From Thermodesulfovibrionales bacterium (GTDB lineage: Bacteria; Nitrospirota; Thermodesulfovibrionia; Thermodesulfovibrionales; UBA9159): 64,000 nt of DNA. The translations under genes were made by a program, and so were the position numbers. Shown in pieces: positions 1 to 64,000 of the stretch (within the stretch, counting starts at the first letter, position 1; each line of letters opens with the position of its first letter). The stretch is from NCBI GenBank assembly GCA_035622735.1, contig DASPUT010000077.1, forward strand, positions 2,645 to 66,644, in the 5' to 3' direction. The notes under the pieces were generated by a model that searched no databases, was not told the DNA's origin, and worked only from the letters and a program-made list of their open reading frames with translations.

Positions 1-1
1 A

Positions 2-562
2 TATCCGGGCAAGGGGACCGAACATCTTGTGCTGGAAGGTCGAACTATCATCGATGGGTTTAAGAACAAGGGATATCTTACCATCGGCTCTGGCGCCGTG
101 GGCTGGTTCAATCCCCAGAGCAGGACCGGCCAACTCCTGACCGAAGACTTCGACAAATTCTACTTCCCCGGCAACACGCATTCGCTCGCGAGACAGCTGG
201 ACTGGCTCGGGCATGAGCTGGTCGATCCGTCCAGGCCGGTGTTTGTATTCCTCAATATCGGTGAGACCCATGTCCCCTACTACTATGAAGGAGCACCGTG
301 GAATTGTGAAGTTAATCCGTGCGTACCCTTTTCCGAGAGCAATGATGCTGCAGAATGCCGCAGCCGTCAGAAAGCGTGTCTGGAATATGTCGACGCTCTC
401 CTGAAACCGCTCCTTGAGGCGTTCCGCGCTGCCACTACGGTAGTCTGCTCTGATCACGGCGACTGCTGGGGCGAAGACGGTCTGTGGGAGCACGGGATCC
501 ATCATGAGAAGGTACTGGAGGTCCCTTTGCTCTTCAGGCTCAACGGGGGTCAGCAGAGATAG
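2..562 (+). CDS. sulfatase-like (alkaline phosphatase superfamily) protein, C-terminal part; 5' end runs off the window
   Basis: The frame stays open back to nt 2, so the listed GTG at 29 is probably internal. The C-terminal block VCSDHGDCWGEDGLWEHGIHHE resembles the DHG...G.HG region of sulfatase-type hydrolases. Stop TAG at 560-562. Confidence 0.55.
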   Translation, partial: YPGKGTEHLVLEGRTIIDGFKNKGYLTIGSGAVGWFNPQSRTGQLLTEDFDKFYFPGNTHSLARQLDWLGHELVDPSRPVFVFLNIGETHVPYYYEGAPWNCEVNPCVPFSESNDAAECRSRQKACLEYVDALLKPLLEAFRAATTVVCSDHGDCWGEDGLWEHGIHHEKVLEVPLLFRLNGGQQR

Positions 563-647
563 ACTCGCACTAGTGCGGTATCCTTAGTCGGGAGACATGG
601 ATGATTCTGCCGGTTTATCTCCTGCAGAATCATCCATGTTGAGGTGG

Positions 648-1604
648 TTACGGATTGTGGTAGTTTGTTACCGAAGGATCAGCCGGAGTCCCGCCTGTGA
701 AAGGATTGGTGACGCCGACAGCAAAATTATTTTTGTAGATACCTGACGAGCCAGAAAAACTGAGCCCATACGTCATGTTGAAGACCGTATTATCTCTTGC
801 AATCGCATTTGAACCGTTGACCGAAAGTCCAGTTGAGGTCCCCGGCCCGAGCGCAGGGTTTGTCATGATGTTGTTATCGACCATGTTATCGGCCGATAAC
901 GCATCAAGATAAATGGCATAGGACGTTTCACCTGCTTCTTCCCTGGTGGCGGAGACCGCGTTGGCGCCGATGACCGATGTTGCGCCGCTCGAGTAGATAC
1001 CGAAGACCGCAGCGCCGGAGCTGCCATTAGTGCTGCCCACGATATTCTCTCTGATCACCGCCGCCCGGCCTGAGGAATAAATGCCGTAAACATCAGGCGT
1101 GCCGACAGTGGTGCCGCCGGTGTTTATCACCTGGTTGTAACGGATGCGGTTCCCGAAGCCGACAACCATGATACCGCGGGCTGTATTGGAATCGGCACGG
1201 ATGCCTTCCACGACATTGCCCAGAGACGTGTTGCCCGAGGTATCGTCCAGCTGTATGCCGCAATAGAAGCCGCGCACGACACCGTTCCTGACGATGACAT
1301 TCTTCCGCTGGTTAGCGTAAATGCCGACGGCCTGAGTCGCGAGTCCCGCGCCCTGCCCCCCGATCCTGTGGTCGTTGAGATCGAGCACGACATTGCTCGC
1401 GTTGATCGTAATAACATTGCCTGTCGGGGAAGAGGAGGTAAGGTCACTCGTAAGGCAATAATTACCAGGCACACTGATCGTGTAGGGCACTAACATCTGA
1501 TTGATTGGCGTGCAGAGAGTTAATTCTGCTTGCGTCACGGTTGCGATCGCAAAAACAAACATACTGGTCAGGACAAAGAATACTGCACATCTTCCGATCT
1601 TCAT
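648..1604 (-). CDS. secreted right-handed parallel beta-helix repeat protein
   Basis: AAGGAGGA lies just upstream of the ATG at 1604. Signal peptide MKIGRCAVFFVLTSMFVFAIATVTQA. Periodic Gly/Asn/Val-rich turns (NVVLDLNDHRIGG, NVIVRNGVVRGF, GNRIRYNQVINTGG, AVIRENIVGS) are typical of NosD/pectate-lyase-like beta-helices. Confidence 0.7.
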   Translation of the reverse strand: MKIGRCAVFFVLTSMFVFAIATVTQAELTLCTPINQMLVPYTISVPGNYCLTSDLTSSSPTGNVITINASNVVLDLNDHRIGGQGAGLATQAVGIYANQRKNVIVRNGVVRGFYCGIQLDDTSGNTSLGNVVEGIRADSNTARGIMVVGFGNRIRYNQVINTGGTTVGTPDVYGIYSSGRAAVIRENIVGSTNGSSGAAVFGIYSSGATSVIGANAVSATREEAGETSYAIYLDALSADNMVDNNIMTNPALGPGTSTGLSVNGSNAIARDNTVFNMTYGLSFSGSSGIYKNNFAVGVTNPFTGGTPADPSVTNYHNP

Positions 1605-1731
1605 TGCAGATCCTCCTTCATTTATTCTTTAAGAAGTCAAAAGGGTTTATGAATCCTTTCTGTGTAGTGAGAGAAAACGGCAACATAAATCCCTCAACGC
1701 AAAAAAAAATGTTTCTTATGAAAAGGGTTTG

Positions 1732-2172
1732 TTACGTGGAAGGGGGAGAAAGGCCTGAATGAAGAGGACAGAAACCTTTTTGAAATAGGGGCTTCTTTTC
1801 CTCAATTACGCCTGTGAGAGCTGGTGTTCTCGCCAAGACGAGTTCGTCGGCGATGAGTAGAGAAGACCTCGCAGGGGGCTTCAATCGTGAATGAACGGTT
1901 TCCTGTACTTCAGCTGCCTTTACTTTGAGGACCGTGCCCTGTGACGGGTCAGGGCCCGTGTCATTTCTCTCCTCCCCTGTCACGATCGAGAGCAGTAATT
2001 CGGCGATGAACAATTTCATGTCGAGTGGGGAGCGTGTTATTTGAACAACAGAGGCGTGTAACTCATTGTGGACCTCTGTGTGCAGATACACCAGAAAGGG
2101 AGATGTTGCGTATATGCAAAAATATATCAGGAAGAAAACCGTTACAGGATGAATCTTGAGTTTAGATGCCAT
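1732..2172 (-). CDS. hypothetical protein (weak call)
   Basis: This is the only long ORF in the gap 1605-2431. The internal ATG at 2172 is preceded by GGAAGAAGGA. There is one hydrophobic helix (VTVFFLIYFCIYATSPFLVYL) and no recognisable family. Confidence 0.25.
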   Translation of the reverse strand: MASKLKIHPVTVFFLIYFCIYATSPFLVYLHTEVHNELHASVVQITRSPLDMKLFIAELLLSIVTGEERNDTGPDPSQGTVLKVKAAEVQETVHSRLKPPARSSLLIADELVLARTPALTGVIEEKKPLFQKGFCPLHSGLSPPST

Positions 2173-2431
2173 GAGATCCTTCTTCCAGCCTACCGCCTCA
2201 CCTCTCATTTGGGATACAGATTCAAAATGAATCAGGGTCGCCTTCATGAAAAGCAATTTCCATACCATAATTTCAGGTTCGTAAATTGATATAAAACTAG
2301 GACATTGCTCGGTCCAACCGATCAATCTTGGGTAAAGAACTACATAGCATGGGAAACAAATGACACAAAGAGCGACGACCGTAGGCGAAGAGGCGTGAAA
2401 ATTGTTCCGGATTAGAGGAAGACCGAATCGC

Positions 2432-4168
2432 TCAGTGGATGACCCACTCGCTCCGTTTTACCAGTTCCGGATGGGGACCTTCGGTCAACTGAACAATGTA
2501 ACATCCCTTCGATGCATAGCGCTGTCCGGGGCCAAAACTCAACCGCGGATAGAGGACAACGTCATAGGACTGATCGGGCATCATATCGATCAGCTCAAGA
2601 AGACGGTCTCTGTAGTAATACCCCTTCAGCATACCGAGTTGCTCCGAGAGCATCCGAACAATATCATACATCTTGTACCCTATATCGATATTGGAAACGG
2701 GAAGTTTGTTGTTCCTGATCCAGGCCTTGACCCCGTCTTTCAGCCCTTTCCCTTCCTGGGGGAGTCTGTAAGGATACGTCACATACACAAAACTTCTCAC
2801 CTTCTCCGGCAGGGAATACAGATCTTGCCCCAGAATGCCCGATGAGACGAAGACCATGCCCGGTCGGTCTTGGACATCCACAAGCCCACCGATGGCAGAG
2901 AGGTCTTTCGGGCTCAGCCACAAAACGAGAATCGAATTTTTGTGCCGGCCGACCAGCTGCTTCCAGAAGTCTCCATTCACGATTTCTCCATTAGAAAGCA
3001 TGACATCTATGGGAAGGGGCTGGCCGAGGTTCTCCCGCGTCTCCCGAAAGGCTCTTGCAAGGGTGACGCCGGACCGGTCATTGCGAAAGACCTGGACGAC
3101 CGACAGATCGGGAGCAAGATTCTCCTCGATAGAGTGAAGATATCTTGCAACAGCCTCCCCTTCCTGATACAAGCCCTTGGAGAAATAAAGTGTATACCAC
3201 TCCGTGTCAGAGATCAGAGGGAAATCGGTAACGGGAAAGAAATTGGGGATCCGGTGCTCCTCACTAAATTCGTGGATAGGTGCCCAGTCGCCCGTGGTAA
3301 TTCCGCCCACAAGCGCAAAGACGGGCTTCTTTTGGTAATATTCTTCCAGCTGTTTTCGCCAGCCCTCCCGTGGTCCCTTCAACTCCCAGACATCGAGCGT
3401 CAGCCCTCGAAAGCCCTTGTCCATGACTTCCTCGGTAAATGGCCCTGTTTTGGCCCTCCTTGCCGCGTGCCGTGATTTCCCCCATGTTCTGGCATAAAAC
3501 TGAAGAGGTGCCACCATCGACTCACGGTCTTCTTTCTTCACTTCTTCCGTAACCACAGTGGCAAGGTGTATCGTCGTGTCGGTAACTCCGGGTGGCATCT
3601 CTGCGGTCAGGTTCTTGAGATAAAAGATCATAATCTCCATATCATGATCATCAAGAAAGTATCTCGGCATGACGCCGTTGAGTTTCCTACCGTTCGGATC
3701 TTCTCCTGCCCTCAGCGCAACCGCCAGCGTCTCGTCAGTGTATGCGGGGCGGAAGTCGCCGCTGAGAAGCATCTTGGGCAGTTTTTCCCGGGCTGACTTG
3801 CTCAGGTCTCCCATCATCGACATCGGTTTATAAAGTCTTGGACCGTCTATAGGAAAGGTATAGACCGTGCCTTCCAGCGATCCCATCCCGCTCCTTTGAT
3901 GACAGCTCACACAGCTGAACATCCTGCCGTCTACAGGGATTTCCCCCTCAAGAACAGCCTGCAGGGGCTCTCCTGATGGCAGTATCCCGTCACGATACAT
4001 CCGCTCCCCCTGCCGCAATGCCTCTTCCCGTGATACTCCTGCAATCGTGAGAGACTGTTTATCCTCGGCTGTAATTGTCCCTGACCAGAGAACGACGAGA
4101 AGCAGGGAAAGAATTCCCCATGCCAGGAACACCGCGACATCTTTCACCGACTGAAAAACCTTCCTCAC
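2432..4168 (-). CDS. periplasmic fusion protein: N-terminal mono-heme c-type cytochrome plus type I solute-binding (LivK-like) domain
   Basis: The GTG start overlaps the stop of the upstream SCO1 gene (GTGA at 4165-4168). Anchor/signal helix VAVFLAWGILSLLLVVLW. One heme motif, CVSCH. The remainder resembles branched-chain amino-acid-type binding proteins (PVFALVGGITTGDWAPIHEFSEEHRIPNFFP, YFSKGLYQEGEAVARYL). Confidence 0.65.
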   Translation of the reverse strand: MRKVFQSVKDVAVFLAWGILSLLLVVLWSGTITAEDKQSLTIAGVSREEALRQGERMYRDGILPSGEPLQAVLEGEIPVDGRMFSCVSCHQRSGMGSLEGTVYTFPIDGPRLYKPMSMMGDLSKSAREKLPKMLLSGDFRPAYTDETLAVALRAGEDPNGRKLNGVMPRYFLDDHDMEIMIFYLKNLTAEMPPGVTDTTIHLATVVTEEVKKEDRESMVAPLQFYARTWGKSRHAARRAKTGPFTEEVMDKGFRGLTLDVWELKGPREGWRKQLEEYYQKKPVFALVGGITTGDWAPIHEFSEEHRIPNFFPVTDFPLISDTEWYTLYFSKGLYQEGEAVARYLHSIEENLAPDLSVVQVFRNDRSGVTLARAFRETRENLGQPLPIDVMLSNGEIVNGDFWKQLVGRHKNSILVLWLSPKDLSAIGGLVDVQDRPGMVFVSSGILGQDLYSLPEKVRSFVYVTYPYRLPQEGKGLKDGVKAWIRNNKLPVSNIDIGYKMYDIVRMLSEQLGMLKGYYYRDRLLELIDMMPDQSYDVVLYPRLSFGPGQRYASKGCYIVQLTEGPHPELVKRSEWVIH

Positions 4169-4773
4169 TTGAGCACCTTCTGGTATTCTCTTATGAGATC
4201 TCGCGTCCCGATAATGCCGTAAATCCTGACCCAGCGGGTCTCGGCCGGACCGTGGAGCAAAATGAGGGGAAGGTGACGCATCTTATCGGAAGTGTACGCG
4301 TCAAGGGCCTTCAACACCTTTTCGATGTCCTCCCTGCGGCCGGTCAGGAAGTCCCATCCCGGCTTTGCGTCGTACCTTTGGAGATAGGCCTTCATCGCTT
4401 TTGGCGTATCGTTATCCGGATCGATCGAGATGGAGACGAGGTTGACGCCGGCGGATTCCGGTCCGAGCTTCCTTTGAAAATCGCAAAAGCCGATCGACAG
4501 CACGGGACAGATCGTGGTGCAGGTGGTGAATATGAAATCCACGAGGACTGGCTTGTCCGAATTCAGCAAGGTCCTGAGTCGGACCTTCTTGCCATTCTGA
4601 TTTACCAGGGTCACATCCGGAACCGCGTAGTTTTCGACAGTCCTCTTAAACTTTTCGTTCGTCTCGGCCCTTACCCCATCAGAGGTGACGACAAGCGAAG
4701 ATAGAAGAAAAAAGAGTATGAAAGAGCATACCCTGCATTTCACCAGAGGCGTTGCCATATGGGAAACCTCCAT
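4165..4773 (-). CDS. SCO1/SenC family copper chaperone / thiol-disulfide protein
   Basis: N-terminal hydrophobic helix. Thioredoxin-fold SCO signature VLVDFIFTTCTTICP (CxxxC). An alternative start at ATG 4758 has GGAGG 9 nt upstream. The gene is translationally coupled to the downstream cytochrome fusion. Confidence 0.8.
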   Translation of the reverse strand: MEVSHMATPLVKCRVCSFILFFLLSSLVVTSDGVRAETNEKFKRTVENYAVPDVTLVNQNGKKVRLRTLLNSDKPVLVDFIFTTCTTICPVLSIGFCDFQRKLGPESAGVNLVSISIDPDNDTPKAMKAYLQRYDAKPGWDFLTGRREDIEKVLKALDAYTSDKMRHLPLILLHGPAETRWVRIYGIIGTRDLIREYQKVLK

Positions 4774-4878
4774 CTGAATATCAGCTGTGCCAACATATTA
4801 TCACAAAAAGTCGTTGCCGTCTAATCAAACCAATCCGGGCGACATTCTGAAGAGTCGCTCACCATATCTCTTATGCAC

Positions 4879-4906
4879 TTGACTCACAGGCTTTAATATG
4901 TAATAT
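4879..4906 (+). promoter_or_regulatory. candidate sigma70-type promoter (TTGACT-16 nt-TAATAT) for the 5099 gene
   Basis: TTGACT at 4879-4884, a 16-nt spacer, and TAATAT at 4901-4906. This would give a leader of roughly 190 nt before the ATG at 5099. Confidence 0.4.
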
Positions 4907-5098
4907 TATGCATTAAAGGGGGTAATCCGAAGCCCCGGAGGACTTTTGAGGGTCACTTTAACAAAGTAGAGCAAGTCGTCGCACAAGAAACTGGTCTAGG
5001 CCGGACAGAGGACATCATAAGCGGCGATTTCACTGGCAATGACGGGAGGGGCGAATAATTTCATTCATGATTGAACAGTCCTTAAAAGGAGGAGAGGT

Positions 5099-5884
5099 AT
5101 GAAAAAAATATCGGTAGTGATGATGGCAGTGATGGCTATTTCAGTTTTGCTGGCGGTTCCGGCGTTCAGCGCGCCAAAGCTTATTGTGAAGGCCGCGAAC
5201 GGGACTGATGATGTTTTCCACGTGGAGGATACGGGGAATGTCGGAATCTTCTCTGGAATTACAAACCCGGCTGCGCCGACAGCACCGTTGAACATCGTCT
5301 CGGCAGGTTCGGGAAATCTCTTCACGATAACAACCACATCCCCGGCAGGAGGTGCAGGGTTTGAATTTAAAGTGCCGGGCGGCGGTGATTGGCTCTTCAG
5401 GGCAACTCAGGATAATGGGTTCAAGATAAGGGATGGGGCAAATGCGAAGGATGCGGTCTACGTTCAATTTAATACCGGCCATGTCGGGATCGGCACACTT
5501 ACTCCGGCCCATCCTCTCGTAATTTGTGCATTTCCGGGCTCGGCGACGTGCGTTTCTAATGACGGTACCACAACATGGACAGCTTCGAGCCGTGAATACA
5601 AGGAGAATATTCAGTCTTTACCCGCTGACAAGGCGATTGACGCCCTGAAGGACCTCAATCCTGTTACCTTCAGATATAGAGACATCCCCGACCAGCCGCA
5701 CGTCGGATTTATCGCAGAGGATGTTCCTGATTTGGTTGCGTCGAAAGACAGAAAGGCACTGAGTCCGATGGACATCGTGGCTGTCCTGACGCGAGTGGTT
5801 CAGGAGCAGAACAAGACTATCGAGGCGCTCTCGGCGAAGATCGACAGGCTCGAGAAAGCTTCAATGGACGGAAGAAAGTTTTAA
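5099..5884 (+). CDS. secreted protein with C-terminal peptidase S74 (tail-fibre/endosialidase intramolecular chaperone) domain
   Basis: AAGGAGGAGAGG lies before the ATG. Signal peptide MKKISVVMMAVMAISVLLAVPAFSA. C-terminal block SSREYKENIQSL...LNPVTFRYRD...HVGFIAEDVPDLV...MDIVAVLTRVVQEQNKTIEALSAKIDRLE matches the self-cleaving Ser-Lys chaperone domain. Confidence 0.7.
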   Translation: MKKISVVMMAVMAISVLLAVPAFSAPKLIVKAANGTDDVFHVEDTGNVGIFSGITNPAAPTAPLNIVSAGSGNLFTITTTSPAGGAGFEFKVPGGGDWLFRATQDNGFKIRDGANAKDAVYVQFNTGHVGIGTLTPAHPLVICAFPGSATCVSNDGTTTWTASSREYKENIQSLPADKAIDALKDLNPVTFRYRDIPDQPHVGFIAEDVPDLVASKDRKALSPMDIVAVLTRVVQEQNKTIEALSAKIDRLEKASMDGRKF

Positions 5885-5933
5885 GGCACACAACAGTTTT
5901 ACGGCAGACAACCGAAGGAGCTGTTTCCATGAA

Positions 5934-5968
5934 ATCTGCTGCCTGATACAACGGGCAGCAGATTTTTT
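5934..5968 (+). terminator. rho-independent terminator
   Basis: Perfect 10-bp stem ATCTGCTGCC (5934-5943) / GGCAGCAGAT (5954-5963), a 10-nt loop, then a T-run at 5964-5968. It lies 50 nt after the stop at 5884. Confidence 0.8.
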
Positions 5969-6066
5969 ATGCCCCTCATGAAATCTCGCTTCTGATGACA
6001 ATTTGCCGCTGATCGGTTATTATATTGTGCGTTGAGAAGCCCAGACGCAGAGGAAATGTTGCGTTC

Positions 6067-8550
6067 ATGGAAAACGGCAAGAGACAAAGGGCCATAGGCA
6101 TCCTCGGTATGCACCGGAGCGGCACATCGGCGATTGCGCGGGCCGTAAATTTACTGGGACCGTACATAGGGCATGCGGATCATTTAATGAAGCCGATCGA
6201 AGGCGATAATCCGCATGGATTTTGGGAGCACTGGGCGGTCTTTTCCCTCCACGAGAGGCTCCTCACATTTCTTGCGAGATCCTGGGATGGCCTTCTTCCC
6301 CCCCCTGAGGGCTGGTGGAAACAGCCGGAAATAACTCCCTTTCACGAGGAACTGCGAAACCTCATAACCACCGAATTTGCAGGGCAAGACATTTGGCTCT
6401 GGAAAGACCCCCGAACTTCCTTGGTTCTGCCGCTCTGGAAGGAGGTCCTCCGCGAGCTCAATATCGACGCGCACTATCTGCTTTGCGTAAGAAATCCCGT
6501 GGACGTCGCTTCCTCGTTGTTGCGGCGGAACCATTTCCCTAAGGCAAAGTCGCTCTCCTTATGGCTGCTCTATACTGTGTCTTCTCTTTACTGGACGAAC
6601 GGCGCTAAACGTATCGTATTTCGTTTCGACGATCTCATTGAAAACTGGGAAGATTCTCTCAGAGAGGTTTCGACCTCGTTGGGCATCCCGTGGCCTCAGG
6701 ATGACCGTGGGCTCCGGAGATCCATGGCTGAGTTCCTCCGTCCGGAAGACCGTCACAGCAGTTCAGATGCTGAATTACTCTTCCATGACACGGAGATCGC
6801 TGAGCCCGTGAAAAGAATGTACCGACTGCTTCAACGATCGGTGGAGAAAAACGGTTTTACTGATTCCGACGAGTTCTCGAAAGAAATAGAAGAAATCTAC
6901 CGTGACTACTGTACCTATGCAGAAATCTTTACCCCTTTGCGCAATGAAGATAGGGCAACGCACAACCAAAATGCCGGGGGAAACCGCGATGCAATGATTC
7001 AGAGCTTGGGCCCTGTAGCTGAATTCAGGAAAGCAGAGGAAGTCAACCGGCTTGTGTTTCCCTCGTTCTCCCGTTACCGGGTGTCGATAGTTATCCCCGT
7101 TTGGAACCATTGGGAACACACCTACCGGTGTTTGCGGTCAGTAATGGCGAACACCGATGAGGTCGCGTACGAGGTTATCGTTATTGACAACGGATCTTCG
7201 GACGGCACCCAAGAAATGCTTGCGAAGGCAGAAAATATCAGGGTCTTGAGAAATCAAACAAACACCGGTTATGTCCTCGCATGCAATCAGGGTGCGGGAA
7301 TAGCCCGGGGCGAGTACCTTCTGCTCCTCAATAACGACGCGGAACCGCTGGAGGGGTGGCTCAGGGAACTTGTGGATGTCATCGATGGCGACGAGACAGT
7401 TGCGGCGGTCGGTGCAAAACTCGTATACGCCGACGGTGTGTTGCAGGAGGCAGGGGGGATGATGTTTCACGACGGACGCGGGTGGAATTTTGGGAAGGGA
7501 GACGACCCGAATGAGGATCTCTACAATATCCCCTGCGAAGTTGATTACTGCTCCGGCGCATGCCTGCTGGTGCGGATGGATCTTTTTAACCGCCTCGGCG
7601 GTTTCGATGTTCGCTATGCCCCTGCCTATTATGAAGACGCTGATCTCTGCTTCGCCCTGCGAAAAATGGGATACAGGGTCGTCTTCAACCCAAACGCAGC
7701 AGTCGTCCATCACGAATCGGTGACGGCGGGAGCAGACGAATCGTCCGGGTACAAAAAATATTTGGAAATTAACAGGAAGAAATTCGTTGAGAAGTGGCGT
7801 AATGAACTGGAACTCCAGGAACCACACCCTTCCGAGACGGGGAGGAGTCCGGTGACTTCCTGTCGCGAAAGGCTTGCAGGAAGTTCTCTATCGCCCGAAG
7901 ACGTTCTTCGTCTTTCACGAGGCGGGCAAGTGCTCCATGGACGTAATCTGGGTTCTCAGTTGCCTGACAGGCCCTTTCTCTATAAATCTCTCGCGGACAA
8001 GGAACATCAGTCAATTGAAGTCATCAAGAAGGCTGCCGGCTTTTATGGAGATGGACAGGTAGGCGTGGTCTGGACCGGCGATAAGGACTCGACCGCTATC
8101 CTTCAGATGATAAGACAGGCATATAACGGCCGTGTACCGTTTACGACAATCAGTCTCGAAGCGAATCCCGCATCTCCTCAGATGCGCGAGTTCATGGAAA
8201 GGCTTCAGCATGAGTGGGCATTTCATTTGGAGAGATTCGATGAGACAGGGTCGTCCCTGCAATCGGCTTCCCGTGATAGAGGTGCGGAACGTCGCGAATC
8301 CGATGCAGGAGAGGTACTCGACAGGGTGGTTGAAGTTTTGGGACTCAAGGCACTCATCATCGCGAAGAGATGGGATGAAGGAATAGCGGCGTCTCCTTAC
8401 AAGTATTTCACCCGTAGGGAAGATCCTCCCTACGTATGGGTTTACCCACTCCTTCACTTTAAGGAAGTGGATGTATGGCATTATATAAAAAAATATAGCG
8501 TACCTTTTTGCGACGTCAACGGGTTAAGAAACCGGCAACTATGCGCATAG
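6067..8550 (+). CDS. three-domain fusion: sulfotransferase-like + GT2 glycosyltransferase + PAPS-reductase-family (PP-loop) domain
   Basis: The ORF opens at TTG 6025, but ATG 6067 (MENGKRQRAIGILGMHRSGTS) is the more likely start. The N-terminal GMHRSGTS loop looks like a PAPS-binding loop. The middle domain is GT2 (VSIVIPVWNH...VIVIDNGSSDGT...LLLLNNDAEP...YYEDADLCFALR). The C-terminal domain has VVWTGDKDSTAILQMIRQAY and PLLHFKEVDVWHYIKKYSVPFC, which resemble CysH/CysD-family PP-loop proteins. Confidence 0.75.
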   Translation: MENGKRQRAIGILGMHRSGTSAIARAVNLLGPYIGHADHLMKPIEGDNPHGFWEHWAVFSLHERLLTFLARSWDGLLPPPEGWWKQPEITPFHEELRNLITTEFAGQDIWLWKDPRTSLVLPLWKEVLRELNIDAHYLLCVRNPVDVASSLLRRNHFPKAKSLSLWLLYTVSSLYWTNGAKRIVFRFDDLIENWEDSLREVSTSLGIPWPQDDRGLRRSMAEFLRPEDRHSSSDAELLFHDTEIAEPVKRMYRLLQRSVEKNGFTDSDEFSKEIEEIYRDYCTYAEIFTPLRNEDRATHNQNAGGNRDAMIQSLGPVAEFRKAEEVNRLVFPSFSRYRVSIVIPVWNHWEHTYRCLRSVMANTDEVAYEVIVIDNGSSDGTQEMLAKAENIRVLRNQTNTGYVLACNQGAGIARGEYLLLLNNDAEPLEGWLRELVDVIDGDETVAAVGAKLVYADGVLQEAGGMMFHDGRGWNFGKGDDPNEDLYNIPCEVDYCSGACLLVRMDLFNRLGGFDVRYAPAYYEDADLCFALRKMGYRVVFNPNAAVVHHESVTAGADESSGYKKYLEINRKKFVEKWRNELELQEPHPSETGRSPVTSCRERLAGSSLSPEDVLRLSRGGQVLHGRNLGSQLPDRPFLYKSLADKEHQSIEVIKKAAGFYGDGQVGVVWTGDKDSTAILQMIRQAYNGRVPFTTISLEANPASPQMREFMERLQHEWAFHLERFDETGSSLQSASRDRGAERRESDAGEVLDRVVEVLGLKALIIAKRWDEGIAASPYKYFTRREDPPYVWVYPLLHFKEVDVWHYIKKYSVPFCDVNGLRNRQLCA

Positions 8551-8661
8551 TCTTGCATGTAGCCGGGTCGATGAACATGTCGCCATGAAGCAATTTGACG
8601 GAATGAGAACACTTGTCCTGCGACAAATCAATCGGAATCCGGGCATGCAAAAGAGGTTGAC

Positions 8662-9375
8662 ATGAGCAACCTGAAAGGGCCGGAAATCAGCGTCAACGAA
8701 ATAATGCAAACAATAAAGGAAAGGCTCGAAAAGAGGAGGACATCTTCTCACCTCGAAAGATCGGATGATGAAAGAGAGCGGAGCATGGGCAATTCGGAGG
8801 GGGACCTGTTCCTCGATCAGGGTGACTTTCATAAGCCGTGTGACAAAGGAGTTATGGGTAATCTTCTCTGGAAATATGGCACAAAGTATGCCTTTTTCTT
8901 CAAGAGAGTTCCGATAATAAAGAATATCGCTGAAAAGTGGTACTGGAAATTGGCACGGGGACAAAACTCACCGGATGAGGTCGCTGCCGTTTCCTCCCGC
9001 CTCACCAACTCCGGATCCGATATCCTGGAAGCCAATCTGAATTATGACGGATTTCTGGAACAGCTGAGGAAGGAAGGGCTGAAGGGCAGAATCAAACTCG
9101 CGATATTTACTGTTATAGGTTTTTTCGCATGGTGGCAGGGACAGGTCAACAGAGCATTCTACGCGGCTTTGGCCAAACAGGAGGCGCAAATCGCTGAGAG
9201 GGATAGAACCATTAGAGATCTAGAATATAGACTTTCGGTGTTGAGTCACACAGAAGATGCTCTCTATGAAGAATTGACAAGCCAAAGGGCCGAGATCGCG
9301 AGACAGGGCAGAGAACTCTTGAAACATCGAAATGATCAACCGTTCGATTCGAAAGACGGCTCCAGGACTGAGTGA
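8662..9375 (+). CDS. hypothetical membrane-anchored coiled-coil protein
   Basis: AAGAGG lies before the ATG. One hydrophobic helix (IKLAIFTVIGFFAWW) is followed by a heptad-like segment (QEAQIAERDRTIRDLEYRLSVL...). It sits in the same strand block as the glycosyltransferases. Confidence 0.5.
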   Translation: MSNLKGPEISVNEIMQTIKERLEKRRTSSHLERSDDERERSMGNSEGDLFLDQGDFHKPCDKGVMGNLLWKYGTKYAFFFKRVPIIKNIAEKWYWKLARGQNSPDEVAAVSSRLTNSGSDILEANLNYDGFLEQLRKEGLKGRIKLAIFTVIGFFAWWQGQVNRAFYAALAKQEAQIAERDRTIRDLEYRLSVLSHTEDALYEELTSQRAEIARQGRELLKHRNDQPFDSKDGSRTE

Positions 9376-9438
9376 AGAGATCCTGAGTCGAACCTTCGAT
9401 GACATTTTTCTGCCGGCACTGATACGTAAAAGACGGGA

Positions 9439-12400
9439 ATGAAAAAAATTCTCTCTTTGAATTTCTTCCCTGCCTTTACGCCGCCCGCGAGCGGCGGTGA
9501 ACTACGCTACTTTCATATGTATTCCAGACTGAGCGAAAACTTTGATGTGACGCTCCTTTCCCCGACGCATGTCGATCATGAATTCGAAATCGTAACGCAT
9601 TCCGATACATTCAGAGAATACAGAATACCAAAGGAAGAATCCATTCACAACATACTACATCACAGGCTTGCCGAAGAAGGGGTGTGCTCTGAAGTCTCTG
9701 CTCTGGCCTGCGCCCTGAGTTCGGCATATCCCAATGCGTACCATAGACGTTATTTGGAGCTCTGCGAAGGGGCCGATGTCATCGTGCATGAATCTCCCTA
9801 TATGCTCGGATATGACCTGCTATGGAGATTTGATAATAAGCCGAGGATCTACAACAGCTACAATGTTGAATACCGGCTGATGAAGCAGCTCTACAGGGGG
9901 AAATGGGCTGGACAATATTTACAATATATTTTCAGTCTCGAAAAGAAAGCCGCTCTCGAATCGGACATTTTGTTTGCCACGTCCGACGAAGAAAAAAAGG
10001 CATTTCTTGAATTATATGGTGTGCCGGCGGAAAAGATTAAATTAGCCCCTAACGGAATTGATCCCGATAGTGTGATTGTCACTGCGAAAAGAAGAGAAAA
10101 CTCCGTCCTTTTTCTCGGGAGTCATCATCCTCCGAACGTTGAAGCAGCCGAATTTCTTGTTAACAAAGTCGCGCGCAGATGTCCGGGAATCGATTTTCTT
10201 ATTGCCGGAAGTTGCGGTGATACTCTTAAGAGGAATTCACTTGGGAAAAATGTGCACCTGCTCGGCAGGGTTGACGAGAAGACAAAGAAAGAACTCCTTT
10301 CGACGAGTCAGGTTGCCGTTAACCCGATGTTCTCCGGCGCAGGCACAAACCTGAAGACCCTGGAATTTCTGTCTGCGGGACTGCCGTTACTTTCAAGCGA
10401 TACGGGGGTTCGAGGACTTTCACTGCGGGACGGAGAACATTACCTGAAGGCCGATAAGGACAATTTTGCAAAAAAACTGATAAACCTGATCGGGGATGAT
10501 GCCCTGAGAGAGAGGATATCCCGTTTAGGCCGTCTTCACGTCAATGAGAAGTATTCGTGGAGAGGAATTGCAGAATCGGTGCGGCATGAGATCAACGCAC
10601 TGCCCGGCGACAGAAAGGGCGGCAGGAAGCTCATTCTTGTGCTGAATGATTTCAGTGCGTCCAAACCGTCGGGCGGCGGGGAAATGAGAATCAACAGGTT
10701 GTACGGCGCATTATCCCGTTATCATGACGTGGCATCCCTCTGCTTAAACGATTCTTCACGACTGATACGGTCTGCTATCACCCGGACATTCACGGAAATA
10801 TCCTTTCCTAAGACGCAGGAACATGTAGCTGAGGAAAGCCGCGTTGCGAAACTATCTTGGATCGGTGCGTCCGACATAGTCAGCTCGTATATGTGCGTAA
10901 GGAATCAGTTTTTCCTGAGTGCCCTGAAGGCCTTTTATAGAATTGCGGATCTGGTTGTGTTGTCTCACCCATACATGTCCCTCGCATTGGAGAGTTTACG
11001 AGGGAAGCCTCTGATTTACGAGGCTCTCAATTTTGAATTCGGACTAAAGAATAGGATCTTAAGAGATCACCCGTTATTCGAGACCTTGGTTGACCAAGTA
11101 AGGTACGTTGAGAAAACCGCCTGTAAACGGAGTTCCCTATTCATTGGCGTCTCCGGGGAGGATGTCGCGAGCCTGGCACAATTTGCTGGGCTTGACGGTA
11201 AGCCTTCATACGTTGTAGAAAACGGCGTCGATCTGAAAGGCGAAGAATTCTTTTTAGACACATTTGCAGATGTGAGGAAGGTTCTGGGCGGCCGCAAGTC
11301 CGTCCTCTTCATCGGAAGTGGACATTCTCCGAACGTCGCAGCAGTAAACTTCATTGCAAACGAACTCGCCCCGGCATTGCCTCATCACATTTTCTTGATC
11401 GTCGGAACGGTCGGTAATGCCTTTAGACAGCGTGAGGTACCGAAGAACGTCCTCCTCTTCGGAAGAATCGATGAGGAGTACAAAAAAGTATTATTGAGGA
11501 TCGCCGACGTGGCAATCAACCCTATGATCGAAGGCTCAGGCTCCAACTTGAAGCTTCCTGAATATCTTGCATATCGATTACCGACAGTGACAACGAAAGT
11601 GGGGGCGAGAGGCTATGATGTGGAAGACGGAAAAGAAGTCATAATTTGCGAGCTGCGAGAATTTGCGGACAAGATAGATTATCTGTTGGGGCATGATGAA
11701 TTCAAGCAGATGTTGTCCGGGCAAGGGTATGCATATGCCCTTCGCAAGCTGGACTGGAATGTTCTTGCCGAGAACTATTTGTCTATTCTGGAACACACGT
11801 TTTTTAAAGAAGAGAAGAAAAAACTATTGGTTCTCACCTACCGGTTCACTACCCCTCCCCTCGGCGGTGCGGAGGTCTATCTTCTTAGCCTCTTACGGGA
11901 AATTGACAGACTGGCCGACTTTTCCGTGACCGTCGCAACTCTTGATATTCGTGACATACTAAATAAGTACCATTTCTCTGCCGCATATACATTCGATGAC
12001 GCACCCCTCGCGCTGCCGGACATGCAGCACACTTCAGTCTATAAATTCAGATGCAAAGGAATATCTGATGATGTGAAACTGAAAGGTGCGAGGAGACTTT
12101 TCAGACGCTGGATGGAAGAATTCGTTCTCTCTTCCCTGCGGCATATCGATGCGTATACGGCCCCGTTGCTGATGGGCGGGTGGAATTTTCCGGAGAGAGC
12201 CGACGGGCGCTGCGAAATTTGGTCAAGCGAGGTTTCGTACATCTACGTAGCCGGAACGGAAGAAATAGAGATGGAAGGGTATTGCCCCCACAACGGGGAA
12301 CTATCGGTTTTATCCGAGGGCGAAAAAACATTATATGAAAAGAAACTGACGGGCAAGTTTCATGTTCGCTTTAAGACGGACGGCAGCAGATGGATAAAGC

Positions 12401-13533
12401 TACGAATCAACCCCTTTACGGCTCATGAAGATCCGAGGCCATTGGGTGTCAGAATATCCAGTATCAAATACTGGATGAACGGCCAATGGTACGACCTCGA
12501 CCTCAATTATAATTACAGGGACTTTTTGAAGGAAAAGTATTTGGAAGAATATATCGAAGAACTGATCCGGACCGCCGGAGCGAGGCCGCGGGAATATGAC
12601 GCTTTGTTTCAGCACGTCCGCGGGCCTCTTTCGCCCGAACTGGAAGGTTGGCTTGATAGAAACGTTGCGAAGTTTGACATCGTTCTGGGCCACAGCATTC
12701 CCTTCTCCACCTCCGTTCTCGCGGCCACTTTTGCAAGGAAATATGAAAAGCCGTTGATAATGCTTCCCCATTTTCACATGGATGACGAGTTTTATCACTG
12801 GAAATCATATTACGAAGCCCTCACGGCGGCAAATGCGGTTCTCGCATCCCCTTCGATATCGATTGATCTGTTCTTCAACAAAATAGGGGCTAAAGCAATG
12901 TATCTGCCCGGAGGCATTGATTCACGAGAACATGAAGACAGTGCCCCTTCAGCCTTCTCTCACCTCTATAACGGCAATCTTCCCTTCTTCCTGGTTCTCG
13001 GCAGAAAAGCGGGGAGTAAGAATTATAAGTGGGCGATGGATGCATTACAGGATATTAATCGAGATGGCAAATTGTGCAACCTTGTTCTCATAGGAAAGGA
13101 CGAGGACGGCGAGAGAATTGATGCGGGCGATGCATTGTATCTGCATGAACAACCGAGGGATGTTGTTTTGGGTGCCTTGAAGGAATGTATGGGCCTAATC
13201 AATATGAGCGAAAGCGAGAGTTTCGGGCTCGTTCTCCTCGAGGCGTGGATGGAGAAGAAACCCGTTATCGTGTATGGGAACTGCGCTGCATTTGCCGAAC
13301 TCGTTGACGATAGGGTAAACGGCCTACTGGCAAACAGGGAGAGCCTGGCGGATAAGATCAGATTCATTTTGGAAGAGCCCGCTCAGGCCGCGGAAATGGG
13401 GAGAAGGGGATTTCAGAAAGTCCAGGAACAGTATACCTGGGAAGCAATCGGGAAAGAGGTCAACAATCAGTTGCTGCTGCAGATGACGAGAAACGAGCAA
13501 ACACCGAAGGTAGGGCCTGGAAGGGATGTATAA
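9439..13533 (+). CDS. giant glycosyltransferase with three tandem GT4 (GT-B fold) modules
   Basis: Three module starts share the same pattern: MKKILSLNFFPAFTPPASGGELRY (9439), KLILVLNDFSASKPSGGGEMRI (about 10630) and KKLLVLTYRFTTPPLGGAEVYL (about 11815). Each module ends with a GT4-type C-terminal half. Examples are VAVNPMFSGAGTNLKTLEFLSAGLPLLSS, VAINPMIEGSGSNLKLPEYLAYRLPTVTT and MSESESFGLVLLEAWMEKKPVIV. Confidence 0.8.
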   Translation: MKKILSLNFFPAFTPPASGGELRYFHMYSRLSENFDVTLLSPTHVDHEFEIVTHSDTFREYRIPKEESIHNILHHRLAEEGVCSEVSALACALSSAYPNAYHRRYLELCEGADVIVHESPYMLGYDLLWRFDNKPRIYNSYNVEYRLMKQLYRGKWAGQYLQYIFSLEKKAALESDILFATSDEEKKAFLELYGVPAEKIKLAPNGIDPDSVIVTAKRRENSVLFLGSHHPPNVEAAEFLVNKVARRCPGIDFLIAGSCGDTLKRNSLGKNVHLLGRVDEKTKKELLSTSQVAVNPMFSGAGTNLKTLEFLSAGLPLLSSDTGVRGLSLRDGEHYLKADKDNFAKKLINLIGDDALRERISRLGRLHVNEKYSWRGIAESVRHEINALPGDRKGGRKLILVLNDFSASKPSGGGEMRINRLYGALSRYHDVASLCLNDSSRLIRSAITRTFTEISFPKTQEHVAEESRVAKLSWIGASDIVSSYMCVRNQFFLSALKAFYRIADLVVLSHPYMSLALESLRGKPLIYEALNFEFGLKNRILRDHPLFETLVDQVRYVEKTACKRSSLFIGVSGEDVASLAQFAGLDGKPSYVVENGVDLKGEEFFLDTFADVRKVLGGRKSVLFIGSGHSPNVAAVNFIANELAPALPHHIFLIVGTVGNAFRQREVPKNVLLFGRIDEEYKKVLLRIADVAINPMIEGSGSNLKLPEYLAYRLPTVTTKVGARGYDVEDGKEVIICELREFADKIDYLLGHDEFKQMLSGQGYAYALRKLDWNVLAENYLSILEHTFFKEEKKKLLVLTYRFTTPPLGGAEVYLLSLLREIDRLADFSVTVATLDIRDILNKYHFSAAYTFDDAPLALPDMQHTSVYKFRCKGISDDVKLKGARRLFRRWMEEFVLSSLRHIDAYTAPLLMGGWNFPERADGRCEIWSSEVSYIYVAGTEEIEMEGYCPHNGELSVLSEGEKTLYEKKLTGKFHVRFKTDGSRWIKLRINPFTAHEDPRPLGVRISSIKYWMNGQWYDLDLNYNYRDFLKEKYLEEYIEELIRTAGARPREYDALFQHVRGPLSPELEGWLDRNVAKFDIVLGHSIPFSTSVLAATFARKYEKPLIMLPHFHMDDEFYHWKSYYEALTAANAVLASPSISIDLFFNKIGAKAMYLPGGIDSREHEDSAPSAFSHLYNGNLPFFLVLGRKAGSKNYKWAMDALQDINRDGKLCNLVLIGKDEDGERIDAGDALYLHEQPRDVVLGALKECMGLINMSESESFGLVLLEAWMEKKPVIVYGNCAAFAELVDDRVNGLLANRESLADKIRFILEEPAQAAEMGRRGFQKVQEQYTWEAIGKEVNNQLLLQMTRNEQTPKVGPGRDV

Positions 13534-14341
13534 CGAAAAAGATGATTTCCTCCATCATGAGAAGGAAATAGCCGATTTCCTTTTGTTCCTCAAGAGGGCT
13601 GAGGTAGGCACCCGTGATGGGATGACCGTCTTAGACATCGGTGCCGGTCAGGGAATGCATGCAGGCTTTCTTGCTGAGCATTTTCAGGATGTCTATTGTT
13701 CCGATATCATTGATTACACTTCTCTGTACGGCGGAGAATTTTTCAAACTCCTGCAAGAGAAGTATGCGAGGAATGGTTATCGCATCAATCTGTCGAAGGT
13801 TCACTTTATCAGAGCGGACGGCATGAACTTGATCTTCAGGGACACTTTTTTTGATATGATTGTTTCCTTTAATATGTTCGAACACGTTCCCGAGCCTGAA
13901 ACTGTGCTGAAAGAAATGGTACGGTGTGCAAAAGATGGGGGCTATATCTATATCCAGTTTGATCCGATCTGGACCGCCGACACCGGAAGCCACTTTTTTC
14001 ACCGAGTTCCGGAACCGTGGGCGCATCTTGTTTACAGCGATGACGAGTTTGTGTCGAAGATGAGGACAAGCGGCGCCCCGGAGAGTGAGACCGAAGAATA
14101 TAGGAACGCCATGAACAGGAAAAGGGTGCTTTACTACCGGACGCTCATCGGAAACCTAGTAAAGAGAGGCGATATTCACCTGATCAGTCAAGAATTTTGG
14201 AGCGGCCTCTCCCATGAAAACCATAAAGACCACCCTTTCTTCAAAAGGTGTTTACAGAGAGGATTTCATGAGGAAGAACTGTTGTTACGGGGCGGGCGGG
14301 TCTTGCTCGGAAAAGGGAAGAGGCCACTGGACAAAAAATAG
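13526..14341 (+). CDS. class I SAM-dependent methyltransferase
   Basis: The start overlaps the previous gene by 8 nt, with GGAAGGG upstream. SAM motif I is VLDIGAGQGMHAGFL. FDMIVSFNMFEHVPEP is a typical post-II/III block. Confidence 0.8.
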   Translation: MYNEKDDFLHHEKEIADFLLFLKRAEVGTRDGMTVLDIGAGQGMHAGFLAEHFQDVYCSDIIDYTSLYGGEFFKLLQEKYARNGYRINLSKVHFIRADGMNLIFRDTFFDMIVSFNMFEHVPEPETVLKEMVRCAKDGGYIYIQFDPIWTADTGSHFFHRVPEPWAHLVYSDDEFVSKMRTSGAPESETEEYRNAMNRKRVLYYRTLIGNLVKRGDIHLISQEFWSGLSHENHKDHPFFKRCLQRGFHEEELLLRGGRVLLGKGKRPLDKK

Positions 14342-14488
14342 CACATCGCAGCGATGATAATTTGTGTTTTTCGGCAAGATAGATTTTATAGCAATCAATG
14401 AAATTGACATAACCACGTCTCAGGTCGACGTTAAAGAATGGAGCACTTTTCAAGCTGTATCATAGCTGTAAATTCGACGCGGAGTCAC

Positions 14489-16792
14489 ATGAAGGCTGAA
14501 ATTCGAAAAACTGCCCTAACATTATTGTTTTCCGGGATCGCACTCTGTTTGGCCGCTTACTCTCTGCGGCCGGTGTTGTACTCCGGCTATTATTTCGATG
14601 ACAGTCTTAATTCGCTTCTTAGAGCACATCTATCGGGAGAAGGGAAATCATTATGGAATCACCTTTATGAAACGGCGACGAGTTTCCCGCAGGGAAGATT
14701 TGGCCCTTTGAGCGCGGGCAGTCGCTTTCTGGTACATTACATATTTCATGAGGTGGAGTATTATAAGGTCGCCATTTTGACCGGAATCGTTGCAAACATC
14801 GCATTTTTTGGCTATTTTTTAAGGCGTTTCACAGGGTCCTTCAACTTGGCCATGGCTTCCATGCTTCTTATTCCAATCTTTTTTCAGATCAGAAATTATC
14901 ATGACCCGATCACCTCATACAATCTGCTGCTGCAACAGATGTGCTTTCTGCTGTTTGCATCCCTCATTTTTTTCCACGCTTTTCTTGCTAAGAAGAAACT
15001 TTCCACCTTTTTGGCAAGTGCGATATGCTATCTGTCGGCACTGCTGACTTACGAGATTGGCTTTTCATTCCTCATATTTTTTTTTATTCTGGCCTGGCAT
15101 CACCACAAAAATCTTATCGCTTCTCTGAAGACGACGGCTCCCCTCGTCTTCCTTACCATCGCAGTGCTTGCGGTGAACATGTACGCAAGGATGCAGTTTC
15201 CCGCCCATTATTCCGGGGTGAAGGCTAACCTGAAAGTCGAAGCGCTATTCACTGCCTTCTTCGAACAACTGTGCGGGGCGCTTCCCCTGAGTTATTATTC
15301 CCAGGTGAAGGGGCCTGTCCTTGCCTTCCTTGCTGCCTCGGACGTCGGGTATGCGCTGATCCTGTTCTCCCTGTGCTTGTATTTCCTGAAAAAAACGGGC
15401 GATGAGAAAATTGAGCCGACGTGCCTGATAATTTCTGGTTTTGCGCTGTGGGTCCTGCCGGCATGCGTAATCGCCCTGTCAGAAAAGTATCAGAATGAAC
15501 TTACTTTTGGAACAGCATACCTTCCCGTGTACCTTCAATACTTTGGATTGCTTATGCTATTGATGGGCGTTTTCTCCGCCGTTTACGCTCATATTAATTC
15601 ATTCCGGGTAAAGAACCTCATTGCCGTTCTGGTATCGTTTATGGCCGCGGCTATCGGGCTGATAACTATGGCACATAATAAGGCTATCGTAGAGGAGATG
15701 AATCTCTCGTGGAAATATCCACGGGAAGTGTTGGGGTTAGCCCTAAAGAAGGGCTTAGCCGCTGAAATTCCCACAGACTCAATAATCTGGGTGTCCGCTC
15801 AGGGTCCTCATCCCGCCTGGTACCTCTTTGCGAATAAGGACTTTTTTTACCAGTATTCGGGAAAGACTTTCACGGTTCTTCATGAAAGAGACGGTGTGAT
15901 ACTCAGAGGGAACGTAGTGAATGAAAAAAATGTTTTGGGGAGGAGTGAGTTGAATGCCTTGTCCGGAAGAATTGAGTATGTGATGAGTTATTCTTCGACC
16001 CGGAGAGATGCGGGAATAGTTCTCTTATCAAGAGTTAAAAACTCACTGTTGAGTCCTAATGCCTCCGGACACGAACATGGCCCGGGCGATGTGGAAGTAA
16101 CGGTGGATAAGGTTTTCACCGTGAATGGGACAAAGCAGCGAATGCTGAACTATTCAGGAAACAATGCTCCTCCTGGAACGTCGTTGGAAAAAGGAACTGC
16201 CGGTGTCGCTCATTACCTTTTCATCGAGGGGTCGGGGTATGATGCCGCCCATGGAATAGTGGGGTATGCCAGCCGAAAAGGAGTTTCCGGGGAACATACA
16301 CGGTGTATTGTTTTCGGCCCTGTCACTTTGCCCGACAGGTTTCATGTGGAAATAGTCTTAAGACCTCTTCAGGATCAAGTGCCCTATGCGAACATCATGG
16401 GTAATCGTGGCTCGGATAGTTCGTACGAGGGGTTTGCCATAGAACAGGACGGCGAGAATCAGAATACGTTCTCCCTTGTCGTCGGCGATGGAAGGGAGTG
16501 GCTCCCTTCCGCCACATTTCGAGTCGATCCCCAGGCATGGAATTATCTGGCTTTTTCAATAAACCGACATGTCGTTAAGAGCTATGTCAATGGCAAATTA
16601 ACGGGGTCTGTTCGCCTAAAAGGCCCCCTCAGGAATAGCGCCATGCAGGTATACGTCGGAAACCGGGCAAATTTTGACCGCCCATTTCATGGACAGATCG
16701 GGGAGGTGATCATTGGGGAAGGCGATCTCCCGACAAAAGATACCTCGATGAAGTGGCTGCAAATGAACGATAATCTTCGAAGTTCCCGATAA
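14489..16792 (+). CDS. polytopic membrane protein (GT-C-like) with C-terminal LamG/concanavalin-A-like lectin domain
   Basis: The ORF opens at 14438, but ATG 14489 has GGAG 6 nt upstream. The first ~420 aa contain many hydrophobic helices, with an early loop motif YYFDDSLNS. The C-terminus QAWNYLAFSINRHVVKSYVNGKLTGS...VYVGNRANFDRPFHGQIGEVII has the LamG pattern. Confidence 0.65.
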   Translation: MKAEIRKTALTLLFSGIALCLAAYSLRPVLYSGYYFDDSLNSLLRAHLSGEGKSLWNHLYETATSFPQGRFGPLSAGSRFLVHYIFHEVEYYKVAILTGIVANIAFFGYFLRRFTGSFNLAMASMLLIPIFFQIRNYHDPITSYNLLLQQMCFLLFASLIFFHAFLAKKKLSTFLASAICYLSALLTYEIGFSFLIFFFILAWHHHKNLIASLKTTAPLVFLTIAVLAVNMYARMQFPAHYSGVKANLKVEALFTAFFEQLCGALPLSYYSQVKGPVLAFLAASDVGYALILFSLCLYFLKKTGDEKIEPTCLIISGFALWVLPACVIALSEKYQNELTFGTAYLPVYLQYFGLLMLLMGVFSAVYAHINSFRVKNLIAVLVSFMAAAIGLITMAHNKAIVEEMNLSWKYPREVLGLALKKGLAAEIPTDSIIWVSAQGPHPAWYLFANKDFFYQYSGKTFTVLHERDGVILRGNVVNEKNVLGRSELNALSGRIEYVMSYSSTRRDAGIVLLSRVKNSLLSPNASGHEHGPGDVEVTVDKVFTVNGTKQRMLNYSGNNAPPGTSLEKGTAGVAHYLFIEGSGYDAAHGIVGYASRKGVSGEHTRCIVFGPVTLPDRFHVEIVLRPLQDQVPYANIMGNRGSDSSYEGFAIEQDGENQNTFSLVVGDGREWLPSATFRVDPQAWNYLAFSINRHVVKSYVNGKLTGSVRLKGPLRNSAMQVYVGNRANFDRPFHGQIGEVIIGEGDLPTKDTSMKWLQMNDNLRSSR

Positions 16793-17000
16793 AGAGTTTG
16801 TTTGCGGTTCTGATCTACTATGCGATCACATGAAGAGCAGGTGAACAGGCTCGTTGAACTAATAGAAGGGTTTTATCTCGCCGCGTCGCTTCTTAACGTC
16901 TGTTTTTTTCGGCGCTATCGGGGTCTTGCAGTTCCTGGAGCCTGAGAATCTATTGGCTTGATTCGAGATTCTATTATGCTAGCCCGGTTGCCATGGGATT

Positions 17001-18590
17001 CTACTGAGTTGCCGAACAATCCACGTATTGAGTCTTATCCGACGACTTGCATCTCCACGTCCATCCCGTTGTGGTGGCGGTTACCCCGCCCCCGCCCAGT
17101 ATCCCCGCGCCGCAAAGGTTGCTCGTTGGCGCTGCCGGGAATCTCTGCCCATTGGCTGATCCGCATGCAACCAGGTTTGCCGAACAACTTACATACTTAG
17201 TCTTATCCGACGACTTGCATCTCCACGTCCATCCGGTTGCGGTGGCGGTTATCCCACTCCCACCCAGTATCCCCGCACTGCAAAAATTCGTCGCAGGCGC
17301 CGTCAGGAACGCCTCCGTATTTGCCGTTCCGCACGCAACCAGGTTTGCCGAACAACTTACATACTTAGTCTTATCCGACGACTTACATTTCCATGTCCAT
17401 CCGTTTGCGGAGGCGGTTACCCCGCTCCCACCTAATATCCCCTTACTGCAAAGATTCGTCGCCGGCGCCGTCAGGAACGCCTCCGCGTTTGCCGTTCCGC
17501 AGACGGGATATATCGCAGCGGTTGCAGCAATCGTATGGCTGGCAGTCACGTTGCTGAAGGTGTATGTCGTGAGCGCACCGACTGATACCCCGTCGACTTT
17601 CACATCCGCGATGTAATATCCCGCATTCGGTGCTATCGTGAAAGACCGGTTCGCCCCCTGATTCACCGTTACCGCTCCAGATGGGGCGATGCTCCCCCCG
17701 CTGCCCGCTGATGCAGTAATCGTATAGGTGTTGACCGCAAAGGTCGCAGCTATTGTATGATTGGCTGTCACGTTGCTGAAGGTGTACTTGGCCACCGCAC
17801 CTGCCGATACCCCATCCACTTTGACAGCCGAAATATGATATCCCGCATTCGGTGCTATCGTGAACGCCTGGCTCGCCCCCTGATTAACAGTTCTCGAACC
17901 CGACGGCGAGATGCTCCCTCCGCTGCCGGCTGTTGCCGTAATGGTATAGGTGTTGACCTGATTCACCGCAAAGGTGGCGGTGACCGTTGTGTTAGAAGTG
18001 ACAGAAATTGCGCATGTCCCGTTACCCGTGCATCCACCGGACCAGCCCGAAAAAGTTGAACCGGTTGCAGGTGTGGCCGTCAGTGTAACGACCGTTCCTG
18101 AGTTGTACGTCCCGGTACAGCCTGTACCACAGTTAATGCCCGCAGGTGAACTTGTTACCGTCCCCGTTCCGGCACCGCCCTTGTTTATCGTAAGGTTATC
18201 TTGAACAGATGCCGTCGTCTTGCTCACTTCGTTTGAATAACCGCTTTCATTCCCCGTCGCATCATATGCGCTTACTGCAAAGTAGTAGGTAGTCCCGTCA
18301 GCAAGATTCGGGACCGTATAGGACGTCACGCTCTTCACATCCGCAACCTGCGGGTAATTCCTTGAAACAGTGCCGTAATACACTTTATAGCCTGCGAGAT
18401 CAGTCAGTGAAGTCCCGTCATCATTTGTGGTCGGTGCAACCCACGACAATGTCACCTGAGCTGAATGAGCTGCCGGTACATGAAGAATCAAAGAAGCAAA
18501 TGCTATGAGTACAAAAAAGAGGATTCCGGAAATACAGGGATGGGCGTCTGTGAATCCCCGAAATTTCCTATTCGTTCTAGCCATCTGCAT
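17001..18590 (-). CDS. secreted surface protein: FN3 domain + InlB-B-repeat-like domains + three C-terminal 56-aa four-cysteine repeats
   Basis: GGAGG lies 8 nt before the ATG at 18590. Signal peptide ...LILHVPAAHSAQV. FN3-like segment VTLSWVAPTTNDDGTSLTDLAGYKVYYG...YYFAVSAYDATGNESGYS. Repeated segments YTITA.AGSGGSI.PSG..TVNQGA...FTIAPNAGY. C-terminal repeats of the form CGTAN.EAFLTAPATN.C..GILGGSG.TA...GWTW.CKSSDKTKYVSCSANLVA. Confidence 0.8.
   Translation of the reverse strand: MQMARTNRKFRGFTDAHPCISGILFFVLIAFASLILHVPAAHSAQVTLSWVAPTTNDDGTSLTDLAGYKVYYGTVSRNYPQVADVKSVTSYTVPNLADGTTYYFAVSAYDATGNESGYSNEVSKTTASVQDNLTINKGGAGTGTVTSSPAGINCGTGCTGTYNSGTVVTLTATPATGSTFSGWSGGCTGNGTCAISVTSNTTVTATFAVNQVNTYTITATAGSGGSISPSGSRTVNQGASQAFTIAPNAGYHISAVKVDGVSAGAVAKYTFSNVTANHTIAATFAVNTYTITASAGSGGSIAPSGAVTVNQGANRSFTIAPNAGYYIADVKVDGVSVGALTTYTFSNVTASHTIAATAAIYPVCGTANAEAFLTAPATNLCSKGILGGSGVTASANGWTWKCKSSDKTKYVSCSANLVACGTANTEAFLTAPATNFCSAGILGGSGITATATGWTWRCKSSDKTKYVSCSANLVACGSANGQRFPAAPTSNLCGAGILGGGGVTATTTGWTWRCKSSDKTQYVDCSATQ
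17004..17501. repeat. three tandem ~168-bp coding repeats (56-aa units) at the 3' end of the surface-protein gene
   Basis: The string AGGTTTGCCGAACAACTTACATACTTAGTCTTATCCGACGACTT recurs at 17173 and 17341, a period of 168 bp. A more diverged third copy starts near 17010. Confidence 0.85.
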
Positions 18591-19072
18591 TATCCGACCT
18601 CCGCATTTTTAACTCTCCAGCTATTCGATAAACCCAGTCAAGTCTACAATCGAATCATGAATATTCCATTAAAAACAGATTAAACTTATTTCATCTTCTC
18701 CGTATAAGAGCCTCATCCCGCGGGAACAGGGCTTCTGTCACACATCCCCTGACGGGGTCGTCTCTTCTTAATCACTATAGTGACTGAGGAACGGGGGCAT
18801 GAATGTGATTCACATCACACATCGAACTCTCCATTCTTGCGGAAAATGAGAATAATGAAAAAAGAGATTCAGAATCGCGAGCATCCCCCGCGAAACCATG
18901 GGAGATGCGCTCTTTCCCTGTGGAATGATTCGGCGATCTGATGGAGAGGCCGGACTAAACCTCACCGATTTCAGGGAAACGAGTCGGGGGCTATTCATGC
19001 AAAGAGGCACCCTTTTGCGCTATAATGGAGCACCTTTCGAATTATCTTTTTGACGGTGATGGGAATACTCTC

Positions 19073-20104
19073 ATGAAGACAGCGTTGATCACTGGCATCC
19101 GTGGACAGGACGGTGCATATCTTTCCAAGTTTCTCCTGGAGAAAGGGTATACCGTATATGGTGCCGACAGGAGAAGCGGAGGTTCGAGTCTCTGGAGGTT
19201 GAAAGAATTAGGGATAGAGAATGATATAACGATTCGTTATCTGGATCTCCTTGAATTGACAAATGTCATGCACGAGATCGAGAGAATAAAACCGGATGAG
19301 ATCTACAACCTGGCGGCGCAGAGTTTTGTGCAGGCATCTTTTGAGCAGCCGATCCTGACGTCCGATACGGATGCTCTCGGGGTCTTGAGGCTCCTCGAGG
19401 CCTTGAGGATATTGAGTCCTGCTACGAAATTCTATCAGGCGTCTACGTCGGAGATGTTCGGAAGGGTCCTCTCGGTGCCTCAGGACGAGAGAACCCCGTT
19501 CTATCCGAGGAGTCCTTACGGCGTCGCAAAAGTCTTCGGACACTGGATAACGGTAAACTATCGGGAGTCCTACAAAATGTTTGCCTGTTCAGGGATACTC
19601 TTTAACCATGAATCGCCGTTACGGGGGTTTGAGTTTATTACCCGCAAATTGACTTACAGCATCGCCAGGATAAGACACGGACTTCAGGATAGGATTGTTG
19701 TGGGCAATCTCGACTCGAAGCGAGACTGGGGCTATGCACCGGAGTACGTCGCCGCCATGTGGACCATGCTGCAGCAGAGGGAGGCCGACGATTATGTCAT
19801 AGCGACCCATGAGTCTCACTCGGTGAGAGAATTTGTTGAATTCGCCTTCAAGTATGCCGGGTATGAAGTGGTATGGGACGGCAAAGGTCTCGAAGAAAAA
19901 GGCATCGACGGAAAAACAGGCAAGACCCTCGTGGAAGTGTCAGGGGAATTCTTCAGGCCGGCTGAGGTAGATATTCTCGTAGGCGATTTTTCAAAAGCAA
20001 AGAAAAAGCTCGGGTGGCAGCCACGAGTCAAATTTGAGGAGCTTGCAAGAATAATGGTCGAGGCGGACATCAAGCGGGTCGGGATCGAAAGAGACCGCCG
20101 CTGA
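19073..20104 (+). CDS. gmd: GDP-mannose 4,6-dehydratase
   Basis: MKTALITGIRGQDGAYLSKFLLEKGY..., YNLAAQSFV, ASTSEMFG, SPYGVAKV and ILFNHESPLRG are the canonical Gmd SDR blocks. The ORF opens at 19025, but the Gmd-like N-terminus begins at ATG 19073. Confidence 0.92.
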   Translation: MKTALITGIRGQDGAYLSKFLLEKGYTVYGADRRSGGSSLWRLKELGIENDITIRYLDLLELTNVMHEIERIKPDEIYNLAAQSFVQASFEQPILTSDTDALGVLRLLEALRILSPATKFYQASTSEMFGRVLSVPQDERTPFYPRSPYGVAKVFGHWITVNYRESYKMFACSGILFNHESPLRGFEFITRKLTYSIARIRHGLQDRIVVGNLDSKRDWGYAPEYVAAMWTMLQQREADDYVIATHESHSVREFVEFAFKYAGYEVVWDGKGLEEKGIDGKTGKTLVEVSGEFFRPAEVDILVGDFSKAKKKLGWQPRVKFEELARIMVEADIKRVGIERDRR

Positions 20105-20126
20105 CAGAAACCCGACCGTCTCCAAC

Positions 20127-21251
20127 ATGCGCGTCCTTCTCAACACAAAGCCGCTTGTTTTCTCGAAGAAAACGGGAATCGGGTATTATATCGATAACCT
20201 TTACCGGGCGCTCCGAGAATCCGGGGAAGACGTTATTCCGACCTTAAGATCGGAGTCATTAACGTTCATAGGCTATCTTGGAATGCTCTCTTCCCGATTA
20301 CGGACACTCATCGGAAAGCGATACCCCGCCTTTATAGGAAAGATGGGAGATGCCCTCATCGAGCGTCTTAACAAGCACGAGAAGCATTTCGATATCTACC
20401 ATGAGACAAGCCTTGACCTCATATCCGAAATTACGATAAAAAGTGTCTGTACTATTTATGATTTTTCGGTTGTCCGCTATCCTGAATATTTTGGGAAGGA
20501 TTTTGCAAAAAGTGTAAGCCCGAATGTGGCGAAAAACGCGTCCATTGCTGAAAGAATTATCGTAACAACGCAATTCATAAAAAACGAGGCTGTGGACCTC
20601 ATGAACGTGCCCGAGACTAAAATCGATGTCATCCCGCTCGCTCCTTCGGCGACCTATTATCCTGTCGAGAAATCGGCATCGCGACCTTCGGAAGTAAATA
20701 GATTTACCGAAAAAGACTATATCCTTTACGTCGGCACCATCGAGCCGAGAAAAAATCTCAAGACGCTCATGAGGGCCTTCAGGCAGACACGGTCGAGGAA
20801 CGACATCGCTCTCATAATCGCGGGCGATTTTGGCTGGTTGTACGACGACATAATCCGCTATCCCGAGGAATTGGGCATTAGGGGAGATGTGATATTCACG
20901 GAATATGTCGATGAAAAAACCCTTCTCTATCTATACAATTACGCCCTGTTTCTTGTCTATCCGTCCCTCTATGAGGGTTTTGGCCTGCCCCCGCTCGAGG
21001 CGATGTCGTGCGGAGTACCGGTCATCATCTCGGATATCCCTCCTCTCACGGAAGTCTGTGGTGATGCGGCCCTGGCGTTTGATCCCTCTAATCACGAAGA
21101 TCTTGCCGACAAGATGGAGAGACTCCTGTCAGAGGAGACTCTACGCTCTGCATTGCGCTTGAAAGGACTGCATCGGGCAAATAACTATTCATGGAAGAAA
21201 ACGGCCCTATCCACTATCCAAACATACGAGAGGGCCATAGGGAGGAGGTAA
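20127..21251 (+). CDS. GT4 family glycosyltransferase
   Basis: YVGTIEPRKNLKTLMRAF...YPSLYEGFGLPPLEAMSCGVPVIISD is the typical GT4 (E-x7-E) C-terminal half. Confidence 0.85.
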   Translation: MRVLLNTKPLVFSKKTGIGYYIDNLYRALRESGEDVIPTLRSESLTFIGYLGMLSSRLRTLIGKRYPAFIGKMGDALIERLNKHEKHFDIYHETSLDLISEITIKSVCTIYDFSVVRYPEYFGKDFAKSVSPNVAKNASIAERIIVTTQFIKNEAVDLMNVPETKIDVIPLAPSATYYPVEKSASRPSEVNRFTEKDYILYVGTIEPRKNLKTLMRAFRQTRSRNDIALIIAGDFGWLYDDIIRYPEELGIRGDVIFTEYVDEKTLLYLYNYALFLVYPSLYEGFGLPPLEAMSCGVPVIISDIPPLTEVCGDAALAFDPSNHEDLADKMERLLSEETLRSALRLKGLHRANNYSWKKTALSTIQTYERAIGRR

Positions 21252-21348
21252 AGGTCTCGTCATTTTTCGTGTGAAGGCCCCAAAGGCGGCAAGTCGTCTT
21301 CCGTAAAAAGGATTTTAGGTGCGGCGCGAAAATGGGTGCGACTGAGCG

Positions 21349-22464
21349 ATGAAACTTCTCCATCTCCTCTATGAGAGCAAAGATGACGCATTCGGCATCG
21401 GCGGTGTCGGTATCAGGGCGTACGAGATTTATCATCGTTTAAAGGATCGTCATGACATAACCCTCTTATGCAAACGCTACCCGGGAGCCGTCGATGGATT
21501 CAGGGAGGGGCTGAAGCATATCTTTGTCGGCATCGAAAGCAGGAGCCTCATGAAAACGCTTCTCTCCTACGCCTTCCACGCCTCCCGGTTCATGAAACAG
21601 CGCGGCTCCGAATTTGATCTCATCGTCGAGGAATTCTCACCGGCCGTTCCGACCTTTCTCTCACGCTACGCTGAAAGGCCCGTCATACTGCAGGTCCAGG
21701 GGTACACCGGGAAAAAATACTTCGAGAAATACAACATCCTCTTTGCGACGGCGCTCTATTGTCGTGAGCGACGGGAACCTAAACAGTACAAAAATCTTAT
21801 CTTTGTTTCGGACGTGTCGAGGAGGCGGTTCGACCTCTCCCCGTCCAGTGACGTAAGGGTCATATCCAACGGCATCTCGGCGGAGCTCCTCGATCTCGCG
21901 ATAGGGGAGTCTGACTACATCCTGTACCTCGGTAGGATTGATATACACCACAAGGGACTCGATATCCTGATCAGGGCATTTCAAGAAGTGGCCTTTGAAT
22001 TCTCGAAGATAAGACTCGTCGTTGCGGGAGACGGCCGTGACAGAAAGAAACTCTCGCAGCTCCTGACGACGCTGCCGGAGCGGACGAGGGAAAATATCGT
22101 CCTGCAGGGCTGGGTGGATGGCGACGAGAAGGAATCCCTTATCAGCAACGCGCTCTTCCTCGTCGTTCCCTCACGCTACGAAACTCAGGGCATTGTCGCC
22201 CTCGAGGCGATGGCCTGCGGCAAGGCGTTGATCACGAGCGACATCACGGAACTCGAGTATGTGAGATCGAGCGGAGCAGGCATTGCATTCAGGTCCGGAG
22301 ACGCGGGCTCACTTGCGGCCGCAATGAGAAATCTCCTCTTGAGCAAGGACCGCGCCCTTATGGGTGAGAAGGGCAGGGAATCGGTACGAGAACTTACCTG
22401 GGAGAACATCGCTCTGCGCTACGAGGACTTTCTCCATGATGTCCTGAGAAAACATAGCGCGTGA
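21349..22464 (+). CDS. GT4 family glycosyltransferase
   Basis: YLGRIDIHHKGLDILIRAF...VPSRYETQGIVALEAMACGKALITSD. Confidence 0.85.
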   Translation: MKLLHLLYESKDDAFGIGGVGIRAYEIYHRLKDRHDITLLCKRYPGAVDGFREGLKHIFVGIESRSLMKTLLSYAFHASRFMKQRGSEFDLIVEEFSPAVPTFLSRYAERPVILQVQGYTGKKYFEKYNILFATALYCRERREPKQYKNLIFVSDVSRRRFDLSPSSDVRVISNGISAELLDLAIGESDYILYLGRIDIHHKGLDILIRAFQEVAFEFSKIRLVVAGDGRDRKKLSQLLTTLPERTRENIVLQGWVDGDEKESLISNALFLVVPSRYETQGIVALEAMACGKALITSDITELEYVRSSGAGIAFRSGDAGSLAAAMRNLLLSKDRALMGEKGRESVRELTWENIALRYEDFLHDVLRKHSA

Positions 22465-22641
22465 ACTATCGGCCCCGGATCTCAAATGAGACGGTTAGAG
22501 GCAAAATCATTTCAGGATGGACGGGTCTATACATGAGGTTTCGTTTCCAAAAAAGAGAGGGCTTCCCTTTACCTTCTCTTCTACAAATATGATATAGTAC
22601 TGCGGGAGACCGATAGTGCTTCGAAACATCAACGGAAGACC

Positions 22642-24024
22642 GTGAAGACGATAATTCTTGCGGGCGGTAGTGGTACGCGCCTCTGGCCGCTGTCCCGGAG
22701 GAATTTTCCGAAGCAGTTCCTCAAACTCAAAGGCGAGAAATCCCTCCTCCAGCAGACCGCTGAGAGGCTTTTAAAGCTCGTCCGTCCGGAAGACATCATC
22801 ATCATGACAAACAACGACTACAGGTTCCACGTCTCTGCCGATCTCGACGCCATCTCTCCCGCACTCTCGAAAGACATGATCCTTGAGCCGGCCAAGAGGA
22901 ATACCGCCCCTGCAATCGCACTCGCGCTGAAATACTGTATAGAGAGGATGGGTTGTGATGCCGACGAGGTATTATTTGTCTCGCCTTCTGACCATGTCGT
23001 GAGTCCTGAGAGCAGGTTCATCGAGTATGTCAGGAGAGCGGAAGAGATCGCAAGAAAAGGTTATATCGTGACCTTCGGAATCAAGCCCCTCGGTCCTGAA
23101 ACGGGATACGGGTATATCAAGACCGGCGAGCGGAGCGAAGACTTTTACCGAGTCGCGCGGTTTACGGAAAAACCCGACATCGAAACCGCCACCCGGTATC
23201 TGAACGACAGCAGCTATCTCTGGAACTCTGGGATGTTCGCCTTCAGTGTCGGCACACTCATGGAGGCCTTCAAGGAGCATTCACCCGACATATACGGAAA
23301 AATGGATTCATCCTTCGACAATCTCCTTGCACGTTTCGGGGAGATGCCCGATATCTCCATCGATTATGCCGTCCTCGAAAAGTCGGACCGGGTCGTGACG
23401 ATCCCTCTTGACATTTTCTGGAATGACATCGGCTCCTGGGATTCCCTCTTCGAGGTGCTCGGCAAGGACCGCACCGGGAACGCGAAGGTAGGAGACGTTG
23501 TCGCCATCGACACGAGGGACTCGATGATCATGTCGGACAAAAGGTTGATAGCTGCCGTAGGACTCGAAAACCTCCTCGTGGTCGAGACAGACGATGCCAT
23601 ACTCATCACAAAGAGAGGAGACTCCCAGAAGGTGAAAGAGGTGGTTGTACTGCTTCAGGCCCAACGGAGGATAGAGGCGGTCGAGCATAGGACGACGTAC
23701 AGGCCCTGGGGCGAATATACCGTCCTCGAAGAGGGGAACCGGTACAAAATAAAACGGATCGTGGTAAAACCGAAAGAGAAACTGAGCCTCCAGATGCATC
23801 ACCACAGGAGCGAGCACTGGATTGTGGTTCAGGGCACCGCAAAAGTCACCATCGACGACCGCGAGATCTTTACGCACGAGAACGAGAGTATCTACGTCCC
23901 CAAATCAACCCCGCATAGACTCGAAAACCCGGGCAAGGTACCCCTTGAGTTAATCGAGGTTCAAAACGGCGAATATGTCGGTGAGGATGATATCCAGAGA
24001 TTCGATGACATCTATGGAAGGTAG
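22642..24024 (+). CDS. manC: mannose-1-phosphate guanylyltransferase / mannose-6-phosphate isomerase (bifunctional type)
   Basis: GTG start. N-terminal block MKTIILAGGSGTRLWPLSRRNFPKQFL. C-terminal cupin blocks RPWGEYTVLEEG..YKIKRIVVKPKEKLSLQMHHHRSEHWIVVQGTA. Confidence 0.92.
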   Translation: MKTIILAGGSGTRLWPLSRRNFPKQFLKLKGEKSLLQQTAERLLKLVRPEDIIIMTNNDYRFHVSADLDAISPALSKDMILEPAKRNTAPAIALALKYCIERMGCDADEVLFVSPSDHVVSPESRFIEYVRRAEEIARKGYIVTFGIKPLGPETGYGYIKTGERSEDFYRVARFTEKPDIETATRYLNDSSYLWNSGMFAFSVGTLMEAFKEHSPDIYGKMDSSFDNLLARFGEMPDISIDYAVLEKSDRVVTIPLDIFWNDIGSWDSLFEVLGKDRTGNAKVGDVVAIDTRDSMIMSDKRLIAAVGLENLLVVETDDAILITKRGDSQKVKEVVVLLQAQRRIEAVEHRTTYRPWGEYTVLEEGNRYKIKRIVVKPKEKLSLQMHHHRSEHWIVVQGTAKVTIDDREIFTHENESIYVPKSTPHRLENPGKVPLELIEVQNGEYVGEDDIQRFDDIYGR

Positions 24025-24218
24025 CGACCCATAACCGCCCGGGTTCAGGGTTTGACCTCCCGAGGGATCCTCGAAGAAATTCCGCAGCCCCTTTCTCGGA
24101 ACAAATATCCTATGAAACGAATCTGCCGGCCTCTCAGTTCGCAATCAATGGCCATTTTTGATAAAATCTATGCAATTGAGCCAGAATGTTTGGTAGCCGA
24201 AGCGGAGGATGAAGGGAA

Positions 24219-24761
24219 ATGGATGGCGACGACATCGATGAGCGGGCGTCTCTCTATAGGCTCTTTTCGTCCCTCTTCGTGAAAGAGCCCGATGAAGAAC
24301 TCCTGGTCAGCATGAAATCGATGTTCAAGATGGCATTTGACGACACGGAGCGCGAAATCCGTGAGGATTTCGGTTATCTTTTCCTCGGGCATGCAGGTCA
24401 TCTCCAGCCTTATGAATCCCTTTACAACTATGCCCTGGGGGACCGGCCGAGGCTCTGGGGGACCGCCACCGGAGAAGTTCAGGGGCTCTACCATTCAGCA
24501 GGCGTCATGATCGATGAAGAGATCGATCTCATCCCGGATCACGTGTCTGCGGAATTCCTCTTCATGAGCTATTTGATAGAGAACGGTCTCAGAGAGGAAC
24601 AGAGACGGTTTCTCGACGACCATCTCTTCGCGTGGATACCCGCATACTGCGACGAGATGCAAAAGCATGCCCGAACGACCTTCTATCGCGAGGTTGCCGG
24701 GCTGCTCAAGGAATTTGTATCATCCGATTCGCAGGAACTCGACGACAGCGGAGGCGAGTAA
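24219..24761 (+). CDS. TorD/DmsD-family (nitrate reductase delta-like) redox-enzyme maturation chaperone
   Basis: ERASLYRLFSSLF...PYESLY...IPDHVSAEFLFMSYL...FLDDHLFAWIPAYC...FYREVAGLLKEF follows the TorD family pattern. Confidence 0.7.
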   Translation: MDGDDIDERASLYRLFSSLFVKEPDEELLVSMKSMFKMAFDDTEREIREDFGYLFLGHAGHLQPYESLYNYALGDRPRLWGTATGEVQGLYHSAGVMIDEEIDLIPDHVSAEFLFMSYLIENGLREEQRRFLDDHLFAWIPAYCDEMQKHARTTFYREVAGLLKEFVSSDSQELDDSGGE

Positions 24762-25001
24762 TTGCCCGAGAAACGGGGAGACAAACCGCTCTTCAAACAG
24801 CTCTTCGAGGCGAGCACCGTCGGGATCCAACTCGTCCTCTCGACATTCGTCGGGTTCGCCATCGGATACTTCCTCGATAAGGCATTCAAGACGTCTCCCT
24901 GGCTGACGGTAATCTTTCTCCTGCTCGGTATCGTCTCTGGATTCGTCGAACTCCTGAAGGTCGCAAGAAAACAGAATGGGACTCGCAAAGAGGATCGTTA
25001 A
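24762..25001 (+). CDS. atpZ: AtpZ/AtpI-family small membrane protein (ATP synthase gene-1 type)
   Basis: TTG start immediately after the preceding stop. There are two helices, with VGIQLVLSTFVGFAIGYFLDKAFKTSPWLTVIFLLLGIVSGFVELLKV typical of AtpZ. Confidence 0.6.
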   Translation: MPEKRGDKPLFKQLFEASTVGIQLVLSTFVGFAIGYFLDKAFKTSPWLTVIFLLLGIVSGFVELLKVARKQNGTRKEDR

Positions 25002-25368
25002 GCAGAGCGTAATCGTCACCATCATCCTGGCCCTGCTTTCCCTGCTTGTGGACTGGAGGGCCAAGGCGTTCCTGTTTTTGAAGCCTTCTGGGAATCCGGA
25101 CTTTATACCCATAAGCATCGTTATCGGCGCTTTGATCGGTCTCGTCAACCTCCACGGCCTCATATGGAGTCTTGAAAGGCTTCTCGGTGGGCAGAGGGCG
25201 ACCGGAAAGCTCGTCTTTGTGAGCATGTTCAGGCTCGTCATCCTCTTCGGCCTCATCATCATCCTCGTCGCGCTAAAACTCGTAAACCTCCTCGGCCTTG
25301 TGGCCGGCATGACCGTAGTTTTCGTTATTCTCGTAAAAGAAGGGCTGAAGATGGCGCGGCAGCAGTAA
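24976..25368 (+). CDS. atpI: ATP synthase subunit I-like membrane protein
   Basis: 130 aa, four hydrophobic segments, and a 26-nt overlap with atpZ. Size and position match the atpI slot. This is weaker than a motif-based call. Confidence 0.5.
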   Translation: MGLAKRIVKQSVIVTIILALLSLLVDWRAKAFLFLKPSGNPDFIPISIVIGALIGLVNLHGLIWSLERLLGGQRATGKLVFVSMFRLVILFGLIIILVALKLVNLLGLVAGMTVVFVILVKEGLKMARQQ

Positions 25369-25450
25369 GTTCATGCCTTCGCGGACCTCTCCTATAAAAT
25401 CAATCCATAATGATATATAATGAATCGAGAGGACCGATTTCATTCTATGC

Positions 25451-28400
25451 GTGGTCTGGATGGGTAGAGAAAGGGACTCAGATACTTCGGCATTCCTTCC
25501 CCCCAAATATGGAGTCTTGAGGGAAGTGGTCCGGGACTACCCTAGCCTCCTGGCGGGTACCGACCAATTACTCATCCGGTTGAATGCCCATAGGAACGGT
25601 CAGGAAGCGGTGCTCGAGGAACTCCGGGCATATGCCCTGAAACATTTCTCTATCCATGACCATCATGAGAGAGGGCCGGAAGCGGTCGGGGTTATTATCT
25701 CCGTTTTCATTGAGGCCATGGACTCTCCTCACAGTCACGTGCGGGCCGCCGCAGCGGACAGTCTCCTCTTTTACCTGGAGAAAATTCTTGAAGGGGCCGG
25801 CCCGGATATCGAGAAGTATGCGCATGTCCTTTCCGAATGTTTTTCCCGGCTCTCCCTGCTGTCGGGAGATGGTCTCCTGCTTCTCGCGGCGAACCCCCAT
25901 CAGGTGAAGAAACTCGGTAGACAGATACTCGACAAGAAGTGCGGGAGTCTTGATATCGCCTGTTACGACGAATTACTTTCGCGGTGTCTCCTGACGACCT
26001 ACGACTACTGGCTGAAGGAGGAAGATCTTTTGACGCACTGCCGAGACAGAATCGATTTCGCGCTCACGGAAAAGGAATGCGGCGCACTCGAGGATCTGTT
26101 TTATCCCGTATCTCATGCGAACCTGAAGGAGCTCATCATCCATGTGAAAGATCTGAAGACGACCAACGTGAAGGACCCCCGGGCATACCTGGAAGAGCTC
26201 TTGAAATTGCCCGGATATATGCAGGTGGCCGGTTATTACGAGGACCTCATCGGCCTTCTCCCCAAAACAGGGGATCGGGAGCGATACCACGTCTTAAAGA
26301 TGATCCTGCTCTCGAGGTTTCTCGAAACGAGGGGGCTTGGGAGCATCCATGAAAATACGCTGAGGGAAATGAGCCGCACGCTCGTGGGGATCGTGAAGAC
26401 CGAGAATCACCGTGTGAGGGAATTTCTGACAGAGTCCATCGGCGTCCTGAAAAAATGTTTCGTGACATACCCGGAGGCGACCCTCTACTGCATCCAAGCG
26501 GTCGGCAATGAGGTATTCGCGCAGGGTGACAGCAACCTCGTCGAATGGTTCATCCAGAACGTGATCTCTGTCGGTTTCCAGTATCCGGATGTGGCCGGCC
26601 TCACCGATGAGTGGCAAGTGAGGTCGAACAAGAACCATCTCAAGAATATCCGCGTCTGGCTCGAATTGATCGAGAATAACCCGAAGTGGTCGAAGTCCCT
26701 CATCTCGGCCCTGATCATTAATCTCAGACTCGGTGGTGTCCATATCAATGACACGGACCTCTTTCAGAAGGACGTCACGAGAGTCCTAGAGAGCGATATC
26801 GAGCCAGTCTACTGGTTTATCAAGCAACTGGCGCAGGTATTCCCTGTCTATTTCAATGAGATCAATGCCGAAGGATCTTTGCGGGACGTCTCGACGGCGC
26901 TCGATGTCGCAGCAAAAAACGCGGACCCTCTCGTCCATTTCCTGCGTAAATATTGCCATGTCGAGAGCAGTTCCCTCATCGTCGACCTCATCGAGGAAAC
27001 GCTCACGTTCTTTCTGACAAAGGACAGGAGTCCCCTCGAACGGTTCTTGCCCGAGGATGTCTATCGTCAGGTCTCAGCCTCAGGCCCTTACATCGACGAT
27101 ATGAGCACGATCTTCGCCTCCCTTTTCAAGGAAAGGGGAATGCATCAGGTCGCCGAGCTCCTCGGCCTCGACGAGAGAGACATCCGCGCGCTCGTTCATG
27201 CGATACCGGGAGTCCCCCAGAGGGAGAAAGAGCGGGCGTGTCTCGCGATAAAGTTGTATCAGCTTCTCTACGAGAAGTACCGGCTGAGTCCGCAGAACAT
27301 CGTTGAAGAGTTGAGGCGCTTCAGTACGATGGGACTGCCCAACAGCGATGCCCTCATCGCGGTCTTGCGGGAAGGCGATACCTCCCAGCGTCTCGATGAG
27401 ATCCTGAAATACCTCCAGCTCCTGAAAGATATTATCCTTTCGCCGGAGCGGTATGAAGCCGTCGAAGACATATCCCGCAAAAGACATATCGCAGCCGGCA
27501 TCCCCTCGATGTACGGAAAGTACAGCGAGAAGAAATTCAATGCCCTCTCTCTCACGTTCCGTCTCGAAAATCTCGCGAACATCCTCTTCGAGGAGCTGAC
27601 AGAGACGTTTCATTACCGGTTCATCACCCGGGCCGCCCTCGTCAGGATCGACAAGTGCCTGCACCTCTTTTTCAGGGCCTTGCGGCTCGACGGAATATTC
27701 TCGAACAGGCTCGATAACATGTTGGAACTGCTCACCGGGGCATTGGAGGAGATGCGGTTTTCCTTCTCGCAGTATCTTGACATCTTCAGGGGATTTTCAG
27801 AGGGCGTGCAGGATATCCTGAACACGTACTACAGCGGTATTCACAAGACCAATCTGAAAAACCTGATCCTCCAATTGGGGCAGGAAAAGATACTGCCGAA
27901 ATACCTCGACACCCATAACGGCAGGAATGAGTTCGAGTTCGTCAATACCGTGACAGAGCGGTTTCTCAGGGATATCGTATCCGGTTCCTTCGGGCTCCAG
28001 CAGCTGGACAATTTCATCAGCAGGATACTCAGGACCCTCTTCGAGCAGGCTGAGGGCCTCGACATCAGGAGTCTGCACCTCCTCCTGAATTACGACCCGA
28101 AGAAGGCCCTGTCCGCCGTGCATGTCGCAAATAAGAACACCGATGATCGCATCCATCTCGGAAACAAGGGATACAACCTCGTCAAACTCGCCTCACTCGG
28201 CATACCAGTCCCTCCCGGTTTCATCATCACGACCGAGGCCTTTCGTTGCATGCCGGCGATCTCGCAATTCAGGCCAGTCCGGGATCACCTCCATGAAGGA
28301 ATCGGGGACCAGATGGGAGAGCTCGAAAAGCTGACAGGGAAGAAATTCGGAGACCCCGCCAATCCCCTTCTCGTATCAGTCAGAAGCGGTGCCGCGGTCT

Positions 28401-29632
28401 CGATGCCCGGCATGATGAATTCCTTCCTCAATGTGGGTCTCCACGAGGCTGCTGTCGAGGGGCTTATCGGGCAGACGGGCAGGCCATGGTTCGCATGGGA
28501 CTGTTATCGGCGCTTTCTGCAGTGCTGGGGGATGTTTTTTGGCATAGACAGGGACATCTTCGACGCCATTATCGATTCGTTCAAGCGGAGGTACGACGTC
28601 GGCGTCAAGATTCAGTTCACGCCGGAGCAGATGAGAGAGGTTGCCTTCGCGTACCGGGATGCCATGAAAGAGCACGGGGTCTCTGTGAGTGACGACCCGA
28701 AGACCCAGCTTGAGACGGCGATCTCCCTCGTCTTTCGCTCATGGAATTCAGAGAAGGCCCACACCTACCGCGAGATCCTCGGAATCTCCGAAGACTGGGG
28801 AACCGCGGTTATCGTTCAGGCGATGGTATACGGAAATCTCGATTCCACTTCAGGTACGGGCGTCCTCTTTACCCGCAATCCGTGGGGTTCCGGCGACAGG
28901 GCGATGCTCTGGGGCGACTTCACGACGGGGGCGCAGGGGGAGGACGTTGTGTCGGGACTCGTGAAGACCCTCTGCATATCCAATGAGCAGAGACTCATCG
29001 AAGAACGGACGTCGGACGTCTCGCTCGAAGACCGATTCCCGGAGATATACGGCGTTCTCCTCAAGATCGTCAAGGATCTCATCTATCGGGAGAAGTGGGG
29101 GGCGCAGGAGATAGAGTTCACCTTTGAAGGCGAGAAGGAGGAGAATCTCTACATCCTGCAGGCCCGCGACATGGCTGTGACGAAGAAAGACAGTCTCACC
29201 GCTTTCGTCCCTTCGGCAGAGCTGACAGCATGCTATCTATCGAGCGGGATCGGGGTAGGCGGGAGCGCCCTCAGTGGAAGAGTCGTCTTTGATTTCTATG
29301 AAATGGAGAAATTCAGACAGGAGGACCCTGCCGTGCCGCTCATCTTGATCAGGGCGGATACCGTTCCTGACGACATCGGGTATATCTCGGCAGCGGACGG
29401 ATTGCTCACCGCGCGCGGCGGCGCGACCTCTCACGCAGCCATCATCGCCAAGAAGCTTGGAAAGACCTGTATCGTCGGCTGCAGCAAGCTCGTCGTATGC
29501 GAAGAAGAAAAAAAATTCCGGTTGAACGACAGGGTGATCAGCGCAGGCGATTTTCTGAGCATCGACGGCAGGAACGGCTCGGTCTATCTCGGCAGTCACA
29601 GGGTGGAAGAGATACAGTTTCTGACGGCATAG
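25451..29632 (+). CDS. PPDK/PEP-synthase-like dikinase with ~900-aa uncharacterised N-terminal extension, lacking the PEP/pyruvate-binding barrel
   Basis: From about nt 28150 there are PPDK N-terminal ATP-grasp blocks: NKGYNLVKLASLGIPVPPGFIITTEAF, VRSGAAVSMPGMMNSFLNVGL, GTAVIVQAMVYGN and TGVLFTRNPWGSG...GAQGEDVVSGLV. A swivel phosphohistidine domain follows (LLTARGGATSHAAIIAKKLGKTCIVGC, His codon 29432-29434). The ORF stops ~65 aa later. The start (GTG 25451 or ATG 25460) is uncertain. Confidence 0.8.
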   Translation: MVWMGRERDSDTSAFLPPKYGVLREVVRDYPSLLAGTDQLLIRLNAHRNGQEAVLEELRAYALKHFSIHDHHERGPEAVGVIISVFIEAMDSPHSHVRAAAADSLLFYLEKILEGAGPDIEKYAHVLSECFSRLSLLSGDGLLLLAANPHQVKKLGRQILDKKCGSLDIACYDELLSRCLLTTYDYWLKEEDLLTHCRDRIDFALTEKECGALEDLFYPVSHANLKELIIHVKDLKTTNVKDPRAYLEELLKLPGYMQVAGYYEDLIGLLPKTGDRERYHVLKMILLSRFLETRGLGSIHENTLREMSRTLVGIVKTENHRVREFLTESIGVLKKCFVTYPEATLYCIQAVGNEVFAQGDSNLVEWFIQNVISVGFQYPDVAGLTDEWQVRSNKNHLKNIRVWLELIENNPKWSKSLISALIINLRLGGVHINDTDLFQKDVTRVLESDIEPVYWFIKQLAQVFPVYFNEINAEGSLRDVSTALDVAAKNADPLVHFLRKYCHVESSSLIVDLIEETLTFFLTKDRSPLERFLPEDVYRQVSASGPYIDDMSTIFASLFKERGMHQVAELLGLDERDIRALVHAIPGVPQREKERACLAIKLYQLLYEKYRLSPQNIVEELRRFSTMGLPNSDALIAVLREGDTSQRLDEILKYLQLLKDIILSPERYEAVEDISRKRHIAAGIPSMYGKYSEKKFNALSLTFRLENLANILFEELTETFHYRFITRAALVRIDKCLHLFFRALRLDGIFSNRLDNMLELLTGALEEMRFSFSQYLDIFRGFSEGVQDILNTYYSGIHKTNLKNLILQLGQEKILPKYLDTHNGRNEFEFVNTVTERFLRDIVSGSFGLQQLDNFISRILRTLFEQAEGLDIRSLHLLLNYDPKKALSAVHVANKNTDDRIHLGNKGYNLVKLASLGIPVPPGFIITTEAFRCMPAISQFRPVRDHLHEGIGDQMGELEKLTGKKFGDPANPLLVSVRSGAAVSMPGMMNSFLNVGLHEAAVEGLIGQTGRPWFAWDCYRRFLQCWGMFFGIDRDIFDAIIDSFKRRYDVGVKIQFTPEQMREVAFAYRDAMKEHGVSVSDDPKTQLETAISLVFRSWNSEKAHTYREILGISEDWGTAVIVQAMVYGNLDSTSGTGVLFTRNPWGSGDRAMLWGDFTTGAQGEDVVSGLVKTLCISNEQRLIEERTSDVSLEDRFPEIYGVLLKIVKDLIYREKWGAQEIEFTFEGEKEENLYILQARDMAVTKKDSLTAFVPSAELTACYLSSGIGVGGSALSGRVVFDFYEMEKFRQEDPAVPLILIRADTVPDDIGYISAADGLLTARGGATSHAAIIAKKLGKTCIVGCSKLVVCEEEKKFRLNDRVISAGDFLSIDGRNGSVYLGSHRVEEIQFLTA

Positions 29633-29667
29633 GAAACGACAAAATCATTAAAGGAGGGCTTACTGCG

Positions 29668-30933
29668 ATGACCGAAAGAGGTGCGAAGATGATCTCGGAA
29701 AAAAAACCGGTACTCGGCATAAACGGCTTGGGCAGAATCGGGAAGCTGTCCCTCTGGCATCATATAGGCAGAAAATTCTTTTCCGGCATCGTCGTGAACG
29801 TGGGCAGGAAGGCCGGGACCAGCCTCGAAGACATCGCCCTTTACATCGAAAAGGATTCCACCTACGGAGCCTTACACAACTATCTTTACGGGTACAGGTC
29901 GCAGAGACTCATAGGGGATCTGGACGAAGAGAAGGGGACGATGCGCATAGACGGCATCCCGGTTACCATTCTGAGGGAAAGCCGCAACCCCAAGGACATC
30001 GCCTGGAAATACCACGGGGCGAGAGTGGTCGTGGATGCCACCGGGAAATACGTAGACCCGGTCCCGCCGCCGGACGCGAAAGACGGCTCCGTGCGCGGTC
30101 ATATCGAGGCGGGAGCAGAGAAGGTCATCGTTTCGGCGCCCTTCAAGATTAAGGAAAAGGGGCGTCATCTGCCTGAAGATACGAAGACCCTCATCATGGG
30201 CATTAACGACGAAGTCTACGACCACACGAAACATCATGTCCTGTCCGCCGCGTCGTGCACCACGACGTGCCTTGCCTATATGGTCAAACCCCTCCTCGAC
30301 TACTTCGGCCCGAAGAAGATTCTAAGCCTGTCGATGGCGACGATCCATGCCGCCACGGGGTCGCAGGAGGTGCTCGACAAACTGCCGAAGGCCGGGGCAA
30401 CGGATTTGCGCAAGACGAGAAGCGTCCTGAACAACATAATCCTCACGAGGACCGGCGCCGCGAAGACCCTTGAGCAGGTGATCCCCGAAATGGGCACCAT
30501 CGGGTTCATCGCCGAATCGGTGAGGATACCGACTACCACAGGCTCTCTCATAATCCTCGTGATCGCCTTTCACGACGAAGAGGACAACCCGCTCATCAAC
30601 AGGGCCCTCATCAACGGCATCTATCGCGATGCGGCAGTAAAAGAAAAGAGGGGGTATCTGAAATACACCGATGAACAGAATGTCTCGACCGACATAATCG
30701 GATATTTCGGCCCCGCCGCGATCATTGAAGGGAACGAGACGCATACGCGAACCGCTGTCGTTACCCTCGATGTGGCCAGACTCTGCGGAGAAGTCCGCGA
30801 AGGCGCAGGGGCCACCCTGAATATCCCCATCACTCAAGCGATAACGCACGGCTGGTACGACAACGAACTCGGGAGCTACTGCAACATGCTCGGGGACTTG
30901 ACCGTGAAGGTCGCCTCCACGGTTTATCAGTAA
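29668..30933 (+). CDS. glyceraldehyde-3-phosphate dehydrogenase family protein, long form (~421 aa)
   Basis: AGGAGG at 29652-29657 lies before ATG 29668, so the 29497 extension overlapping the upstream gene is rejected. Family blocks present: GINGLGRIGK, SAASCTTTCLAYMVKPL (SCTTNC-type active site), RTGAAKTLEQVIPEM, VRIPTTTGS and WYDNELGSY. Confidence 0.85.
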   Translation: MTERGAKMISEKKPVLGINGLGRIGKLSLWHHIGRKFFSGIVVNVGRKAGTSLEDIALYIEKDSTYGALHNYLYGYRSQRLIGDLDEEKGTMRIDGIPVTILRESRNPKDIAWKYHGARVVVDATGKYVDPVPPPDAKDGSVRGHIEAGAEKVIVSAPFKIKEKGRHLPEDTKTLIMGINDEVYDHTKHHVLSAASCTTTCLAYMVKPLLDYFGPKKILSLSMATIHAATGSQEVLDKLPKAGATDLRKTRSVLNNIILTRTGAAKTLEQVIPEMGTIGFIAESVRIPTTTGSLIILVIAFHDEEDNPLINRALINGIYRDAAVKEKRGYLKYTDEQNVSTDIIGYFGPAAIIEGNETHTRTAVVTLDVARLCGEVREGAGATLNIPITQAITHGWYDNELGSYCNMLGDLTVKVASTVYQ

Positions 30934-31139
30934 TCTTCGGGTCATCGAGATTACGGAGGGTCTCACGGGTGAAATACACGATCTCTCCTGCAGTCGCCGG
31001 TCCCACAGGATCTCCCTTCATGAGCTCATCTGCCGTTCCCTGTTTGCCCCCTTTCCTTGACACCGGCACTTTCGGTGCTATCTTTTAGATAGGAGAGAGA
31101 ATATCCCTCGGAAGATAATTTAATAAGGAGGCTCAAATT

Positions 31140-31568
31140 ATGCCGGATATTCTTCACAGAGTTGGAATTAAAGCAACATCCCAAAAGATTTTTAAAGCCC
31201 TGTCCACTACTGATGGGCTTTCTCACTGGTGGATTGTGGGTACAAAAGGAAATCCGAAACGAGGTGGAATTATTGATTTCGGGTTCGCCAATATGAGAGT
31301 TGTGGAGTCAAAGGCCAACAGAGTAGTGAAATGGAAATGCCTGAAGGGACCAAAAGAGTGGGTGGGTACGGACTTAACCTTTGAATTGAAAGCAAAGAAA
31401 GATCAGACTTTCGTCTTATTCACGCATGCCAACTGGAAGAAGCCCGATGAATTTATGCGGCATTGTAGCACCAAGTGGGCCATATTTCTTTTGAGTCTAA
31501 AAGATTGGCTGGAGAGGGAGGAAGGCCGTCCTGCACCTTATGATGCCAAAATCAGCGTTGGTGATTAG
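31140..31568 (+). CDS. SRPBCC (AHSA1/START-like) domain protein
   Basis: AAGGAGG lies upstream. The pattern ILHRVGIKATSQKIFKALSTTDGLSHWW...KWKCLKGPKEWVGTDLTFEL...FTHANW is typical of Aha1-like SRPBCC proteins. Confidence 0.75.
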   Translation: MPDILHRVGIKATSQKIFKALSTTDGLSHWWIVGTKGNPKRGGIIDFGFANMRVVESKANRVVKWKCLKGPKEWVGTDLTFELKAKKDQTFVLFTHANWKKPDEFMRHCSTKWAIFLLSLKDWLEREEGRPAPYDAKISVGD

Positions 31569-31898
31569 GCAGATTTCTACACAGAAGCCCCACTGAACAG
31601 CATTTGTCCACGTGAGTTGCAGTAGACTCACACTTTCATATAGAGGCCTTGTCCTGAGCGTTGAGATTGCGCGGTAAGTACACCGACAACTCGATACAAC
31701 GAATATTTTCGCTGGAGCAAGATTTCCGATTATACCTCACACGGTTCTGTATTATCCCCATCTAGAGACTTCATGTGGTCGACGAAAATGTGACTTATGG
31801 GATTATAGTAGTACATCGTTGAAACGACAAACGCTTACGGATTAATAGTTGTTTTTGTATTTTTAGATAAGATCCTTTATGATATTTCATCAATTTTC

Positions 31899-32231
31899 TT
31901 GAGAATATTTGAGAAAGAGAGCTTCACTGAATCGAGGTTGAACAAAAGAAGTGCCGACCGTAGATCTTCTCGGTGCGAGTATTCTCTTTGCCTTCTCGAA
32001 AACTTACCCGGATTTACTCGTTATGGGGCCTACTGGCAGTGCTGGCTCCCCTTTCAGACAGGAACCATTATGAGCATGGGCAGGTACTTGATGGTCTTTT
32101 TCCCCCTGACGATCTATGCCCGTTGTTCATTGAAAAAACAAGCTACGCTGAGAGATGTCACGCTTATGACCTATTCATCACTTCTTGTCGTTTTCGGTGC
32201 GCTGTTTAGCAAGTTATATTTAATCGAATGA
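31899..32231 (+). pseudogene. probable 3' remnant of a GT-C type membrane glycosyltransferase gene (frame-broken)
   Basis: Two overlapping frames each carry membrane-protein-like pieces: ...IYSLWGLLAVLAPLS in the 31973 frame, and SMGRYLMVFFPLTIYA...LLVVFGALF in the 31899 frame. There is no plausible N-terminus or ribosome-binding site. Confidence 0.3.
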
Positions 32232-32235
32232 ATGT

Positions 32236-33573
32236 ATGAAAATGAAAGATAGACATATAACCATTTTAGGCGCAGGGCCTGCAGGTCTTGCCGCCGCTTA
32301 CTATGCAAGAAAACAGGGACTACCCTTCACCATATATGAAGCGAGTAATCGGATTGGTGGTAACGCAATTACCGTGCGGCACGGTGATTTTCTATTTGAC
32401 TCCGGAGCGCATCGCTTTCACGATAAGGATTGGGAAATAACGAGAGAACTAAGAAATCTGATGGGCCAAGACTTAAAAAGAATTGATGTTCCCAGCAAAA
32501 TCTATTACAACCACAAGTTCATAGATTTTCCGCTTTCACCACTCGATCTGTTCAAGAAGTTGGGATTACGCACTTTTATGAGGGCGTGCCGAGAACTGGT
32601 AATCGCAAGGATGAAGAGCAGGAGGGAAGTAGAGAATTTTGAACAATTCGCTCTGCGCACCTACGGTAAGACGATAGCTGAAAATTTCTTGCTTAACTAT
32701 TCGGAGAAGTTATGGGGGGAACCCTGCGCTAAGCTTTCGCCTCACATCTCGGGGAAGAGAATGACCGGGTTGAATGCAAAGACATTCCTGAAGGAAGCTC
32801 TTTGGGGAAACAGGGTGAAGACAGAACATCTGGATGGGTCATTTTATTACCCTGAAAAGGGCTTTGGAACGATTGTCGAGAAACTTGCTGGGTTCTGCAT
32901 CGAAGAGAACGTTCGCAGGAATGCCAAGGTAACAAACATTTACCATGATCAGAAGAGGGTGGTCGCCATAGAAATTAACGGCGACGAACGAAGAGAGGTT
33001 CTTGATGTGGTGAGTACGTTACCGTTGCCTCACCTTGTAAAACTTATGGTCCCTTCACTACCGCAAGAGATTCTGTTTCTTGCAAATGATCTCCGGTTTC
33101 GCAATCTGATTGTGGTCACCGTCTTTCTGAATAAGGACTCGATCACGGGCGATGGATCTATATATTTTCCTGACCCGACATTCCCCTTTACCAGGGTATA
33201 TGAACCGAAGAACAGGAGCACATACATGTCTCCAGCCGGAAAAACATCACTCTGCGCTGAAATTCCTTGCTTTGCAACAGATGAACTATGGACCATGGAA
33301 GATGATGACTTAATTGAATGTGTTTCTTCCTCTTTTGTGAAACTCGGATGGGTGAGGAGAGATGATATCTTAGACTCTAGAGTCATAAAGATACGGTTCG
33401 CCTATCCCCTCCTAGAGGTCGCCTCTGAAAGAAAGAGCCGGACAATTATTAAACATTTCGAAACTTTCAGTAATATAAAAATCTCAGGAAGAAATGGCAG
33501 GTTTCTTTACGCGCATTTTCATGAAATGATGAGATTCGGTAGAGATATTATTGAAGAATATGTCTCCTCATAA
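32236..33573 (+). CDS. FAD/NAD(P)-binding oxidoreductase (amine-oxidase/protoporphyrinogen-oxidase-like fold)
   Basis: Dinucleotide-binding N-terminus ITILGAGPAGLAAAYYARKQGLPFTIYEASNRIGGN followed by DSGAHRFH. Confidence 0.8.
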   Translation: MKMKDRHITILGAGPAGLAAAYYARKQGLPFTIYEASNRIGGNAITVRHGDFLFDSGAHRFHDKDWEITRELRNLMGQDLKRIDVPSKIYYNHKFIDFPLSPLDLFKKLGLRTFMRACRELVIARMKSRREVENFEQFALRTYGKTIAENFLLNYSEKLWGEPCAKLSPHISGKRMTGLNAKTFLKEALWGNRVKTEHLDGSFYYPEKGFGTIVEKLAGFCIEENVRRNAKVTNIYHDQKRVVAIEINGDERREVLDVVSTLPLPHLVKLMVPSLPQEILFLANDLRFRNLIVVTVFLNKDSITGDGSIYFPDPTFPFTRVYEPKNRSTYMSPAGKTSLCAEIPCFATDELWTMEDDDLIECVSSSFVKLGWVRRDDILDSRVIKIRFAYPLLEVASERKSRTIIKHFETFSNIKISGRNGRFLYAHFHEMMRFGRDIIEEYVSS

Positions 33574-33601
33574 AAGGTAATGAAGAAAAAAGAGTGCTTC
33601 T

Positions 33602-35302
33602 GTGAGGAATAAACAATCCTCAATGCGCGGAGGAATCCCGTTACTTGTCTGGAGCGGTTCCATTTCCGGTATTCTGTTTGGTGGTCTCATAATGGTCCTC
33701 CGCGTCTTTAATGGTCAACTCGAAGTTTTGGCAGGTAAGCTTTCCTCGGCAGGAAAATGTGTCAGTTGTAGCCCGGCGACATTTGAAATGCTTAATATCT
33801 CTATCGGAATGGCGCTGATTTTTCTGTCGCTCTTTTTCGTCGCGAGTTACTTTCATAGAGAAGAGATCGGAACTTTTCTTAAAAAGACTTATTTGAAACT
33901 TATCGGCTCTGTCATAGCGATTCTTTCCCTACGCATTCTCTTCATTTCCCTCGGCAGGTTTTTCCTCCGAGATGAGCTGGAACACGTTCATGCGGCATGG
34001 TATATCATGAACAGCTTTGTCCCCTATACGGAGTTCTTCGAGCATCATCACCCTCTGCTATGGTTCGCCATCACACCCGTGCTTGGCACGATCGGATATT
34101 CAGCGGACGCACTTCTCTGGCTCAGGATCGCGATGTTTCTTGCGACGGCCGGAACAGCCTTTCTGACCTATGCCATTGCCAGGCATATAACTAGATCGCC
34201 GGAAGCGAGTCTTCTATCAGTCCTCTTCCTGCTCTCGACCGTAATGTTCGTGGACGCGGGCATAGAGATCAGGCCCGATGTGCCTCAGGTGCTTTTCGGA
34301 TTGATCTCGGTCTATTTTCTCTTGCTTTTTCTCGATAGGGAGGAGACCAGATACATTTTTTTTGCAGGGCTTGCCGCTTCAGTCTCGTTCTTGTTCTTAC
34401 AGAAGAGCGTTTTTTTGTTGATAGCCTATTGCATGATATTCCTCTTTAGATTGATAAGGGGAACCATGTCCGTCAGGTCTGTCATGTATTTCATTCTTTC
34501 GTTCTCTTTGCCGCTCTTCTTTTTTTTCGTATATCTGATCCTGTCCGGGGCATTCAGGGATTATTTCTTGATGAATTGGCTTTTCAACATCCATCGGGCA
34601 ACAAGAATCCCGGCGCTTCTCACTTTCAAAGTCTCTTTCCTTCAAAATACTCTTCTTTGGTTGCTTTCACTATTTTCGGTGATTTTTCTCTTAGGAAAAA
34701 GGGAAGTCAACGGAGGGCTGAAGACTGTCGGCTTTATCGGTGCAGTGCTTCTTGTTGTTTTCGGTTTCGCTAAGAATGCCGCTAAGCAATATTGTCTCTT
34801 TCCTATTCCTCCTCTCTGTGTCTGTTCTGGGTATACCATAAAATGGGCCTTTGAGAGAATGAGATTGCGAGAACCCCATAAATTGGCAATCATCGCTCTC
34901 TTCCTGTCTGTACCGATGTCTATTCTTTTCATGACGATACTACCTTCAAACCAGAGGCAATTGGAAGTAATCGATTACGTCATTAAGAATTCCCAGGAGA
35001 CTGATTTAATCTATGACGGCGATGTTAAATTTAATCTGTTTAGAAGGGATATACATTACTTCTGGTTCTATGCAAATGCAAGCGAGGACACGATAAATAT
35101 GTATAACAAAATAACTCAGAACAGCTACCTCGAATATGACGTCTGTGCACTGGTCAAGACCAGGAGACCAGTATTTATCTCTGACTTCGGACTCGATATG
35201 AAGAGGTGTCGATTACTTGATCTCTATGAAGAGACGAGATTCGGCGGCCTCTACAAGAAGCGATGGGGAGGCTTTGCAGTAAGTGGTCCAAGAGCAGAAT
35301 GA
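33602..35302 (+). CDS. polytopic GT-C type glycosyltransferase (ArnT/PMT-like)
   Basis: More than 10 hydrophobic helices. The early loop LRDELEHVHAAWYIMNSFVPYTEFFEHHHPLLWF resembles the Asp/Glu loop of GT39/GT83-type enzymes. An alternative start is ATG 33623. Confidence 0.65.
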   Translation: MRNKQSSMRGGIPLLVWSGSISGILFGGLIMVLRVFNGQLEVLAGKLSSAGKCVSCSPATFEMLNISIGMALIFLSLFFVASYFHREEIGTFLKKTYLKLIGSVIAILSLRILFISLGRFFLRDELEHVHAAWYIMNSFVPYTEFFEHHHPLLWFAITPVLGTIGYSADALLWLRIAMFLATAGTAFLTYAIARHITRSPEASLLSVLFLLSTVMFVDAGIEIRPDVPQVLFGLISVYFLLLFLDREETRYIFFAGLAASVSFLFLQKSVFLLIAYCMIFLFRLIRGTMSVRSVMYFILSFSLPLFFFFVYLILSGAFRDYFLMNWLFNIHRATRIPALLTFKVSFLQNTLLWLLSLFSVIFLLGKREVNGGLKTVGFIGAVLLVVFGFAKNAAKQYCLFPIPPLCVCSGYTIKWAFERMRLREPHKLAIIALFLSVPMSILFMTILPSNQRQLEVIDYVIKNSQETDLIYDGDVKFNLFRRDIHYFWFYANASEDTINMYNKITQNSYLEYDVCALVKTRRPVFISDFGLDMKRCRLLDLYEETRFGGLYKKRWGGFAVSGPRAE

Positions 35303-35709
35303 AATCCGAGATTTCACTTTGCTCTGTTCGGTGTTCTATAGTCTATCGGCATAAAAATCGAATTTACGAAAGATATAAGAATATGAACCGACAGAGATTT
35401 TGGAGATACCGCATAATAGGGCTCATCGGTGGCATCGGGAGAAAGCCTCAATAGGTATTTCTTTCCGGAAGAAACCTAGCATTTGTAACAGAACCGCATG
35501 AGCGTTGACTACAGGAGGAAGAAACCCTGATTTCTTGATCGGTCTCATCGAACAATTATTAATAGCGATAATCGTGACCGAATGAGTTGACACCAAGTTA
35601 GAAAAGGCGTTTACAACAGCTGTCAAGAGAACTGCTGTCTAGTGCATGTGAGTATGTCTGTTTAGACGCTTCCCTCTATCAGCTATTCCTCTAGCAACGT
35701 GTATCGTCT

Positions 35710-36927
35710 TTATCGTTGGCTATCTCTTATCGCCATCACTCCGGCTTTGTCACGACTCGATTCCCCTTGCATGGGTTCGGAACCCGCCTCACCGAAATCC
35801 ACAAGATCAAAGGTAATGGGACTCGAAAAGATTAGACCGAGTCTCACCCAATACTTTGCATTGTTGAAACTCACACACGGGACATTAATGGCAGATGTCT
35901 GTGCGTCATAGGCGGCACACATTCCGTCATCCACCGCCTGTGAGATTCCATACGTCTTTAAGATGAATCCGTTCTTCATCTTGAGTATTGAGTCTTTGAT
36001 CTGATCCTTCAACGGAATGTTATCATCGGGTTTGCAATACTCTCCGCAGTTTAGCGATGTATATTCATGCCAATACGGCGTGCTCGCAACTTCTGCGTCC
36101 GAGCGAACTGTGAGCGGGGTATTCTGGATGTTTATGTTCTCGGCTACGGGAAGATAAGAGTTCAGAGGACCTGAGATGAAATCGCCCAATGCCCAATAAT
36201 TCACGGCCCCCCTGGCATCGGGCATGCAGCCATCACAACCTCCCGCGGTCAATTCCGTGGACAACCAGAAATTGGTAAAGGTTGTTATGTAAGCGTATAC
36301 ATTATTCGAATTCAAAGGGTAAAAAGGCATTGTCGTCGGCAATACCGGAACATTTACCGTACCAATCGGCGAGCTGAGGGTAATGTCAAGATCAGCAACT
36401 ATCGGCGACGGCCCCTTTGATTCAAGCGCCAAAGCCAAATACGTGAGAACCGTACCCCAACTATGGGAAATGACGACAAATCTCCCATTCTCACTCAGTG
36501 CCCTTTCGTAAGATTGTCTCAACATCACGCGGAGATCCGCCACGGTTTCAGATGTCTTGTTCGCATCTCCCGACCATTGATAGGGAAGAATCGTTATGCC
36601 ATCGCCCTGACCCAAATCCATCGGGGAAGATGTCAACGCAGAAAATAGGTACAGATCGTCAGCTTGCGCGCTGCCCGAAGATAGCGTGTTCGCAAAACTG
36701 AGTCCATCAACAGCGACGACATAAACATTGCCGGGCAATGCGAGATCAAGCCAATAACGTGAATCTCCGAAACTTAAACAAGGGATATTTAGCGTGGCGG
36801 AATCGATGTTCACACTCGCGCATTGATCGGCCTTTGCAAAGGAGGGAGACAAGAGCATTGTCAGTACGGTTAATGCGAGAAACAATTTTGAGATACCGTT
36901 TGATCTAAAGTAATCACATCTATTCAT
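35710..36927 (-). CDS. secreted alpha/beta-hydrolase-like (lipase/esterase) protein
   Basis: GGAGGAGG lies before ATG 36927; the longer ORF to 36999 lacks a ribosome-binding site. Signal peptide ...LTMLLSPSFAKA. Nucleophile-elbow-like motif VVISHSWGTVLTYLAL. A duplicated Cys/Trp motif is present near both termini. Confidence 0.55.
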   Translation of the reverse strand: MNRCDYFRSNGISKLFLALTVLTMLLSPSFAKADQCASVNIDSATLNIPCLSFGDSRYWLDLALPGNVYVVAVDGLSFANTLSSGSAQADDLYLFSALTSSPMDLGQGDGITILPYQWSGDANKTSETVADLRVMLRQSYERALSENGRFVVISHSWGTVLTYLALALESKGPSPIVADLDITLSSPIGTVNVPVLPTTMPFYPLNSNNVYAYITTFTNFWLSTELTAGGCDGCMPDARGAVNYWALGDFISGPLNSYLPVAENINIQNTPLTVRSDAEVASTPYWHEYTSLNCGEYCKPDDNIPLKDQIKDSILKMKNGFILKTYGISQAVDDGMCAAYDAQTSAINVPCVSFNNAKYWVRLGLIFSSPITFDLVDFGEAGSEPMQGESSRDKAGVMAIRDSQR

Positions 36928-37329
36928 GGAGCACCTCCTCCGTCTCCTTATCGCTCCTTCATCCGTTCCATGATAGAGTCTCTCTGCAGCATGAGGCATT
37001 CTACAAGCATCTGACTCCTGGAAGGAGCACGCTGACAGCTTTGCGATCAGCTACAAAACTTATAGCAGGAAAGAGTTCTCAGTGTCAATCGGCTAATGAT
37101 CGCATAGCCTATGAAACTCCATTTCACAGTGAAATCCCGGAGGACCTTCATGGAAAGAGCCGTCAAGACGGTTGTCTGATGTCGGTATCAACTACACCGA
37201 CCATACAACACAGTTCAAGAAGATGCAACTGTGAAGATATGTGAGAATAACACGCATAATGAAGCAGATCAACGGTGCGCATTAAGACCAAAGTCCAAAA
37301 CCGAAGTCTTTTACCTGCGCTTATCGCGG

Positions 37330-38403
37330 TTACCCAATGTTTTCATTATCGCCGACTCCGGTCCTTGTCGCGGCCATGCGCTCCTTGCTGTTGTTCGCAA
37401 AGAACGTCCAGGCCCTTTCCCTTGCTTCACCCATACTACTGCTTGACTGAACCTTGGACGCCAGAGAGTGTCCGAATTTATAATTCCGGGCAAAGTAGTG
37501 GGTAAATTCCTTCAGTCTCCCCAGGCAGTATATGGGGCGATAATACGCGTCCAGAGCTTCGAGAAAGGCGGCGTACACATCCGGCAGCGAAACCGCCGGC
37601 TCCGTGATATCACCGTGGAATACAGTCCTCGCAACTTCAGCGAAGAGCCAGGGTTTTATCACCGCGCCCCGCCCGAGCATCAACCCATCGGCACCTGATA
37701 CTTTCAGGCATTGTTCCGCGTCCTCTATTGAGAAGACTCCGCCATTGGCGATAACAGGTATTTTAATGCATTCCTTTATTTCGGCTATATGTGCCCAGCG
37801 CGGTTTTCTTGCAAAGGATTCATATGTGAACCTGGCGTGCACTGAAAGCATATCAATTCCCTCACCTTCGAGCATGGAGCAGAACGTCTTCACTTTACCA
37901 CTGTCAGAGTCGTTGCCGAGGCGGATCTTCGCGCTCAAGGGCAGGATAGTGCGCTTTCTGGCCTCGGCCACGATGCGGCGGGCATCCTCCGGCTGTTCCA
38001 TCAGCATGCTACCTGCGCCGAATTTGCTGACCGCAGGTGATGGGCAGCCCATGTTCAAATCAACCGCGTCAGCCTTCAATGCGTGAAGCGCGTCAATGGC
38101 CCGGCCTATCTCTTTGTCGGTGGCAGTGAGGAGCTGATAAGAGAGCGGGCTTTCCCTTTCGGTTCTGATCAGATACGGGGAGATGCGGGGATTTTCCGTG
38201 GGCAGTCTTTTTGCCGAGAGCATTTCAGTAGACAACAGGCCGACCCCGCCAAAGCCGATCATGATCCGCCGGAGGGCGCTGTGGGTAAGACCTGCCATCG
38301 GCGCAAGGAAAAGCGGCGGATCGATCAGCAGATTGCGAATCTGCATCGCTTGCGGCGGTGTTCGCACATTCGTTTCAGCTTTCATCGACAGTAAGGGACA
38401 CAT
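37330..38403 (-). CDS. tRNA-dihydrouridine synthase (Dus family)
   Basis: PLFLAPMAGLTHSALRRI, VDLNMGCPSP (catalytic Cys), SAKIRLG and LSVHAR. The start is ambiguous among ATG 38403, 38385 and 38346. Confidence 0.85.
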   Translation of the reverse strand: MCPLLSMKAETNVRTPPQAMQIRNLLIDPPLFLAPMAGLTHSALRRIMIGFGGVGLLSTEMLSAKRLPTENPRISPYLIRTERESPLSYQLLTATDKEIGRAIDALHALKADAVDLNMGCPSPAVSKFGAGSMLMEQPEDARRIVAEARKRTILPLSAKIRLGNDSDSGKVKTFCSMLEGEGIDMLSVHARFTYESFARKPRWAHIAEIKECIKIPVIANGGVFSIEDAEQCLKVSGADGLMLGRGAVIKPWLFAEVARTVFHGDITEPAVSLPDVYAAFLEALDAYYRPIYCLGRLKEFTHYFARNYKFGHSLASKVQSSSSMGEARERAWTFFANNSKERMAATRTGVGDNENIG

Positions 38404-38531
38404 TCCCTATTTCCTTCACTCTTTCCTCAGCCTTTCCGGCAAAGCACAAAAAAAGAAGCACATTTCCCAAACGATGTGTCTTTCAGCGCTGATTCATTCC
38501 GTGGCTGCTTTGTACTGGATACATCAGATGA

Positions 38532-38822
38532 CTATTCGCTGAGATGCTTATTGACTAATTTGGTCATCTCGAACATTGAGACCTGGTTCTTCCCGTCGAA
38601 TACCGCCAAGAGATTCTCATCTGCATTGATATTTCTCTTATTCTTTGCGTCCTGGAGATTATGTTGCTTTATATACTCCCATAGCTTCTTGGTTATCTCT
38701 GTCCTTGGAAGCGGTTCATTCCCCACTATCTTAGCCAGCGCCTCGCTGGGTTTCATGGCCTTCATAAATGCCGGATTAGAGGGTCTCTTCTTTGCACCTT
38801 TCTTCTCAGTCTCTGACATCAT
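38532..38822 (-). CDS. SWIB/MDM2 domain protein
   Basis: KPSEALAKIVGNEPLPRTEITKKLWEYIKQHNLQD...NINADENLLAVFDGKNQVSMFEMTKLVNKHL is the canonical SWIB pattern. Confidence 0.8.
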   Translation of the reverse strand: MMSETEKKGAKKRPSNPAFMKAMKPSEALAKIVGNEPLPRTEITKKLWEYIKQHNLQDAKNKRNINADENLLAVFDGKNQVSMFEMTKLVNKHLSE

Positions 38823-39018
38823 TCTTCTCCTTATGGTTGCGGTTTTAGAGTCTCAGTTCCTCTTTTTCAGAACTCAGGCATCTAAAAGTATACACTAATC
38901 GCACAATTCGGCTCTTATCCAACGCTATTGATAGTTCTGCAGATTTCCGGTTGAACTATAAACAACCAGACTCGAGACGAAAGGCATTGAGTTCAGGAAG
39001 GAGCACAAATATGGCTTC

Positions 39019-39300
39019 TTATTTCGCCGCGCCGTGCAATTCCTCTTCAACCCTTTCAGACAGGAATATCTTTAAGAGCGATTGATAAGGAACATCCCGT
39101 TTATTAGCAAGTACCTTAAGATGCTCAATGAGCGATTCGGGCAGACGAATCGAGATCGTTTTGGTTGATGGTTTTAAGTGTGGAAATACTACTCGTTTTG
39201 CGGTCGAGTAGTCGACGTACTCCGTGGAATCGTGAGTAGCCCAAAACTCGGCTTCTTCTGCTTCACTCTTAAATTTGGGTATCTTCTTGAGTCTGTTCAT
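39019..39300 (-). CDS. brnA: BrnA-family antitoxin (RHH/CopG-like)
   Basis: KFKSEAEEAEFWATHDSTEYVDYS...ISIRLPESLIEHLKVLANKRDVPYQSLLKIFL. It overlaps the upstream BrnT gene by 32 nt. Confidence 0.8.
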   Translation of the reverse strand: MNRLKKIPKFKSEAEEAEFWATHDSTEYVDYSTAKRVVFPHLKPSTKTISIRLPESLIEHLKVLANKRDVPYQSLLKIFLSERVEEELHGAAK

Positions 39301-39592
39301 ATACTCTTCTCTCCTTCCGATTCATGTCACGTGCCGAAATTATCCTTATCCTGGCACGCCTCAAAGCGAAAACGACAAAAAGCAATCTCTCCGTGTCTGT
39401 CTTCCCCAGCGCGAAGCATCGATCCTCAGTTGTTGAGTGCGGCATATCTTTTCTAACAATTATCGGATCGTTAAAGAATATCTCTTCGCATTCGATATGG
39501 GAGACTCTATGTCTCTCCCAATTCTTCTTTATATTTCCCTCGTCCCATTCGAAACCTTCAACCGAAGCCCAAATGTCAGTCCAATCTTTCAT
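39269..39592 (-). CDS. brnT: BrnT-family toxin (DUF497 ribonuclease toxin)
   Basis: FEWDEGNIKKNWERHRVSHIECEEIFFNDP...RLLFVVFALRRARIRIISARDMNRKERRVYE. Confidence 0.85.
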   Translation of the reverse strand: MKDWTDIWASVEGFEWDEGNIKKNWERHRVSHIECEEIFFNDPIIVRKDMPHSTTEDRCFALGKTDTERLLFVVFALRRARIRIISARDMNRKERRVYEQTQEDTQI

Positions 39593-39809
39593 ATGCGTAT
39601 ATTACCAATATATACAAAAGAATGTATCCTGTCAATTCTTGGTGACCAATTTGCGTCCATTTACGAGCGTAACCCGCACCAGCTACCAAAGTTTAGATAT
39701 CAGGACTACAGGACTTTTTCCTCTGGATTTTACGGACTGAACCAGATGCGGTGTAGATTCTTTGTTGGAGACAAGGTTACTGCAGAGCCCAACAGGCGAC
39801 ACTCATATT

Positions 39810-40021
39810 TCACAGGCTCTCGTCATAATGGACACTGGAACCGCCGGATAACGAAACCGAATTTCCGACCACAGATCCATAGAGGCTGCTCCCTCCTGAC
39901 AAAGAAATACTGGCCCTTGGGGCAGAAATCGCACCATAGAGGGCACTGCTCCCTGAATAATTTGCCGAGGTGCAGAATTCGGGGCGTAAACGAGATTGAC
40001 CCACGCGTAAGCGCCTGCCAA
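39810..40021 (-). pseudogene. decayed 3' fragment of a gene encoding a repetitive 'LSGGSS-LYG' C-terminus
   Basis: Two frames share the signal: ...AWVNLVYAPNSA in one and YSGSSALYGAISAPRASISLSGGSSLYGSVVGNSVSLSGGSSVHYDESL-stop in the other. There is an upstream in-frame stop at 40047-40049 and no N-terminal part. Confidence 0.3.
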
Positions 40022-40121
40022 GTATCTCCCTTACAAGGCCTACCCCTCACGCGGGGAAGAAGAATTTCCAAATGTTCTAGTGTCCGCTCCTCACGCACCG
40101 AAAGTAGTACTGATTTGTCTT

Positions 40122-40673
40122 TTAGATGGTGACCACGCCATAGCCTCCACTGAAGTATGCAAGCCACGCGCGAGTTGAATCACTGGTGCTAGTTGTAGAT
40201 GACCAGTAGATACCGCCTAAAACAGCAGAATCATCGGTAAAAAGATGCCCCGCAGGAAGGTAAGGCGCACTCCCGGCATTTGGATCTATAAGCGTAGCAA
40301 GTTCCTCTATTGACGGGAGCCGCCATCCAAAACGCCCTCCCACTGATAGTATTGTGCACGATGCGATGGCATCGTCTTCCACTTTGGTTATGCCACTTGT
40401 CTGCCGTTGCCAGACCAAGCCTGTTTCTCTGTCAAGCACTGCTGCGTCGTCGAGGACCGTCAGCCATCGAGCAGCACCAAGAATCTTCTGGCTCCAAGTC
40501 GGCATTGATGCTGCAGTTTGAATTGTACCATCCGAAAAAGCGACACCACCGTTCTGCAGTAACAAGTCGCCGCCGACTTCGACCCCAGATGAAGCGTAGA
40601 CCACAGCGCCATAACTCACCAATGCAATCATAAATATAACTGCATTGCAAAATACAATATTTTTTAGGATCAT
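40122..40673 (-). CDS. DUF1566 (Lcl C-terminal domain) family secreted protein
   Basis: GGGGGGA lies before ATG 40673. N-terminal helix MILKNIVFCNAVIFMIALVSYGAVVYA. The blocks DRETGLVWQR..., GWRLPSIEELATL and YWSSTT...AWLAYFSGG are typical of DUF1566. Confidence 0.75.
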   Translation of the reverse strand: MILKNIVFCNAVIFMIALVSYGAVVYASSGVEVGGDLLLQNGGVAFSDGTIQTAASMPTWSQKILGAARWLTVLDDAAVLDRETGLVWQRQTSGITKVEDDAIASCTILSVGGRFGWRLPSIEELATLIDPNAGSAPYLPAGHLFTDDSAVLGGIYWSSTTSTSDSTRAWLAYFSGGYGVVTI

Positions 40674-41385
40674 GATTTTCCCCCCGTTTCCGTTCATAGG
40701 CTGGATGTAATTCCGCTTTGAAAGCCGCTCCTGGCAACATAATAGCATACCCAATGCACCATGTGAAGCGAAAAGAATTTTGCCGAGAGCCTCTCTTTAG
40801 TCAGCAAATACCTCGCGTCATAGCAGAGTCCAGAGAGTCTGTGGAAGCGACAAATAAATCTGCTTCCTGTTATTCACACTGTAAAGAGAGTCCTCTGCGA
40901 TGGACGGGAACTCAAGGGCGAGCCAGAAGACTTCGATCGTTTTCTTTACGGCAAATTCGCGGCCGAGACGGTTGAGAGGTACATAAGAGAACGAGGTATT
41001 CCCCAGCCACAGTTTGCATATGTTCTTCACGAGCCAGTCCTTGACCCGAAAAGGTACGGCGAAACCGTCGCAGCAAAATGGGGCATATGGGTTAAAGTCT
41101 TTGACAGTCTCGAAGATGCTCTCGAATGGCTTAGATAGCCTCTAGGCAACTCACCGCGCCATTGACAAACTCATTCATTGCGATTTCTTAGGTATCTGAT
41201 ATACTTGATTCAGGAAGAGTTTGGTTGATCGGTCGGTAGGAGATATAGGCATTTCGCAAGCCTTGGCAGCAGAGTCGTAATAATCCTTTCGACGGTCACG
41301 GCGAATAACGAAGGAGGTCTCACGAAATTCGCCTGCTGCTACCGGGCAGTGTCAGTCGTGGTTATCGTGAAGGAGGGAGGGTAAA

Positions 41386-41631
41386 ATGAGTTTTCTGTGG
41401 TTTCTCATCGTGGGTCTCGTGGCCGGTTGGTTGGCGGGGATGCTGGTCAAGGGCAGTGGCTTCGGTATTATCGGCGATCTCGTCGTCGGTGTGATCGGTG
41501 CCTTCCTTGGCGGTTGGCTTTTTAGCACCTTTGGTGCTTCAATCGGCGGCGGACTTCTAGGCAGCATCATTGTGGCGACAATCGGCGCGGTCGTGCTCCT
41601 CTTCATCGTACGTCTCGTCAAACGCGCGTAG
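41386..41631 (+). CDS. GlsB/YeaQ/YmgE-family (transglycosylase-associated) stress membrane protein
   Basis: GGAGGGAGGG lies upstream. WFLIVGLVAGWLAGMLVKGSGFGIIGDLVVGVIGAFLGGWLF is a family hallmark. Confidence 0.85.
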   Translation: MSFLWFLIVGLVAGWLAGMLVKGSGFGIIGDLVVGVIGAFLGGWLFSTFGASIGGGLLGSIIVATIGAVVLLFIVRLVKRA

Positions 41632-41877
41632 TATCGTCACAAGTCGGACAAGTGGACGCAGGGTAACCCGCGGCAACGCCAAAGAGGGGTCCGCTCATGC
41701 CTCGCTACTGGTGTTTGCTGCACCTGACTCCTCGCGTCGTTACTGTCTGCTTTTCTTGTAAATCCTCAACGATTTCAAGTTCTGATAACTACGCAGTTGT
41801 CGGTGTACTGTTTGCGCAGGACCGGAATGCGATTCATTAATTCCGTTTACATCATCTATAAACGCAATTACTGACCA

Positions 41878-42282
41878 TTACGATCCCATTTCGTCAAGGT
41901 GTTTACAGAACTTCAGGTAGGCGGAATCCTTTGCTGCTATCTTTACACCTATTAGACCATTCTTAATAGTCCTAATGACTTTCCCTTTCAGGTTTGATGT
42001 CTGCTTACCAGCTAGTTCGATATTAATGTCGAGTATTGTGTCAGGGTCAAATTGATGTTCTGTTTTTATGGACAAGCCGTTCATCGAAATATCTTGGCTT
42101 ATACCCTCATACGTTATGCCGTTTGCCGTGAACCGTATACCACAACTCACCTCATACCTTCTATAAAGTCTGTCGTCCTTTCTTCTCTCTGCCGAGCGAA
42201 GCAGGAAAAGTACAACGCTTGCACAAATTAAGGCGGTTGCCACACCTAAAGAAATCAGACTTGTCAGTGTTGCTTTAAACAT
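41878..42282 (-). CDS. membrane-anchored PilZ domain protein
   Basis: N-terminal helix LISLGVATALICASVVLFLL. PilZ motifs RLYRR (RxxxR) and DISMNG (DxSxxG). Confidence 0.8.
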   Translation of the reverse strand: MFKATLTSLISLGVATALICASVVLFLLRSAERRKDDRLYRRYEVSCGIRFTANGITYEGISQDISMNGLSIKTEHQFDPDTILDINIELAGKQTSNLKGKVIRTIKNGLIGVKIAAKDSAYLKFCKHLDEMGS

Positions 42283-42364
42283 ATTCCTTCCTTGGTCGCT
42301 TGTATTTTATTGTCATATTCTATGAAACAGTTTCTCGTTCACATTTTTAGAAACGCAAATCAAT

Positions 42365-42703
42365 TTAAGCGCCCATTTGTTTTTCGTATGATTTTGCGAT
42401 GCTCTCAATGAATCCCCTGATTCTTGCCCTCTGATCGTTATGCAGGTCAATAAACACAAGGCCTGCGCCAATGCCAGGCTGACAATTCTTTACCTGCCCT
42501 TTGACTGTTATCTTCTCTTCTCCTATCGGAAGGGTAATCTCGACAACGTCATCCTCGTCAAAATAGCGCGCCCCCGAAACATAAATACCGGCTTCACTTA
42601 TATCATAACTTGTACAGCAATGTATGCCGTCTAGCAAAATTTCCTCTCGAAAAGGAAATCTCCGGCAGTTTCTGCGTTCTGTTTTTTCTTCGTCGTCCTT
42701 CAT
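42365..42703 (-). CDS. PilZ domain protein
   Basis: RRNCRR (RxxxR) and DISEAG (DxSxxG). 112 aa, single domain. Confidence 0.8.
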   Translation of the reverse strand: MKDDEEKTERRNCRRFPFREEILLDGIHCCTSYDISEAGIYVSGARYFDEDDVVEITLPIGEEKITVKGQVKNCQPGIGAGLVFIDLHNDQRARIRGFIESIAKSYEKQMGA

Positions 42704-42710
42704 AAATTTC

Positions 42711-43094
42711 TCACTGATTATGAAAATGTCTGAGAGAAGAGGTTAACTGCTCATAGAGCAACGGTTGTTTCGTTGAATCTATTTCCTCCTTGAATTGAAT
42801 CCCCACATAATAAATATCCCTAATCTTTCTGCTATATGTGCTGATGCCGTCCACAGAAGCACTCTTCATCGATCCGTCGACCGCTATGAAATAAACATCG
42901 ATTGATAGATCTTTGCCCTCCCTCAGTGGCTGGTCAGAATAAACACCGATTCCCGCCAAAGACATGTCGGCAACCATTGCCTGAATTGAATAGGCGTCGC
43001 GCCCGCCAGCAATATTGAGTGTCGCGGTTGCCGGCAATGCAATTCTTTTATGACTGCGTATCCTATACATATGATGATTGCCGTTTATTCTCAA
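42711..43094 (-). CDS. PilZ domain protein
   Basis: RSHKR (RxxxR) and DMSLAG (DxSxxG). There is a 7-nt gap to the downstream PilZ gene. Confidence 0.75.
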   Translation of the reverse strand: MRINGNHHMYRIRSHKRIALPATATLNIAGGRDAYSIQAMVADMSLAGIGVYSDQPLREGKDLSIDVYFIAVDGSMKSASVDGISTYSRKIRDIYYVGIQFKEEIDSTKQPLLYEQLTSSLRHFHNQ

Positions 43095-43124
43095 TATGCT
43101 TTCCGGAACGCATGTTCGACAATT

Positions 43125-43553
43125 CTATCCCGTCCTCTTACTCATGTCCTTCACCTCGACTGGAGTGAAATCATCATTCATGCCTATTGAAGACGACAAA
43201 CTCTGCTCAAGTGAAGCGCGGTTAAGCAGATACCTGATAAAATGAACATAATTAGAATCCCTCTCAATGAGCTCGACTCCCATCCCAATTTTTTCTTTCT
43301 TCCCTGTCCTAAGCGCGGTCCCGGCGGGGCTTGCACAGGCTCTTTTGACCTTAACGCTAACCTTTGAAATCGCGCCATACGGTAGATAAAGTGCCATGTC
43401 GAGAATAGTATCCGGCGCCTGCGGATGGTCAGTTCTGATGAACATTCCGTGTAGCGAAAAATTGCTCGAAGTCCCAGTATAAATCATCCCGTTTGACACG
43501 AACTCAGTGTCACAGTACTTAATAAAGCGCTTATGCCTTCTTCTGTTAACCAC
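43125..43553 (-). CDS. PilZ domain protein (possibly the 3' part of an amber-interrupted gene)
   Basis: RRRHKR and NFSLHG motifs. The only available start is a GTG at 43553 with no Shine-Dalgarno sequence. The same frame continues upstream through one TAG (43569-43571) into a 54-codon ORF. Confidence 0.7.
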   Translation of the reverse strand: MVNRRRHKRFIKYCDTEFVSNGMIYTGTSSNFSLHGMFIRTDHPQAPDTILDMALYLPYGAISKVSVKVKRACASPAGTALRTGKKEKIGMGVELIERDSNYVHFIRYLLNRASLEQSLSSSIGMNDDFTPVEVKDMSKRTG

Positions 43554-43568
43554 GGTTCGTAAACACGC

Positions 43569-43733
43569 CTAGTGTTGTCTCGTCATTGGGTTTATCCCTC
43601 TATCTCTCTGCGAATATGCCTCACTTGCATTCTTCTCGTTTGAGGAGCGAAGCAGGAAAAGAACAAAGGCCCCACAAGACAAAATAGATAGCACACCCAG
43701 GCAAAGCACATTTATTATTGTCGGTTCAAACAT
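43569..43733 (-). CDS. 54-codon membrane-anchor ORF, probably the severed N-terminus of the PilZ gene downstream
   Basis: AAGGAGGA lies before ATG 43733. It encodes MFEPTIINVLCLGVLSILSCGAFVLFLLRSS..., similar to the N-terminus of the 41878-42282 PilZ protein (MFKATLTSLISLGVATALICASVVLFLLRSA). It is in frame with 43125-43553. Confidence 0.4.
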   Translation of the reverse strand: MFEPTIINVLCLGVLSILSCGAFVLFLLRSSNEKNASEAYSQRDRGINPMTRQH

Positions 43734-44263
43734 ATTGTTCCTCCTTCTTAGAGGTATAGTAGCAAGAGTTATTCCACGATTAATTATTTCCGCAATGCCC
43801 GAAAAAAAACCTAAATAACAAGATGTTACTATTAATTGTTATCGAGAGGATGACTCCTCTTTGACCGAAAATCATACGGGGTGACAAAAAAACGTACAGA
43901 TTCCAATTAACTGAATTCAGAAAGACGTTTCTGAAGGATAAGAGGTTAAAATGAAGACCATGAGTAGAACTTATGAGCCTCTTTGAGCCCATCCGCTGGC
44001 CCCGGGTGACAGACACCAAGGGGGCCGGGTGATTGAGAGTTCGTCTCGCAACCAGTTGCCAAGACTTCTTCTGCTACAAGTTCCACTTTTCAGAGTCTCG
44101 GCTTTTCATATTTCTGTTTCTTCTGTTCAGGGTGTTCTCTCTTTATCCTTGTTCACCTTAACCGAAAGATTAAGAAAACGCATGGCTGCGATAGCTTCAG
44201 TGATCGAATAATCGAGAACCAGACGTCGTGGGGCCCAATTTACAAGCAGATATGTATATAAAA

Positions 44264-44292
44264 TTGACACTTGGCTAGAGAGGTGCTATAAG
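44264..44292 (+). promoter_or_regulatory. near-consensus sigma70-type promoter (TTGACA-17 nt-TATAAG)
   Basis: TTGACA at 44264-44269, exactly 17 nt of spacer, and TATAAG at 44287-44292. The predicted transcription start is near 44300, about 175 nt upstream of the ATG at 44475. Confidence 0.55.
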
Positions 44293-44311
44293 GGAATTGA
44301 GGGGAGAGATT

Positions 44312-44392
44312 CCCGATAAAGCTAAACCCTCCGTGAGAAGGGGACGGAAAGCGTGCGGGTCTTAGAGAAGATGGCCGAGCTGCCGAAGGATT
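44312..44392 (+). promoter_or_regulatory. candidate c-di-GMP-I (GEMM-I class) riboswitch aptamer
   Basis: By-eye alignment to the Vc2/RF01051 core. Elements found: AAAGCUAAACC (44318-44328); a hairpin capped by the GNRA loop GUGA (44329-44340); GGGACGGAAAGCG (44341-44353, compare GGGACGCAAAGCC); a second helix CGG-GUCUU/AGAG/AAGAU-GG-CCG (44356-44377); and 3' AGCUGCCGAAGG (44378-44389). Confidence 0.6.
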
Positions 44393-44474
44393 CTTTACAG
44401 ACTGGTAGATGAGGTCACTTTAATAAGGGGCAAGCAAGACTAAGGCGTCCCCTTCCTATAAAGAGGAGGGCAAT

Positions 44475-46784
44475 ATGCGATATGTTTGCGGACTCCCGGT
44501 TATTGTTATATTCGGTTTTTTATTAGTTCTCCCTTTTCCCCAAAATGCTCAAGCCTCGCTCCAAAACGGTGTTCCTTTCGATACATATCTGGATTCAATG
44601 ACTTATGCCAACATCGACATCTACGTACCTGCAGGTGCCACAAAACTCACTGTCACTATCAGTAATGGAAGCGGCAATCTGGATCTCTATTTGAAATACG
44701 GCAGTCCCGCTCAAGGCAACACTGTGGGGCAATTGAATGCTAACGCCGATGTCGTGTCGGCAGGTCCGACAGCGGATGAAACGATTGTGCTGACGCCTGA
44801 GACCACCCCTCCGCTGCACGAGGGGGTATGGTATGTTGCGACCTTGAACCTTAACAACACGAGAACTTATTTTGCATTAACCGCCACTGTGGAAGTTCCG
44901 ATGGGCCAAGCGATTCCAATTCCAACAGAACAGGAAATGTGGGGTTACTCGCCTGTCGAAAAATGCATCGCAAATTATGATGCTGCAAGTTCCAAGCCGA
45001 TATGCATTCAAACCTCCGTCCCGGGTGGTAAGACAATTACGGTCAAAGTTGAGGCCCAGCGATTTGCGGCACCGGTTGATATTTACTTCGGAATCTGTGC
45101 CAATCCGATCGACTCACGAAATATCTACCTCCTGTCATCAGATAACCATCTGCGACCGCTTGCCGAGGGTTATGTCCCTTGGCGCACAAACGTGGCGGGG
45201 CCTTTGAATGAAAATGTTTTGGGGGACATTCCCCTTTCGAGCCTTCCGCCAGGGAGGTATGACCTATATCTGGGGATAGCACTTTTGGGTCGAACAGACG
45301 TTTATTATATCTGGGCCACTTCTTATGTTATAAAGCCCGGGCCTGAGTATGTTGCAGATGGTGATGCCGCTTTTTTCGACGGCACGGTAGTCGTCCCAAA
45401 ATCGAAAATTCAATTTCAGGGTCAGCTTTACGATGAAACGGCTGAAGTACCCGCTAATACTTTAGTTGGTGTCATCAAGTCGGACAAGATCTACCTTTAT
45501 CATACGGCACTTGGTACCGTCACTCTTTCCGATGAGACGACGCGTAAGGCCATCGGACAATTTGTGATGGATTACTTTGAGAACACCTCATCGACAGCCA
45601 CTGCGGGACTCAACACCATTGCGAGTGGCGACCAACTCCTGACCTACGCAAATCCCGCGGATCTCAAGACCGGCGTCAAACTCACGCGACTCGCCGAAAA
45701 AGAGGTTGAAGTTTTGAACGAGTTCCACAGGTGGGCTGCGATAGAGGGGACAGAGGGGAGCGGACCATATTTCCTACCGCCACCGGCTCGTTATCTCGAT
45801 AACAACCTAATTCGTCTCTTTGGCAATTATCTGAAGTTATCGGAGTCCTGGTTCAATGCGAGCAACGAAAACAAGGAAACCGTGTATTTCACTTCAGATT
45901 CTCTGACGATTGAGACGTTCGGGGCAACATGGAGACCACTGCCCTATTTCCTTGCGGGTGCTACCGACATTGCCAATATGGTTGTTTCGTTGCTCTCTGG
46001 GCGATCGAATCCCGTAACGAACATCCCCATTGATGGCGAGGCCATGGCTATCCAGAAAGACCAAAAGCTTGTCGAAGCCCTTTGGAATATTGATCTTGCC
46101 GCCATGCTGTTCGAAGGGATAAAACTCTTCGCCGCCACATTCGATGTGAGCGAGACGCTTGAACCTGTAGTGAATCTGTGTTGCAACACGGCTATGGCGA
46201 TTACTCATGCCTGGATCAATGGTCAGGCGGGAACGCCGCAAGCCAAAGCCAGCGTTAAGAAGGCCATTGAAGATCTGGCCAACGACATTCCGACGGCATT
46301 GATTAATGTTGGTACCGCGGGAGGAGGCACGCCCTTCTTTACCTTGGTAGACGGCATTGCAACCCTGGATTACATGGTTGAGGATGTTGTTATCCACGAC
46401 CTTGAGGTTACTGGGGGGTCAGCCTACGATGAGGTCTCTATGAAACCGGAAACTTCAAACAACGTTGACCTATTCTCTTTCCCTTGGAGGGTATTTTGGG
46501 GCTGTGACGAGACATCCACCTCGTGCGATCCCGTGCCGAATTATCTCAAGTTTTATACAAATTATGTGTATGATCTCTTTGCCTCTCCCGATATGGCAAA
46601 GCCGGACTGGCACGGCAGTTGGTCTCGGGCTGGCTCAACCCTTACGCTCACGCCAACAGACGGCAAAGATTGCGTTTCATCCTATGTCGGAACACTGATA
46701 TATCCCCATACAATCAAGGGATACTACACCCTCGGACCGAAATGCGCAAACCCGGGAGAGAAACATTACTGGATGGCACAGTAA
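44475..46784 (+). CDS. secreted 769-aa protein with N-terminal PPC (pre-peptidase C-terminal type) domain; remainder unknown
   Basis: AGAGGAGGG lies before the ATG. Signal peptide ...LVLPFPQNAQA. PPC-like block YANIDIYVPAGATKLTVTISNGSGNLDLYLKYGSPA...WYVATLN. No family was recognised for the following ~620 aa. Confidence 0.8.
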   Translation: MRYVCGLPVIVIFGFLLVLPFPQNAQASLQNGVPFDTYLDSMTYANIDIYVPAGATKLTVTISNGSGNLDLYLKYGSPAQGNTVGQLNANADVVSAGPTADETIVLTPETTPPLHEGVWYVATLNLNNTRTYFALTATVEVPMGQAIPIPTEQEMWGYSPVEKCIANYDAASSKPICIQTSVPGGKTITVKVEAQRFAAPVDIYFGICANPIDSRNIYLLSSDNHLRPLAEGYVPWRTNVAGPLNENVLGDIPLSSLPPGRYDLYLGIALLGRTDVYYIWATSYVIKPGPEYVADGDAAFFDGTVVVPKSKIQFQGQLYDETAEVPANTLVGVIKSDKIYLYHTALGTVTLSDETTRKAIGQFVMDYFENTSSTATAGLNTIASGDQLLTYANPADLKTGVKLTRLAEKEVEVLNEFHRWAAIEGTEGSGPYFLPPPARYLDNNLIRLFGNYLKLSESWFNASNENKETVYFTSDSLTIETFGATWRPLPYFLAGATDIANMVVSLLSGRSNPVTNIPIDGEAMAIQKDQKLVEALWNIDLAAMLFEGIKLFAATFDVSETLEPVVNLCCNTAMAITHAWINGQAGTPQAKASVKKAIEDLANDIPTALINVGTAGGGTPFFTLVDGIATLDYMVEDVVIHDLEVTGGSAYDEVSMKPETSNNVDLFSFPWRVFWGCDETSTSCDPVPNYLKFYTNYVYDLFASPDMAKPDWHGSWSRAGSTLTLTPTDGKDCVSSYVGTLIYPHTIKGYYTLGPKCANPGEKHYWMAQ

Positions 46785-46956
46785 CGATACTGCAGGGATA
46801 AGAGAAAGGAGATGACTCATATTACAGTAATTTCATTTACAAGAGCTGCAATACGATGTTGACTGATGCAGATTAGGGGCATGATCGAGGCGATAGGCAA
46901 TGGACCGGCTTTTCGGGCCTCGCAAGGCTGATAATGCAACACATCACTTCCAAAAC

Positions 46957-46985
46957 TTGATACTGAATAGTTTCCATGTTATAGT
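46957..46985 (+). promoter_or_regulatory. candidate sigma70-type promoter (TTGATA-17 nt-TATAGT)
   Basis: TTGATA at 46957-46962, a 17-nt spacer, and TATAGT at 46980-46985, about 30 nt upstream of the ATG at 47018. Confidence 0.45.
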
Positions 46986-47017
46986 TTGCAATAATTACTG
47001 TTACGGGGAGGGGAGCA

Positions 47018-47380
47018 ATGAAAAAGATTCTATTGGGCATTCTTCTGATGTTGGCTATCCCATGTATGTCCTTTAGCGCCGATTACAGGGTTTTTGGGTG
47101 GGATAGTAGTGTTCAGGAAGTTGACTGCTTAACCTTGGCTGGTTGCATGCTGGCATCCAAACCAGTGAGTTTCAATAACGATACCGGCTTCATTTTGTCA
47201 CTGGATGGTAACCACTGGGAACTGAAAGACAGCAGTGGAGTGGTAATGCAAGGGGATGCCAATCTCTACTACGATCTGCTTGTTCTTTCATCGAGTGATC
47301 AGTCGGGGGATTTGGCAGTCATCAGCTCTGACGGTATCGGAAGGGCAACCACAGGCTTTTTCTTCCAGTTGAGAGATTAA
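47018..47380 (+). CDS. small secreted hypothetical protein
   Basis: GGGGAGGGGAG lies before the ATG. Signal peptide MKKILLGILLMLAIPCMSFSA. No family was recognised. Confidence 0.6.
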   Translation: MKKILLGILLMLAIPCMSFSADYRVFGWDSSVQEVDCLTLAGCMLASKPVSFNNDTGFILSLDGNHWELKDSSGVVMQGDANLYYDLLVLSSSDQSGDLAVISSDGIGRATTGFFFQLRD

Positions 47381-47637
47381 AGAGACTCCATAGGTTCGAA
47401 TTCAGGAAACAGCTCTGATTTGACATCTGTCTCATCGAAGCATGGGGTAGTAAGGGTAATCGTGACTGTATGAGCTGATGCCTGGTTATGAAAAACGTTT
47501 AGTGTCCGCGAACGGAACTATTGTCCCGCAATATATCTCTATTCAGGCTCGAATGTTTGAGTCCGCTCATAGTGCCTCATCGCAGAGGCATATCAACGGA
47601 AATAAATGTCGAGAAAAAAGCGGATTAGATGCGAGCA

Positions 47638-48585
47638 TCATTCTTTTCCGTCAAACAGTAACCCTTCGGCAGGTCTTACTTCGTCGTTCAAATCACCCTG
47701 GAGCCTTTGCTGATTTCTCTGGTCTTGTCTCTTGTAAATGAGATATTCTTCCTTCTCCATTCCGAGGAGTTGTTTCTTATAGAGGGCTGCCGAATCATAC
47801 CATTCACCGATCCGTTTCTCAAATCGTTGCTCCACAGGAATCTCTAATGTATCCAGATACGCGAGAACCGCGAGATAGAAGCGTGTAACGTTACGTTCCA
47901 CCGAGCCCCTCAGACCGCTGATGTAAACGGGATTGCCGTAGCTGTCCAGACCGGTAACCGTGAATCCGACCTTACCGCTGCCGAATACTTTCATGAGGAA
48001 AGCCCCCCAGGAACTGTAACCATAAGAATAGCTCAAATGAATAAATGTCGAGCCTGTGGTTACCGGCACCGCCTCAAATTCGAAGTGGTGATCCTGTGTA
48101 GAAAAAGGGCCCACATCCGCCGTGAACGCGATGTCGAAATAGAAGTCTTTCAGCGTACTTGCCGGGAATACAAATTTCATGTGGTACGCATCCCCAAGAG
48201 GCTGAGAGAATTTCTTGACGTTATAGATATTGATCAGCCATCTATGACGCAGTTTCTGATACGTACATGCCCTTATGTCAGGATGAAGCAAAACAATCTC
48301 GCACCAATTGGCAGGCACGAGAAGCCCATTTCGTATCGTGTCGAAGGGATAATGAAGGATGCCGTAAATATCGCCGTGAGAGACATTATTATTTTCGGTC
48401 GATTCCAGATAAAAGGGAATCGGGGAAGTGCTTTCCTTCAGTTCTCTTTCAATCTCATGATATTTATCGATAAGCGCCTCCTGTCCGGGAGGCGATGCTT
48501 CCTTACCGTATGAACTCTCATGCCACGGGGAACATACGAGAGATGAAAGCGCAAGGAACATACAGAAAACACGAATCGCTCGCAT
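47638..48585 (-). CDS. secreted hypothetical protein (315 aa)
   Basis: GAGGAGGA lies before ATG 48585; the longer ORF to 48783 has no ribosome-binding site. Signal peptide MRAIRVFCMFLALSSLVCSP. No family was recognised. Confidence 0.6.
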   Translation of the reverse strand: MRAIRVFCMFLALSSLVCSPWHESSYGKEASPPGQEALIDKYHEIERELKESTSPIPFYLESTENNNVSHGDIYGILHYPFDTIRNGLLVPANWCEIVLLHPDIRACTYQKLRHRWLINIYNVKKFSQPLGDAYHMKFVFPASTLKDFYFDIAFTADVGPFSTQDHHFEFEAVPVTTGSTFIHLSYSYGYSSWGAFLMKVFGSGKVGFTVTGLDSYGNPVYISGLRGSVERNVTRFYLAVLAYLDTLEIPVEQRFEKRIGEWYDSAALYKKQLLGMEKEEYLIYKRQDQRNQQRLQGDLNDEVRPAEGLLFDGKE

Positions 48586-48906
48586 ATCGTATCCTCCTCG
48601 AATTATTTTATCATTCCCCCTTCGTCGCCACAATGCCGGGAGTACCCCTGTCATCACCGGCAGAAATGGCAAGAAAACAGGTTCATGAAGTTGTAGGCCG
48701 GCTTCGGTTTCAGCAAGAATCGGGAACATACCGCACTGGGTGAAGCGTCCTACTTTCATACAGGCCGAAGCTTTTTCGGTCAAGCACGAGTTTTCTTCAT
48801 AGGGAAACCTACAACAAATCTATTGATTTTGCGTGTTTTTTGTTTCGTTTCTTGAAAGTCCTGATTATGGAACGAGTCTTGCAGGTATCTCAGTGAGGAA
48901 GGAGAT

Positions 48907-49200
48907 ATGAGTACTCTGTCTGATACCACAAGGCTGATTATGGATGTTTTCTTGCAATACGGGATAGAGAAGCATCATCATCTGTCCCTGTTCAATCTGT
49001 TTTATGCGAAGACTCAATGGGAGAAGTGTCATCAGGATAATTTCACCAAGGCGGTCCATGAGCTTGTGAATAGGGGATTCATGGAATGGGGTGAAGCGTA
49101 TGCATTGGTTCTCACGGAAGAAGGATACCATGCCTTGTCTCACCCAAATGAGGTTGAAAAAAATCGTGAAGGGGCATTGGAGGGTTATGAACTACGGTGA
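48907..49200 (+). CDS. hypothetical small cytoplasmic protein
   Basis: GAAGGAGA lies before the ATG. 97 aa, helical, with no recognised family. It is the first gene of a three-gene same-strand group with the PilZ paralogue. Confidence 0.5.
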   Translation: MSTLSDTTRLIMDVFLQYGIEKHHHLSLFNLFYAKTQWEKCHQDNFTKAVHELVNRGFMEWGEAYALVLTEEGYHALSHPNEVEKNREGALEGYELR

Positions 49201-49375
49201 TTTTGTTTGGTATGCTGCAGCCGCTGCGGTGATCCTCTGCATTCTCGGACCACTGATACTCCTCAGACATGCCGAGAAGAGTGCGGGGAAGCCGGGGTCC
49301 GCTACCAGAGAGCGTTAGATGGGAAAGATTCTGTCGTGCTCAAGGTCCGGACAAGAGAACGTGCGGGTGGGAGCT

Positions 49376-49837
49376 ATGGTTAATAGGAGAAGACATAAGC
49401 GCTTTATTAAACACTGCGATGTCGAATTTTTCTCAGGAGGGATGGGACATGCCGGAACTTCGAGTAATTTTTCATTGCAGGGAATGTTCATAAGAACAGA
49501 TCATCCTCAGGCGCCGGGCACGGTTCTCGACATTTTGCTCTATCTTCCCTATGGCGAGATTTCAAAATTGCGGGGTAAGGTGAAGAGGGCATGGACAAAC
49601 CCCGCTGGGGCGGGGGTGAGAAGACCCAAGAATGGGAAAATCGGGATGGGGGTTGAGGTCATAGAGAAAGATGCCAGTTATCTTCACTTCATCAGGTATT
49701 TGCTTAACTGGTCTCACCTCTCCGGAATATTCGTCGCGCGACAAGAGAAACGTGGAGAAATCTACGCGACAGCTGATCGGACATACCGCGAATGCGGCCT
49801 TGAGGAAACCGTTGAAAAAGTTCCGGATGACTCATAG
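49376..49837 (+). CDS. PilZ domain protein, paralogue of 43125-43553
   Basis: GGGTGGGAG lies before ATG 49376. MVNRRRHKRFIKHCDVEFF...SSNFSLQGMFIRTDHPQAPGTVLD...IGMGVEVIEKDASYLHFIRYLLN is near-collinear with the 43125 protein. Confidence 0.8.
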   Translation: MVNRRRHKRFIKHCDVEFFSGGMGHAGTSSNFSLQGMFIRTDHPQAPGTVLDILLYLPYGEISKLRGKVKRAWTNPAGAGVRRPKNGKIGMGVEVIEKDASYLHFIRYLLNWSHLSGIFVARQEKRGEIYATADRTYRECGLEETVEKVPDDS

Positions 49838-49849
49838 GATGAGCGGAAG

Positions 49850-50266
49850 ATGGAACCGGTAAAAGTGGTCATCAGATATGCCCATGGTGGGCTGATAAAA
49901 GGCTTCACGAATGATTTTTTTCCCAACAAGCCTTTCTTTCACGTTCGCCCGATTGAGTCTGGATCTATCGATAAAGGTGTCGAGATTCACATGAAGGAAC
50001 TTAAGGCAGTATTTTTCGTAAAGGATTTTAAGGGTAACCGCGAATACCATGAAAGGAAACACTTTGCCGACGGCCAGCAGGCTAACGGGCGGCGGGTTGA
50101 AGTGACATTTTTGGATGGTGAGGTGATGGTGGGATCAACATTGGGTTATGATCCCAGTCGTCCTGGATTCTTCGTTACTCCCGCCGATACGGATGTCAAT
50201 AATATACGGGTGTTTGTGGTCTCGACAGCCGTGAGCAAGTTTCGGTTTGTTCAAACCACTTGTTGA
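49850..50266 (+). CDS. hypothetical beta-rich protein co-oriented with PilZ paralogue
   Basis: It starts 12 nt after the PilZ stop. Conserved-looking blocks are LKAVFFVKDFKGN, VEVTFLDGEVMVGSTLGYDPSRPGFFVTPAD and NNIRVFVVSTAV. I cannot name the family. Confidence 0.6.
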   Translation: MEPVKVVIRYAHGGLIKGFTNDFFPNKPFFHVRPIESGSIDKGVEIHMKELKAVFFVKDFKGNREYHERKHFADGQQANGRRVEVTFLDGEVMVGSTLGYDPSRPGFFVTPADTDVNNIRVFVVSTAVSKFRFVQTTC

Positions 50267-50485
50267 AAAATTGACTGGCTTGACATGCAATAGTCAGCAT
50301 TTGCGTTGACACCTCGTGTAACGGAATTACGGCTCGTATTTTCAACTGGAAATCTTTGCCTATTGCTCTCGGGTTGCTTTAACGAGTTCACCGACAGCCC
50401 TCAGATATAGAAAAACTAAACTATGAGAGATTGACTCCAGAAACAAACAGAATCAGCACCTGAAGTGTACCTGATAAATAAGGGT

Positions 50486-50841
50486 TTAGTATCCGGCGTT
50501 GAATTGCTCCATGTCTGCCCACGCATGAATGTTGATGCCGGCAAAAGCACCGATGGTGCAGGCTCCGACTCGTATAAGGAACTTGTTGGAGATCAGATGT
50601 ATAGTCTCCAATTTTGGCTTAATAGCTTTGATGAACTTCTGCTATGCCTCTCTGGCACTACTATCGAATCGGTCATGCGGGTGCACTCCCAGACCATCAC
50701 GAGTTTGTCGGGCATCGACTCAATCATGGATGTGATTTTCCTGACTGCATTTTTGGCGTCCTCTTTGAAGAAGTGACCGTCAAAATGCAGAACCAGACAA
50801 CGGCGGGATTTAATGTCGCACCAATCAATCTTTGGATTCAT
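50486..50841 (-). pseudogene. STAS/SpoIIAA-like small protein gene with one frameshift and one in-frame TAG
   Basis: Frame A (start 50841) reads MNPKIDW...LVMVWECTRMT. After about 50669-50671 the sense continues in another frame as FDSSAREA-TAG(50642-50644)-QKFIKAIKPKLETIHLISNKFLIRVGACTIGAFAGINIHAWADMEQFNAGY-stop (50486-50488). The total length is 356 nt, one nucleotide short of a multiple of three. Confidence 0.4.
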
Positions 50842-50866
50842 GATGTACCCTCCTCAGTAAAACAAA

Positions 50867-51724
50867 TCATTTAAAGGCAAAGTTAAATGACTGATCCACT
50901 CCGCCTTTTTTCAATATTTCAAAAGTGTCCTTGAAATCACCAGTCGTTGTTTTAATATAGCCCTGAATGTCCATTTGATCTCGGACCGACTGGGTCTGCG
51001 GAGAATTATCATCCTTTAAGGTGAGCAGAGCGCGAGCGAGCTTCGCAATTGTCTCTTTGTTCGTCTTCGAGGACACAATCAAAGTATTATCTGGATATTC
51101 TCCTTTGCCTTCGCCGACCGCTTCGAGGTGTGGATACTTATCTTTCATTTTGTCCCAGACACGGTTCTTCACGATCGCTATCTGGCCGCCACCATGTGCG
51201 AGTGCCTCGATGCCATATCCATGTGATGGAACTGGCAGTTTGATTGCATTAACAGATGCGATATTAGGAATGGAATAAAAGTAAAACTCCCCCGCAGAGG
51301 CCAAGGAAGTAAAGATGACATTCTTGCCTGTGAAGTAGTCGGCTGAACCGGTAAATTTGGGCGAACCTTTAGGAGCGAGTATAATAGCAGAATAAGTACT
51401 AATACCCTCCTTACTCAGGGGCCGGACCAATGGATTGGCTACTCCCTTGATCATCATTGTGCCCGCAATCCCGGAACCGCTGAACATGGCATCAATTTTC
51501 CCCGATGCAAATGTCTTTGCCGCGATAGGATAAGTTGGAACCTCAATGAGGCTAACTTGGATCCCTTTATTATTTAAGTATTCTATGAGCGGCGCATATT
51601 TCTTAACGGCACCGCGCATGTCCTCCATGATGGCGAGATTTAGCTGATCTGCTTGTGCAATGCGACCGTTAATGCCTAACAGCAGGAACGTGACGATAAC
51701 ACATACGATTCTTGATAACTTCAT
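50867..51724 (-). CDS. PhnD-like type 2 periplasmic substrate-binding protein (no cognate transporter genes nearby)
   Basis: GAGGAGGAG lies before the ATG. Signal peptide ...LLGINGRIAQA. LNLAIMEDMRGAVKKYAPLIEYLNNKGIQVSLIEVPTYPIAAKTFASGKIDAMF follows the phosphonate/phosphite-binding-protein pattern. Confidence 0.7.
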   Translation of the reverse strand: MKLSRIVCVIVTFLLLGINGRIAQADQLNLAIMEDMRGAVKKYAPLIEYLNNKGIQVSLIEVPTYPIAAKTFASGKIDAMFSGSGIAGTMMIKGVANPLVRPLSKEGISTYSAIILAPKGSPKFTGSADYFTGKNVIFTSLASAGEFYFYSIPNIASVNAIKLPVPSHGYGIEALAHGGGQIAIVKNRVWDKMKDKYPHLEAVGEGKGEYPDNTLIVSSKTNKETIAKLARALLTLKDDNSPQTQSVRDQMDIQGYIKTTTGDFKDTFEILKKGGVDQSFNFAFK

Positions 51725-52550
51725 AATCTCCTCCTCTCAGAATGTTACGTTATGTTTAACGGCATAAGGCCTAATCGCAAGGTTTATGCCAAGATGGAGG
51801 TTCCTTATAATCGATACGTCCAAAGGGAATAAATATCATTAATTTACAATTAGTTAAACTATAGCGTCATTACATTGGTACGCGAAGCGCTCACAAGAGC
51901 TCTCCGCTGAGAAAGTGTCCGGAAATAAGACAAGGTGATCAGAAAGCCTTCAAAGCAAACGGAATTATCAATGCCAGCCCCTTGCGAATAAGATATCCAC
52001 GAATGTGCTGGTGAAATCTGAAATTCACCCTCGTCTGCATCAACGTGTCATCCCCTATTGACACATTTTGAGCGCCAATTGGAGGCAGTAATCAGCACCT
52101 TTCCCTTATGGCTAAGACATGTTGATTTATGAAGTACCTCTCAGGCTTTCTGGCGGATTCTGAGGATATCCAGGGCGACGCTATGCCGGCATATTGAGAA
52201 GGGCCTGTTAAGGCGGCTGAAGCGGGGGGAGAAGGCTCTTTGTTGAAAGCAGCGTGAAAAGCTTGTAGAACTGCTCAAAAGGGCAAGGGATAAACAGGAG
52301 AGGTGGCTAAGTCAATGCCTAACTGATCGCTTCAGGTGTTCAGGAAACTGGTTCGCTGTCGTGACAGCGTGTCATAACATCAGTAATTTCACAGGCGAAA
52401 AAAAACCGCGAAAGAAGGATAGACAACAGGTGAATTCTGTACTAAGATTTTATTAAAGGTGGCCCTTACTGGTTTGACTCAGATAAGACAGAAGCAGCCA
52501 TGAGTCACGCTTCTTAATCCAAAAGACTTTATGAGAGAAGGAGTGAGCTT

Positions 52551-53792
52551 ATGAACGGGGGCAAAATAAAGAGTTTTCTGGCGACACTCCTGGCAGCTCT
52601 TTCTCTATCAATTGTTATAGGCACGGCGAGGGATTTGTCAGCGGCATATGTATTAACAGACCAGGAGCTTGATGACCTCCTCGCTCCTATCGCTCTCTAC
52701 CCGGACCCGTTGCTAGCCCAGATGTTGCCAGCCTCGACATACCCGTCGGACGTTGTTGATGCGGCAGGTTGGCTGAGAAGCGGTGGCGACCCATCATTTG
52801 TTGATGAGCAAAATTGGGATGAGAACGTCGGGGCCATTGCCCACTACCCACAGGTTCTCTATATGATGGCTGATAATATCGATTGGACTGCTAGCGTTGG
52901 TGATGCTTTTCTGAACCAGCCGGAAGATGTGACCAATTCGATTCAGCGTCTGAGGTGGCAAGCGCAGACCCTCGGGAATCTTGTGAGTAACGATCAACAG
53001 GCTGTTACTACGGAGGGAGGCGATATTCAGATCATTCCAGCCCAACCTCAATATATTTATGTGCCTCAGTATGATCCATCAATCGTGTACGTTCAAGCAC
53101 GGATCCCCGTCCTGCCTCCTTACGTTACATTTCCCCTGGTGTTTACGATCGGAAGCTGGCTGGACCTTGACTTTGACTGGGGTCACCACCACGTCTTCTA
53201 CCATGGGTGGAATCGCCCTGGGTGGGTCAATCATGCAAGGCCCTATGTGCACATAACGAATGTTTACGTTCAAAGGAGCAGACCTTACATCAATCAGACA
53301 TGGAGGCACAATCCATCGCACGGCGATCCAGACAGGTATTGGACGTCGAGACCGGGTGGAGCTCCAAGCGGCAGCTATCCGCACGGCTCTGAAGTCAGGG
53401 GAAGGAGTTCGACACCCACGGGACCTGCGGCTGGCCCGTTCGTCCCCAACGCCAATACCAGGCAATTTAGCGATAGGGGAAAAGAAAGCCTCGGCACTGC
53501 CGTTCCACGTCCGACACCTCAAGCTCCTGCTGCCGTTCCACGTCCAGCACCTCAAGCTCCTGCTGCCGTTCCACGTCCGGCGCCGCAAGCTCCCGCTGCC
53601 GTACCACATCCGGCGCCGCAAGCTCCTGCTGTCTTCGGAGGCTACAGGGGACTCAATGAAGTCAAAACGCAGAGTATGCGTGGCCAAGCGAGCCGCCAGA
53701 GCAATGTGGGAGGATCCACCGCGCCAGCTTCGGTGAACAAGGTCGGCGCTCCTTCGAGCCGCGGCGAACCCGGTAGCGGCGGACACCGGTAA
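52551..53792 (+). CDS. DUF3300 family secreted protein with proline-rich repeat tail
   Basis: GAAGGAG lies before the ATG, followed by a signal peptide. LTDQELDDLLAPIALYPDPLLAQMLPASTYPSDVVDAAGWL is the DUF3300 hallmark. Confidence 0.8.
   Translation: MNGGKIKSFLATLLAALSLSIVIGTARDLSAAYVLTDQELDDLLAPIALYPDPLLAQMLPASTYPSDVVDAAGWLRSGGDPSFVDEQNWDENVGAIAHYPQVLYMMADNIDWTASVGDAFLNQPEDVTNSIQRLRWQAQTLGNLVSNDQQAVTTEGGDIQIIPAQPQYIYVPQYDPSIVYVQARIPVLPPYVTFPLVFTIGSWLDLDFDWGHHHVFYHGWNRPGWVNHARPYVHITNVYVQRSRPYINQTWRHNPSHGDPDRYWTSRPGGAPSGSYPHGSEVRGRSSTPTGPAAGPFVPNANTRQFSDRGKESLGTAVPRPTPQAPAAVPRPAPQAPAAVPRPAPQAPAAVPHPAPQAPAVFGGYRGLNEVKTQSMRGQASRQSNVGGSTAPASVNKVGAPSSRGEPGSGGHR
53499..53630. repeat. four tandem 33-bp coding repeats (AVPRPAPQAPA units)
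   Basis: GCCGTTCCACGTCC(G/A)(A/G)C(A/G)CC(T/G)CAAGCTCC(T/C)GCT repeats head-to-tail at 53499, 53532, 53565 and 53598. Confidence 0.85.
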
Positions 53793-53862
53793 CAGGATCG
53801 GATTAGTTAAACAACTTCTGACTGCTAAGGGCACGATTGAGTACGAAGAAAGGAAGGACGTC

Positions 53863-54831
53863 ATGAAGACAGTTTCAGCAGACTCCACATCTCATTCATC
53901 GCAGAAGATTGCTTTAGTAACATCCATTTTGGCTTTAGCGATGGCGGTCTTATGGAATGTGACGGGGACCGGTGCAGCGTCCCAACGATATTTTGCCACA
54001 CCAGAAGACGCTGTCAAAGCACTCGCAGAGGCCGTGAAGTCAAACGACACGGCCGCGCTGGATCAGATTTTCGGGCCTGCCAGAAAAGAGGTTCTCTCTA
54101 ATGACGAGGTGCAGCACGCTGCTGCCCTTGAGGCATTTACGAAACACCTGCAAGAAAAAACTAATCTTGTGAAAGAGAATGATTCGACGGTGATGCTTCA
54201 CGTCGGTAATGAAGACTGGCCCTTTCCCATTCCGATTGTGAAAAGGGATAACCAGTGGTTCTTTGATACTGAGGCAGGCAAGGAAGAGATCCTAAACCGT
54301 CGTATCGGAGAAAACGAACTTACCGCCATGCTCGTTTGTCGCACGTACGTGAAGGCTCAGCGAGAGTATGCCCTGAAGGATTGGGAGGGCACCGGTGTAC
54401 TGGCATATGCACAGAAGCTGCGAAGTGACCCTGGTAGGAAGAACGGTCTTTTTTGGAGAACGAAGGAGGGAGAAGAGGTGAGTCCCTTCGGGGAACTCGT
54501 CGCTCAGGCGTGGAAGGAAGGATATAAGAAGAAAAAGGCCGCTTTCAGGGAAGAGGCAACACCATTTCACGGATATTATTTTAGAATCTTGACTGAACAA
54601 GGTAAAAATGCCCCGGGGGGAAAATACAATTACGTTATCAATGGCAACATGGTTGCAGGTTTTGCCCTGATCGCATTTCCCTCGGACTGGAAGAAATCGG
54701 GTGTTATGACATTCGTTGTCAATCAGCAAGGGAAAGTCTATCAGAAGAACCTTGGACCAGAGACCACCAAGATTGCTCAACAGATGAAATCATATAATCC
54801 TGATGGAAACTGGACCCTTGTTAAGGAATAA
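53863..54831 (+). CDS. DUF2950 family secreted protein
   Basis: GAAAGGAAGGA lies before the ATG. WPFPIPIVKRDNQWFFDTEAGKEEILNRRIGENEL...GYYFRILTEQGKNAPGG...GFALIAFPSDWKKSGVMTFVVNQQGKVYQKNLG matches the DUF2950 pattern. This family is the usual partner of DUF3300. Confidence 0.8.
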   Translation: MKTVSADSTSHSSQKIALVTSILALAMAVLWNVTGTGAASQRYFATPEDAVKALAEAVKSNDTAALDQIFGPARKEVLSNDEVQHAAALEAFTKHLQEKTNLVKENDSTVMLHVGNEDWPFPIPIVKRDNQWFFDTEAGKEEILNRRIGENELTAMLVCRTYVKAQREYALKDWEGTGVLAYAQKLRSDPGRKNGLFWRTKEGEEVSPFGELVAQAWKEGYKKKKAAFREEATPFHGYYFRILTEQGKNAPGGKYNYVINGNMVAGFALIAFPSDWKKSGVMTFVVNQQGKVYQKNLGPETTKIAQQMKSYNPDGNWTLVKE

Positions 54832-55234
54832 TAGCCTTGTACTAACGGTATTCTTCATCGCCGTTCATTTGACACATGAAAAAAGTTACTTCCGAATAAT
54901 CACACATTTGTTTCTACGGCTTGGTGTCTGATAGGATGGGCAGTCAGCAGTTATAACGAGTTGCAACGCGCGTTGCTTACAGGAAGAAGGTCCGGTAGTA
55001 CATCTGCTGCCCTCAACAGAAAATATAATTATGAGGTCCTGCCATAATTGAAAGTTGACGTTGACACGCCCCTCAGGGCTATCAATAATACGAATCAATT
55101 AACTGTAAAGCTTGAATGTCGGAGAAAAAGCGGGAAGAGGCCGGAATGTTTGCTTTGAGAAAGAAGCCTTATACCACGAGACAAGGTGCTTAACGCACCC
55201 TGTCCTATCTCGGAACTCAGAGGGAGGTGCCCTG

Positions 55235-55544
55235 ATGGAAAGAAAATCGAAACTGAATTGTTGGGAATTCAAAAAGGTGCGGGAGACAATTAGGAGGGCT
55301 CCATATACAGGATCTGGGCAGATGTCCCGCGACTTTGGAAGAGAGACTGGATGGAGTGCACGATGGTGTAGATGCCGGCAGGGCATGCTGGGTCGTGGCT
55401 GGAACCTTATGCAGGGATGAGGTGCAGGGCACATTTGCCCAGAAATTTTCTAACTGTAAGACATGCGACTTCTATGAGAAAGTGCGCGAAGAAGAATACC
55501 CGAATTTTGAACTTTCTGCAATGCTCCTCATGAGACTGAAATAA
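55235..55544 (+). pseudogene. two-CW-domain small protein gene interrupted by a 1-nt frame shift (or assembly error)
   Basis: AGGGAGG at 55221-55227 lies before ATG 55235, giving MERKSKLNCWEFKK. After the A5GG run (55271-55277) the family-like sequence continues in the next frame: CGRQLGG...CPATLEERLDGVHDGVDAGRACWVVAGTLCRDEVQGTFAQKFSNCKTCDFYEKV, with the stop at 55542-55544. The span of 310 nt is 103 codons plus 1 nt. Confidence 0.55.
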
Positions 55545-55575
55545 TGCGAGGGCAAAACTATGACCGGGGTCGGCC

Positions 55576-56529
55576 ATGAGTAAGGTGGCTCTGGTTCTGA
55601 GCGGCGGGGGTGCGAAAGGAGCCTTCCAATTCGGCGCCATAAAATACATCGAAGAGGAAATAAAGAAGAGGTATCCTGACTTCCGGTATAAGATCATCGC
55701 CGGCGTATCCGTGGGCGCTCTCAATGCCGTCATGCTGGCGATGGATAAATTCGCCGACCTCGAGGAGCTTTGGAACACGGTCAGCGCAGATCAAGTTTAT
55801 GAGGGCAGCCTCAACTGGACAGCGGCGATAAAAATCGTCTTCGGGGCCAAATCTATCATGAGCAATAAACCCCTGTCGGACAGACTGAGCAAGATAATCA
55901 GCCTGAAGGACATGAAGACTGATAAATATGATTTACGAATAGGCGCGGTGTCTCTCGTGAGCGGCGAGTATAGGGCTTTCCGCCCTTCTGACTTCGACGA
56001 TGACGAGGATTTTCGAAGCGCGATACTCGCCACAACAGCGATACCCGTGATATGGGAGCCGATAGAGAAGATCCGGTTGAGAAATGCCCTCTACTTTGAG
56101 GAGGCCGTCGACGGAGGCATCCGGAATGTGAGTCCTCTCGGAGACGTATTGGATGAAGATCCTACCGATGTCATCATGATTAATTGTAATCCTGAAAAAT
56201 TGTCGTCTGATGCTGACTCGGCGAAAGATATCCTATCTATCGCAAAGAGGTCACTGACGGACATTACGATTAATGAAATATTCAGATCGGATGTGAGGTT
56301 CTTTCTCACGATAAATAATCTTGTCGAACAAGCCCGAAAGCACGGCATCGACCTTTATAAGGACGAAGGCCAAACCGATGTCTACAAGGCCTTCAAGTCG
56401 GTATTGATCGAACCGCCCGATGATTTGGGCGACACTCTCGATTTCTCCCAAGACGTTCTTAGGGAGAGGATGCGCGTGGGATATGAAACAGCAGGAGAAG
56501 CCTTCAAGGATTACCAGTTCACAAGCTGA
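55576..56529 (+). CDS. patatin-like phospholipase
   Basis: Oxyanion loop LSGGGAKGAFQFG, nucleophile elbow AGVSVGA (GxSxG) and catalytic Asp motif VDGGIRNVSP. Confidence 0.88.
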   Translation: MSKVALVLSGGGAKGAFQFGAIKYIEEEIKKRYPDFRYKIIAGVSVGALNAVMLAMDKFADLEELWNTVSADQVYEGSLNWTAAIKIVFGAKSIMSNKPLSDRLSKIISLKDMKTDKYDLRIGAVSLVSGEYRAFRPSDFDDDEDFRSAILATTAIPVIWEPIEKIRLRNALYFEEAVDGGIRNVSPLGDVLDEDPTDVIMINCNPEKLSSDADSAKDILSIAKRSLTDITINEIFRSDVRFFLTINNLVEQARKHGIDLYKDEGQTDVYKAFKSVLIEPPDDLGDTLDFSQDVLRERMRVGYETAGEAFKDYQFTS

Positions 56530-56577
56530 CCCGATCGCCTTTACGTCTCTTTCCCTTCCAACCAGCTTCCCCGTACA

Positions 56578-57576
56578 TTACGCTTTATGTTTTATCCTTT
56601 TATGTTCGTGCATCATCTCATCCGCGTGCGAAATCAATTCGTCAACGGAACACGGCTTTTCCGGGTTGTAAAGAGATACGCCGAGACTCAATGACAGGTT
56701 GTAGTTCTTATTTCTCGAAGCATTCTGATTTTTCATGTTCTTCTCCAGGCGGGCGATAATCTTCTCTATGTTATCTCCGGTAATTCCTACCGGAATTACG
56801 ACAAACTCATCACCACCTATCCGGGCAACGATGTCTGACTCCCGATAGGTTGTTTTGAGGACCTTAGCGGTCTCGACTAGTGCCTCATCGCCCTCGTGAT
56901 GGCCTGACCTATCATTAATCGATTTCAGATGATCCAAATCGGCATAGAGCATGTATATCCCTTTCTTTTGCCGTTTGGCGAGCTTGAGAAACTCCTCGGC
57001 GAGCGTGAAGAACCCCCGCCGGTTGTACAGGCCGGTGAGTTCATCAGTGATTGTCAGGAGACGGAGTCTCTCTTGTAATTTGACGTGGTTCACCCTATGC
57101 AGTATTTCCTTCATGGTAAAGGGCTTCTTTATGAAGTCCGATGCCCCGGCATCTATGGCTCTGTCGTACGAGAAATCGTCAATGAAACCTGTCATGATAA
57201 TGGTCGCCATGTCGGGTCTGAACTTTCTCGCTTTTTCCGTGAGTTCAAAACCATTCATGCCGGGCATTGCGACGTCTGCCAGCATAATGTGGAAATGGCC
57301 TTTCGTTAAACATTCAATGGCGGCCTCGGAACTCGTGCACGTTTCGCATCGGTAACCATGAGATTCGAACATCTCTCGGAGTATCGGCAACATTGCTTCA
57401 TCGTTATCAACAATGATTATTGCGGTTCTCTCGTCCAACTTACCCTCCGTCTTCGGGTTCATCATCCGGGTCCGGGAGGCATGCGCCAAAGCTGCTTTTC
57501 GCGACAATGCATCCGCAAATAGGATAATACTACTCTCGATTAAAATCAAGAACGAAATTGGGTTCGAACATTTCAA
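56578..57576 (-). CDS. response regulator-diguanylate cyclase (REC-GGDEF)
   Basis: REC domain: IIIVDNDEAMLPILREMF...MLADVAMPGMNGFEL. GGDEF domain: DELTGLYNRRGF...RIGGDEFVVI, with an RESD I-site five residues upstream. The true start may be the internal MMNPK (about 57465). Confidence 0.88.
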   Translation of the reverse strand: MKCSNPISFLILIESSIILFADALSRKAALAHASRTRMMNPKTEGKLDERTAIIIVDNDEAMLPILREMFESHGYRCETCTSSEAAIECLTKGHFHIMLADVAMPGMNGFELTEKARKFRPDMATIIMTGFIDDFSYDRAIDAGASDFIKKPFTMKEILHRVNHVKLQERLRLLTITDELTGLYNRRGFFTLAEEFLKLAKRQKKGIYMLYADLDHLKSINDRSGHHEGDEALVETAKVLKTTYRESDIVARIGGDEFVVIPVGITGDNIEKIIARLEKNMKNQNASRNKNYNLSLSLGVSLYNPEKPCSVDELISHADEMMHEHKRIKHKA

Positions 57577-58028
57577 TGGATCGCAGCCGGGAAACTGCCT
57601 GGAGAGAGCGTTTCAGTCACCGCGGGTATGGTTTCTCATTTACTCCCAGTAAAGGAAGAGGCGGCAAAGATGTTCTCCGTGAATGTCGGTAAATTCGAGC
57701 GATCAAGCGATGTCGGCGCTAAGATGCCCATGGCACTTCAAGGGGCGGGAAGAACTTGACAACCTCATCAAATACTGATACGGTTGAATCAGAAGAAGGC
57801 AATGCCTTGGAACGGGTTAAGGCTTAGAACCAAGTCATTGGGTAAGGGAGCAGGAGTCAGACGCGGTGAGCAAGCCTCCAGCAGCGAGGGGGAAGCCTGA
57901 AACGTCTGCCGAAGCTCCAAAGAAGAACAATCTAATGCATACCCGGAATCCAAGGTATTGCACTTCTTGTAAGCCTCCCGACAAGTCGTCCATTATCATG
58001 CTGCTTCAACCGTCGACGGGGAAGCGAT

Positions 58029-58571
58029 TCAGTCGAGAAACCTACCCATACAGACCTCATCGATATAATCATGCCCGATCCGGAATTTCTTCAGTTTCTT
58101 GCACTCCTGTTCAAAACCGGCCTTGTTGAAGACATGGAGCGACCGCTTGTTCGTCGTAAAGATACTCGCCTCGAGCTTCTTAAACCCGTGCTCCGCCGCC
58201 CATTCGACGGTATACCGGAGCATCTGCGAACCGATGCCCAACCCCCTAAGGGATTCGACGATATGGAGTCCGATAAAAAGGACATGTGCGGTCTCCGGCC
58301 TCTGCCCGCCGTTTGCCTGGAAGGCGGCAAGAGTCCCGACGACCTTACCCCGCACCGTCGCAACGATGAGCAGGTTGTTCTTACGGTCTATGCCTCTGAT
58401 ATACTCCCTCTCAGATTCAATGTCCTTGCCATATTGTTCCATCAAGACATAACTTCTCTCGAGAGAGGTGGATCTCAGCGTCACGATAATCTCACCGGCG
58501 TCCTCAGGCGTTGCCAGCCTGAGTATCACCTCGTCGCCGTTCGTCACCGAGAATTTCTTCACTTCCTGCAT
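58029..58571 (-). CDS. GNAT family N-acetyltransferase
   Basis: AAGGAAGG lies before the ATG. The acetyl-CoA motif A is VESLRGLGIGSQMLRYTVEWAAEHGFKKLEASIFTTNKRSLHVFNKAGF. Confidence 0.8.
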   Translation of the reverse strand: MQEVKKFSVTNGDEVILRLATPEDAGEIIVTLRSTSLERSYVLMEQYGKDIESEREYIRGIDRKNNLLIVATVRGKVVGTLAAFQANGGQRPETAHVLFIGLHIVESLRGLGIGSQMLRYTVEWAAEHGFKKLEASIFTTNKRSLHVFNKAGFEQECKKLKKFRIGHDYIDEVCMGRFLD

Positions 58572-58702
58572 GCCCTCGACCTTCCTTAGCCCAAGGTTTT
58601 TCTTTCATTATACATACAAATAACGCTGCTCACAAGAAATTCCTGCGGACCGCGGGCAAGAGAGGAACGCCCCCGCAGGACCCTTTCTGAATGAGGAGGG
58701 GC

Positions 58703-58728
58703 GGGGCCTCCAGGGGGGTGGAGGCCCC
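58703..58728 (-). terminator. GC-rich hairpin downstream of ftsZ (possible terminator, no U-tract)
   Basis: Perfect 10-bp inverted repeat GGGGCCTCCA (58703-58712) / TGGAGGCCCC (58719-58728) with a G6 loop, 24 nt after the ftsZ stop. No T/A run follows on either strand. Confidence 0.35.
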
Positions 58729-58751
58729 TTGGGGGAGGGAAAGAAAGAAGC

Positions 58752-59909
58752 CTACATCGTCCTCTGCGGAGCATTCCGCAAGAACGTCGGGACATCAAGG
58801 GGGTCTTCGTAAGGCATCAGGTCAGACGCTATGCCGTTCATGCTGACCGCGGGGACTATGTTTTTTGCGAGAACCCGCTCAGAGCCGCGGTAGGTGAGCG
58901 GCTCCCTGACAGGCGCCCACTTCCTTACCTGCTGCAGTTCGACCTTCTCCTTCTTTTCGTCAAAACCCGTTGCTATGACGGTAATCTTCACTTCATCTTC
59001 GACATCCGGATTAATGACCGCTCCGAATATGATATTTGCGCCCTCGTGGGCGGAGTCATAAATAATCGAGGCGGCGTCCTGCACGTCCCCGAGAGAGAGC
59101 TGCGTGCCGCCGGTGATGTTGATGAGGATTCCCCTGGCACCTTCGATGGACGAGTCTTCGAGGAGGGGATTCGTTATCGCTTTCTTCGCCGCCTCAATAG
59201 CGCCGCCTTCTCCCTTTCCGGCCCCGACGCCCATGACAGCCCTTCCGGTGTTCTCCATCGTCGTCTTCACATCGGCAAAATCGACGTTAATGAGACCGGG
59301 GGTCAGGATGATATCGGAGATCCCCTGTATCGCCTGTCTGAGGACTTCATCGGTAACGGAAAAGCCCTTGTGGAATGCCACCTTCTTTTCGACGACAAGA
59401 GATATACGGTCATTGGGGATCACGATGAGGGTATCCACGTTAACCTTGAGATCCCGCACCCCTTCCTCAGCCTTCAGCGCCCTCGTCTTTCCTTCGTAGA
59501 AGAACGGTTTTGTGACGATCGCCACGGTCAATATCCCCATCTCCTTCGCGAGGCTTGTGATAACGGGAGAGGCGCCGGTGCCGGTACCTCCTCCCATGCC
59601 CGCTGTAAGAAAGATCATATCGGCGCCGCGAAGGGAGTCGGCCAAGACTTCCCGGTCTTCCAGGGCGGACTGTTTTCCTATCTGCGGGTCGGCGCCGGCT
59701 CCGAGCCCCCGCGTAATCGAAGCACCGATCTGAACCCTTGTCGCGGCGAGCGATGTCTCGAGTGCCTGCATGTCAGTGTTCACGGCGACAAAATCGACTC
59801 CCTGGAGACCGGAGGCTATCATGTTATTTACGGCATTGCCCCCCGCTCCTCCCACACCCACTACCTTAATCTTCGCTGCCTGTCCTTTTACGTCGTCGAT
59901 CTCAAACAT
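58752..59909 (-). CDS. ftsZ: cell division protein FtsZ
   Basis: KIKVVGVGGAGGNAVNNM, the tubulin signature GGGTGTGASPV, NTDMQAL and the C-terminal DVPTFLR peptide. Confidence 0.97.
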   Translation of the reverse strand: MFEIDDVKGQAAKIKVVGVGGAGGNAVNNMIASGLQGVDFVAVNTDMQALETSLAATRVQIGASITRGLGAGADPQIGKQSALEDREVLADSLRGADMIFLTAGMGGGTGTGASPVITSLAKEMGILTVAIVTKPFFYEGKTRALKAEEGVRDLKVNVDTLIVIPNDRISLVVEKKVAFHKGFSVTDEVLRQAIQGISDIILTPGLINVDFADVKTTMENTGRAVMGVGAGKGEGGAIEAAKKAITNPLLEDSSIEGARGILINITGGTQLSLGDVQDAASIIYDSAHEGANIIFGAVINPDVEDEVKITVIATGFDEKKEKVELQQVRKWAPVREPLTYRGSERVLAKNIVPAVSMNGIASDLMPYEDPLDVPTFLRNAPQRTM

Positions 59910-59935
59910 ACATCCCCTCCTGTCCTCTGATTTAT

Positions 59936-61168
59936 TTATCTAAAAAAACCGTTAACCCATTTTCTCATGCGTTCAAAAACCCCGGCAGCTTCAAAATCGG
60001 CATGATCATGATAATACCGGCTGAGACCGTACCGGACTAACCCCACACCCGTTGCGTATATGGGACTGCGCACCAGGCCCCCGTCCGTCACTCCCTCGGG
60101 TATGCCGATCTTCACGGGGGTACCGAAGATCTCACCGGCAAGCTCCCCGATTCCCCTCAAGAGCGATGTGCCTCCCGTCAGCACGACTGCCGCCTTCGAA
60201 AGGGCAAAGGGGACACCTACCACCTCTTTTCTGACCAGTCCGAGGAATTCTTCGCACCGTGCCCGGATTATTTCCGAAAGGTGCCGCAGCGGTATCTTCA
60301 GGGTCTTTGCTTCGCCGCCTCCAAGATCGATGACGGCAGACAGGCTTTCATGACTATCGACCATTCCCGGTGACGCGCAACCGTATGCCTTCTTTATCTT
60401 TTCAGCCTCTCCCGCGGTCACTCCGAGACCTACGGCGATATCATTGGTAAGGTGGTCCCCGCCGATCGCGAGCACCGCCGTGTGACGCAAGACGCCATCC
60501 CTGTAAAGGGCCATGTCCGTTGTGCCGCCGCCGATATCTACGAGAACCGTCCCTTTATTCCTCTCGGTCTCCCCCAATACGGCTTCAGCAGAGGCGAGGG
60601 GTTCGAGGAGGATGTCGAGCACATCGACCCCCGCCCTCGTGCAGCACGCGATGAGATTCCTGACCGATGCGACAGAACCGGTGACGATATGGACATTAGC
60701 CTCAAGGAGTTCCCCCTGCATTCCTATCGGATCCGTAATGCCGTTCAGTCCGTCAAGCCTGAAACCTGCGGGTATTACATGGAGGATGTCCCTCTCCACA
60801 GGCACGTACACTGCACCGGCAGCGTCCATCAGCCTCTCGACGTCATCCAGCCTCACCTCTCTGTTCTTAATAGCTATGGCGCCGCTCCCGCTGAAGCCCT
60901 TGATGTGTCCTCCGGCGATTCCGACGTAGGCAGACCGTATCGGCCGGCCGGCCTTCTCCGAGGCATCCCGTATCGCCCGCTGTATCGAACTCACGGCCAG
61001 ATCCGCATCGACCACGACACCCTTTCTCAGCCCCGCTGATGGGGAAACGCCTACCGCCAGGATCGTGATCTTCCCCCGCTCCTCTTTCCCGACTATGGCA
61101 CATATCTTCGTCGTGCCGACATCGAGACCGACGGCGAGTTTGCTCCCCGATTTCTGCGAAGCGGTCAT
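59936..61168 (-). CDS. ftsA: cell division protein FtsA
   Basis: Actin-like ATPase blocks VGLDVGTTKICAIVG, VLVDIGGGTTDMALY and VVLTGGTSLLRGI. Positioned between ftsQ and ftsZ. Confidence 0.95.
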   Translation of the reverse strand: MTASQKSGSKLAVGLDVGTTKICAIVGKEERGKITILAVGVSPSAGLRKGVVVDADLAVSSIQRAIRDASEKAGRPIRSAYVGIAGGHIKGFSGSGAIAIKNREVRLDDVERLMDAAGAVYVPVERDILHVIPAGFRLDGLNGITDPIGMQGELLEANVHIVTGSVASVRNLIACCTRAGVDVLDILLEPLASAEAVLGETERNKGTVLVDIGGGTTDMALYRDGVLRHTAVLAIGGDHLTNDIAVGLGVTAGEAEKIKKAYGCASPGMVDSHESLSAVIDLGGGEAKTLKIPLRHLSEIIRARCEEFLGLVRKEVVGVPFALSKAAVVLTGGTSLLRGIGELAGEIFGTPVKIGIPEGVTDGGLVRSPIYATGVGLVRYGLSRYYHDHADFEAAGVFERMRKWVNGFFR

Positions 61169-61941
61169 CTGACCACCTCGTTCACCGGCTTGACGACAAC
61201 TCTGCTGGCGAATCTAAGGTCAACGTAATCAACGGTGATCGCCCGCTTCTTTATCTCATCTTCAAGGGAAAAAAACCTCTCGATCTTCTGTTCATAGTCC
61301 CCGGATCCGACCTTAATGATCACGCTGTCAATCACGACGGCCAGCTCCTCTGGCCCCTTCCCGTTTGCGAGGATCTCAACGCGGTTGCGTTCCGTGGCGA
61401 TCTTCTTCTCTTTGAGAACGCCCGCGAGCCTAAGCGCCTCGACAAAGGTTTCACGCATCTTGGCAGGATCGCCGTTTATTATCGGCAGAAACGGAACACC
61501 GTCGCCCTGTATCTTCTCGAGCATCCTGCCCTTTTCGTCGATGAGAAAAGAATGACCCTTTCTATCCAGGATGGCGAAGGGCGTCGCCTCCGAAACCCTT
61601 ATCAAGAGGCGTTCCGGAAGTTCCTTTCTGATACTCACGGTCCGGATCCAGGGAGACTCCAACAGCCTCTCGGAAACGCGCCGGGGAGATACCATGAGAA
61701 GATTGTCCCCTTTCTTGACCCCTGCAGCTGCTCTCAACTCCGCATCCGACATATGCCTGTTCCCTGAAAAGACTACCTCCTTCACGGCGAATATCCCCGA
61801 ACTGACCCGATAGAGACCGACACCGAGCACGACGCCCGCAGAGCCGAGGAGGAAGAGAACGAGAAGCGCACGGTAATGTCTCCTGACCCAGGACCTCCGG
61901 GTTGGTGCGGTACGGCCGTTCTTCCTGTGGATGGCCTTCAC
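61165..61941 (-). CDS. ftsQ: cell division protein FtsQ (POTRA domain)
   Basis: Single transmembrane helix [19 protein letters not shown] followed by POTRA-like [30 protein letters not shown]. It has 4-nt overlaps with ddl and ftsA. Confidence 0.85.
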
Positions 61942-62891
61942 CGCTTCTCTCCCCCGGCTATCGCCTCCCCCAGAATAGCCTCTATGAGCTCCGGGAAACC
62001 GAGTCCCGCACGATTTGCTATCTTCGGAAGAAGGCTCGTCTCGGTCATTCCCGGTATTGTGTTCACCTCGAGCACGTAGGGATTCCCGTCCGAATCGATG
62101 ATGAGATCAACCCTGGTAGCGCCTTCACATCCCAGGGCTCGATGGGCTGCGAGGGCCGTGCCCTCCGCCTCCCCGAGAACTTCGGCATCGATCTCGGGCG
62201 GGAGTATGTAGTCTGTAAGACCGGGGGTATATTTCGCTTCATAATTATAGAAATCAAGCTTCGTCCTGATCTCCACGGCGCCGAGGACGGTGTTGTTGAG
62301 AATGCCGACCTGGACCTCTTTGCCCTCTATATATTTTTCTATGATGACTCGCCCGCCGAACTTTAGGGCATGATCGAGTGCAGGAAGAAAAGAGGCTTCC
62401 TCCCTCACGATGCTCACCCCTATGCTTGATCCCTCTGCTGCGGGCTTGAGCACCCAGGGCAGGGTAAACGGGACCGTCTCTTTTCCGAAGCCGTTCACCT
62501 CCGATCCATTCCCCTCCCGAGAGGAACCGTTCCCGACAACGACGAATGGCGGGACAGGGATCCGATGGTAAAGGAATATCTTTTTCGCGGACTCCTTATC
62601 CATGGCAAGGGCTGAGGCGAGGACCCGTGATCCCGTATAGGGAATACCCATAACCTCGAGGAGGCCTTGGATAGCCCCATTCTCGCCGTGTCCGCCGTGA
62701 AGGACGAGGATCGCTATTTCGATTCCTTCCCGCTTCAACACGTCACAGATGTCATGTCCGACGTCAATAGCTGCAACCCGATATCCCCTGCGTTCCAGGG
62801 CATTGAAGACAGCGGCACCGCTTTTGAGAGAGACCTCTCGCTCCGCCGAAGCGCCACCCATGAGAACACCTATCTTCCTATCCGTTACCAT
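61938..62891 (-). CDS. ddl: D-alanine--D-alanine ligase
   Basis: [51 protein letters not shown] and [17 protein letters not shown]. Confidence 0.93.
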
Positions 62892-62930
62892 GGCACCGAA
62901 TCGGGAAGACCATTCTGGAGATCCGAATGC

Positions 62931-63878
62931 TCACGTTCTTCCCGCAATCCTCATTTCCAGTTCGAGCTCAGTACCGAACACCCTCTTAACCCTCTCCCTT
63001 ACATCTTCCATGAGCGCAAGAAAATCAGCCGCAGTTCCGTCGCCCCTGTTAATAAAGAAGTTTGCATGAAGGGCAGACACCTCTATGCCGCCTCTCTTCA
63101 TTCCCTTGCACCGGGCCTCATCAATGAGCTTCCCTGCCGCGGCGCCCTCAGGGTTCCTGAATACGCAACCGGCAGACCACGCGGAGAGAGGCTGTTTTTC
63201 GCGCTTTTCTCTGAGGAAACCCTTCATCCTTTCGGCAACGGCAGAAGGGTCGTCCTTTTCTAATCTCACATTTGCACTGAGTACAATGCCGTCATCGGGG
63301 ATATCGGCCGACCGGTAGCCAAACCGGAGCTCTTCCCTTTTAAGAACAACCAAGCGGCCTTCCCTGTTTATCACGGTGACCGATTCTATGACATCAGCGG
63401 CAGCGTATCCAAAGGAGCCGGCATTGCCTTTGACGGCGCCGCCGACAGAGCCCGGGATGCCGGCCAGACCTTCAATCCCCCTGCATCCCTGCTCCTTTGC
63501 AAAATGGACCAGCTTCTGAAGCGGTGATCCCGCCTGCACAAAGAGCCGTATCCCTTCGTCCTTCTCCTCGATAATCGTGATGCGATCCATCGCCCCGACG
63601 GAGAGAACGATTCCGGCAATGCCTCCATCGCGGACGAGAAGGTTGCTGCCCCCGCCCACGGGCATAATCGGGAAGCCCCTGGCAGCGGCTCCCGCAAGAA
63701 GATATTTCAGGGAGGTCGGATCATCGGGAATCGCAAAGGCGTCGGCAGGACCCCCTATTCTGAGTGTGGTCCTGTTTTTCATGGGTTCATCAAAGAGGAC
63801 GTCGCCCTTGAAGTCATCTGCCTCCATAATCTCTCTTAAAATATTCTTATGCTCCGTCATAGCGGCTGAACCGGTCAT
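62931..63878 (-). CDS. murB: UDP-N-acetylenolpyruvoylglucosamine reductase
   Basis: TTLRIGGPAD, PVGGGSNLLV, IPGSVGGAVKGNAGSFG, SAGCVFRNP and HANFFIN. The ATG at 63878 overlaps the murC stop (ATGA). Confidence 0.92.
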   Translation of the reverse strand: MTGSAAMTEHKNILREIMEADDFKGDVLFDEPMKNRTTLRIGGPADAFAIPDDPTSLKYLLAGAAARGFPIMPVGGGSNLLVRDGGIAGIVLSVGAMDRITIIEEKDEGIRLFVQAGSPLQKLVHFAKEQGCRGIEGLAGIPGSVGGAVKGNAGSFGYAAADVIESVTVINREGRLVVLKREELRFGYRSADIPDDGIVLSANVRLEKDDPSAVAERMKGFLREKREKQPLSAWSAGCVFRNPEGAAAGKLIDEARCKGMKRGGIEVSALHANFFINRGDGTAADFLALMEDVRERVKRVFGTELELEMRIAGRT

Positions 63879-64000
63879 CCCTCATCCTTCATCTTCTTGA
63901 GGAGTTCTTCCCCAACTCTCCAGACATCGCCGGCTCCGAGGGTGAGCAAGAAATCGTTCGGCCCGAGCATCGATACAAGGCTCTTCACGATGCGTTCCCT
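63875..64000 (-). CDS. murC: UDP-N-acetylmuramate--L-alanine ligase, C-terminal end only (rest off-window)
   Basis: The reverse translation ...RERIVKSLVSMLGPNDFLLTLGAGDVWRVGEELLKKMKDEG-stop has the Mur ligase C-terminal GAGD motif. The gene order murC-murB-ddl-ftsQAZ is standard. Confidence 0.7.
   Translation of the reverse strand, partial: RERIVKSLVSMLGPNDFLLTLGAGDVWRVGEELLKKMKDEG

Follow-up and report, generated by a model that had tools for sequence, protein, structure and literature searches.

Organization of the locus

The 64,000-nt stretch of DNA analyzed here (the window) carries, inside a glycan-biosynthesis cluster, a gene for a protein of 827 amino acids made of three domains. The features discussed below, all on the + strand, are as follows.

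1..562, +: 3' part of a gene for a 284-aa atypical sulfatase-family (alkaline-phosphatase superfamily) protein (Pfam Sulfatase, 37.7 bits)
5099..5884, +: small secreted protein ending in a Peptidase_S74 (intramolecular chaperone) domain (PF13884, 42.6 bits)
6067..8550, +: gene for the 827-aa three-domain protein (ORF list, translation, exact match to a public protein)
6088..6762, +: sulfotransferase-fold domain, aa 8-232 (Pfam, profile-PDB comparison, AF2, Foldseek)
6109..6129, +: MHRSGTS, aa 15-21, candidate 5'-phosphosulfate-binding loop (residues invariant in the family alignment A3)
6490..6516, +: RNPVDVASS, aa 142-150, candidate 3'-phosphate-binding motif (invariance in A3, profile-PDB alignment)
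6763-7056, +: helical cap and linker of the sulfotransferase module, to aa ~330
7069..7821, +: GT2 (GT-A) core, aa 335-585 (PF00535, PDB matches, invariant acidic residues)
7981..8520, +: short, motif-depleted CysD/PAPS-reductase-like domain, aa 639-818 (PF01507, profile-PDB comparison, AF2, Foldseek)
8071..8094, +: WTGDKDST, aa 669-676, at the PP-loop position (canonical SGGKDS; clade alignment)
8489..8611, +: decayed remnant of a fourth C-terminal module, ~110 aa in long orthologs (tblastn)
8662..9375, +: conserved small protein whose hydrophobic segment precedes a charged helical tail (no Pfam match)
9439..14341, +: 1364-aa protein with several GT4 modules (9439-13533) and SAM methyltransferase (13526-14341), both from Pfam

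The reading frame ends at 8550 and can start at TTG 6025 (841 aa) or ATG 6067 (827 aa). We favor ATG 6067, the start of both the public gene call and the ortholog alignment. The 827-aa product is matched exactly by a public protein from a Thermodesulfovibrionales MAG (P0001), and two contigs assembled independently from two samples (ERZ27251271, 86.5 kb; ERZ27251257, 17 kb) encode the identical protein. A search of other genomes for the same three-domain architecture returned ~14 orthologs (51-57% identity) with the same domain order and no internal stops. The two-sample identity and these orthologs demonstrate that the gene is genuine and not the assembly chimera that the first-pass annotation had named as a risk. 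That annotation had described a single polypeptide of three parts, and all three assignments held: the strings it quoted are present (ILGMHRSGTSAIARAV at aa 12-27; IVIPVWNH, VIDNGSSDGT, NNDAEP and YEDADLCFALR within aa 341-532; VVWTGDKDSTAILQMI at aa 667-682 and PLLHFKEVDVWHYIKKYSVPF at aa 794-814), and in the Pfam scan it had suggested, PF00535 and PF01507 scored above their cut-offs and PF13469 below.

The remnant of the fourth module lies in the +1 frame, at the 3' end of the gene and in the 111-nt spacer behind it, and holds a stop codon. P0002 aa 870-910 (KNVSKAFWFSGGDSDGGSNINLSYHWIDKNGKMVQFDGMRT) matched KNIAYLFATSTG*ETGNYAHSLACSRVDEHVAMKQFDGMRT of the window with 39% identity over 41 aa (tblastn, E = 8e-4 as computed against the 64-kb window). 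Judged by this match, the window copy has lost a beta-rich fourth module that the long orthologs still carry. Decay at the 3' end of the gene is what one might expect if the whole frame were an artefact, either an assembly chimera or a pseudogene born from the fusion of separate genes, but this explanation is hardly credible given the identical gene in two samples, the intact orthologs in the same domain order, and three domains that are each backed by a confident fold or a significant score.

The N-terminal domain has a sulfotransferase fold with invariant motifs

The N-terminal domain scored 20.8 bits with Sulfotransfer_3 (PF13469), below the cut-off of 27, yet covered positions 3-215 of the 216 in the profile. 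P0002 scored 20.8 bits with PF00685 (cut-off 22), and several relatives of the same N-terminal family are assigned to PF13469 in precomputed Pfam. The top PDB matches of the family profile were sulfotransferases only, and the best 50 Foldseek PDB matches of the AF2 model (pLDDT 92.7) were all PAPS-dependent sulfotransferases (TPST, CurM ST, SULTs, StaL, Stf0 and others; E down to 1e-5, TM about 0.45-0.5). Among 36 diverse members of the family (A3), H16, R17, S18, G19, T20, D114-R116, R142, P144, S150, R154 and H230 were invariant. HRSGT, by its position and what is generally known of sulfotransferases, is presumably the 5'-phosphosulfate-binding loop. The second motif, RNPlDVAaSL in the family and RNPVDVASS here, aligned in the profile-PDB comparison with VRNPKDTAVS of the cytosolic sulfotransferases (SULTs). 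E54 or H230 is a candidate catalytic base.

Compared with TPST, CurM-ST and Sulfotransfer_3, the fold matches and the HRSGT and R...S motifs stand at the expected positions, whereas the present domain falls below the Pfam gathering score, shares <20% identity with solved structures and is fused to a glycosyltransferase. The sulfotransferase signature seen on first reading is therefore borne out by fold and invariant motifs, though not by a Pfam score above cut-off. A sulfotransferase-like domain does not guarantee a sulfated product, because an Aeromonas O-antigen cluster contains a sulfotransferase-domain gene while its known glycan lacks a matching sulfate (PMC4483657).

A complete GT2 core in a common sulfotransferase-GT2 pairing

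The central domain matched PF00535 at aa 340-497 with E = 3e-28 (99.2 bits, cut-off 23.3), and its PDB matches included chondroitin synthase, GalNAc-transferases and PglI. D374, D379, D424, E426, E523 and D526 were invariant among 12 orthologs and, from their positions, would correspond to the DxD-type nucleotide-sugar/metal and ED acceptor positions. Together, the Pfam score and these acidic residues confirm the complete GT2 core proposed earlier. It is the most conserved domain of the protein (68% mean pairwise identity).

Nearly all of the best 120 homologs also pair a sulfotransferase-like domain with GT2. The customary third module of such enzymes is GT4, in place of which a CysD/CysH-like domain is found here; on this comparison it is the third module alone that is unusual, not the pairing. 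The same type of GT2 has as N-terminal partner a methyltransferase (P0031), a sulfotransferase-like domain (P0013, P0052) or a B12-radical-SAM plus sulfotransferase-like combination (P0017), and C-terminal GT4 or GT2 modules are usual in these homologs. The 827-aa protein is a rare three-part enzyme.

The C-terminal domain belongs to the CysD/CysH family and ends early

Membership of the third domain in the PAPS-reductase family was confirmed by PF01507 (34.6 bits, cut-off 22.5). Its profile retrieved CysD (PDB 1ZUN) as the best PDB match (E = 3e-16), along with FAD synthase (8ROM) and APS/PAPS reductases. The AF2 model (pLDDT 82.8) superposed on FAD synthase, CysD and APS/PAPS reductases with Foldseek TM 0.65-0.69, which gives good confidence that the domain has kept the adenine-nucleotide alpha-hydrolase fold.

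CysD is the closest solved sequence relative and has the same fold, with the PP-loop region and the P.L.[FW].E.D.W.YI helix aligned. In contrast to CysD, the C-terminal part with its ...GYF end is missing here and the PP-loop varies within the clade. The scores with the CysD models were far below cut-off (PRK05253, 52.9 bits vs 195; TIGR02039, 24.7 vs 396.6), and only positions 8-153 and 163-200 of the 301 in the CysD model were matched. The domain stops right after ...YIKKYSVPF (terminal sequence ...VPFCDVNGLRNRQLCA), ~10 residues past the shared helix, and no remnant of a Cys tail was found in frame past the stop codon. Both features remarked on at first reading, the early end without a GCxPCT-type tail and TGDKDS at the PP-loop, were confirmed. 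In the ortholog alignment the early end is a clade-wide trait and not a local truncation.

With CysH (PDB 2GOY, 4BWV, 2OQ2) the domain shares Pfam family and fold, but it has neither the CC...CxxC iron-sulfur motif nor the C-terminal segment that would bear the catalytic Cys. A CysH-type APS/PAPS reductase was rejected on these grounds, in agreement with the earlier suggestion that the domain may not reduce its nucleotide.

The C-terminal domain has lost its family motifs and evolves fastest

None of the 14 clade members retains the DT, CC..LK or LY.GYRSLGCxPCT motif or the GR..DKE..LGYF tail; neither CC..LK nor GCxPCT occurs in any of them. Their PP-loop position reads TGSEES, TCGEDS, ICDEVS, AGDENS, SGGKDS, TGGNDS, SGGKDV, VGDIGS, TGRYDS and others, and the canonical SGGxDS was found in only two of the 14. 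W669 is the sole invariant residue of this region, and S675 is at least 90% conserved. The R.DE positions, kept as RWDE in the window protein, are not conserved among orthologs. Four residues, S675, K645, H797 and D802, are conserved both in the clade and in active-looking relatives. The loop that bears CC..LK in relatives is variable in the clade, deleted in P0005 and modeled with pLDDT <50.

Mean pairwise identity is 40% in this domain vs 66-68% in the sulfotransferase and GT2 domains, and invariant columns make up 9% vs 31-36%. It is the least conserved of the three in 55 of 55 ortholog pairs, and in the eight closest of them its sites differ 1.4-2.1 times more often; its alignment contained no stretch conserved enough to seed a locus search. 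The domain is still maintained, with no frameshift or stop in any ortholog and 83% identity in the closest pair. We conclude that the third domain is probably retained as a non-catalytic one. The proposal that the enzyme carries its own sulfonucleotide-handling domain therefore survives as to fold and family; the handling role is not supported, because the catalytic motifs of the family are lost, the PP-loop and R.DE positions are unconserved, and the domain evolves fastest in all 55 pairs.

There are counterpoints to a non-catalytic reading. The window protein keeps RWDE and, in TGDKDS, a near-canonical PP-loop, and certain true members of the family are able to bind nucleotides although they lack one or another of these motifs: human FAD synthase shows no DT motif in the profile-PDB alignment, and the PP-loop of E. 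coli CysH is degenerate. For these reasons nucleotide binding, and even unusual catalysis, by the C-terminal domain is possible. One form of this, which we regard as unlikely though worth weighing, is a non-catalytic module that binds PAPS, PAP, APS or ATP and so feeds the sulfotransferase, senses its substrate or relieves its product inhibition. Fusion to a PAPS-dependent enzyme would give such a module a functional rationale, and the retained fold, TGDKDS and RWDE, and the four residues shared with active-looking relatives are consistent with it. However, the positions expected to hold the phosphosulfate or phosphates (glycines of the PP-loop, lysine of CC..LK, basic C-terminal tail) are absent or unconserved among orthologs, the CC..LK loop is variable, deleted in P0005 and poorly modeled, and selection on a binding site would usually be visible as conserved polar residues. 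Of the earlier suggestion that the domain binds an adenylyl-sulfate nucleotide rather than reducing it, the part on reduction stood, in line with the missing Cys segment; binding stands only as this alternative, with key positions absent or unconserved.

Neighboring genes and sulfate supply

In each of the four loci compared, a gene with an S74 domain is either adjacent to the three-domain gene or no more than ~2 kb from it. Another constant neighbor is the small downstream gene, conserved in 4/4 loci, with orthologs (38-46% identity) immediately or closely downstream in L003, L004 and L005; the L005 ortholog gave a weak HmpF match. The giant GT4 protein has an equivalent in L004, and L003 and L005 have separate GT4 and methyltransferase genes. 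GDP-mannose 4,6-dehydratase-like and mannose-1-phosphate guanylyltransferase-like genes were recognized in the window by reading translations. Since the gene lies in a glycan-biosynthesis cluster, the sulfated glycan predicted at first reading is a reasonable prediction.

None of the sulfate-activation genes that the first-pass annotation would look for (cysC, cysN, cysD) was found in the window: a search of the 64 kb with an E. coli CysC sequence gave no cysC, and no cysN, sat or complete cysD was noticed on reading the ORF translations. A tblastn search with Wzm and Wzt of L019 found no match to this exporter in the window or in L001-L006.

The gene at the window start is complete in L001 (2273-3127), where the operon to which it belongs, immediately upstream of the window, also includes a stand-alone sulfotransferase gene and a radical-SAM/SPASM gene. 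The protein carries LDSCRYD, TYGSHASMFVG and SDHGD motifs and scored above the Pfam Sulfatase cut-off despite the missing formylglycine motif C/S-x-P-x-R; the aligned position reads T-Y-G-S-H here and T-T-x-x-H in fused relatives. The description of this gene as sulfatase-like thus stands on its Pfam score but is qualified by Thr...His in place of Cys-x-Pro-x-Arg, and as support for sulfate metabolism the gene is weak. An ortholog with 78% identity lies in L003, two genes upstream of P0005.

Relatives of the C-terminal domain

The C-terminal domain has its closest relatives (E 1e-30 to 1e-56 with the clade profile) in P0123-P0141, a short PF01507 subfamily of stand-alone ~225-aa proteins and of fusions with the order sulfatase-like-DUF4214-PAPS_reduct. 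They share an EK..S..VI helix and P.LHF with the domain and likewise occur in glycan clusters; none reaches the NCBIfam cut-offs. Most of these relatives have SGGKDS, and, unlike the clade, those fused to sulfatase-like domains and the majority of the stand-alone proteins preserve DT, CC..LK, LY.GYRSLGCxPCT and the GR..DKE..LGYF tail. Those with the full set, such as P0126, which adjoins Wzm/Wzt in a glycan cluster, are apparently active. The domain occurs alone, joined to Thr-nucleophile sulfatase-like domains encoded right behind Wzm/Wzt, and, in degenerate form, on sulfotransferase-GT2 proteins. These architectures show repeated recruitment of the CysD/CysH-like family into glycan-assembly proteins.

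Such relatives bear on two further explanations of the third domain. That the domain works as an ATP sulfurylase or adenylyltransferase of a minimal CysD-like type, making APS or another adenylylated intermediate locally for self-sufficient sulfation, would fit with CysD as the best NCBIfam and PDB relative, with full-motif relatives such as P0126 in glycan clusters, and with a precedent for dedicated sulfate activation, NodPQ, which supplies PAPS for NodH. We consider it very improbable. The CysD score is 52.9 bits against 195 with the C-terminal third of CysD missing, tail included, the motifs are unconserved among orthologs, and the evolutionary rate is raised. Moreover, APS would need a kinase to become PAPS, whereas the cysC search gave no APS kinase and no CysN-like partner was noticed in the ORF translations.

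Alternatively, as a Rosetta-stone argument from the sulfatase-like-DUF4214-PAPS_reduct fusions, the domain could be a docking site for the atypical sulfatase-like protein or for the small downstream protein in a multi-enzyme glycan-modification complex. This domain family is often found fused to sulfatase-like domains, the latter share the unusual Thr...HAS.F.G and SDHG motifs with the window-start protein, and both the sulfatase-like ortholog near P0005 and the small gene downstream in every locus are in keeping with such a complex. Against it, the short sulfatase-like gene was found in only two of four loci, it lies ~5.5 kb away in a different transcription unit in the window, and its similarity to the fused sulfatase domains is weak, one match scoring 17 bits. 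We consider a dedicated docking site of this kind quite unlikely.

Discussion

On balance we favor a soluble cytoplasmic modular glycan-assembly enzyme that both adds and sulfates a sugar and carries a third domain that is probably non-catalytic. From domain content, such a three-part enzyme probably adds a sugar to a surface glycan and sulfates it. The GT2 module would extend a growing glycan, linked to lipid or protein, with a sugar taken from a nucleotide-sugar donor; this donor and the acceptor are suggested by neighboring genes only, the GDP-mannose 4,6-dehydratase-like and mannose-1-phosphate guanylyltransferase-like ones. The N-terminal module, judging from fold and invariant motifs, would be a PAPS-type sulfotransferase that places sulfate on that glycan. 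The C-terminal module descends from a CysD/CysH-like (PF01507) enzyme family; in this clade it has lost the family motifs and evolves faster while staying folded and in frame. It is most likely structural or docking and at most nucleotide-binding, and sulfate activation, reduction or transfer by it appears improbable.

Polymerase-terminator enzymes have a comparable organization, in which one polypeptide carries an N-terminal non-GT modifier followed by GT modules, as in K. pneumoniae O7 ORF6 and O12 WbbB and E. coli O9a WbdD/WbdA (PMC11231755). The present protein has the same order of N-terminal modifier and GT, its cluster contains multi-GT proteins, methyltransferases and a small helical partner, and homologs of its GT2 occur in methyltransferase-GT2-GT4 and sulfotransferase-like-GT2-GT4 proteins of the polymerase-terminator order. 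WsaE of Geobacillus is a similar modular glycan-assembly enzyme. The module order fits the terminator systems, and a conserved small helical protein is encoded after the gene. By analogy with terminators whose N-termini are methyltransferases, kinases or Kdo transferases, the enzyme may install a capping or decorating sulfate. In contrast to these enzymes, the N-terminal module here has a sulfotransferase fold and the last module is not a GT; unlike the ABC-transporter-dependent systems, neither the window nor L001-L006 gave a Wzm/Wzt match by tblastn. For want of a Wzm/Wzt match in the window and the close homolog loci, the analogy is only organizational, and we found no report in the literature of a sulfate terminator in polymerase-terminator systems.

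A more speculative extension, which we hold to be improbable, is that the short PF01507 subfamily comprises new glycan-modifying or chain-terminating enzymes, and that the third domain of the window protein is still the nucleotide-binding or docking half of such a pair with the window-start sulfatase-like protein. The chemistry could be ATP-dependent activation of sulfate or phosphate, then transfer by an alkaline-phosphatase-type domain. If true, the surface glycan of a sulfate-reducing lineage would be sulfated, or capped in a similar way, by a route that either does without PAPS or supplies itself.

With the favored bifunctional enzyme in mind, a PF01507 match of this kind should not be read in annotation as a capacity for sulfate reduction or activation. 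To our knowledge, sulfated glycans are rare in bacteria and their enzymology is poorly known beyond cyanobacteria, rhizobia and mycobacteria. The locus is a member of a large uncharacterized family of sulfotransferase-like-GT2 modular enzymes that may install sulfate as a decoration or a chain-terminating cap. Apparently active forms of the C-terminal domain accompany atypical sulfatase-like domains in fusion proteins encoded beside ABC exporters, and the degenerate form is found here; one family therefore offers a natural comparison of active with vestigial forms, in which the sulfatase-like-DUF4214-PAPS_reduct fusions would be the better experimental target.

Authenticity and distribution of the three-domain gene

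The first-pass annotation had described a single polypeptide with sulfotransferase-like, GT2 and PAPS-reductase-family parts, and every peptide string it quoted was found in the translation of one uninterrupted open reading frame:

6025 (TTG) or 6067 (ATG) to 8550, + strand: three-domain gene, 841 or 827 aa

The ATG at 6067, preceded by GAGGA at a distance of ~12–16 nt, is the start both in the public gene call and in the ortholog alignment. The same 827-aa protein is annotated 'glycosyltransferase' in a Thermodesulfovibrionales MAG and is identical on two contigs assembled independently from different samples. Searches for the architecture elsewhere yielded 11 more proteins (51–57% identity, spanning 98–100% of the protein or its GT2 and C-terminal parts) and, from an unindexed search of 1.84 billion representatives, two further fragments. 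When GTDB genomes were scanned with the whole protein, a full-length match was found in one of 185,579 species representatives, another Thermodesulfovibrionales MAG; the other matches were mostly GT2-only relatives. The identical contigs, the orthologs and the single matching species show that the three-domain fusion is genuine, conserved and rare, and together with the Pfam scan they bear out the single polypeptide. An assembly chimera of separate genes is ruled out by the two independent contigs and by orthologs of the same architecture. Our literature search returned no description of the sulfotransferase-GT2-PF01507 architecture, no direct precedent for sulfotransferase-glycosyltransferase fusions or for PAPS-reductase-like pseudoenzymes, and no description of sulfate as a terminator.

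The N-terminal domain is predicted to be a sulfotransferase

The Pfam family Sulfotransfer_3 (PF13469) matched aa 11–210 with 20.8 bits, under the cut-off of 27, yet over its full length, and among the best 120 homologs almost every one carries this domain at its N-terminus. A PDB search with the whole protein detected the GT2 domain alone. A PDB search using the first 328 aa as a single query produced chance matches to peptide deformylase only; recognition of the domain required a family-level profile and a modelled structure. In the 36-sequence family alignment the invariant residues are H16-R17-S18-G19-T20, N48, G51, W73, D114-P115-R116, R142, P144, S150, R154 and H230; of these, the HRSGT residues and the pair R142...S150 occupy the positions at which this fold binds the 5'-phosphosulfate and 3'-phosphate of PAPS. 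The top PDB matches of the family profile were sulfotransferases only (E from 4e-4), with VRNPlDVAaSL of the family aligned to VRNPKDTAVS of cytosolic sulfotransferases. With the confident AlphaFold2 model of the domain (pLDDT 92.7, pTM 0.90) as Foldseek query, the best 50 PDB structures were PAPS-dependent sulfotransferases in 50 of 50 cases; among them are TPST1/2, the sulfotransferase domains of CurM and OLS, SULTs, StaL/Teg14 and Stf0/Stf9. The assignment of this domain as a sulfotransferase is thus well supported by the alignment and the model, its sub-threshold Pfam score notwithstanding.

Two orthologs, P0003 and P0004, carry ~80–100 additional N-terminal residues (ortholog alignment columns 1–115). 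The P0003 extension starts MFIIFGAPRSGTTLL and resembles a second canonical sulfotransferase 5'-PSB loop; it may be a piece of a duplicated sulfotransferase domain, or the start may have been mis-called.

The earlier proposal that the protein adds a sugar and sulfates it is plausible; sulfation itself, like all functional statements on this locus, is inferred from sequence and models. Sulfotransferase-like domains in glycan loci are no proof of a sulfated product, since the O-antigen cluster of Aeromonas salmonicida contains a sulfotransferase-domain gene and the published structure is without a corresponding sulfate (PMC4483657).

The GT2 domain and its modular relatives

The GT2 core is intact: PF00535 matched aa 340–497 (E=3e-28), and the acidic residues D374/D379, D424-x-E426 and E523-D524-x-D526 are invariant in the orthologs where expected. 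Of the three domains it is the most conserved: pairwise identity averages 68%, and 36% of the alignment columns are invariant. Its closest relatives are modules of large multi-module enzymes with a variable module before the GT2 domain, a methyltransferase in the homolog P0031 and a sulfotransferase-like domain in P0013 and P0052, and mostly GT4 or GT2 modules at the C-terminus. Another unusual N-terminal module occurs in P0017 (1360 aa), where a B12-binding radical-SAM domain is followed by sulfotransferase-like and GT2 domains. This organisation, a modifying module and then glycosyltransferase modules, is like that of polymerase-terminator systems, in which an N-terminal modifying module caps glycosyltransferase-made chains, often with coiled-coil scaffold proteins (PMC11231755). 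The three-domain protein is a variant form within this known class of modular glycan-assembly enzymes.

The C-terminal domain has lost the motifs of its family

The PAPS-reductase-family assignment of the third domain held. PF01507 (PAPS_reduct) matched aa 667–816 with 34.6 bits against a cut-off of 22.5; among NCBIfam models CysD was the best named relative, at 52.9 bits, far under its cut-off of 195. A profile built from 12 orthologous C-terminal regions matched, in order, CysD (1ZUN, E=3e-16), human FAD synthase (8ROM) and plant, bacterial and yeast APS/PAPS reductases in the PDB. The AlphaFold2 model (pLDDT 82.8, one disordered loop at construct residues 111–118) superposes on the same three groups with TM 0.65–0.69. 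These profile matches and superpositions establish, at the level of sequence and model, that the domain belongs to PF01507 and has the adenine-nucleotide alpha-hydrolase fold.

An exhaustive profile search found 1464 relatives of the domain, 305 of them at E<=1e-10. The nearest that are not fused to a glycosyltransferase form two groups, stand-alone proteins of about 200–230 aa and sulfatase-like - DUF4214 - PAPS_reduct fusions of about 650–850 aa. Most of these keep [FW][ST]GGKDS, xIDTxxxFPE, CC..LK and R[WR]DE, as well as P.LHF.E.D.W.YI....PYC.LY..GYRSLGCxPCT and a terminal GR..DKE..M..LR.LGYF. This terminal motif resembles the way in which E. coli CysD ends, and the four cysteines of the motif-complete relatives show the arrangement of iron-sulfur APS reductases.

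The 14 proteins in which the domain is joined to sulfotransferase-GT2 are different. DT, CC..LK, LY..GYRSLGCxPCT and the GYF tail are missing in 14 of 14, and R.DE is kept only sporadically. At the PP-loop position the window protein has TGDKDS and others have TGSEES, ICDEVS, VGDIGS, TGRYDS and further variants, the canonical form being present in two of the 14. What is invariant is mainly the hydrophobic core with K645, H797 and D802 (S675 at >=90%), residues conserved in the active-looking relatives too. The early end, the absent Cys tail and TGDKDS had all been correctly noted in the first-pass annotation; the early end is clade-wide, with the same end point in all orthologs, which rules out a local truncation of this domain, and no remnant of a GCxPCT/GYF tail was found 3' of the stop in the window.

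The domain also changes faster than its partners. Its pairwise identity averages 40% and 9% of its columns are invariant, where the other two reach 66–68% and 31–36%. In 55 of 55 ortholog pairs it is the least conserved of the three, and for the eight closest of them its differences per site are 1.4–2.1 times more numerous; at these divergences synonymous sites are saturated. No run of 7–10 alignment columns was conserved enough to seed a locus search. Nevertheless, the two closest orthologs still share 83% identity over the domain, and no ortholog has an interruption. Motif loss, faster change and an intact frame together indicate that selection keeps the domain present and folded but does not maintain the chemistry of the related proteins.

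We rank first a role as a non-catalytic structural or docking module. As far as catalysis is concerned, the suggestion that the enzyme carries its own sulfonucleotide-handling domain is probably wrong, given the loss of family motifs throughout the clade, and a genuine catalyst is a distant third. Ranked second is a nucleotide-binding module, in line with the earlier idea of sulfonucleotide binding in place of reduction. No conserved binding residue in the clade supports this possibility; however, some genuine family members, FAD synthase among them, bind nucleotides although the profile-PDB alignment shows no canonical PP-loop or no DT motif in them, so the motif losses do no more than reduce the probability of ligand binding by the third domain.

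A decayed fourth module

Half of the orthologs have an additional ~110-aa module after the third domain (...LSYHWIDKNG..FDG.RT...LEFD.VQEGV.WF...), which had no match in a Pfam scan. A trace of it was found in the window:

8489–8611, +1 frame relative to the gene: decayed fourth-module remnant, within the last 20 codons, stop codon and 111-nt spacer

This frame encodes ...SLACSRVDEHVAMKQFDGMRT... and is interrupted by a stop. The remnant SLACSRVDEHVAMKQFDGMRT is 39% identical over 41 aa to NLSYHWIDKNGKMVQFDGMRT of the ortholog P0002 (E=8e-4 against the window), MKQFDGMRT corresponding to MVQFDGMRT. It indicates that the window gene derives by truncation from a four-module ancestor. The 3'-end truncation is identical in both samples.

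The upstream sulfatase-like gene

An operon straddling the 5' edge of the window comprises a stand-alone Sulfotransfer_1 gene, a radical-SAM/SPASM gene and the 'sulfatase' pointed out previously:

1–562 (full gene 2273–3127 of contig locus L001): 284-aa sulfatase-like gene

The gene is present as described; the C/S-x-P-x-R formylglycine motif is missing, with Thr...His at that position, and the gene thus says little about sulfate ester hydrolysis. Its motifs, LDSCRYD, TYGSHASMFVG and SDHGD, suggest a Thr-nucleophile enzyme of the alkaline phosphatase superfamily. An ortholog at locus L003 (7964–8785) is 78% identical, better conserved than the three-domain enzyme. The patterns [IL]D[SNT]xR[YH]D, T-x-x-x-HAS-x-F-x-G and SDHG[ED] are common to this protein and to the sulfatase-like domains fused to active-looking PF01507 domains, raising the minor possibility of a Rosetta-stone link between the third domain and the short protein; these motifs, and the presence of the short gene in two of four loci, are the whole of the case for it.

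Flanking and downstream genes

The three-domain gene is flanked as follows:

5099–5884: small secreted protein; signal peptide, and a Peptidase_S74 (endosialidase-/intramolecular-chaperone) domain at the C-terminus
8662–9375: 237-aa protein with no Pfam match; hydrophobic segment, then charged helical C-terminal part
9439–13533: 1364-aa protein with several GT4 modules
13526–14341: methyltransferase gene, overlapping the GT4 gene by 8 nt
14438–16792: 784-aa polytopic membrane protein with C-terminal Laminin_G_3 (LamG), directly after the GT4 and methyltransferase genes

In four of four loci examined, an S74-domain gene adjoins the three-domain gene or is found close by; the S74 protein might form a trimeric surface fibre and is a candidate for glycosylation. 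The 8662–9375 protein has orthologs (38–46% identity) encoded directly after the three-domain gene, or a short way downstream of it, in every locus examined (4/4), with extra paralogs in ortholog loci L003 and L005, the L005 copy weakly matching HmpF; a scaffold or ruler function is possible. The GT4 protein has a 1334-aa equivalent in ortholog locus L004, and the membrane protein may be a periplasmic-side transferase or polymerase of the glycan system. Further downstream, translations read by eye apparently include GDP-mannose-pathway and more GT4 genes. No Wzm/Wzt-type exporter was found in the window and close homolog loci. The first-pass annotation had named cysC as a gene to look for; neither a cysC-like gene (E. 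coli CysC as query) nor a second PF01507 gene was found in the window and loci.

An exporter pair does accompany one of the short PF01507 proteins. P0126 (L019 10001–12211), a motif-complete sulfatase-like - DUF4214 - PAPS_reduct fusion, is encoded directly 3' of wzm-wzt and precedes GDP-sugar, methyltransferase and GT4 genes. Its fusion family, among P0123–P0141, keeps the PP-loop, the four-Cys set and the CysD-like tail in full, and no NCBIfam cut-off is reached by any of these proteins. The place directly after wzm-wzt is the usual location of a chain terminator, which makes this family the more interesting target. The chief value of the locus is that it brings forward two uncharacterised families, the enzymes joining sulfotransferase-like and GT2 domains and the short PF01507 domains in glycan clusters.

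Follow-up and report, generated by a model that had tools for sequence, protein, structure and literature searches.

Why would a bacterium keep four different stand-alone PilZ genes side by side? PilZ is the commonest receptor of c-di-GMP, and we know of no targets for most stand-alone PilZ proteins, nor, to our knowledge, of any work on c-di-GMP signalling in uncultured peat Thermodesulfovibrionales. The stretch of DNA analysed here, called the window in the following, is 64 kb long and comes from the genome of such an organism (Nitrospirota), assembled from metagenomes. Seven assemblies carry the locus of the PilZ array, with identities of at least 99.9%. The features of the window that are discussed below are collected in Table 1.

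Table 1. The PilZ array and related features, by position in the 64-kb window.
Feature	Position	Strand	Description
PilZ1	41878..42282	-	134 aa; one PilZ domain with a membrane anchor; final gene of the array
PilZ2	42365..42703	-	Soluble single PilZ domain, 112 aa
PilZ3	42711..43094	-	Soluble single PilZ domain; 127 aa (TTG start) or 119-120 aa (ATG at 43073)
PilZ4	43125..43553	-	Soluble single PilZ domain, 142 aa (GTG start); paralog of PilZ5
Membrane-helix mini-ORF	43569..43733	-	54 codons; heads the array; TAG in frame, 15 nt ahead of the PilZ4 start
Sigma-54-like -24/-12 element	43761..43776	-	TGGAATAACTCTTGCT (GG-N10-GC); conserved upstream of TM-PilZ genes
Palindrome	43816..43828	-	TAACA-N3-TGTTA; between the upstream box and the -24/-12 element
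Upstream box	43857..43880	-	CCCGTATGATTTTCGGTCAAAGAG; candidate activator-binding site
c-di-GMP-I-type riboswitch aptamer	44312..44388	+	Rfam RF03167, 62.2 bits (gathering score 59)
Helix mini-ORF no. 2	49187..49318	+	43 codons, MNYGDFVWY...; in-frame TAG 57 nt ahead of PilZ5
PilZ5	49376..49837	+	Stand-alone PilZ gene, paralog of PilZ4
REC-GGDEF diguanylate cyclase	56578..57576	-	Pfam GGDEF (131 bits) and Response_reg (93 bits)

Four adjacent genes encode diverged single-domain PilZ proteins

The first-pass annotation had described four adjacent genes of one PilZ domain each, all with both halves of the c-di-GMP binding signature. The open reading frames bear this out, and so does the check that it had suggested, a search with the Pfam HMM PF07238, in which all four array proteins exceed the gathering score (22.5 bits), PilZ1 with 45.2, PilZ2 with 35.9, PilZ3 with 35.1, and PilZ4 with 29.9, as does PilZ5 with 32.0. 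The motif pairs are RLYRR/DISMNG, RRNCRR/DISEAG, RSHKR/DMSLAG, and RRRHKR/NFSLHG. They share alignment columns, and in each of the four proteins [D/N]xSxxG lies about 20-25 residues downstream of RxxxR. In an alignment of 11 sequences, both arginines of RxxxR and the glycine of xSxxG are invariant, and the serine is nearly so. Binding of c-di-GMP by the array proteins is predicted from their sequences. Each protein (112-142 aa) has a single Pfam stretch, with no PilZN or PilZ-like domain ahead of PilZ, unlike proteins of the YcgR type. The cut-off of the Myxococcus-type family TIGR02266 (68.7 bits) is not reached by PilZ1 (26.6), PilZ2 (25.7), or PilZ4 (30.3), and PilZ3 gives no match, hence the array proteins are not members of that family.

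The AF2 models of PilZ3 (six strands and a C-terminal helix, pLDDT 75) and PilZ4 (a beta-barrel and a long helix, core pLDDT about 90) have the canonical PilZ fold and match solved PilZ domains with bound c-di-GMP. The best PDB matches found by Foldseek for the PilZ3 model are the c-di-GMP-bound PilZ domain of Alg44 and a PilZ domain of P. aeruginosa (4xrn), with target-normalised TM-scores of 0.70-0.77. For the PilZ4 model, the top matches are MapZ (first), MotI, 4xrn, and Alg44. At the sequence level, the array proteins are only 16-22% identical to any solved PilZ, and a PDB sequence search with the profile of the PilZ1/4/5 subfamily returned zero matches. For this subfamily, HMMER was run against the complete set of 1.84 billion representatives of clusters at 50% identity, and only 14 of them had E ≤ 1e-10.

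We agree with the earlier view that the array is not a recent tandem duplication, since the four copies are strongly diverged, with pairwise identities of 26-38%. Each of them is under purifying selection, with dN/dS of 0.12-0.38 relative to the nearest homologs. PilZ1 is 72% identical to a solo homolog in the locus L008 (dN/dS 0.32), and the homologs of PilZ2 (56-62% identity, dN/dS 0.15-0.28) and PilZ3 (59%, 0.15) are also solo genes, while PilZ4 and PilZ5 are 70% identical over 115 residues (dN/dS 0.12). The array genes lie on a single strand and are separated, from the mini-ORF onwards, by 15, 30, 7, and 82 nt, the start of PilZ2 being 7 nt past the stop of PilZ3. To judge from the sequence, they probably form one operon and are co-transcribed. 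PilZ1 has a Shine-Dalgarno sequence (AAGGAAGGA). PilZ4 starts with GTG, has no obvious Shine-Dalgarno sequence, and is shortened by one gene caller to 106 aa, with loss of the motifs. PilZ4 may be poorly expressed or recently disabled.

No classical PilZ client adjoins the array, as had been noted before: none of the adjacent genes codes for a synthase of cellulose or alginate or for a flagellar or pilus component, and the glycosyltransferase genes of the window are more than 18 kb away and lack a PilZ domain. In 80 related Nitrospirota loci (1.31 Mb), an ad hoc PilZ HMM built in this analysis, which divergent PilZ domains may escape, found 8 PilZ ORFs, no two of them adjacent. The window has five PilZ genes within 8 kb, and this clustering is not due to chance.

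A helix mini-ORF and a conserved promoter region head the array

In the array region, hydropathy analysis finds a membrane helix only in PilZ1 (N-terminal, residues 10-28, KD19 = 2.56) and in the 54-codon mini-ORF (KD19 = 2.63), whose ATG comes with an AAGGAGG Shine-Dalgarno sequence. The inner two copies are thus soluble, as first proposed. The companion claim, that both outer copies carry or once carried an N-terminal helix, holds for PilZ1 and probably fails for PilZ4. Homologs of the mini-ORF are the N-terminal helices that TM-PilZ1-type genes of L008, L101, and L108 encode, and also a 37-codon mini-ORF of L010. The helix and its promoter align collinearly with a TM-PilZ1-type gene that is separate in L101, and about 310 bp are absent from the window at that point. 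PilZ4-type proteins elsewhere begin soluble (MKKL.HERRRQKRF). On this comparison of sequences, the helix upstream of PilZ4 more likely derives from a separate membrane-anchored PilZ gene than from the N-terminus of PilZ4 itself.

The TAG between the mini-ORF and PilZ4 is not an assembly error, since the same split is present in all four independent assemblies that cover the site (at least 99.9% identical). We rejected a recoding of the two in-frame TAGs of the window, for instance as pyrrolysine, since TAG is the stop codon of 13 of 50 genes, among them ftsZ and PilZ4 itself. A third detached helix was found in L010 (92-205), where the stop of the mini-ORF overlaps the start of the next gene. 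The helix mini-ORFs have dN/dS of 0.2-1.2 over only 30-35 codons, a noisy range in which a functional peptide and a remnant are not separable. It is conceivable, though rather improbable, that their products are not debris and still have a function, as detached anchors or as peptides that dock to or regulate soluble PilZ proteins. Read-through of the TAG at a low level could also produce anchored and soluble isoforms of one receptor.

Upstream of the TM-PilZ genes of the window, L008, L101, and L010, the sequence TGGAAT-N5-TTGCT is invariant and equally spaced; in the window, 28 nt separate TTGC from the ATG of the mini-ORF. Its resemblance to a -24/-12 element suggests a promoter that may depend on sigma-54. 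The element deviates from the consensus (TGGAAT vs TGGCAC), the GG-N10-GC pattern is weak by itself (4 matches vs 1.6 expected), and neither rpoN nor an enhancer-binding activator is among the genes scanned in the 64-kb window. The palindrome, a putative protein-binding site, is kept in the window, in L008, and, with one mismatch each, in L101 and L010. The upstream box occurs once in the window (0 expected), and among 106 loci it is found solely 5' of TM-PilZ genes. We also considered and rejected the idea that the 150 conserved nt upstream form a structured leader RNA (RNAalifold -5.4 kcal/mol, one covarying pair); an Rfam search of these 150 nt gave no match even at E ≤ 1.

A fifth PilZ gene, a cyclase, and a riboswitch in the neighbourhood

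Two genes of the window had escaped the first-pass annotation: PilZ5 with its split helix (49187-49837) and the REC-GGDEF gene. The ATG of PilZ5 is preceded by the Shine-Dalgarno sequence GGGTGGGAG, and a DUF6982 gene (49850-50266, 101 bits) follows after 12 nt. In two homologs, P0014 (L107) and P0038 (L109), the helix that is separate in the window is fused directly to the PilZ domain, and the window is 73% identical to L107 at the nucleotide level between 48919 and 49278.

The REC-GGDEF protein has its GGDEF and RxxD motifs visible in the alignment and is 51% identical to that of L101, which is encoded next to, and divergently from, a pair of TM-PilZ and PilZ4-type genes. It is the likely local source of c-di-GMP for the array, although it lies at a distance of 13 kb. 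The window has no HD-GYP gene, unlike L101 and L108. The riboswitch is divergent from the array and lies 5' of a gene (44475-46784) for a secreted protein of 769 aa with a PPC domain. Its base at model position 37, which defines the GGC variant, is A, as in the canonical c-di-GMP-I riboswitch. A small secreted protein is also encoded beside the PilZ homolog of L008, and its alignment with p120 of the window is limited to the signal peptides.

Conservation of the array

The first-pass annotation had proposed to survey related genomes for the array. The four-gene set was absent from the nearest homolog contexts, from 80 Dus-anchored Nitrospirota loci, and from a metagenome scan. Since none of the other organisms sampled has it, comparison lends no support to a joint action of the four genes; only sub-patterns recur. 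The Dus-anchored loci, taken with 10 kb flanks around homologs of the neighbouring Dus gene (64-86% identical), share zero neighbour genes with the window and have no homolog of the array near Dus. Hence, this synteny test says nothing on an orthologous site.

The nearest homologs of PilZ1, PilZ2, and PilZ3 are mostly solo genes elsewhere. A pair of PilZ4-type and TM-PilZ1-type genes recurs on two contigs of other organisms (L101 and L108), with HD-GYP genes as neighbours in both and a REC-GGDEF gene in L101. The layout of L010 is like that of the window: promoter, helix mini-ORF, PilZ gene(s), and a PilZ1-type gene in the last position. Related Nitrospirota loci also encode PilZ-PilZ fusion proteins, and the gene for one of these lies directly upstream of the PilZ1-type gene of L010. 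We discarded the idea that PilZ3 and PilZ2 are the split halves of this fusion, the similarity being weak and non-specific (PilZ2 27% identity, E = 1e-5; PilZ3 E = 0.18).

Comparison with known PilZ systems

The array proteins resemble MapZ (PA4608) and other stand-alone adaptors in their size (about 110-140 residues) and in consisting of one PilZ beta-barrel and a C-terminal helix. They differ from such adaptors in that the vicinity of the array encodes neither a chemotaxis methyltransferase nor any other known partner, and in that one member, PilZ1, has an N-terminal membrane helix. A PilZ domain that would act at the membrane recalls Alg44 and BcsA, and the structure that the PilZ3 model matches best is the PilZ domain of Alg44. 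However, in Alg44 and BcsA the PilZ domain is part of a larger protein with big synthase or periplasmic modules, whereas the array proteins have no second domain and their genes do not adjoin one for a synthase of the Alg8 or BcsA type.

Tandem duplication of pilZ and the PilZ-PilZ fusion proteins Bll4394 and SMc00999 have been described (Galperin and Chou, bioRxiv 10.1101/814665). As in these cases, the PilZ units of the array are neighbours that have kept their C-terminal helices and motifs. In contrast to them, they are separate genes, only 26-38% identical, and have closer relatives elsewhere, which argues that the array was assembled rather than duplicated in place. In Myxococcus xanthus (PlpA, PixA, PixB, CdbS) and Leptospira (YcgR-GAZ), diverged PilZ paralogs were read as neofunctionalisation, with different partners as its direction (PMC8316039, PMC11800159). 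These sets and the array have in common many diverged paralogs per genome, with the binding residues kept in each, but the array proteins lack PilZN and GAZ domains, and their genes are physically clustered, probably in one operon. The array proteins as such are typical of a familiar family; what is unusual is solely how the cluster was put together.

A probable mosaic operon and its alternatives

We consider it probable that the locus is a lineage-specific mosaic PilZ operon, assembled by recombination, whose receptors share one pool of c-di-GMP and have different partners. The operon would run from the promoter region through the 54-residue helix mini-protein, PilZ4, PilZ3, and PilZ2 (all three soluble) to the membrane-anchored PilZ1. 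In each receptor, c-di-GMP would be clamped between the N-terminal RxxxR arm and the [D/N]xSxxG strand of the beta-barrel, and the bound protein would change its contacts with a partner protein, like the adaptor MapZ. The four proteins most likely read one c-di-GMP pool, supplied by cyclases of the REC-GGDEF type, and each would pass the signal to a different partner, PilZ1 doing so at the inner face of the membrane. The cluster would owe its origin to recombination and not to recent duplication. Its core would be the pairing of PilZ4-type and TM-PilZ1-type genes that recurs elsewhere, PilZ3 and PilZ2 would be additions, as their relatives are solo genes, and the leading mini-ORF would be what is left of a TM-PilZ gene after the loss of the PilZ domain.

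Recombination in a variable region could also have produced a mere dump of redundant or decaying paralogs, with no joint function and with some members already inactive. This would fit the truncated TM-PilZ gene at the head of the array, the start of PilZ4, the TAG that severs PilZ5 from a helix too, and the lack of the array in every other organism sampled, as well as the GC content (0.42-0.46 at the locus vs 0.50 for the window) and the absence of synteny around the locus. However, decay is difficult to reconcile with the presence of both binding motifs in all four proteins and with the low dN/dS values, down to 0.12 between PilZ4 and PilZ5. The tight one-strand spacing behind a conserved promoter looks organised, and L010 has a similar layout. 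We thus find this reading unlikely.

It is quite improbable, in our view, that the PilZ proteins work as one unit, either a hetero-oligomeric membrane-tethered sensor of c-di-GMP or a buffer of graded affinities that sets successive thresholds. Solo homologs of the middle members sit in unrelated contexts, and canonical stand-alone PilZ proteins such as MapZ are monomeric adaptors. In favour of such a unit are the probable co-transcription, the combination of an anchored PilZ protein with a helix mini-protein encoded apart from it, the recurrent association of PilZ4-type and TM-PilZ1-type genes, and the precedent of Salmonella and Pseudomonas, in which PilZ paralogs of different affinity give different response thresholds. 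The first-pass annotation had looked for the targets in another direction, among the riboswitch-controlled secreted protein and the secreted proteins at 47-48.8 kb, whose export or function the array would control. The array is indeed divergent from the riboswitch and the signal-peptide PPC-domain protein, and therefore RNA and protein sensors of c-di-GMP are juxtaposed. Yet, this adjacency is found in one genome only: none of ten loci with PilZ homologs has a riboswitch nearby, and, among the loci retrieved for comparison, the 769-aa protein has only partial matches (about 18% of the query) in two Dus-anchored loci, with no PilZ there. There is no secretion machinery gene in the vicinity, and the recurring neighbours of the PilZ subfamily are instead HD-GYP and REC-GGDEF genes. 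This makes a link between the array and the secreted proteins very improbable.

The mosaic operon that we favour could have a more general counterpart in the Thermodesulfovibrionales lineage, where PilZ domains might be exchangeable cassettes behind a fixed promoter and helix module, with the helix surviving as a separately translated mini-protein; we regard this extension as rather improbable. The locus reveals no new kind of receptor or mechanism. With its four or five diverged receptors, its riboswitch, and its response-regulator cyclase, all in a space of 15 kb, it is a compact site for studying the division of one messenger among several outputs and the part of recombination in building sets of receptors.

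The PilZ array

The first-pass annotation had described four consecutive minus-strand ORFs, each encoding a PilZ domain. An ORF check found them at the coordinates it claimed (see table), and a Pfam PF07238 search gave all four products scores higher than its curated 22.5-bit cut-off. The RxxxR and [D/N]xSxxG strings had also been read correctly and share the same alignment columns; in an alignment of 11 sequences (the array and its nearest homologs), both arginines of the former and the glycine of the latter are invariant. We modelled the two lowest Pfam scorers, PilZ4 (core pLDDT around 90) and PilZ3 (mean pLDDT 75), with AlphaFold2. Both models show the canonical PilZ topology, a beta-barrel with one long C-terminal helix. 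Their top PDB matches in Foldseek are c-di-GMP-bound PilZ structures, and the matches comprise MapZ, MotI, a P. aeruginosa PilZ domain (4xrn), Alg44 and YcgR; a search of the PDB by sequence alone found no solved relative. The array proteins have all those defining features of a canonical PilZ that could be tested. Unlike members of TIGR02266, they score under that family's cut-off, and their architecture is not YcgR-like.

Features of the window, with scores, selection estimates and homologs where available
Feature	Position (nt)	Strand	Product	PF07238 (bits)	dN/dS	Nearest homolog or remark
841-aa protein	6025-8550	+	841 aa			family-2 glycosyltransferase fused to PAPS-reductase-like domain
1393-aa protein	25451-30933	+	1393 aa			PEP-utilising domains (PPDK_N + mobile) confined to C-terminal third
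BrnT toxin/CopG-type antitoxin	39019-39592	-				2.3 kb from array
PilZ1	41878-42282	-	134 aa	45.2	0.25-0.38 (vs nearest homologs)	72% (L008), solo gene
PilZ2	42365-42703	-	112 aa	35.9	0.15-0.28 (vs nearest homologs)	56-62%, solo in three differing contexts, one adjoining a PAS-GGDEF-EAL gene
PilZ3	42711-43094	-	127 aa	35.1	0.15 (vs nearest homologs)	59%, solo gene
PilZ4	43125-43553	-	142 aa	29.9	0.12 (vs PilZ5)	GTG start
Helix ORF 5' of PilZ4	43733-43569	-	54 codons			membrane helix
TGGAAT-N5-TTGCT	43761-43776					GG-N10-GC arrangement, as in sigma-54 promoters
Palindrome TAACA-N3-TGTTA	43816-43828
Upstream box, 24 nt	43857-43880					unique in window; among 106 loci only upstream of TM-PilZ genes
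Riboswitch	44312-44490 (aptamer 44312-44388)	+				c-di-GMP-I type
97-aa ORF	48907-49200		97 aa			overlaps helix ORF 5' of PilZ5
Helix ORF 5' of PilZ5	49187-49318	+	43 codons			membrane helix
PilZ5	49376-49837	+				PilZ4 paralog
PilZ5 unit	49187-50266	+				helix ORF, PilZ5, DUF6982 gene
DUF3300 + DUF2950 genes	52551-54831	+				adjacent; strong Pfam matches, families without known function
REC-GGDEF	56578-57576		response-regulator cyclase			GGDEF and RxxD motifs

Helix ORFs and promoter region

Among the array ORFs, a membrane-helix-grade hydrophobic segment occurs only in PilZ1 (residues 10-28) and in the helix ORF 5' of PilZ4, which shares the frame of PilZ4 and has its stop codon, a TAG, 15 nt upstream of the PilZ4 GTG. 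The earlier proposal that both outer copies carry, or once carried, an N-terminal helix stands for PilZ1, but the second helix does not look like PilZ4's own lost N-terminus. PilZ4-type proteins elsewhere (loci L101 and L108, and PilZ5) start as soluble proteins. Moreover, window positions 43881-43650 are collinear with the promoter and helix of L101, positions 43544-43339 with its PilZ4-type gene, and between these blocks the window lacks about 310 bp, a length that matches one PilZ domain. Because of this gap and the solubility of PilZ4-types, the helix ORF is best read as the remnant of a separate gene for a helix-bearing PilZ protein (TM-PilZ).

The helix ORF next to PilZ5 is likewise closed by an in-frame TAG, here 57 nt upstream of where PilZ5 starts, and this helix is fused directly to the PilZ domain in the L107 and L109 homologs. 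The pairing with the overlapping 97-aa ORF is kept in L107. Counting L010, there are three cases of detached helices. Recoding of TAG was ruled out as the cause of the splits, since it is an ordinary stop codon that ends 13 of the 50 genes here, ftsZ included. Estimates of dN/dS over 30-35 helix codons are too noisy to separate a functional mini-protein from a remnant.

A stretch of about 150 nt upstream of the helix ORF that heads the array is conserved with the regions upstream of TM-PilZ genes in L008, L101 and L010 (in L010 up to the contig end). Within it lie the 24-nt upstream box, the palindrome and the sigma-54-like TGGAAT-N5-TTGCT element of the table. The sigma-54-like element is followed by a strong ribosome-binding site, AAGGAGG. 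Its GG-N10-GC pattern has by itself no statistical significance, and we base this reading on the element being invariant in four diverged sequences. Little support was found for an RNA structure in the region. The gaps between the five same-strand ORFs (15, 30, 7 and 82 nt) fit a single transcript, which would carry the helix ORF and the four PilZ genes.

Clustering and conservation

The array is wholly or partly covered in seven independent assemblies (ENA, JGI, Logan) at >=99.9% identity, and the TAG between helix ORF and PilZ4 is present in all four that reach it. The window is chromosomal, with the cell-division cluster murB, ddl, ftsQ, ftsA and ftsZ at 58.7-64 kb. An ad hoc PilZ HMM, built iteratively from the window's own domains and liable to miss divergent ones, was run on 80 loci from related Nitrospirota, 1.31 Mb altogether, and identified 8 PilZ ORFs, of which none adjoins another and several are PilZ-PilZ fusions. 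The window has five PilZ genes inside 8 kb. Given this scarcity in relatives, the clustering is beyond chance, and random placement cannot account for four PilZ genes in a row.

Relatives were very few in a word-indexed search covering 5.8 billion proteins, and for PilZ1 HMMER, run in full against 1.84 billion cluster representatives, gave only 14 clusters at E <= 1e-10. In 80 Nitrospirota genomes anchored on Dus, a neighbour of the array (64-86% identical), neither array homologs nor other window genes in common were found within 10 kb of this gene. Gene order is unusually fluid here, with essentially no neighbours from window positions 28000-58000 shared. The survey of relatives suggested by the first-pass annotation thus indicates that the array as such is not conserved and is apparently lineage-specific, the nearest homologs of PilZ1-PilZ3 being solo genes.

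Parts of it do recur. PilZ1, PilZ4 and PilZ5 form one subfamily (35-41% identity). L101 carries a TM-PilZ1-type gene with a PilZ4-type gene after it, and the pair is divergent from adjoining REC-GGDEF and HD-GYP genes, the former 51% identical to the window's REC-GGDEF; L108 has the order HD-GYP, PilZ4-type, TM-PilZ1-type. From these pairings, the outer members PilZ4 and PilZ1 are a recurring pair tied to c-di-GMP turnover genes, to which PilZ3 and PilZ2 look like additions. In L010, the array-type promoter region precedes a helix mini-ORF of 37 codons; the TGA of this mini-ORF overlaps with the GTG of the next gene, which encodes a PilZ-PilZ protein of 255 aa and is followed by a PilZ1-type gene without helix. 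Such fusions, of 240-280 aa, are a conserved family in related Nitrospirota (L010 202-969, L038 12920-13633, L048 5955-6785, L064 11269-12027); read by eye, the RxxxR of the C-terminal domain in L010 appears degenerate. One PilZ2 homolog (L013 1872-2189) shows natural variation in the binding motif, with EISEGG replacing [D/N]xSxxG.

Neighbouring c-di-GMP genes

The first-pass annotation overlooked PilZ5 and the REC-GGDEF gene. PilZ5 is 70% identical to PilZ4 over 115 residues, the similarity beginning exactly at the start codon and stopping at a YLLN motif. A DUF6982 gene lies 12 nt 3' of it; no mention of this family was found in the literature searched. The riboswitch reported near the array, and divergent from it, is real (Rfam, 62.2 bits vs 59) and precedes the gene for a 769-aa protein that has a signal peptide and a PPC domain. 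Its best match is the Rfam 'GGC' variant model, yet it has an A instead of G at position 37 of the model, which we take to be the variant-defining A47 position in Vc2 numbering; its ligand is therefore probably c-di-GMP, as in canonical class I. The minimum-free-energy structure has CCCUCC of the aptamer paired with GGAGGG, the ribosome-binding site of the 769-aa gene, an arrangement that suggests translational control as an ON switch. As had been noted, no known PilZ client adjoins the array. The glycosyltransferase and GDP-mannose cluster at 5-24 kb, which includes the 841-aa fusion protein, lies >18 kb from the array, and none of its proteins carries a PilZ domain. Beyond this cluster, the end of the gene for the 1393-aa protein is overlapped over 136 nt by an ORF for a GAPDH-like protein of 478 aa, whose N-terminal extension is long.

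Interpretation

The best-supported reading of the array is an operon of predicted c-di-GMP-binding adaptor proteins. One, PilZ1, would be membrane-anchored and three soluble; all four would read a common c-di-GMP pool, each relaying the signal to a different putative partner. Stand-alone PilZ proteins, MapZ among them, work in this way. The four could instead form a hetero-oligomeric or graded-threshold receptor set. They could also be a decaying paralog cluster; dN/dS of 0.12-0.38 indicates that the four domains were kept functional through most of their history, and present-day expression of PilZ4 is uncertain because its start codon has no visible Shine-Dalgarno sequence. A further rival, that the array controls the neighbouring secreted proteins, takes up the earlier candidate target, the riboswitch-controlled protein. 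However, no riboswitch was found at any of the PilZ homolog loci, and the comparative link is to HD-GYP and REC-GGDEF genes instead.

Tandem pilZ duplication and large sets of PilZ paralogs are established themes (bioRxiv 10.1101/814665; PMC8316039; PMC11800159). The array proteins are new members of a known family, with modest twists: their assembly is mosaic and lineage-specific, their promoter module is sigma-54-like and conserved, and detachment of the membrane helix recurs.

Follow-up and report, generated by a model that had tools for sequence, protein, structure and literature searches.

The closest known relatives of the RNA element reported here belong to the GEMM family. The first hairpin of these RNAs consists of a 2-bp stem, a 3-nt internal loop, a 6-bp stem and a GNRA tetraloop, and an AAA linker is present in 320 of 322 examples (PMC1950547). 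GYRA-loop members have no receptor for the tetraloop, and in many of them P2 is bulged close to its base (PMC1950547). In the Vc2 aptamer, contacts with c-di-GMP are made by G20, A47 and C92 (PMC4744006, PMC6140456), where G20 recognises one guanine of the ligand (PMC6140456, PMC4744006) and C92 forms a Watson-Crick pair with the second (PMC6140456). The cGAMP class is distinguished by an A at position 20 (PMC6140456). In c-di-GMP-I aptamers, an interhelical Watson-Crick C:G pair is further expected to join the two hairpins. Concerning the genes placed under such aptamers, two reports position Bc2 before a collagen adhesion protein gene in B. thuringiensis, and Vc1 before gbpA (PMC4933901, PMC4744006). 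Our literature search on c-di-GMP riboswitches in Nitrospirae found none.

We analysed a stretch of 64,000 nucleotides from a Thermodesulfovibrionales bacterium, called the window below, for which it had been proposed that a GEMM-I aptamer precedes the gene of a secreted 769-aa protein. A scan with the Rfam 15 covariance models bore this out. A c-di-GMP-I (GEMM-I) aptamer was matched at 44312-44388, on the + strand, with 62.2 bits (E 2.8e-12), above the gathering score of 59. This was the sole Rfam match across the 64-kb window in the gathering-threshold scan, and a permissive Rfam scan of 44200-44520 gave the same aptamer match again. The RNA element at 44312-44388 is far above chance. Its position is that of a 5′ cis-regulatory element: it lies 3′ of a promoter-like site, and its 3′ end is found 87 nt upstream of the ATG (44475), which is on the same strand.

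The top-scoring family at the aptamer was RF03167 (c-di-GMP-I-GGC, clan CL00126), whose model is matched end to end, from position 1 to 80 (cmscan). The Rfam scan was run under clan competition, so that the best-scoring family per clan is reported, and a second CL00126 family, also above its own gathering score at this site, was masked in this way. The masked family is presumably the parent family RF01051, whose own score was not displayed.

Nucleotides were assigned by mapping covariance-model columns onto window coordinates, and the results are reported in Table 1 together with the other features of the locus. The leader sequence quoted in the original prediction was found where it had been located, and the GNRA-type loop, the ACGG-AAA-GC junction and the second bulged hairpin were all placed by the model as claimed. 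Two non-canonical pairs are found in the aptamer, C.A in the first-hairpin stem and G.A in P2. When the nascent RNA up to 44388 was folded with a nearest-neighbour model, the first hairpin was predicted with p ~0.7 and P2 with p ~0.68.

Table 1. Features of the locus, in window coordinates
Feature	Position	Strand	Details	Basis
-35 hexamer	44264-44269	+	TTGACA; aligns with TTGACA/TTGACG in L001-L003	sequence
Extended -10	44284-44292	+	TGcTATAAG; aligns with TGATAAAAG (L001), TGATAGAAG (L002), TGATATAAT (L004)	sequence
P1	44312, 44314, 44315	+	paired with 44388, 44385, 44384	model-column mapping
Vc2 G20 equivalent	44321	+	G, unpaired, just 5′ of the 2-bp stem	model-column mapping
First hairpin	44322-44347	+	fits published GEMM P1 description (PMC1950547)	model-column mapping
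2-bp stem, first hairpin	C44322-U44323	+	with G44346-G44347 (C:G, U:G)	model-column mapping
3-nt internal loops, first hairpin	44324-26, 44343-45	+	AAA, GAC	model-column mapping
6-bp stem, first hairpin	44327-32	+	with 44337-42; 5/6 standard pairs, C44331.A44338 mismatch	model-column mapping
GUGA loop, first hairpin	44333-36	+		model-column mapping
AAA linker	44348-50	+	A44348 = Vc2 A47 equivalent (ligand contact)	model-column mapping
Second hairpin (P2)	44350-44381	+		model-column mapping
P2 lower stem	44350-52	+	with 44379-81; G44353.A44378 mismatch; UG bulge 44354-55	model-column mapping
P2 upper stem	44356-61	+	with 44370-77; GG bulge 44373-74	model-column mapping
Candidate interhelical pair	G44374, C44345	+	P2 bulge with GAC loop	model-column mapping
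Vc2 C92 equivalent	44383	+	C; preceded by G44382, followed by P1 3′ strand	model-column mapping
Anti-aptamer arm	44393-44459	+	complementary to 44333-44388	leader MFE
Local anti-Shine-Dalgarno	44451-44457	+	CCUUCCU; pairs with AGGAGGG 44464-70	aptamer-constrained fold
Shine-Dalgarno	44462-44470	+	AGAGGAGGG	sequence, leader MFE
Regulated gene	44475-46784	+	769-aa secreted modular protein	
Four tandem PilZ genes	41878-43553	-		
Fifth PilZ gene	49319-49837	+		
REC-GGDEF gene	56578-57576	-		GGDEF and GHxxGD motifs

The mapping changes the ligand class that had first been considered. The proposal was that an A occupies the G20 position and that the ligand might be cGAMP; this resulted from a one-nucleotide register error, as the G20 column is filled by G44321. 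In the register that had been adopted, the 2-bp stem would have to be GC/GC, and this is incompatible with the 3′ side, GACGGAAA. With G44321, and not A, at the Vc2 G20 equivalent, membership of the GEMM-Ib cGAMP group was rejected. Membership of the RF03167 GGC variant was rejected as well, the consensus GACGC-G-AA being replaced in the window by GACGG-A-AA, with A44348 in that column. Judging from the RF03167 consensus, the letters of the GGC name would stand for positions 20, 47 and 92, and the top score of this family is probably due to the shared short receptor-less P2 and 3′ GCUGCCGAAG. The ligand-contact columns G44321, A44348 and C44383 form the canonical c-di-GMP triad, G-A-C.

Could the aptamer nevertheless bind something else, either 3′,3′-cGAMP or the unknown ligand of the GGC-variant class? 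The best Rfam family is RF03167 rather than RF01051, and G44382, directly 5′ of the C92 equivalent, fits the RF03167 consensus UGC. We nevertheless regard another ligand as highly improbable: the G20 column holds a G and not the class-defining A, and the column of the RF03167 consensus G holds an A, which gives the canonical AAA linker. The surroundings point the same way. The five PilZ genes and the GGDEF cyclase expected nearby are all present (Table 1); the PilZ genes flank the locus, and the cyclase has a GHxxGD motif, whose Asp is typical of diguanylate cyclases specific for GTP, as opposed to the hybrid-promiscuous GGDEF enzymes that make cGAMP. This neighbourhood favours c-di-GMP as the ligand. 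The host is not a Geobacter relative, the FtsZ encoded in the window being 81-83% identical to FtsZ from Thermodesulfovibrionales or “Nitrospiraceae” MAGs.

We conclude that 44312-44388 is very probably a canonical c-di-GMP-class aptamer, with a GUGA (GYRA-type) loop and without the tetraloop receptor. By its sequence it appears to be an ordinary new example of the known GEMM-I class, with the standard ligand-contact nucleotides, and it would be expected to bind c-di-GMP. A caution for annotation arises here: the top Rfam label (GGC) was obtained without its defining nucleotide, and by the label alone the likely ligand would be mis-stated.

Upstream of the aptamer, the TTGACA-17-TATAAG promoter reported at 44264-44292 reads as claimed. 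TATAAG lies at 44287-92, after a 17-nt spacer from TTGACA, and a TG at 44284-85, missed in the original prediction, makes it an extended -10. A promoter-like TTGACA-17-TGnTAnAAn is found at the same place before four homologous genes (L001-L004). The 44264-44292 promoter was absent from a simple consensus scan, which demands T as the last -10 base, here a G. Transcription is predicted to start near 44299-44300, for a leader length of 175 nt. As had been proposed, this leader is without an ORF, none of at least 60 aa being listed from ~44300 to 44474. The announced absence of a U-tract was likewise found in the sequence, and a terminator scan gave no terminator-like site on the + strand of 44389-44474. 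Since the leader has no + strand terminator-like site or U-tract, intrinsic termination was rejected as the means of control.

Instead of the aptamer, the minimum free energy (MFE) fold of the leader shows 44393-44470 paired with 44327-44388, in an irregular hairpin of ~49 bp. The longest perfect run in this duplex is 10 bp, and a perfect 10-bp helix joins GAAGGGGACG (44337-46) with CGUCCCCUUC (44446-55), at -18.2 kcal/mol. This 10-nt inverted repeat, I2 in the output of the repeat finder, is 100% complementary; among 2000 dinucleotide shuffles, a repeat of this length arose in 7. The whole aptamer-platform duplex was computed at -59.1 kcal/mol, versus -35.2 +/- 4.5 kcal/mol with shuffled platforms (0 of 500 as good, z ~-5.3). 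These complementarities and their statistics, like the aptamer match, are direct results of the programs. On the folding model, a downstream segment complementary to almost the whole aptamer appears to be the only unusual trait of the riboswitch itself.

Pairing around the Shine-Dalgarno was of particular relevance. In the first hairpin of the aptamer, the 5′ strand CCCUCC (44327-32) is a perfect complement of GGAGGG (44465-70) in the Shine-Dalgarno, and the helix between the two has -10.3 kcal/mol. The fit of CCCUCC is 6/6 to the Shine-Dalgarno, and 5/6 to its own aptamer partner. Paired with a generic 16S tail, the Shine-Dalgarno gave -12.5 kcal/mol. A local hairpin, CCUUCCU:AGGAGGG, has 7 bp and a 6-nt loop, with a stability of -9.6 kcal/mol; when the platform was folded by itself, its pair probability was ~0.9. 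The hairpin to which attention had first been drawn, AAGGGG/CCCCUU (44425-30 with 44449-54), can indeed form (-6.3 to -8.1 kcal/mol). In the predicted ensemble it is a minor species (p ~0.002), because the same bases are contested by the stronger Shine-Dalgarno-sequestering hairpin. The dominant features predicted by the model are instead the 10-bp anti-aptamer helix, the CCCUCC:Shine-Dalgarno pairing and the CCUUCCU:AGGAGGG hairpin.

Next, the leader was compared in its free and aptamer-locked states. The MFE was -65.9 kcal/mol for the free leader, and -38.8 kcal/mol when the aptamer was constrained. Given this advantage of ~27 kcal/mol for the long hairpin, any switching would need to take place during transcription. 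When the transcript was lengthened stepwise, P2 was predicted to be invaded once ~18 nt past the aptamer had been made, and the first hairpin to be lost once 44454 had been made. In either state the Shine-Dalgarno was predicted to be base-paired, and opening it cost 8.6 kcal/mol in the free ensemble versus 6.0 in the aptamer-locked one for the first footprint, 10.7 versus 9.5 for the second, and 16.7 versus 11.1 for the third; for the second footprint, merely excluding the aptamer from pairing gave 9.1 kcal/mol, compared to 9.5 when locked. The free-ensemble cost was thus higher for every footprint tested, and this ordering was unchanged from 25 to 60 °C. Because the Shine-Dalgarno is predicted paired in both states, the ON/OFF contrast comes down to a difference of 1.2-5.6 kcal/mol, in a nearest-neighbour model that has tertiary structure, ligand energy and kinetics outside it; we infer from it the direction and the size of any regulation.

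These values suggest the following scheme, in which two mutually exclusive folds of the 175-nt leader would control the gene with no intrinsic terminator. Without ligand, 44393-44470 would zip onto the aptamer and form the irregular ~49-bp hairpin, with the 44337-46:44446-55 helix at its core, and the freed CCCUCC (44327-32) would pair with the Shine-Dalgarno GGAGGG at the base of the long hairpin. With c-di-GMP bound, the aptamer would be locked and the downstream arm would fold on itself, leaving the Shine-Dalgarno held by the weaker local hairpin alone (-9.6 kcal/mol). A strong Shine-Dalgarno (-12.5 kcal/mol to the generic 16S tail) could plausibly outcompete this hairpin. The net prediction would be that c-di-GMP raises, in cis, translation of the gene for the 769-aa secreted protein. 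We favour such an ON direction because opening of the Shine-Dalgarno is costlier without the aptamer lock, because the Shine-Dalgarno is strong, and because CCCUCC fits it better than its aptamer partner. By these model energies, we put the translational ON direction at a shade under an even chance. The best explanation as a whole, namely a canonical c-di-GMP-I aptamer, an extended -10 promoter and a two-fold translational ON control, has in our opinion one chance in two of being correct.

The same segments can be read in the opposite direction, as a translational OFF switch with the same c-di-GMP-I aptamer. Without ligand, GAAGGGGACG (44337-46) would capture the anti-Shine-Dalgarno CGUCCCCUUC (44446-55), so that the Shine-Dalgarno is exposed; with ligand, 44446-55 would be released, and the CCUUCCU:AGGAGGG hairpin would block initiation. 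The elements fit a classic design, 44337-46 (GAAGGGGACG) acting as anti-anti-Shine-Dalgarno, 44446-57 (CGUCCCCUUCCU) as anti-Shine-Dalgarno and AGGAGGG as the Shine-Dalgarno. The perfection and strength of the 10-bp helix would suit this arrangement, as would the local sequestor, well formed when the aptamer is folded, and Vc2 is described as an off-switch in a preprint (bioRxiv 10.1101/617340). However, once the 10-bp helix has formed, the freed CCCUCC adjoins the Shine-Dalgarno and pairs with it perfectly, a better fit than it has in the aptamer, and Shine-Dalgarno-free structures are 8.6 kcal/mol worse in the unliganded ensemble. Moreover, it is less usual for high c-di-GMP to repress a secreted, adhesin-like protein. 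An OFF switch is therefore unlikely in our view.

Another reading leaves initiation aside. The choice between the aptamer and the 49-bp hairpin might gate an output other than the Shine-Dalgarno, such as RNase III-type cleavage or decay, or Rho-dependent termination, or it might await a second input that opens the local hairpin, for which temperature, a small RNA or an RNA-binding protein are candidates. The Shine-Dalgarno is, after all, predicted to be masked in both states, and the anti-aptamer spans nearly the whole aptamer, far beyond what is needed for Shine-Dalgarno masking. In addition, two orthologous leaders without the aptamer (L001 and L002) carry SD-like (GAGGGG/GAGAGGG) and anti-SD-like (CCCUCUCC/CCCUCC) elements upstream of the Shine-Dalgarno; the pairing of these elements, however, is not the predicted MFE. 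The irregularity of the duplex, with no perfect run above 10 bp, also speaks against such an output, and we found no direct evidence of a nuclease, a Rho site or a second factor. Were it true, c-di-GMP would decide co-transcriptionally on the formation of a ~49-bp anti-aptamer duplex, and a second signal may open CCUUCCU:AGGAGGG. A ligand-gated long hairpin with duplex-dependent RNA processing or decay as its output, or a two-input gate, seems to us decidedly unlikely, and translational ON control remains the preferred reading.

We then considered the gene placed under this predicted control. A Sec-type signal peptide was read by eye at the N-terminus of the 769-aa protein, followed by one PPC-type domain (aa 49-121, Pfam); the other regions are beta-rich or helical and have no assigned function. 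The protein showed no catalytic domain. The PDB profile search and NCBIfam gave nothing useful for this protein, and its AlphaFold model (pLDDT 37.8) was too poor for use. In a profile search, its N-terminal modules recurred, often in multiple copies, in large extracellular proteins, which carry Ig-like/ASH, Big, fn3, InlB B-repeat, beta-helix or trypsin domains. Only four full-length homologues were present in a set of 5.8 billion proteins, and M1 is invariant in the 5 of 5 family members. A genome-contig scan with the 769-aa protein yielded no relatives; a metagenome scan added three more loci, all from lineages already seen. The transcription unit is probably monocistronic, since a 233-nt gap precedes the next gene (47018), to which a separate promoter-like site belongs.

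Leaders of the gene family were compared next. The same gene and leader were present in three other assemblies, identical save for one base, U44354 of the P2 bulge, which is missing in one of them (L090). At L004, L085 and L087, where the protein is 47-49% identical, one homologous, diverged aptamer was found, with 28.6 bits and an alignment that beats 1000 of 1000 shuffles. In the 6-bp stem of this copy, a C:G pair is replaced by A:U, a compensatory change; it also has a U at the C92 column, AGA for AAA and GGC for GAC. No anti-aptamer design was seen in the L085 clade (-45.8 vs -44.0 +/- 4.4 kcal/mol), which holds the only other intact-looking copy. With this result, and with the near-identity of the four assemblies of the window's lineage, the comparison of leaders lent no support to the proposed platform. 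At L001 and L086 (69-72% identical), a 13/15-nt match, CCAGATAAAGCCAAA, lies at the same distance from the -10; it is marginal (41 of 1000 shuffles). In the L002 and L003 leaders no aptamer was detectable. With the aptamer diverged in some orthologous leaders, possibly reduced to a remnant in others and missing from the rest, the riboswitch appears to be patchy within the gene family, the window having the only high-scoring copy.

Such a distribution raises the question of whether the element is itself a decaying, non-functional relic of an ancestral riboswitch. Erosion of the orthologous leaders, from 28.6 bits down to the 13/15-nt possible remnant and to none, is what would be expected in that case, and the two non-canonical pairs and the far more stable alternative fold of the window copy could be signs of the same process. 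Yet its score is above the curated gathering threshold, with all mappable ligand- and tertiary-contact nucleotides intact, and the complementarity of the platform is highly non-random, which suggests a maintained function. We consider a relic very unlikely.

The locus thus adds a well-supported c-di-GMP-I riboswitch in an uncultured member of the Thermodesulfovibrionales (Nitrospirota), and leaves current understanding unchallenged. Tied in this way to c-di-GMP signalling, the uncharacterised family of secreted modular proteins gains a functional clue. The near full-length anti-aptamer and the patchy aptamer among orthologues are of modest interest for riboswitch design and turnover.

How does this riboswitch compare with the systems already described? 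RF03167, the highest-scoring model, resembles it in the 3′ GCUGCCGAAG and in a short P2 that lacks the receptor, but it has A44348 in place of the conserved G of the variant, and so a G-A-C rather than a G-G-C triplet. Fold and clan are common to it and to the Geobacter GEMM-Ib 3′,3′-cGAMP riboswitches such as Gs1761, which has A14 at the G20 equivalent (PMC6140456) where G44321 is found here, in a host that is not a relative of Geobacter. The expression platform departs from the published GEMM example, a terminator competing with the 3′ side of P2 alone (PMC1950547), in being a near full-length anti-aptamer. As in Bc2 and Vc1, a c-di-GMP-I aptamer occupies the 5′ UTR, and the protein encoded downstream is secreted or of a surface binding type. 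The regulated protein is however unrelated (a PPC domain and uncharacterised modules), and its regulation is predicted to be translational, in a direction suggested by the computed folds. Much is shared with RF01051, as represented by Vc2 and Vc1: two hairpins, the AAA linker, a bulged P2, equivalents of G20, A47 and C92, the C and G of the candidate interhelical pair, and a 5′ UTR location, with an extracellular protein as the gene product. Within this likeness, the aptamer differs from Vc2, which has a GAAA loop with its receptor, by its receptor-less GYRA loop, and from standard RF01051 members by one non-canonical pair in each stem and by its host phylum, Nitrospirota.

Besides the hairpin that carries the Shine-Dalgarno, the leader of the riboswitch gene contains an extra 9-nt inverted repeat, UCUUUACAG (44392-44400) and CUAUAAAGA (44456-44464), complementary at 8 of the 9 positions. 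One arm is the segment directly 3' of the aptamer, and the other lies in the loop of the Shine-Dalgarno hairpin. The two arms could make a competing or pseudoknot-like contact once the aptamer is folded. A terminator scan also returned a terminator-like minus-strand site inside the aptamer (see table). It consists of the first aptamer hairpin read on the opposite strand, together with the T-rich stretch complementary to AAAGCUAAA. There is no minus-strand gene with its end upstream of this site, which therefore most likely arises incidentally from the sequence of the aptamer.

The riboswitch gene is divergent from the PilZ tandem, and about 900 nt of non-coding DNA separate the two. By eye, a small ORF starting near 43735 (-) was seen behind a strong ribosome-binding site, AAGAAGGAGG, and its product looks like a short membrane peptide. 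DUF3300, DUF2950 and DUF6982, three uncharacterised families, are all encoded inside the c-di-GMP-rich neighbourhood of the riboswitch.

Features in the window and at loci with homologous genes
Feature	Position	Strand	Remark
Four tandem single-domain PilZ genes	window 41878-43553	-	
Terminator-like site	window 44342-44327	-	
DUF6982 gene	window 49850-50266	+	directly after fifth PilZ gene
DUF3300 and DUF2950 gene pair	window 52551-54831	+	
Leaders of closest orthologues	L001:3925-4000, L086:1425-1500, L002:3925-4000		
Diverged GEMM-I-like element	L085:1270-1339, L087:355-424, L004:218-287		identical at all three loci

Within the same lineage, an independent assembly (L090, positions 1-146 aligned to window 44334-44480) lacks U44354. 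This nucleotide belongs to the bulge of P2, which is one nucleotide shorter in the Rfam consensus. Its absence could reflect natural variation that the RNA tolerates, or a mistake in the assembly.

No aptamer was found in the leaders of the closest orthologues, L001, L086 and L002 (65-72% identity). L001 and L086 share a 13/15-nt match to the aptamer 5' end, at an unchanged distance from the -10 (p ~0.04); in the L002 leader, no part of the aptamer is retained. Upstream of the Shine-Dalgarno, the aptamer-less leaders of L001 and L002 contain Shine-Dalgarno-like elements (GAGGGG and GAGAGGG, respectively) and anti-Shine-Dalgarno-like elements (CCCUCUCC and CCCUCC). At another homologous locus, L003, a weak match to RF02001 (group II intron D1-D4) was noted at 5446-5539 (-), scoring 28.2 bits for a gathering score of 32, with toxin-antitoxin-like genes nearby.

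A diverged GEMM-I-like element precedes three genes whose products are 47-49% identical to the 769-aa protein. Its score with the Rfam covariance model, 28.6 bits, is under the gathering score. The linker reads AGA and the loop GGC, versus AAA and GAC in the window. Compared with the ligand contacts of Vc2, the G20 and A47 columns hold G and A, and the C92 column holds U. The element may represent either a copy in decay or an aptamer whose specificity has changed.

Follow-up and report, generated by a model that had tools for sequence, protein, structure and literature searches.

A frameshifted two-CW domain gene beside a patatin-like phospholipase gene in a Thermodesulfovibrionales bacterium: probable recent loss of a stand-alone family member

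A small gene with a broken reading frame, followed at short distance by an intact gene for a patatin-like phospholipase, raises two questions: what the break is, and whether the two genes form a functional unit. Both lie in the window, the stretch of 64,000 nucleotides that was analysed here as a whole. The preliminary description had assigned the small gene to the cysteine-rich two-CW domain family, had offered a sequencing error, a phase-variable slip or a programmed frameshift as explanations for the break, and had proposed that the two genes may act as sensor and effector. We consider it likely that the locus is a recently inactivated stand-alone two-CW copy, and that its adjacency to the patatin gene is lineage-specific and does not represent a system. 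The features of the locus are listed in Table 1.

Table 1. Features of the two-CW/patatin locus (coordinates refer to the window).
Feature	Position	Strand	Basis and remarks
Sigma-70-like promoter candidate, TTGACA-17-AATAAT	55061-55089	+	11/12 match; 145 nt 5′ of the two-CW start codon
Shine-Dalgarno sequence, AGGGAGG	55221-55227	+	Read directly; 7 nt ahead of ATG 55235
Frameshifted two-CW domain gene (probable pseudogene)	55235-55544	+	NF045718, 113.3 bits after repair; 91% identity to intact P0001
ORF translated from the native start, 61 aa	55235-55420	+	Only the first 14 aa are two-CW sequence; TGA 55418-55420
Lesion site AAAAAGG, one surplus base	55271-55277	+	DNA alignment with L009, L001 and L006
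Intact patatin-like phospholipase gene, 317 aa	55576-56529	+	PF01734, 100.5 bits; GGGAKG, GVSVG, DGG
Response-regulator/GGDEF (diguanylate cyclase-type) gene	56578-57462	-	Pfam Response_reg and GGDEF; convergent with the patatin gene

The frameshifted gene and its family

The ribosome-binding site and start codon that had been described for the two-CW gene are present, and the orthologue on contig L009 carries AAGGGAGG at the position equivalent to the Shine-Dalgarno sequence in a DNA alignment. From the start codon, the zero frame reads MERKSKLNCWEFKK and continues as unrelated sequence up to its stop codon. The family sequence resumes in the +1 frame from 55278 onward (CGRQLGG...SAMLLMRLK) and closes at a TAA (55542-55544). 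Codons 1-13 or 1-14 are thus read in the zero frame and the remaining codons in the +1 frame, and the reported loss of frame after the AAAAAGG run is borne out.

Alignment with three intact relatives (L009, L001 and L006) supports the view that a single surplus base within this run is the sole lesion. The window reads TTCAAAAAGGTGC where L006 has TTC-AAAAGGTGC, so that a run of five A's faces a run of four followed by GG. As the intact relatives have AAGAGG, AAAAGA or AAAAGG at this site, removal of one A is the most parsimonious repair and would restore F-K-R-C-G, as found in the nearest relatives. Both Lys (FKKCG) and Arg (FKRCG) occur at this junction in the two-CW family. The CWEFKKCG that had been proposed for the repaired protein therefore stands as a family motif, but its FKKCG part gives way to FKRCG under the simplest repair.

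The promoter candidate upstream of the gene has the sequence that had been reported and matches at 11 of 12 positions; the two strands of the 64-kb window contain just one further site of this quality (0.5 ± 0.6 such sites are expected per 64-kb window in random sequences of like composition). The other site, TTGACA-17-TATATT at 39635 on the minus strand, lies in a region of overlapping ORFs in different frames (38476-40132, plus strand) that have no Pfam matches. No Rfam match was obtained in the 400-nt region upstream of the two-CW gene or over the shift site (54780-55620).

When the two frames are joined, the resulting 102-aa protein matches the NCBIfam model NF045718 (two_CW_domain) over model positions 1-80 of 80, with an E-value of 4.9e-33 and a score that compares with a curated cut-off of 35 bits. 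This match is far beyond chance and settles the family identity that had been claimed. The C-terminal two-CW ORF alone still scores 69.8 bits against the model, while the zero-frame ORF gave no family match in the NCBIfam and Pfam profile searches; Pfam has no model for the two-CW domain. In an alignment of 35 sequences the repaired protein retains all invariant columns (C9, W10, C15, C30, H42, C51, W52, C59, C74 and C77) and thereby both CW motifs, the seven invariant cysteines and the invariant histidine. Among 98 more diverse two-CW sequences most of these columns are also invariant and, apart from H42, the others are nearly so.

The repaired protein thus resembles the stand-alone NF045718 members of about 100 aa from Nitrospirota/Thermodesulfovibrionales in its full-length match, its CW motifs, the seven Cys and the one His, and it shares size, ribosome-binding site and start context with its 91% orthologue P0001. 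It differs from the family members in that its frame is broken by one additional base after codon 13/14, and in that a patatin gene follows downstream, which was not seen in the other members examined. The function of the two-CW family had been called undescribed; in agreement, literature searches by family name or accession returned no paper on it.

Nature and age of the frameshift

The extra base is a single nucleotide within a homopolymer and the gene is otherwise free of decay, as would be expected if a sequencing or assembly error had been introduced into a gene that is intact in the organism. However, the run comprises just five nucleotides, and the same sequence was recovered elsewhere. 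The exact patatin protein of the window is encoded on four other contigs, three of which span the shift site, and all three have the identical A5 run: L010 (ENA ERZ27251271, 86.5 kb), L011 (Logan assembly of SRR7004340) and L012 (ENA ERZ27251257). These contigs come from MEGAHIT-type k141 assemblies and from Logan. The sequences of L010 and L011 do not differ from the window and could derive in part from the same reads, so that the independence of the three assemblies is only partly established. L012 represents a distinct haplotype with three SNPs in 3.4 kb (54929, 56340 and 56610), two of which also occur in the JGI contig L013. Among the homologues found, no intact allele is closer than 91%. 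Because two haplotypes from different pipelines carry the frameshift, and because the rest of the window contains long uninterrupted ORFs (up to 1393 aa), an error is very unlikely on the evidence of these assemblies, and we regard the lesion as genuine. A scan of JGI metagenomes for the exact two-CW gene gave no match to either the A4 or the A5 allele; a minority intact allele may exist in the population.

A genuine frameshift might still be bypassed during expression. Compared with the orthologue from L009 (91%), dN/dS of the two-CW gene is 0.05 at a dS of about 1.0, with equal ratios before and after the shift, and comparisons among intact genes give 0.02-0.09. As dN/dS is low and the remainder of the gene is free of decay, the break appears to be recent when set against the divergence of the lineages compared. 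The same lack of decay would also fit expression by recoding, an alternative which we consider unlikely. A programmed +1 ribosomal frameshift or a transcriptional slip, which would yield the full-length two-CW protein at a regulated level, is favoured by the strong purifying selection on either side of the shift, by the retained ribosome-binding site and start codon, and by the AAA-A sequence, on which tRNA-Lys could re-pair in the +1 frame. In this last respect, and in the +1 direction that is required, the site resembles those of prfB type. It differs from them in having neither a zero-frame stop or hungry codon nor a clear Shine-Dalgarno-like stimulator (judged by inspection 5′ of the site), nor conservation in relatives. 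In the zero frame, the slippery AAA is followed by AAG, which is neither a stop nor a rare codon, and a further 47 codons can be read before this frame closes, so the slow A-site codon and early closing frame typical of programmed sites are both lacking. A -1 slip would meet UAG, and the +1 frame offers no start codon 5′ of 55335 from which the N-terminal cysteines would be regained. Nor is the shift present in relatives: the repaired protein has 512 homologues, the best at 91% identity, and among the 120 listed all have about 100-148 aa; the 12 that were inspected, the 91% orthologue included, are all intact and aligned over their full length. A sequence pattern for a shifted allele of the same type, TGYTGGGARTTYAAAAAGGTGYGG, was not matched by any of 241 million metagenome records. 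For RNA polymerase to slip efficiently, a run of five A's is too short, and the region of the shift is free of Rfam matches. In our view a programmed shift is highly improbable. As tRNA-Lys slips on A-runs, some spontaneous +1 correction may occur at a low level.

An indel in a homopolymer at the 5′ end of a gene, with a second gene starting 31 nt downstream and no intrinsic terminator detected in between, is also what a phase-variable contingency switch would look like, one that would control the two-CW gene and, by polarity, the patatin gene. Contingency loci usually have tracts of seven or more nucleotides and show length heterogeneity; here the tract has five A's, and only the OFF length was seen in three of three assemblies and two haplotypes. 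Intact relatives have A-runs of up to six at this site and all of them are in frame, and the JGI scan for either allele added nothing further. The site thus appears to be a short, mutation-prone homopolymer that is imposed by the conserved Lys-Lys/Arg residues, and phase variation has hardly any probability. The short run, the intact homologues that were inspected and the lack of same-type shifts elsewhere together contradict the two regulatory explanations that had been offered. Both ideas can be merged into a more elaborate one, in which low-level +1 correction on AAA-AAG-G serves as a recoding or slippage switch that sets the dose of a two-CW metal/redox sensor and patatin expression, and thus creates a lineage-specific, sensor-gated membrane-lipid effector. 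If this were true, termination at 155 nt rather than 31 nt upstream would also tune expression of the patatin lipase. The undecayed state of the gene is compatible with the idea, but no observation speaks for it, and we give it very little credence.

The course of events that we favour is a simple inactivation. One base would have been inserted into the short A/G run that codes for the conserved Phe-Lys-Lys/Arg-Cys, probably by replication slippage from A4 to A5. Translation from ATG 55235 would then give a 61-residue protein with just 14 native residues and would stop at 55420, which is 155 nt before the patatin start, compared with 31 nt originally. As no alternative start restores the first three cysteines, which are putative metal ligands, a functional two-CW protein would not be made. 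The C-terminal ORF, with 69 or 62 aa, was considered as a functional short form and rejected, since C9, C15 and C30 are missing from it and no convincing ribosome-binding site precedes it. The mutation seems to be fixed in the sampled population (as assembled), yet young, as the rest of the gene is free of decay. Expression of the patatin gene might plausibly be affected in one way only, by polarity from the earlier termination.

Neighbourhoods of two-CW and patatin genes

The downstream gene is an intact patatin gene with the three motifs that had been described. Its start follows the two-CW stop codon by 31 nt on the same strand, its domain score is well above the PF01734 gathering threshold of 27.7 bits, and the motifs of the Ser-Asp dyad and the Gly-rich oxyanion loop are in place. 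The protein resembles the RssA/'NTE family'-type enzymes of PF01734, which have about 315 aa, in having the full domain with the GGGxKG oxyanion, GxSxG serine and DGG aspartate motifs, and it has many homologues of this size across phyla. What distinguishes it from such stand-alone enzymes is its neighbourhood, which is unlike in each orthologue examined. Compared with its orthologues, the gene has a dN/dS of 0.06-0.07, which suggests an independent, intact gene under purifying selection. Direct or inverted repeats that would mark a mobile cassette were not found on its flanks.

The proposal that the two-CW protein and the patatin form a sensor/effector module of a conflict or defence system, disabled or held in check by the frameshift, draws on the close spacing of the two genes on one strand, on the strong promoter-like candidate upstream of the pair, on fusions in which the two-CW domain acts like a sensor, and on a generic patatin domain that is common to CBASS lipases (58 bits with PADLOC, without a system-specific match). 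The last resemblance is limited. The window protein shares the patatin catalytic domain with the CapV-type, cGAMP-activated phospholipase effectors of CBASS, but it reaches only 54.7 bits against the CBASS_lipase equivalog NF041079 (cut-off 200 bits), and the match is confined to its N-terminal half (residues 6-187). No CD-NTase, other cyclase or other CBASS or defence gene lies nearby; the neighbours are DUF3300, DUF2950, RR-GGDEF, GNAT, FtsZ and FtsA genes.

Linkage between the two families was examined as well. At least 568 two-CW loci were found when one genome per species was scanned. In the best 80 of these, nearly all of which are from Nitrospirota/Thermodesulfovibrionales, neither tblastn nor an HMM made from 120 patatin homologues revealed a patatin gene within 5 kb on either side. 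Among immediate neighbours, patatin is absent from the 25 commonest Pfam families listed for each side of the two-CW loci, where SelA (20 of 78) and SelB (19 of 75) are found together with some receiver or PAS proteins. The search from the opposite side gave the same picture: none of three patatin orthologues (L014, 84%; L015, 83%; L016, 59%) is accompanied by a two-CW gene or a remnant of one, and for L014 and L015 homology to the window is confined to the patatin ORF (55566-56527). Also, a patatin domain occurs in none of 42 multi-domain two-CW proteins. With no recurrent linkage in the best 80 loci and unlinked orthologous loci, two outcomes that the preliminary description had named as refuting, the proposed pairing is contradicted, and we attribute a very low probability to it. 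The idea of the two-CW domain as a sensor survives in part: the fusions speak for partners in signal transduction, but not for patatin. Judging from these comparisons, the adjacency in the window appears to be a one-off, lineage-specific juxtaposition and not a conserved pair.

The closest patatin orthologue (84%; 338-954, minus strand, on L014) adjoins a PIN/RHH toxin-antitoxin pair, and transposase genes are found beside the two-CW genes of L001 and L006. These patatin and two-CW neighbourhoods look rearrangement-prone.

Another neighbour of the two-CW gene in the window is the response-regulator/GGDEF (RR-GGDEF) gene. On L009, the orthologue of this gene (encoded at 6-674, 75% amino acid identity to the product of window positions 56578-57462) lies 54 nt upstream of the intact two-CW gene in the same direction, and homology of this two-CW region to the window ends exactly at the borders of the two-CW gene (55216-55543). 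On L071, an orthologue with 61% identity is located 2 kb upstream of the two-CW gene. In the window, the two-CW and RR-GGDEF genes are still neighbours, but have been rearranged, with the patatin gene between them. The nearest conserved neighbour of two-CW in this lineage would thus be the RR-GGDEF gene and not patatin, the latter having probably come between the two by a lineage-specific rearrangement. An ORF with a receiver domain occurs within 400 bp at 8 of the 80 two-CW loci, a modest number that is too small to be called an enrichment without a baseline.

Two-CW proteins as probable input modules

A profile search of 1.8 billion representative sequences retrieved 1796 two-CW clusters (at 50% identity). 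The fusion partners in the 42 multi-domain proteins are mainly signalling modules: HATPase_c (11), Response_reg (9), PAS (8) and HisKA (6), followed by cNMP-binding (3), by Pkinase, GAF, GGDEF and PilZ (2 each), and by MCPsignal, Hpt, PP2C and nucleotide cyclase (1 each). Judged by these fusions and by its invariant set of seven Cys and one His, the intact family most likely serves signal transduction as an input module that senses metals or redox state. An AlphaFold model computed from 98 diverse sequences reached a pLDDT of 87.9 and has no structural neighbour in PDB; a run from 35 close sequences (pLDDT 58) was not used.

We looked for a conserved operon partner of stand-alone two-CW genes and found none. 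Their contexts are varied and include DsrC, cytochromes, AdoHcyase, TPR proteins and transposases. The family is often multi-copy, with at least 14 genomes contributing two or more of the best 80 loci, and the loss of one copy is thus not surprising. Two or three two-CW genes in tandem or within 2 kb are found on L061 (4585-5588), L095 (4620-5303), L022 (5001-6741) and L017 (2812-5306). An intact homologue, P0005 (113 aa, 80% identity), is encoded at 334-675 on both L097 and L098, with a DsrC gene following 59 nt later. It originates from the same samples as the frameshifted haplotype (ERZ27251257, JGI 3300017974) and may belong to the same organism as a paralogue.

A recurrent arrangement places the two-CW gene between selB and selA on the opposite strand (19-20 of the best 80 loci), head-to-head with selB at 92-298 bp and tail-to-tail with selA, in most cases at 13-60 bp. 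It is found, among others, on L024, L026, L028, L032, L035-L037, L039, L040, L042, L046, L047, L054, L055, L082, L086, L087, L092 and L093, with the two-CW gene at about 5001-5300 in most of them. This may reflect the common ancestry of one Nitrospirota clade or may indicate a link to selenium or selenoproteins. In a Rokubacteria MAG (L048, 4059-5309, plus strand), an ORF of 416 aa joins the two-CW frame without interruption to a PhnD-like (phosphonate-binding-type) domain that lies upstream. As there is an internal Met just before the two-CW domain, this may be a fusion or a pair of genes that share a frame. A Phosphonate-bd gene is also present in the window (50867-51724, minus strand).

Elsewhere in the window, a c-di-GMP-I-GGC riboswitch (RF03167, 62.2 bits with a gathering score of 59) is found at 44312-44388 on the plus strand, just upstream of an ORF of 769 aa with a PPC (pre-peptidase C-terminal) domain (44475-46784, plus strand). 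Four consecutive small PilZ-domain genes (133, 111, 126 and 141 aa) occupy 41878-43553 on the minus strand. Together with the RR-GGDEF gene, this makes the window rich in c-di-GMP signalling parts. A DUF3300 gene (52551-53792) contains a tandem repeat of 33 bp with 4.1 copies (53497-53631, plus strand, 91% matches) that encodes the Pro/Ala-rich unit AVPRPAPQAPA.

In summary, the window gene would be a young pseudogene from a known and named, functionally uncharacterised multi-copy family, and little is at stake in this copy. The by-products of its analysis (the fusions, the Cys7His ligand set, a confident model and the selB/selA context) make the two-CW family approachable. It seems to be a reasonable target for study through intact members such as P0001 rather than through the copy in the window.
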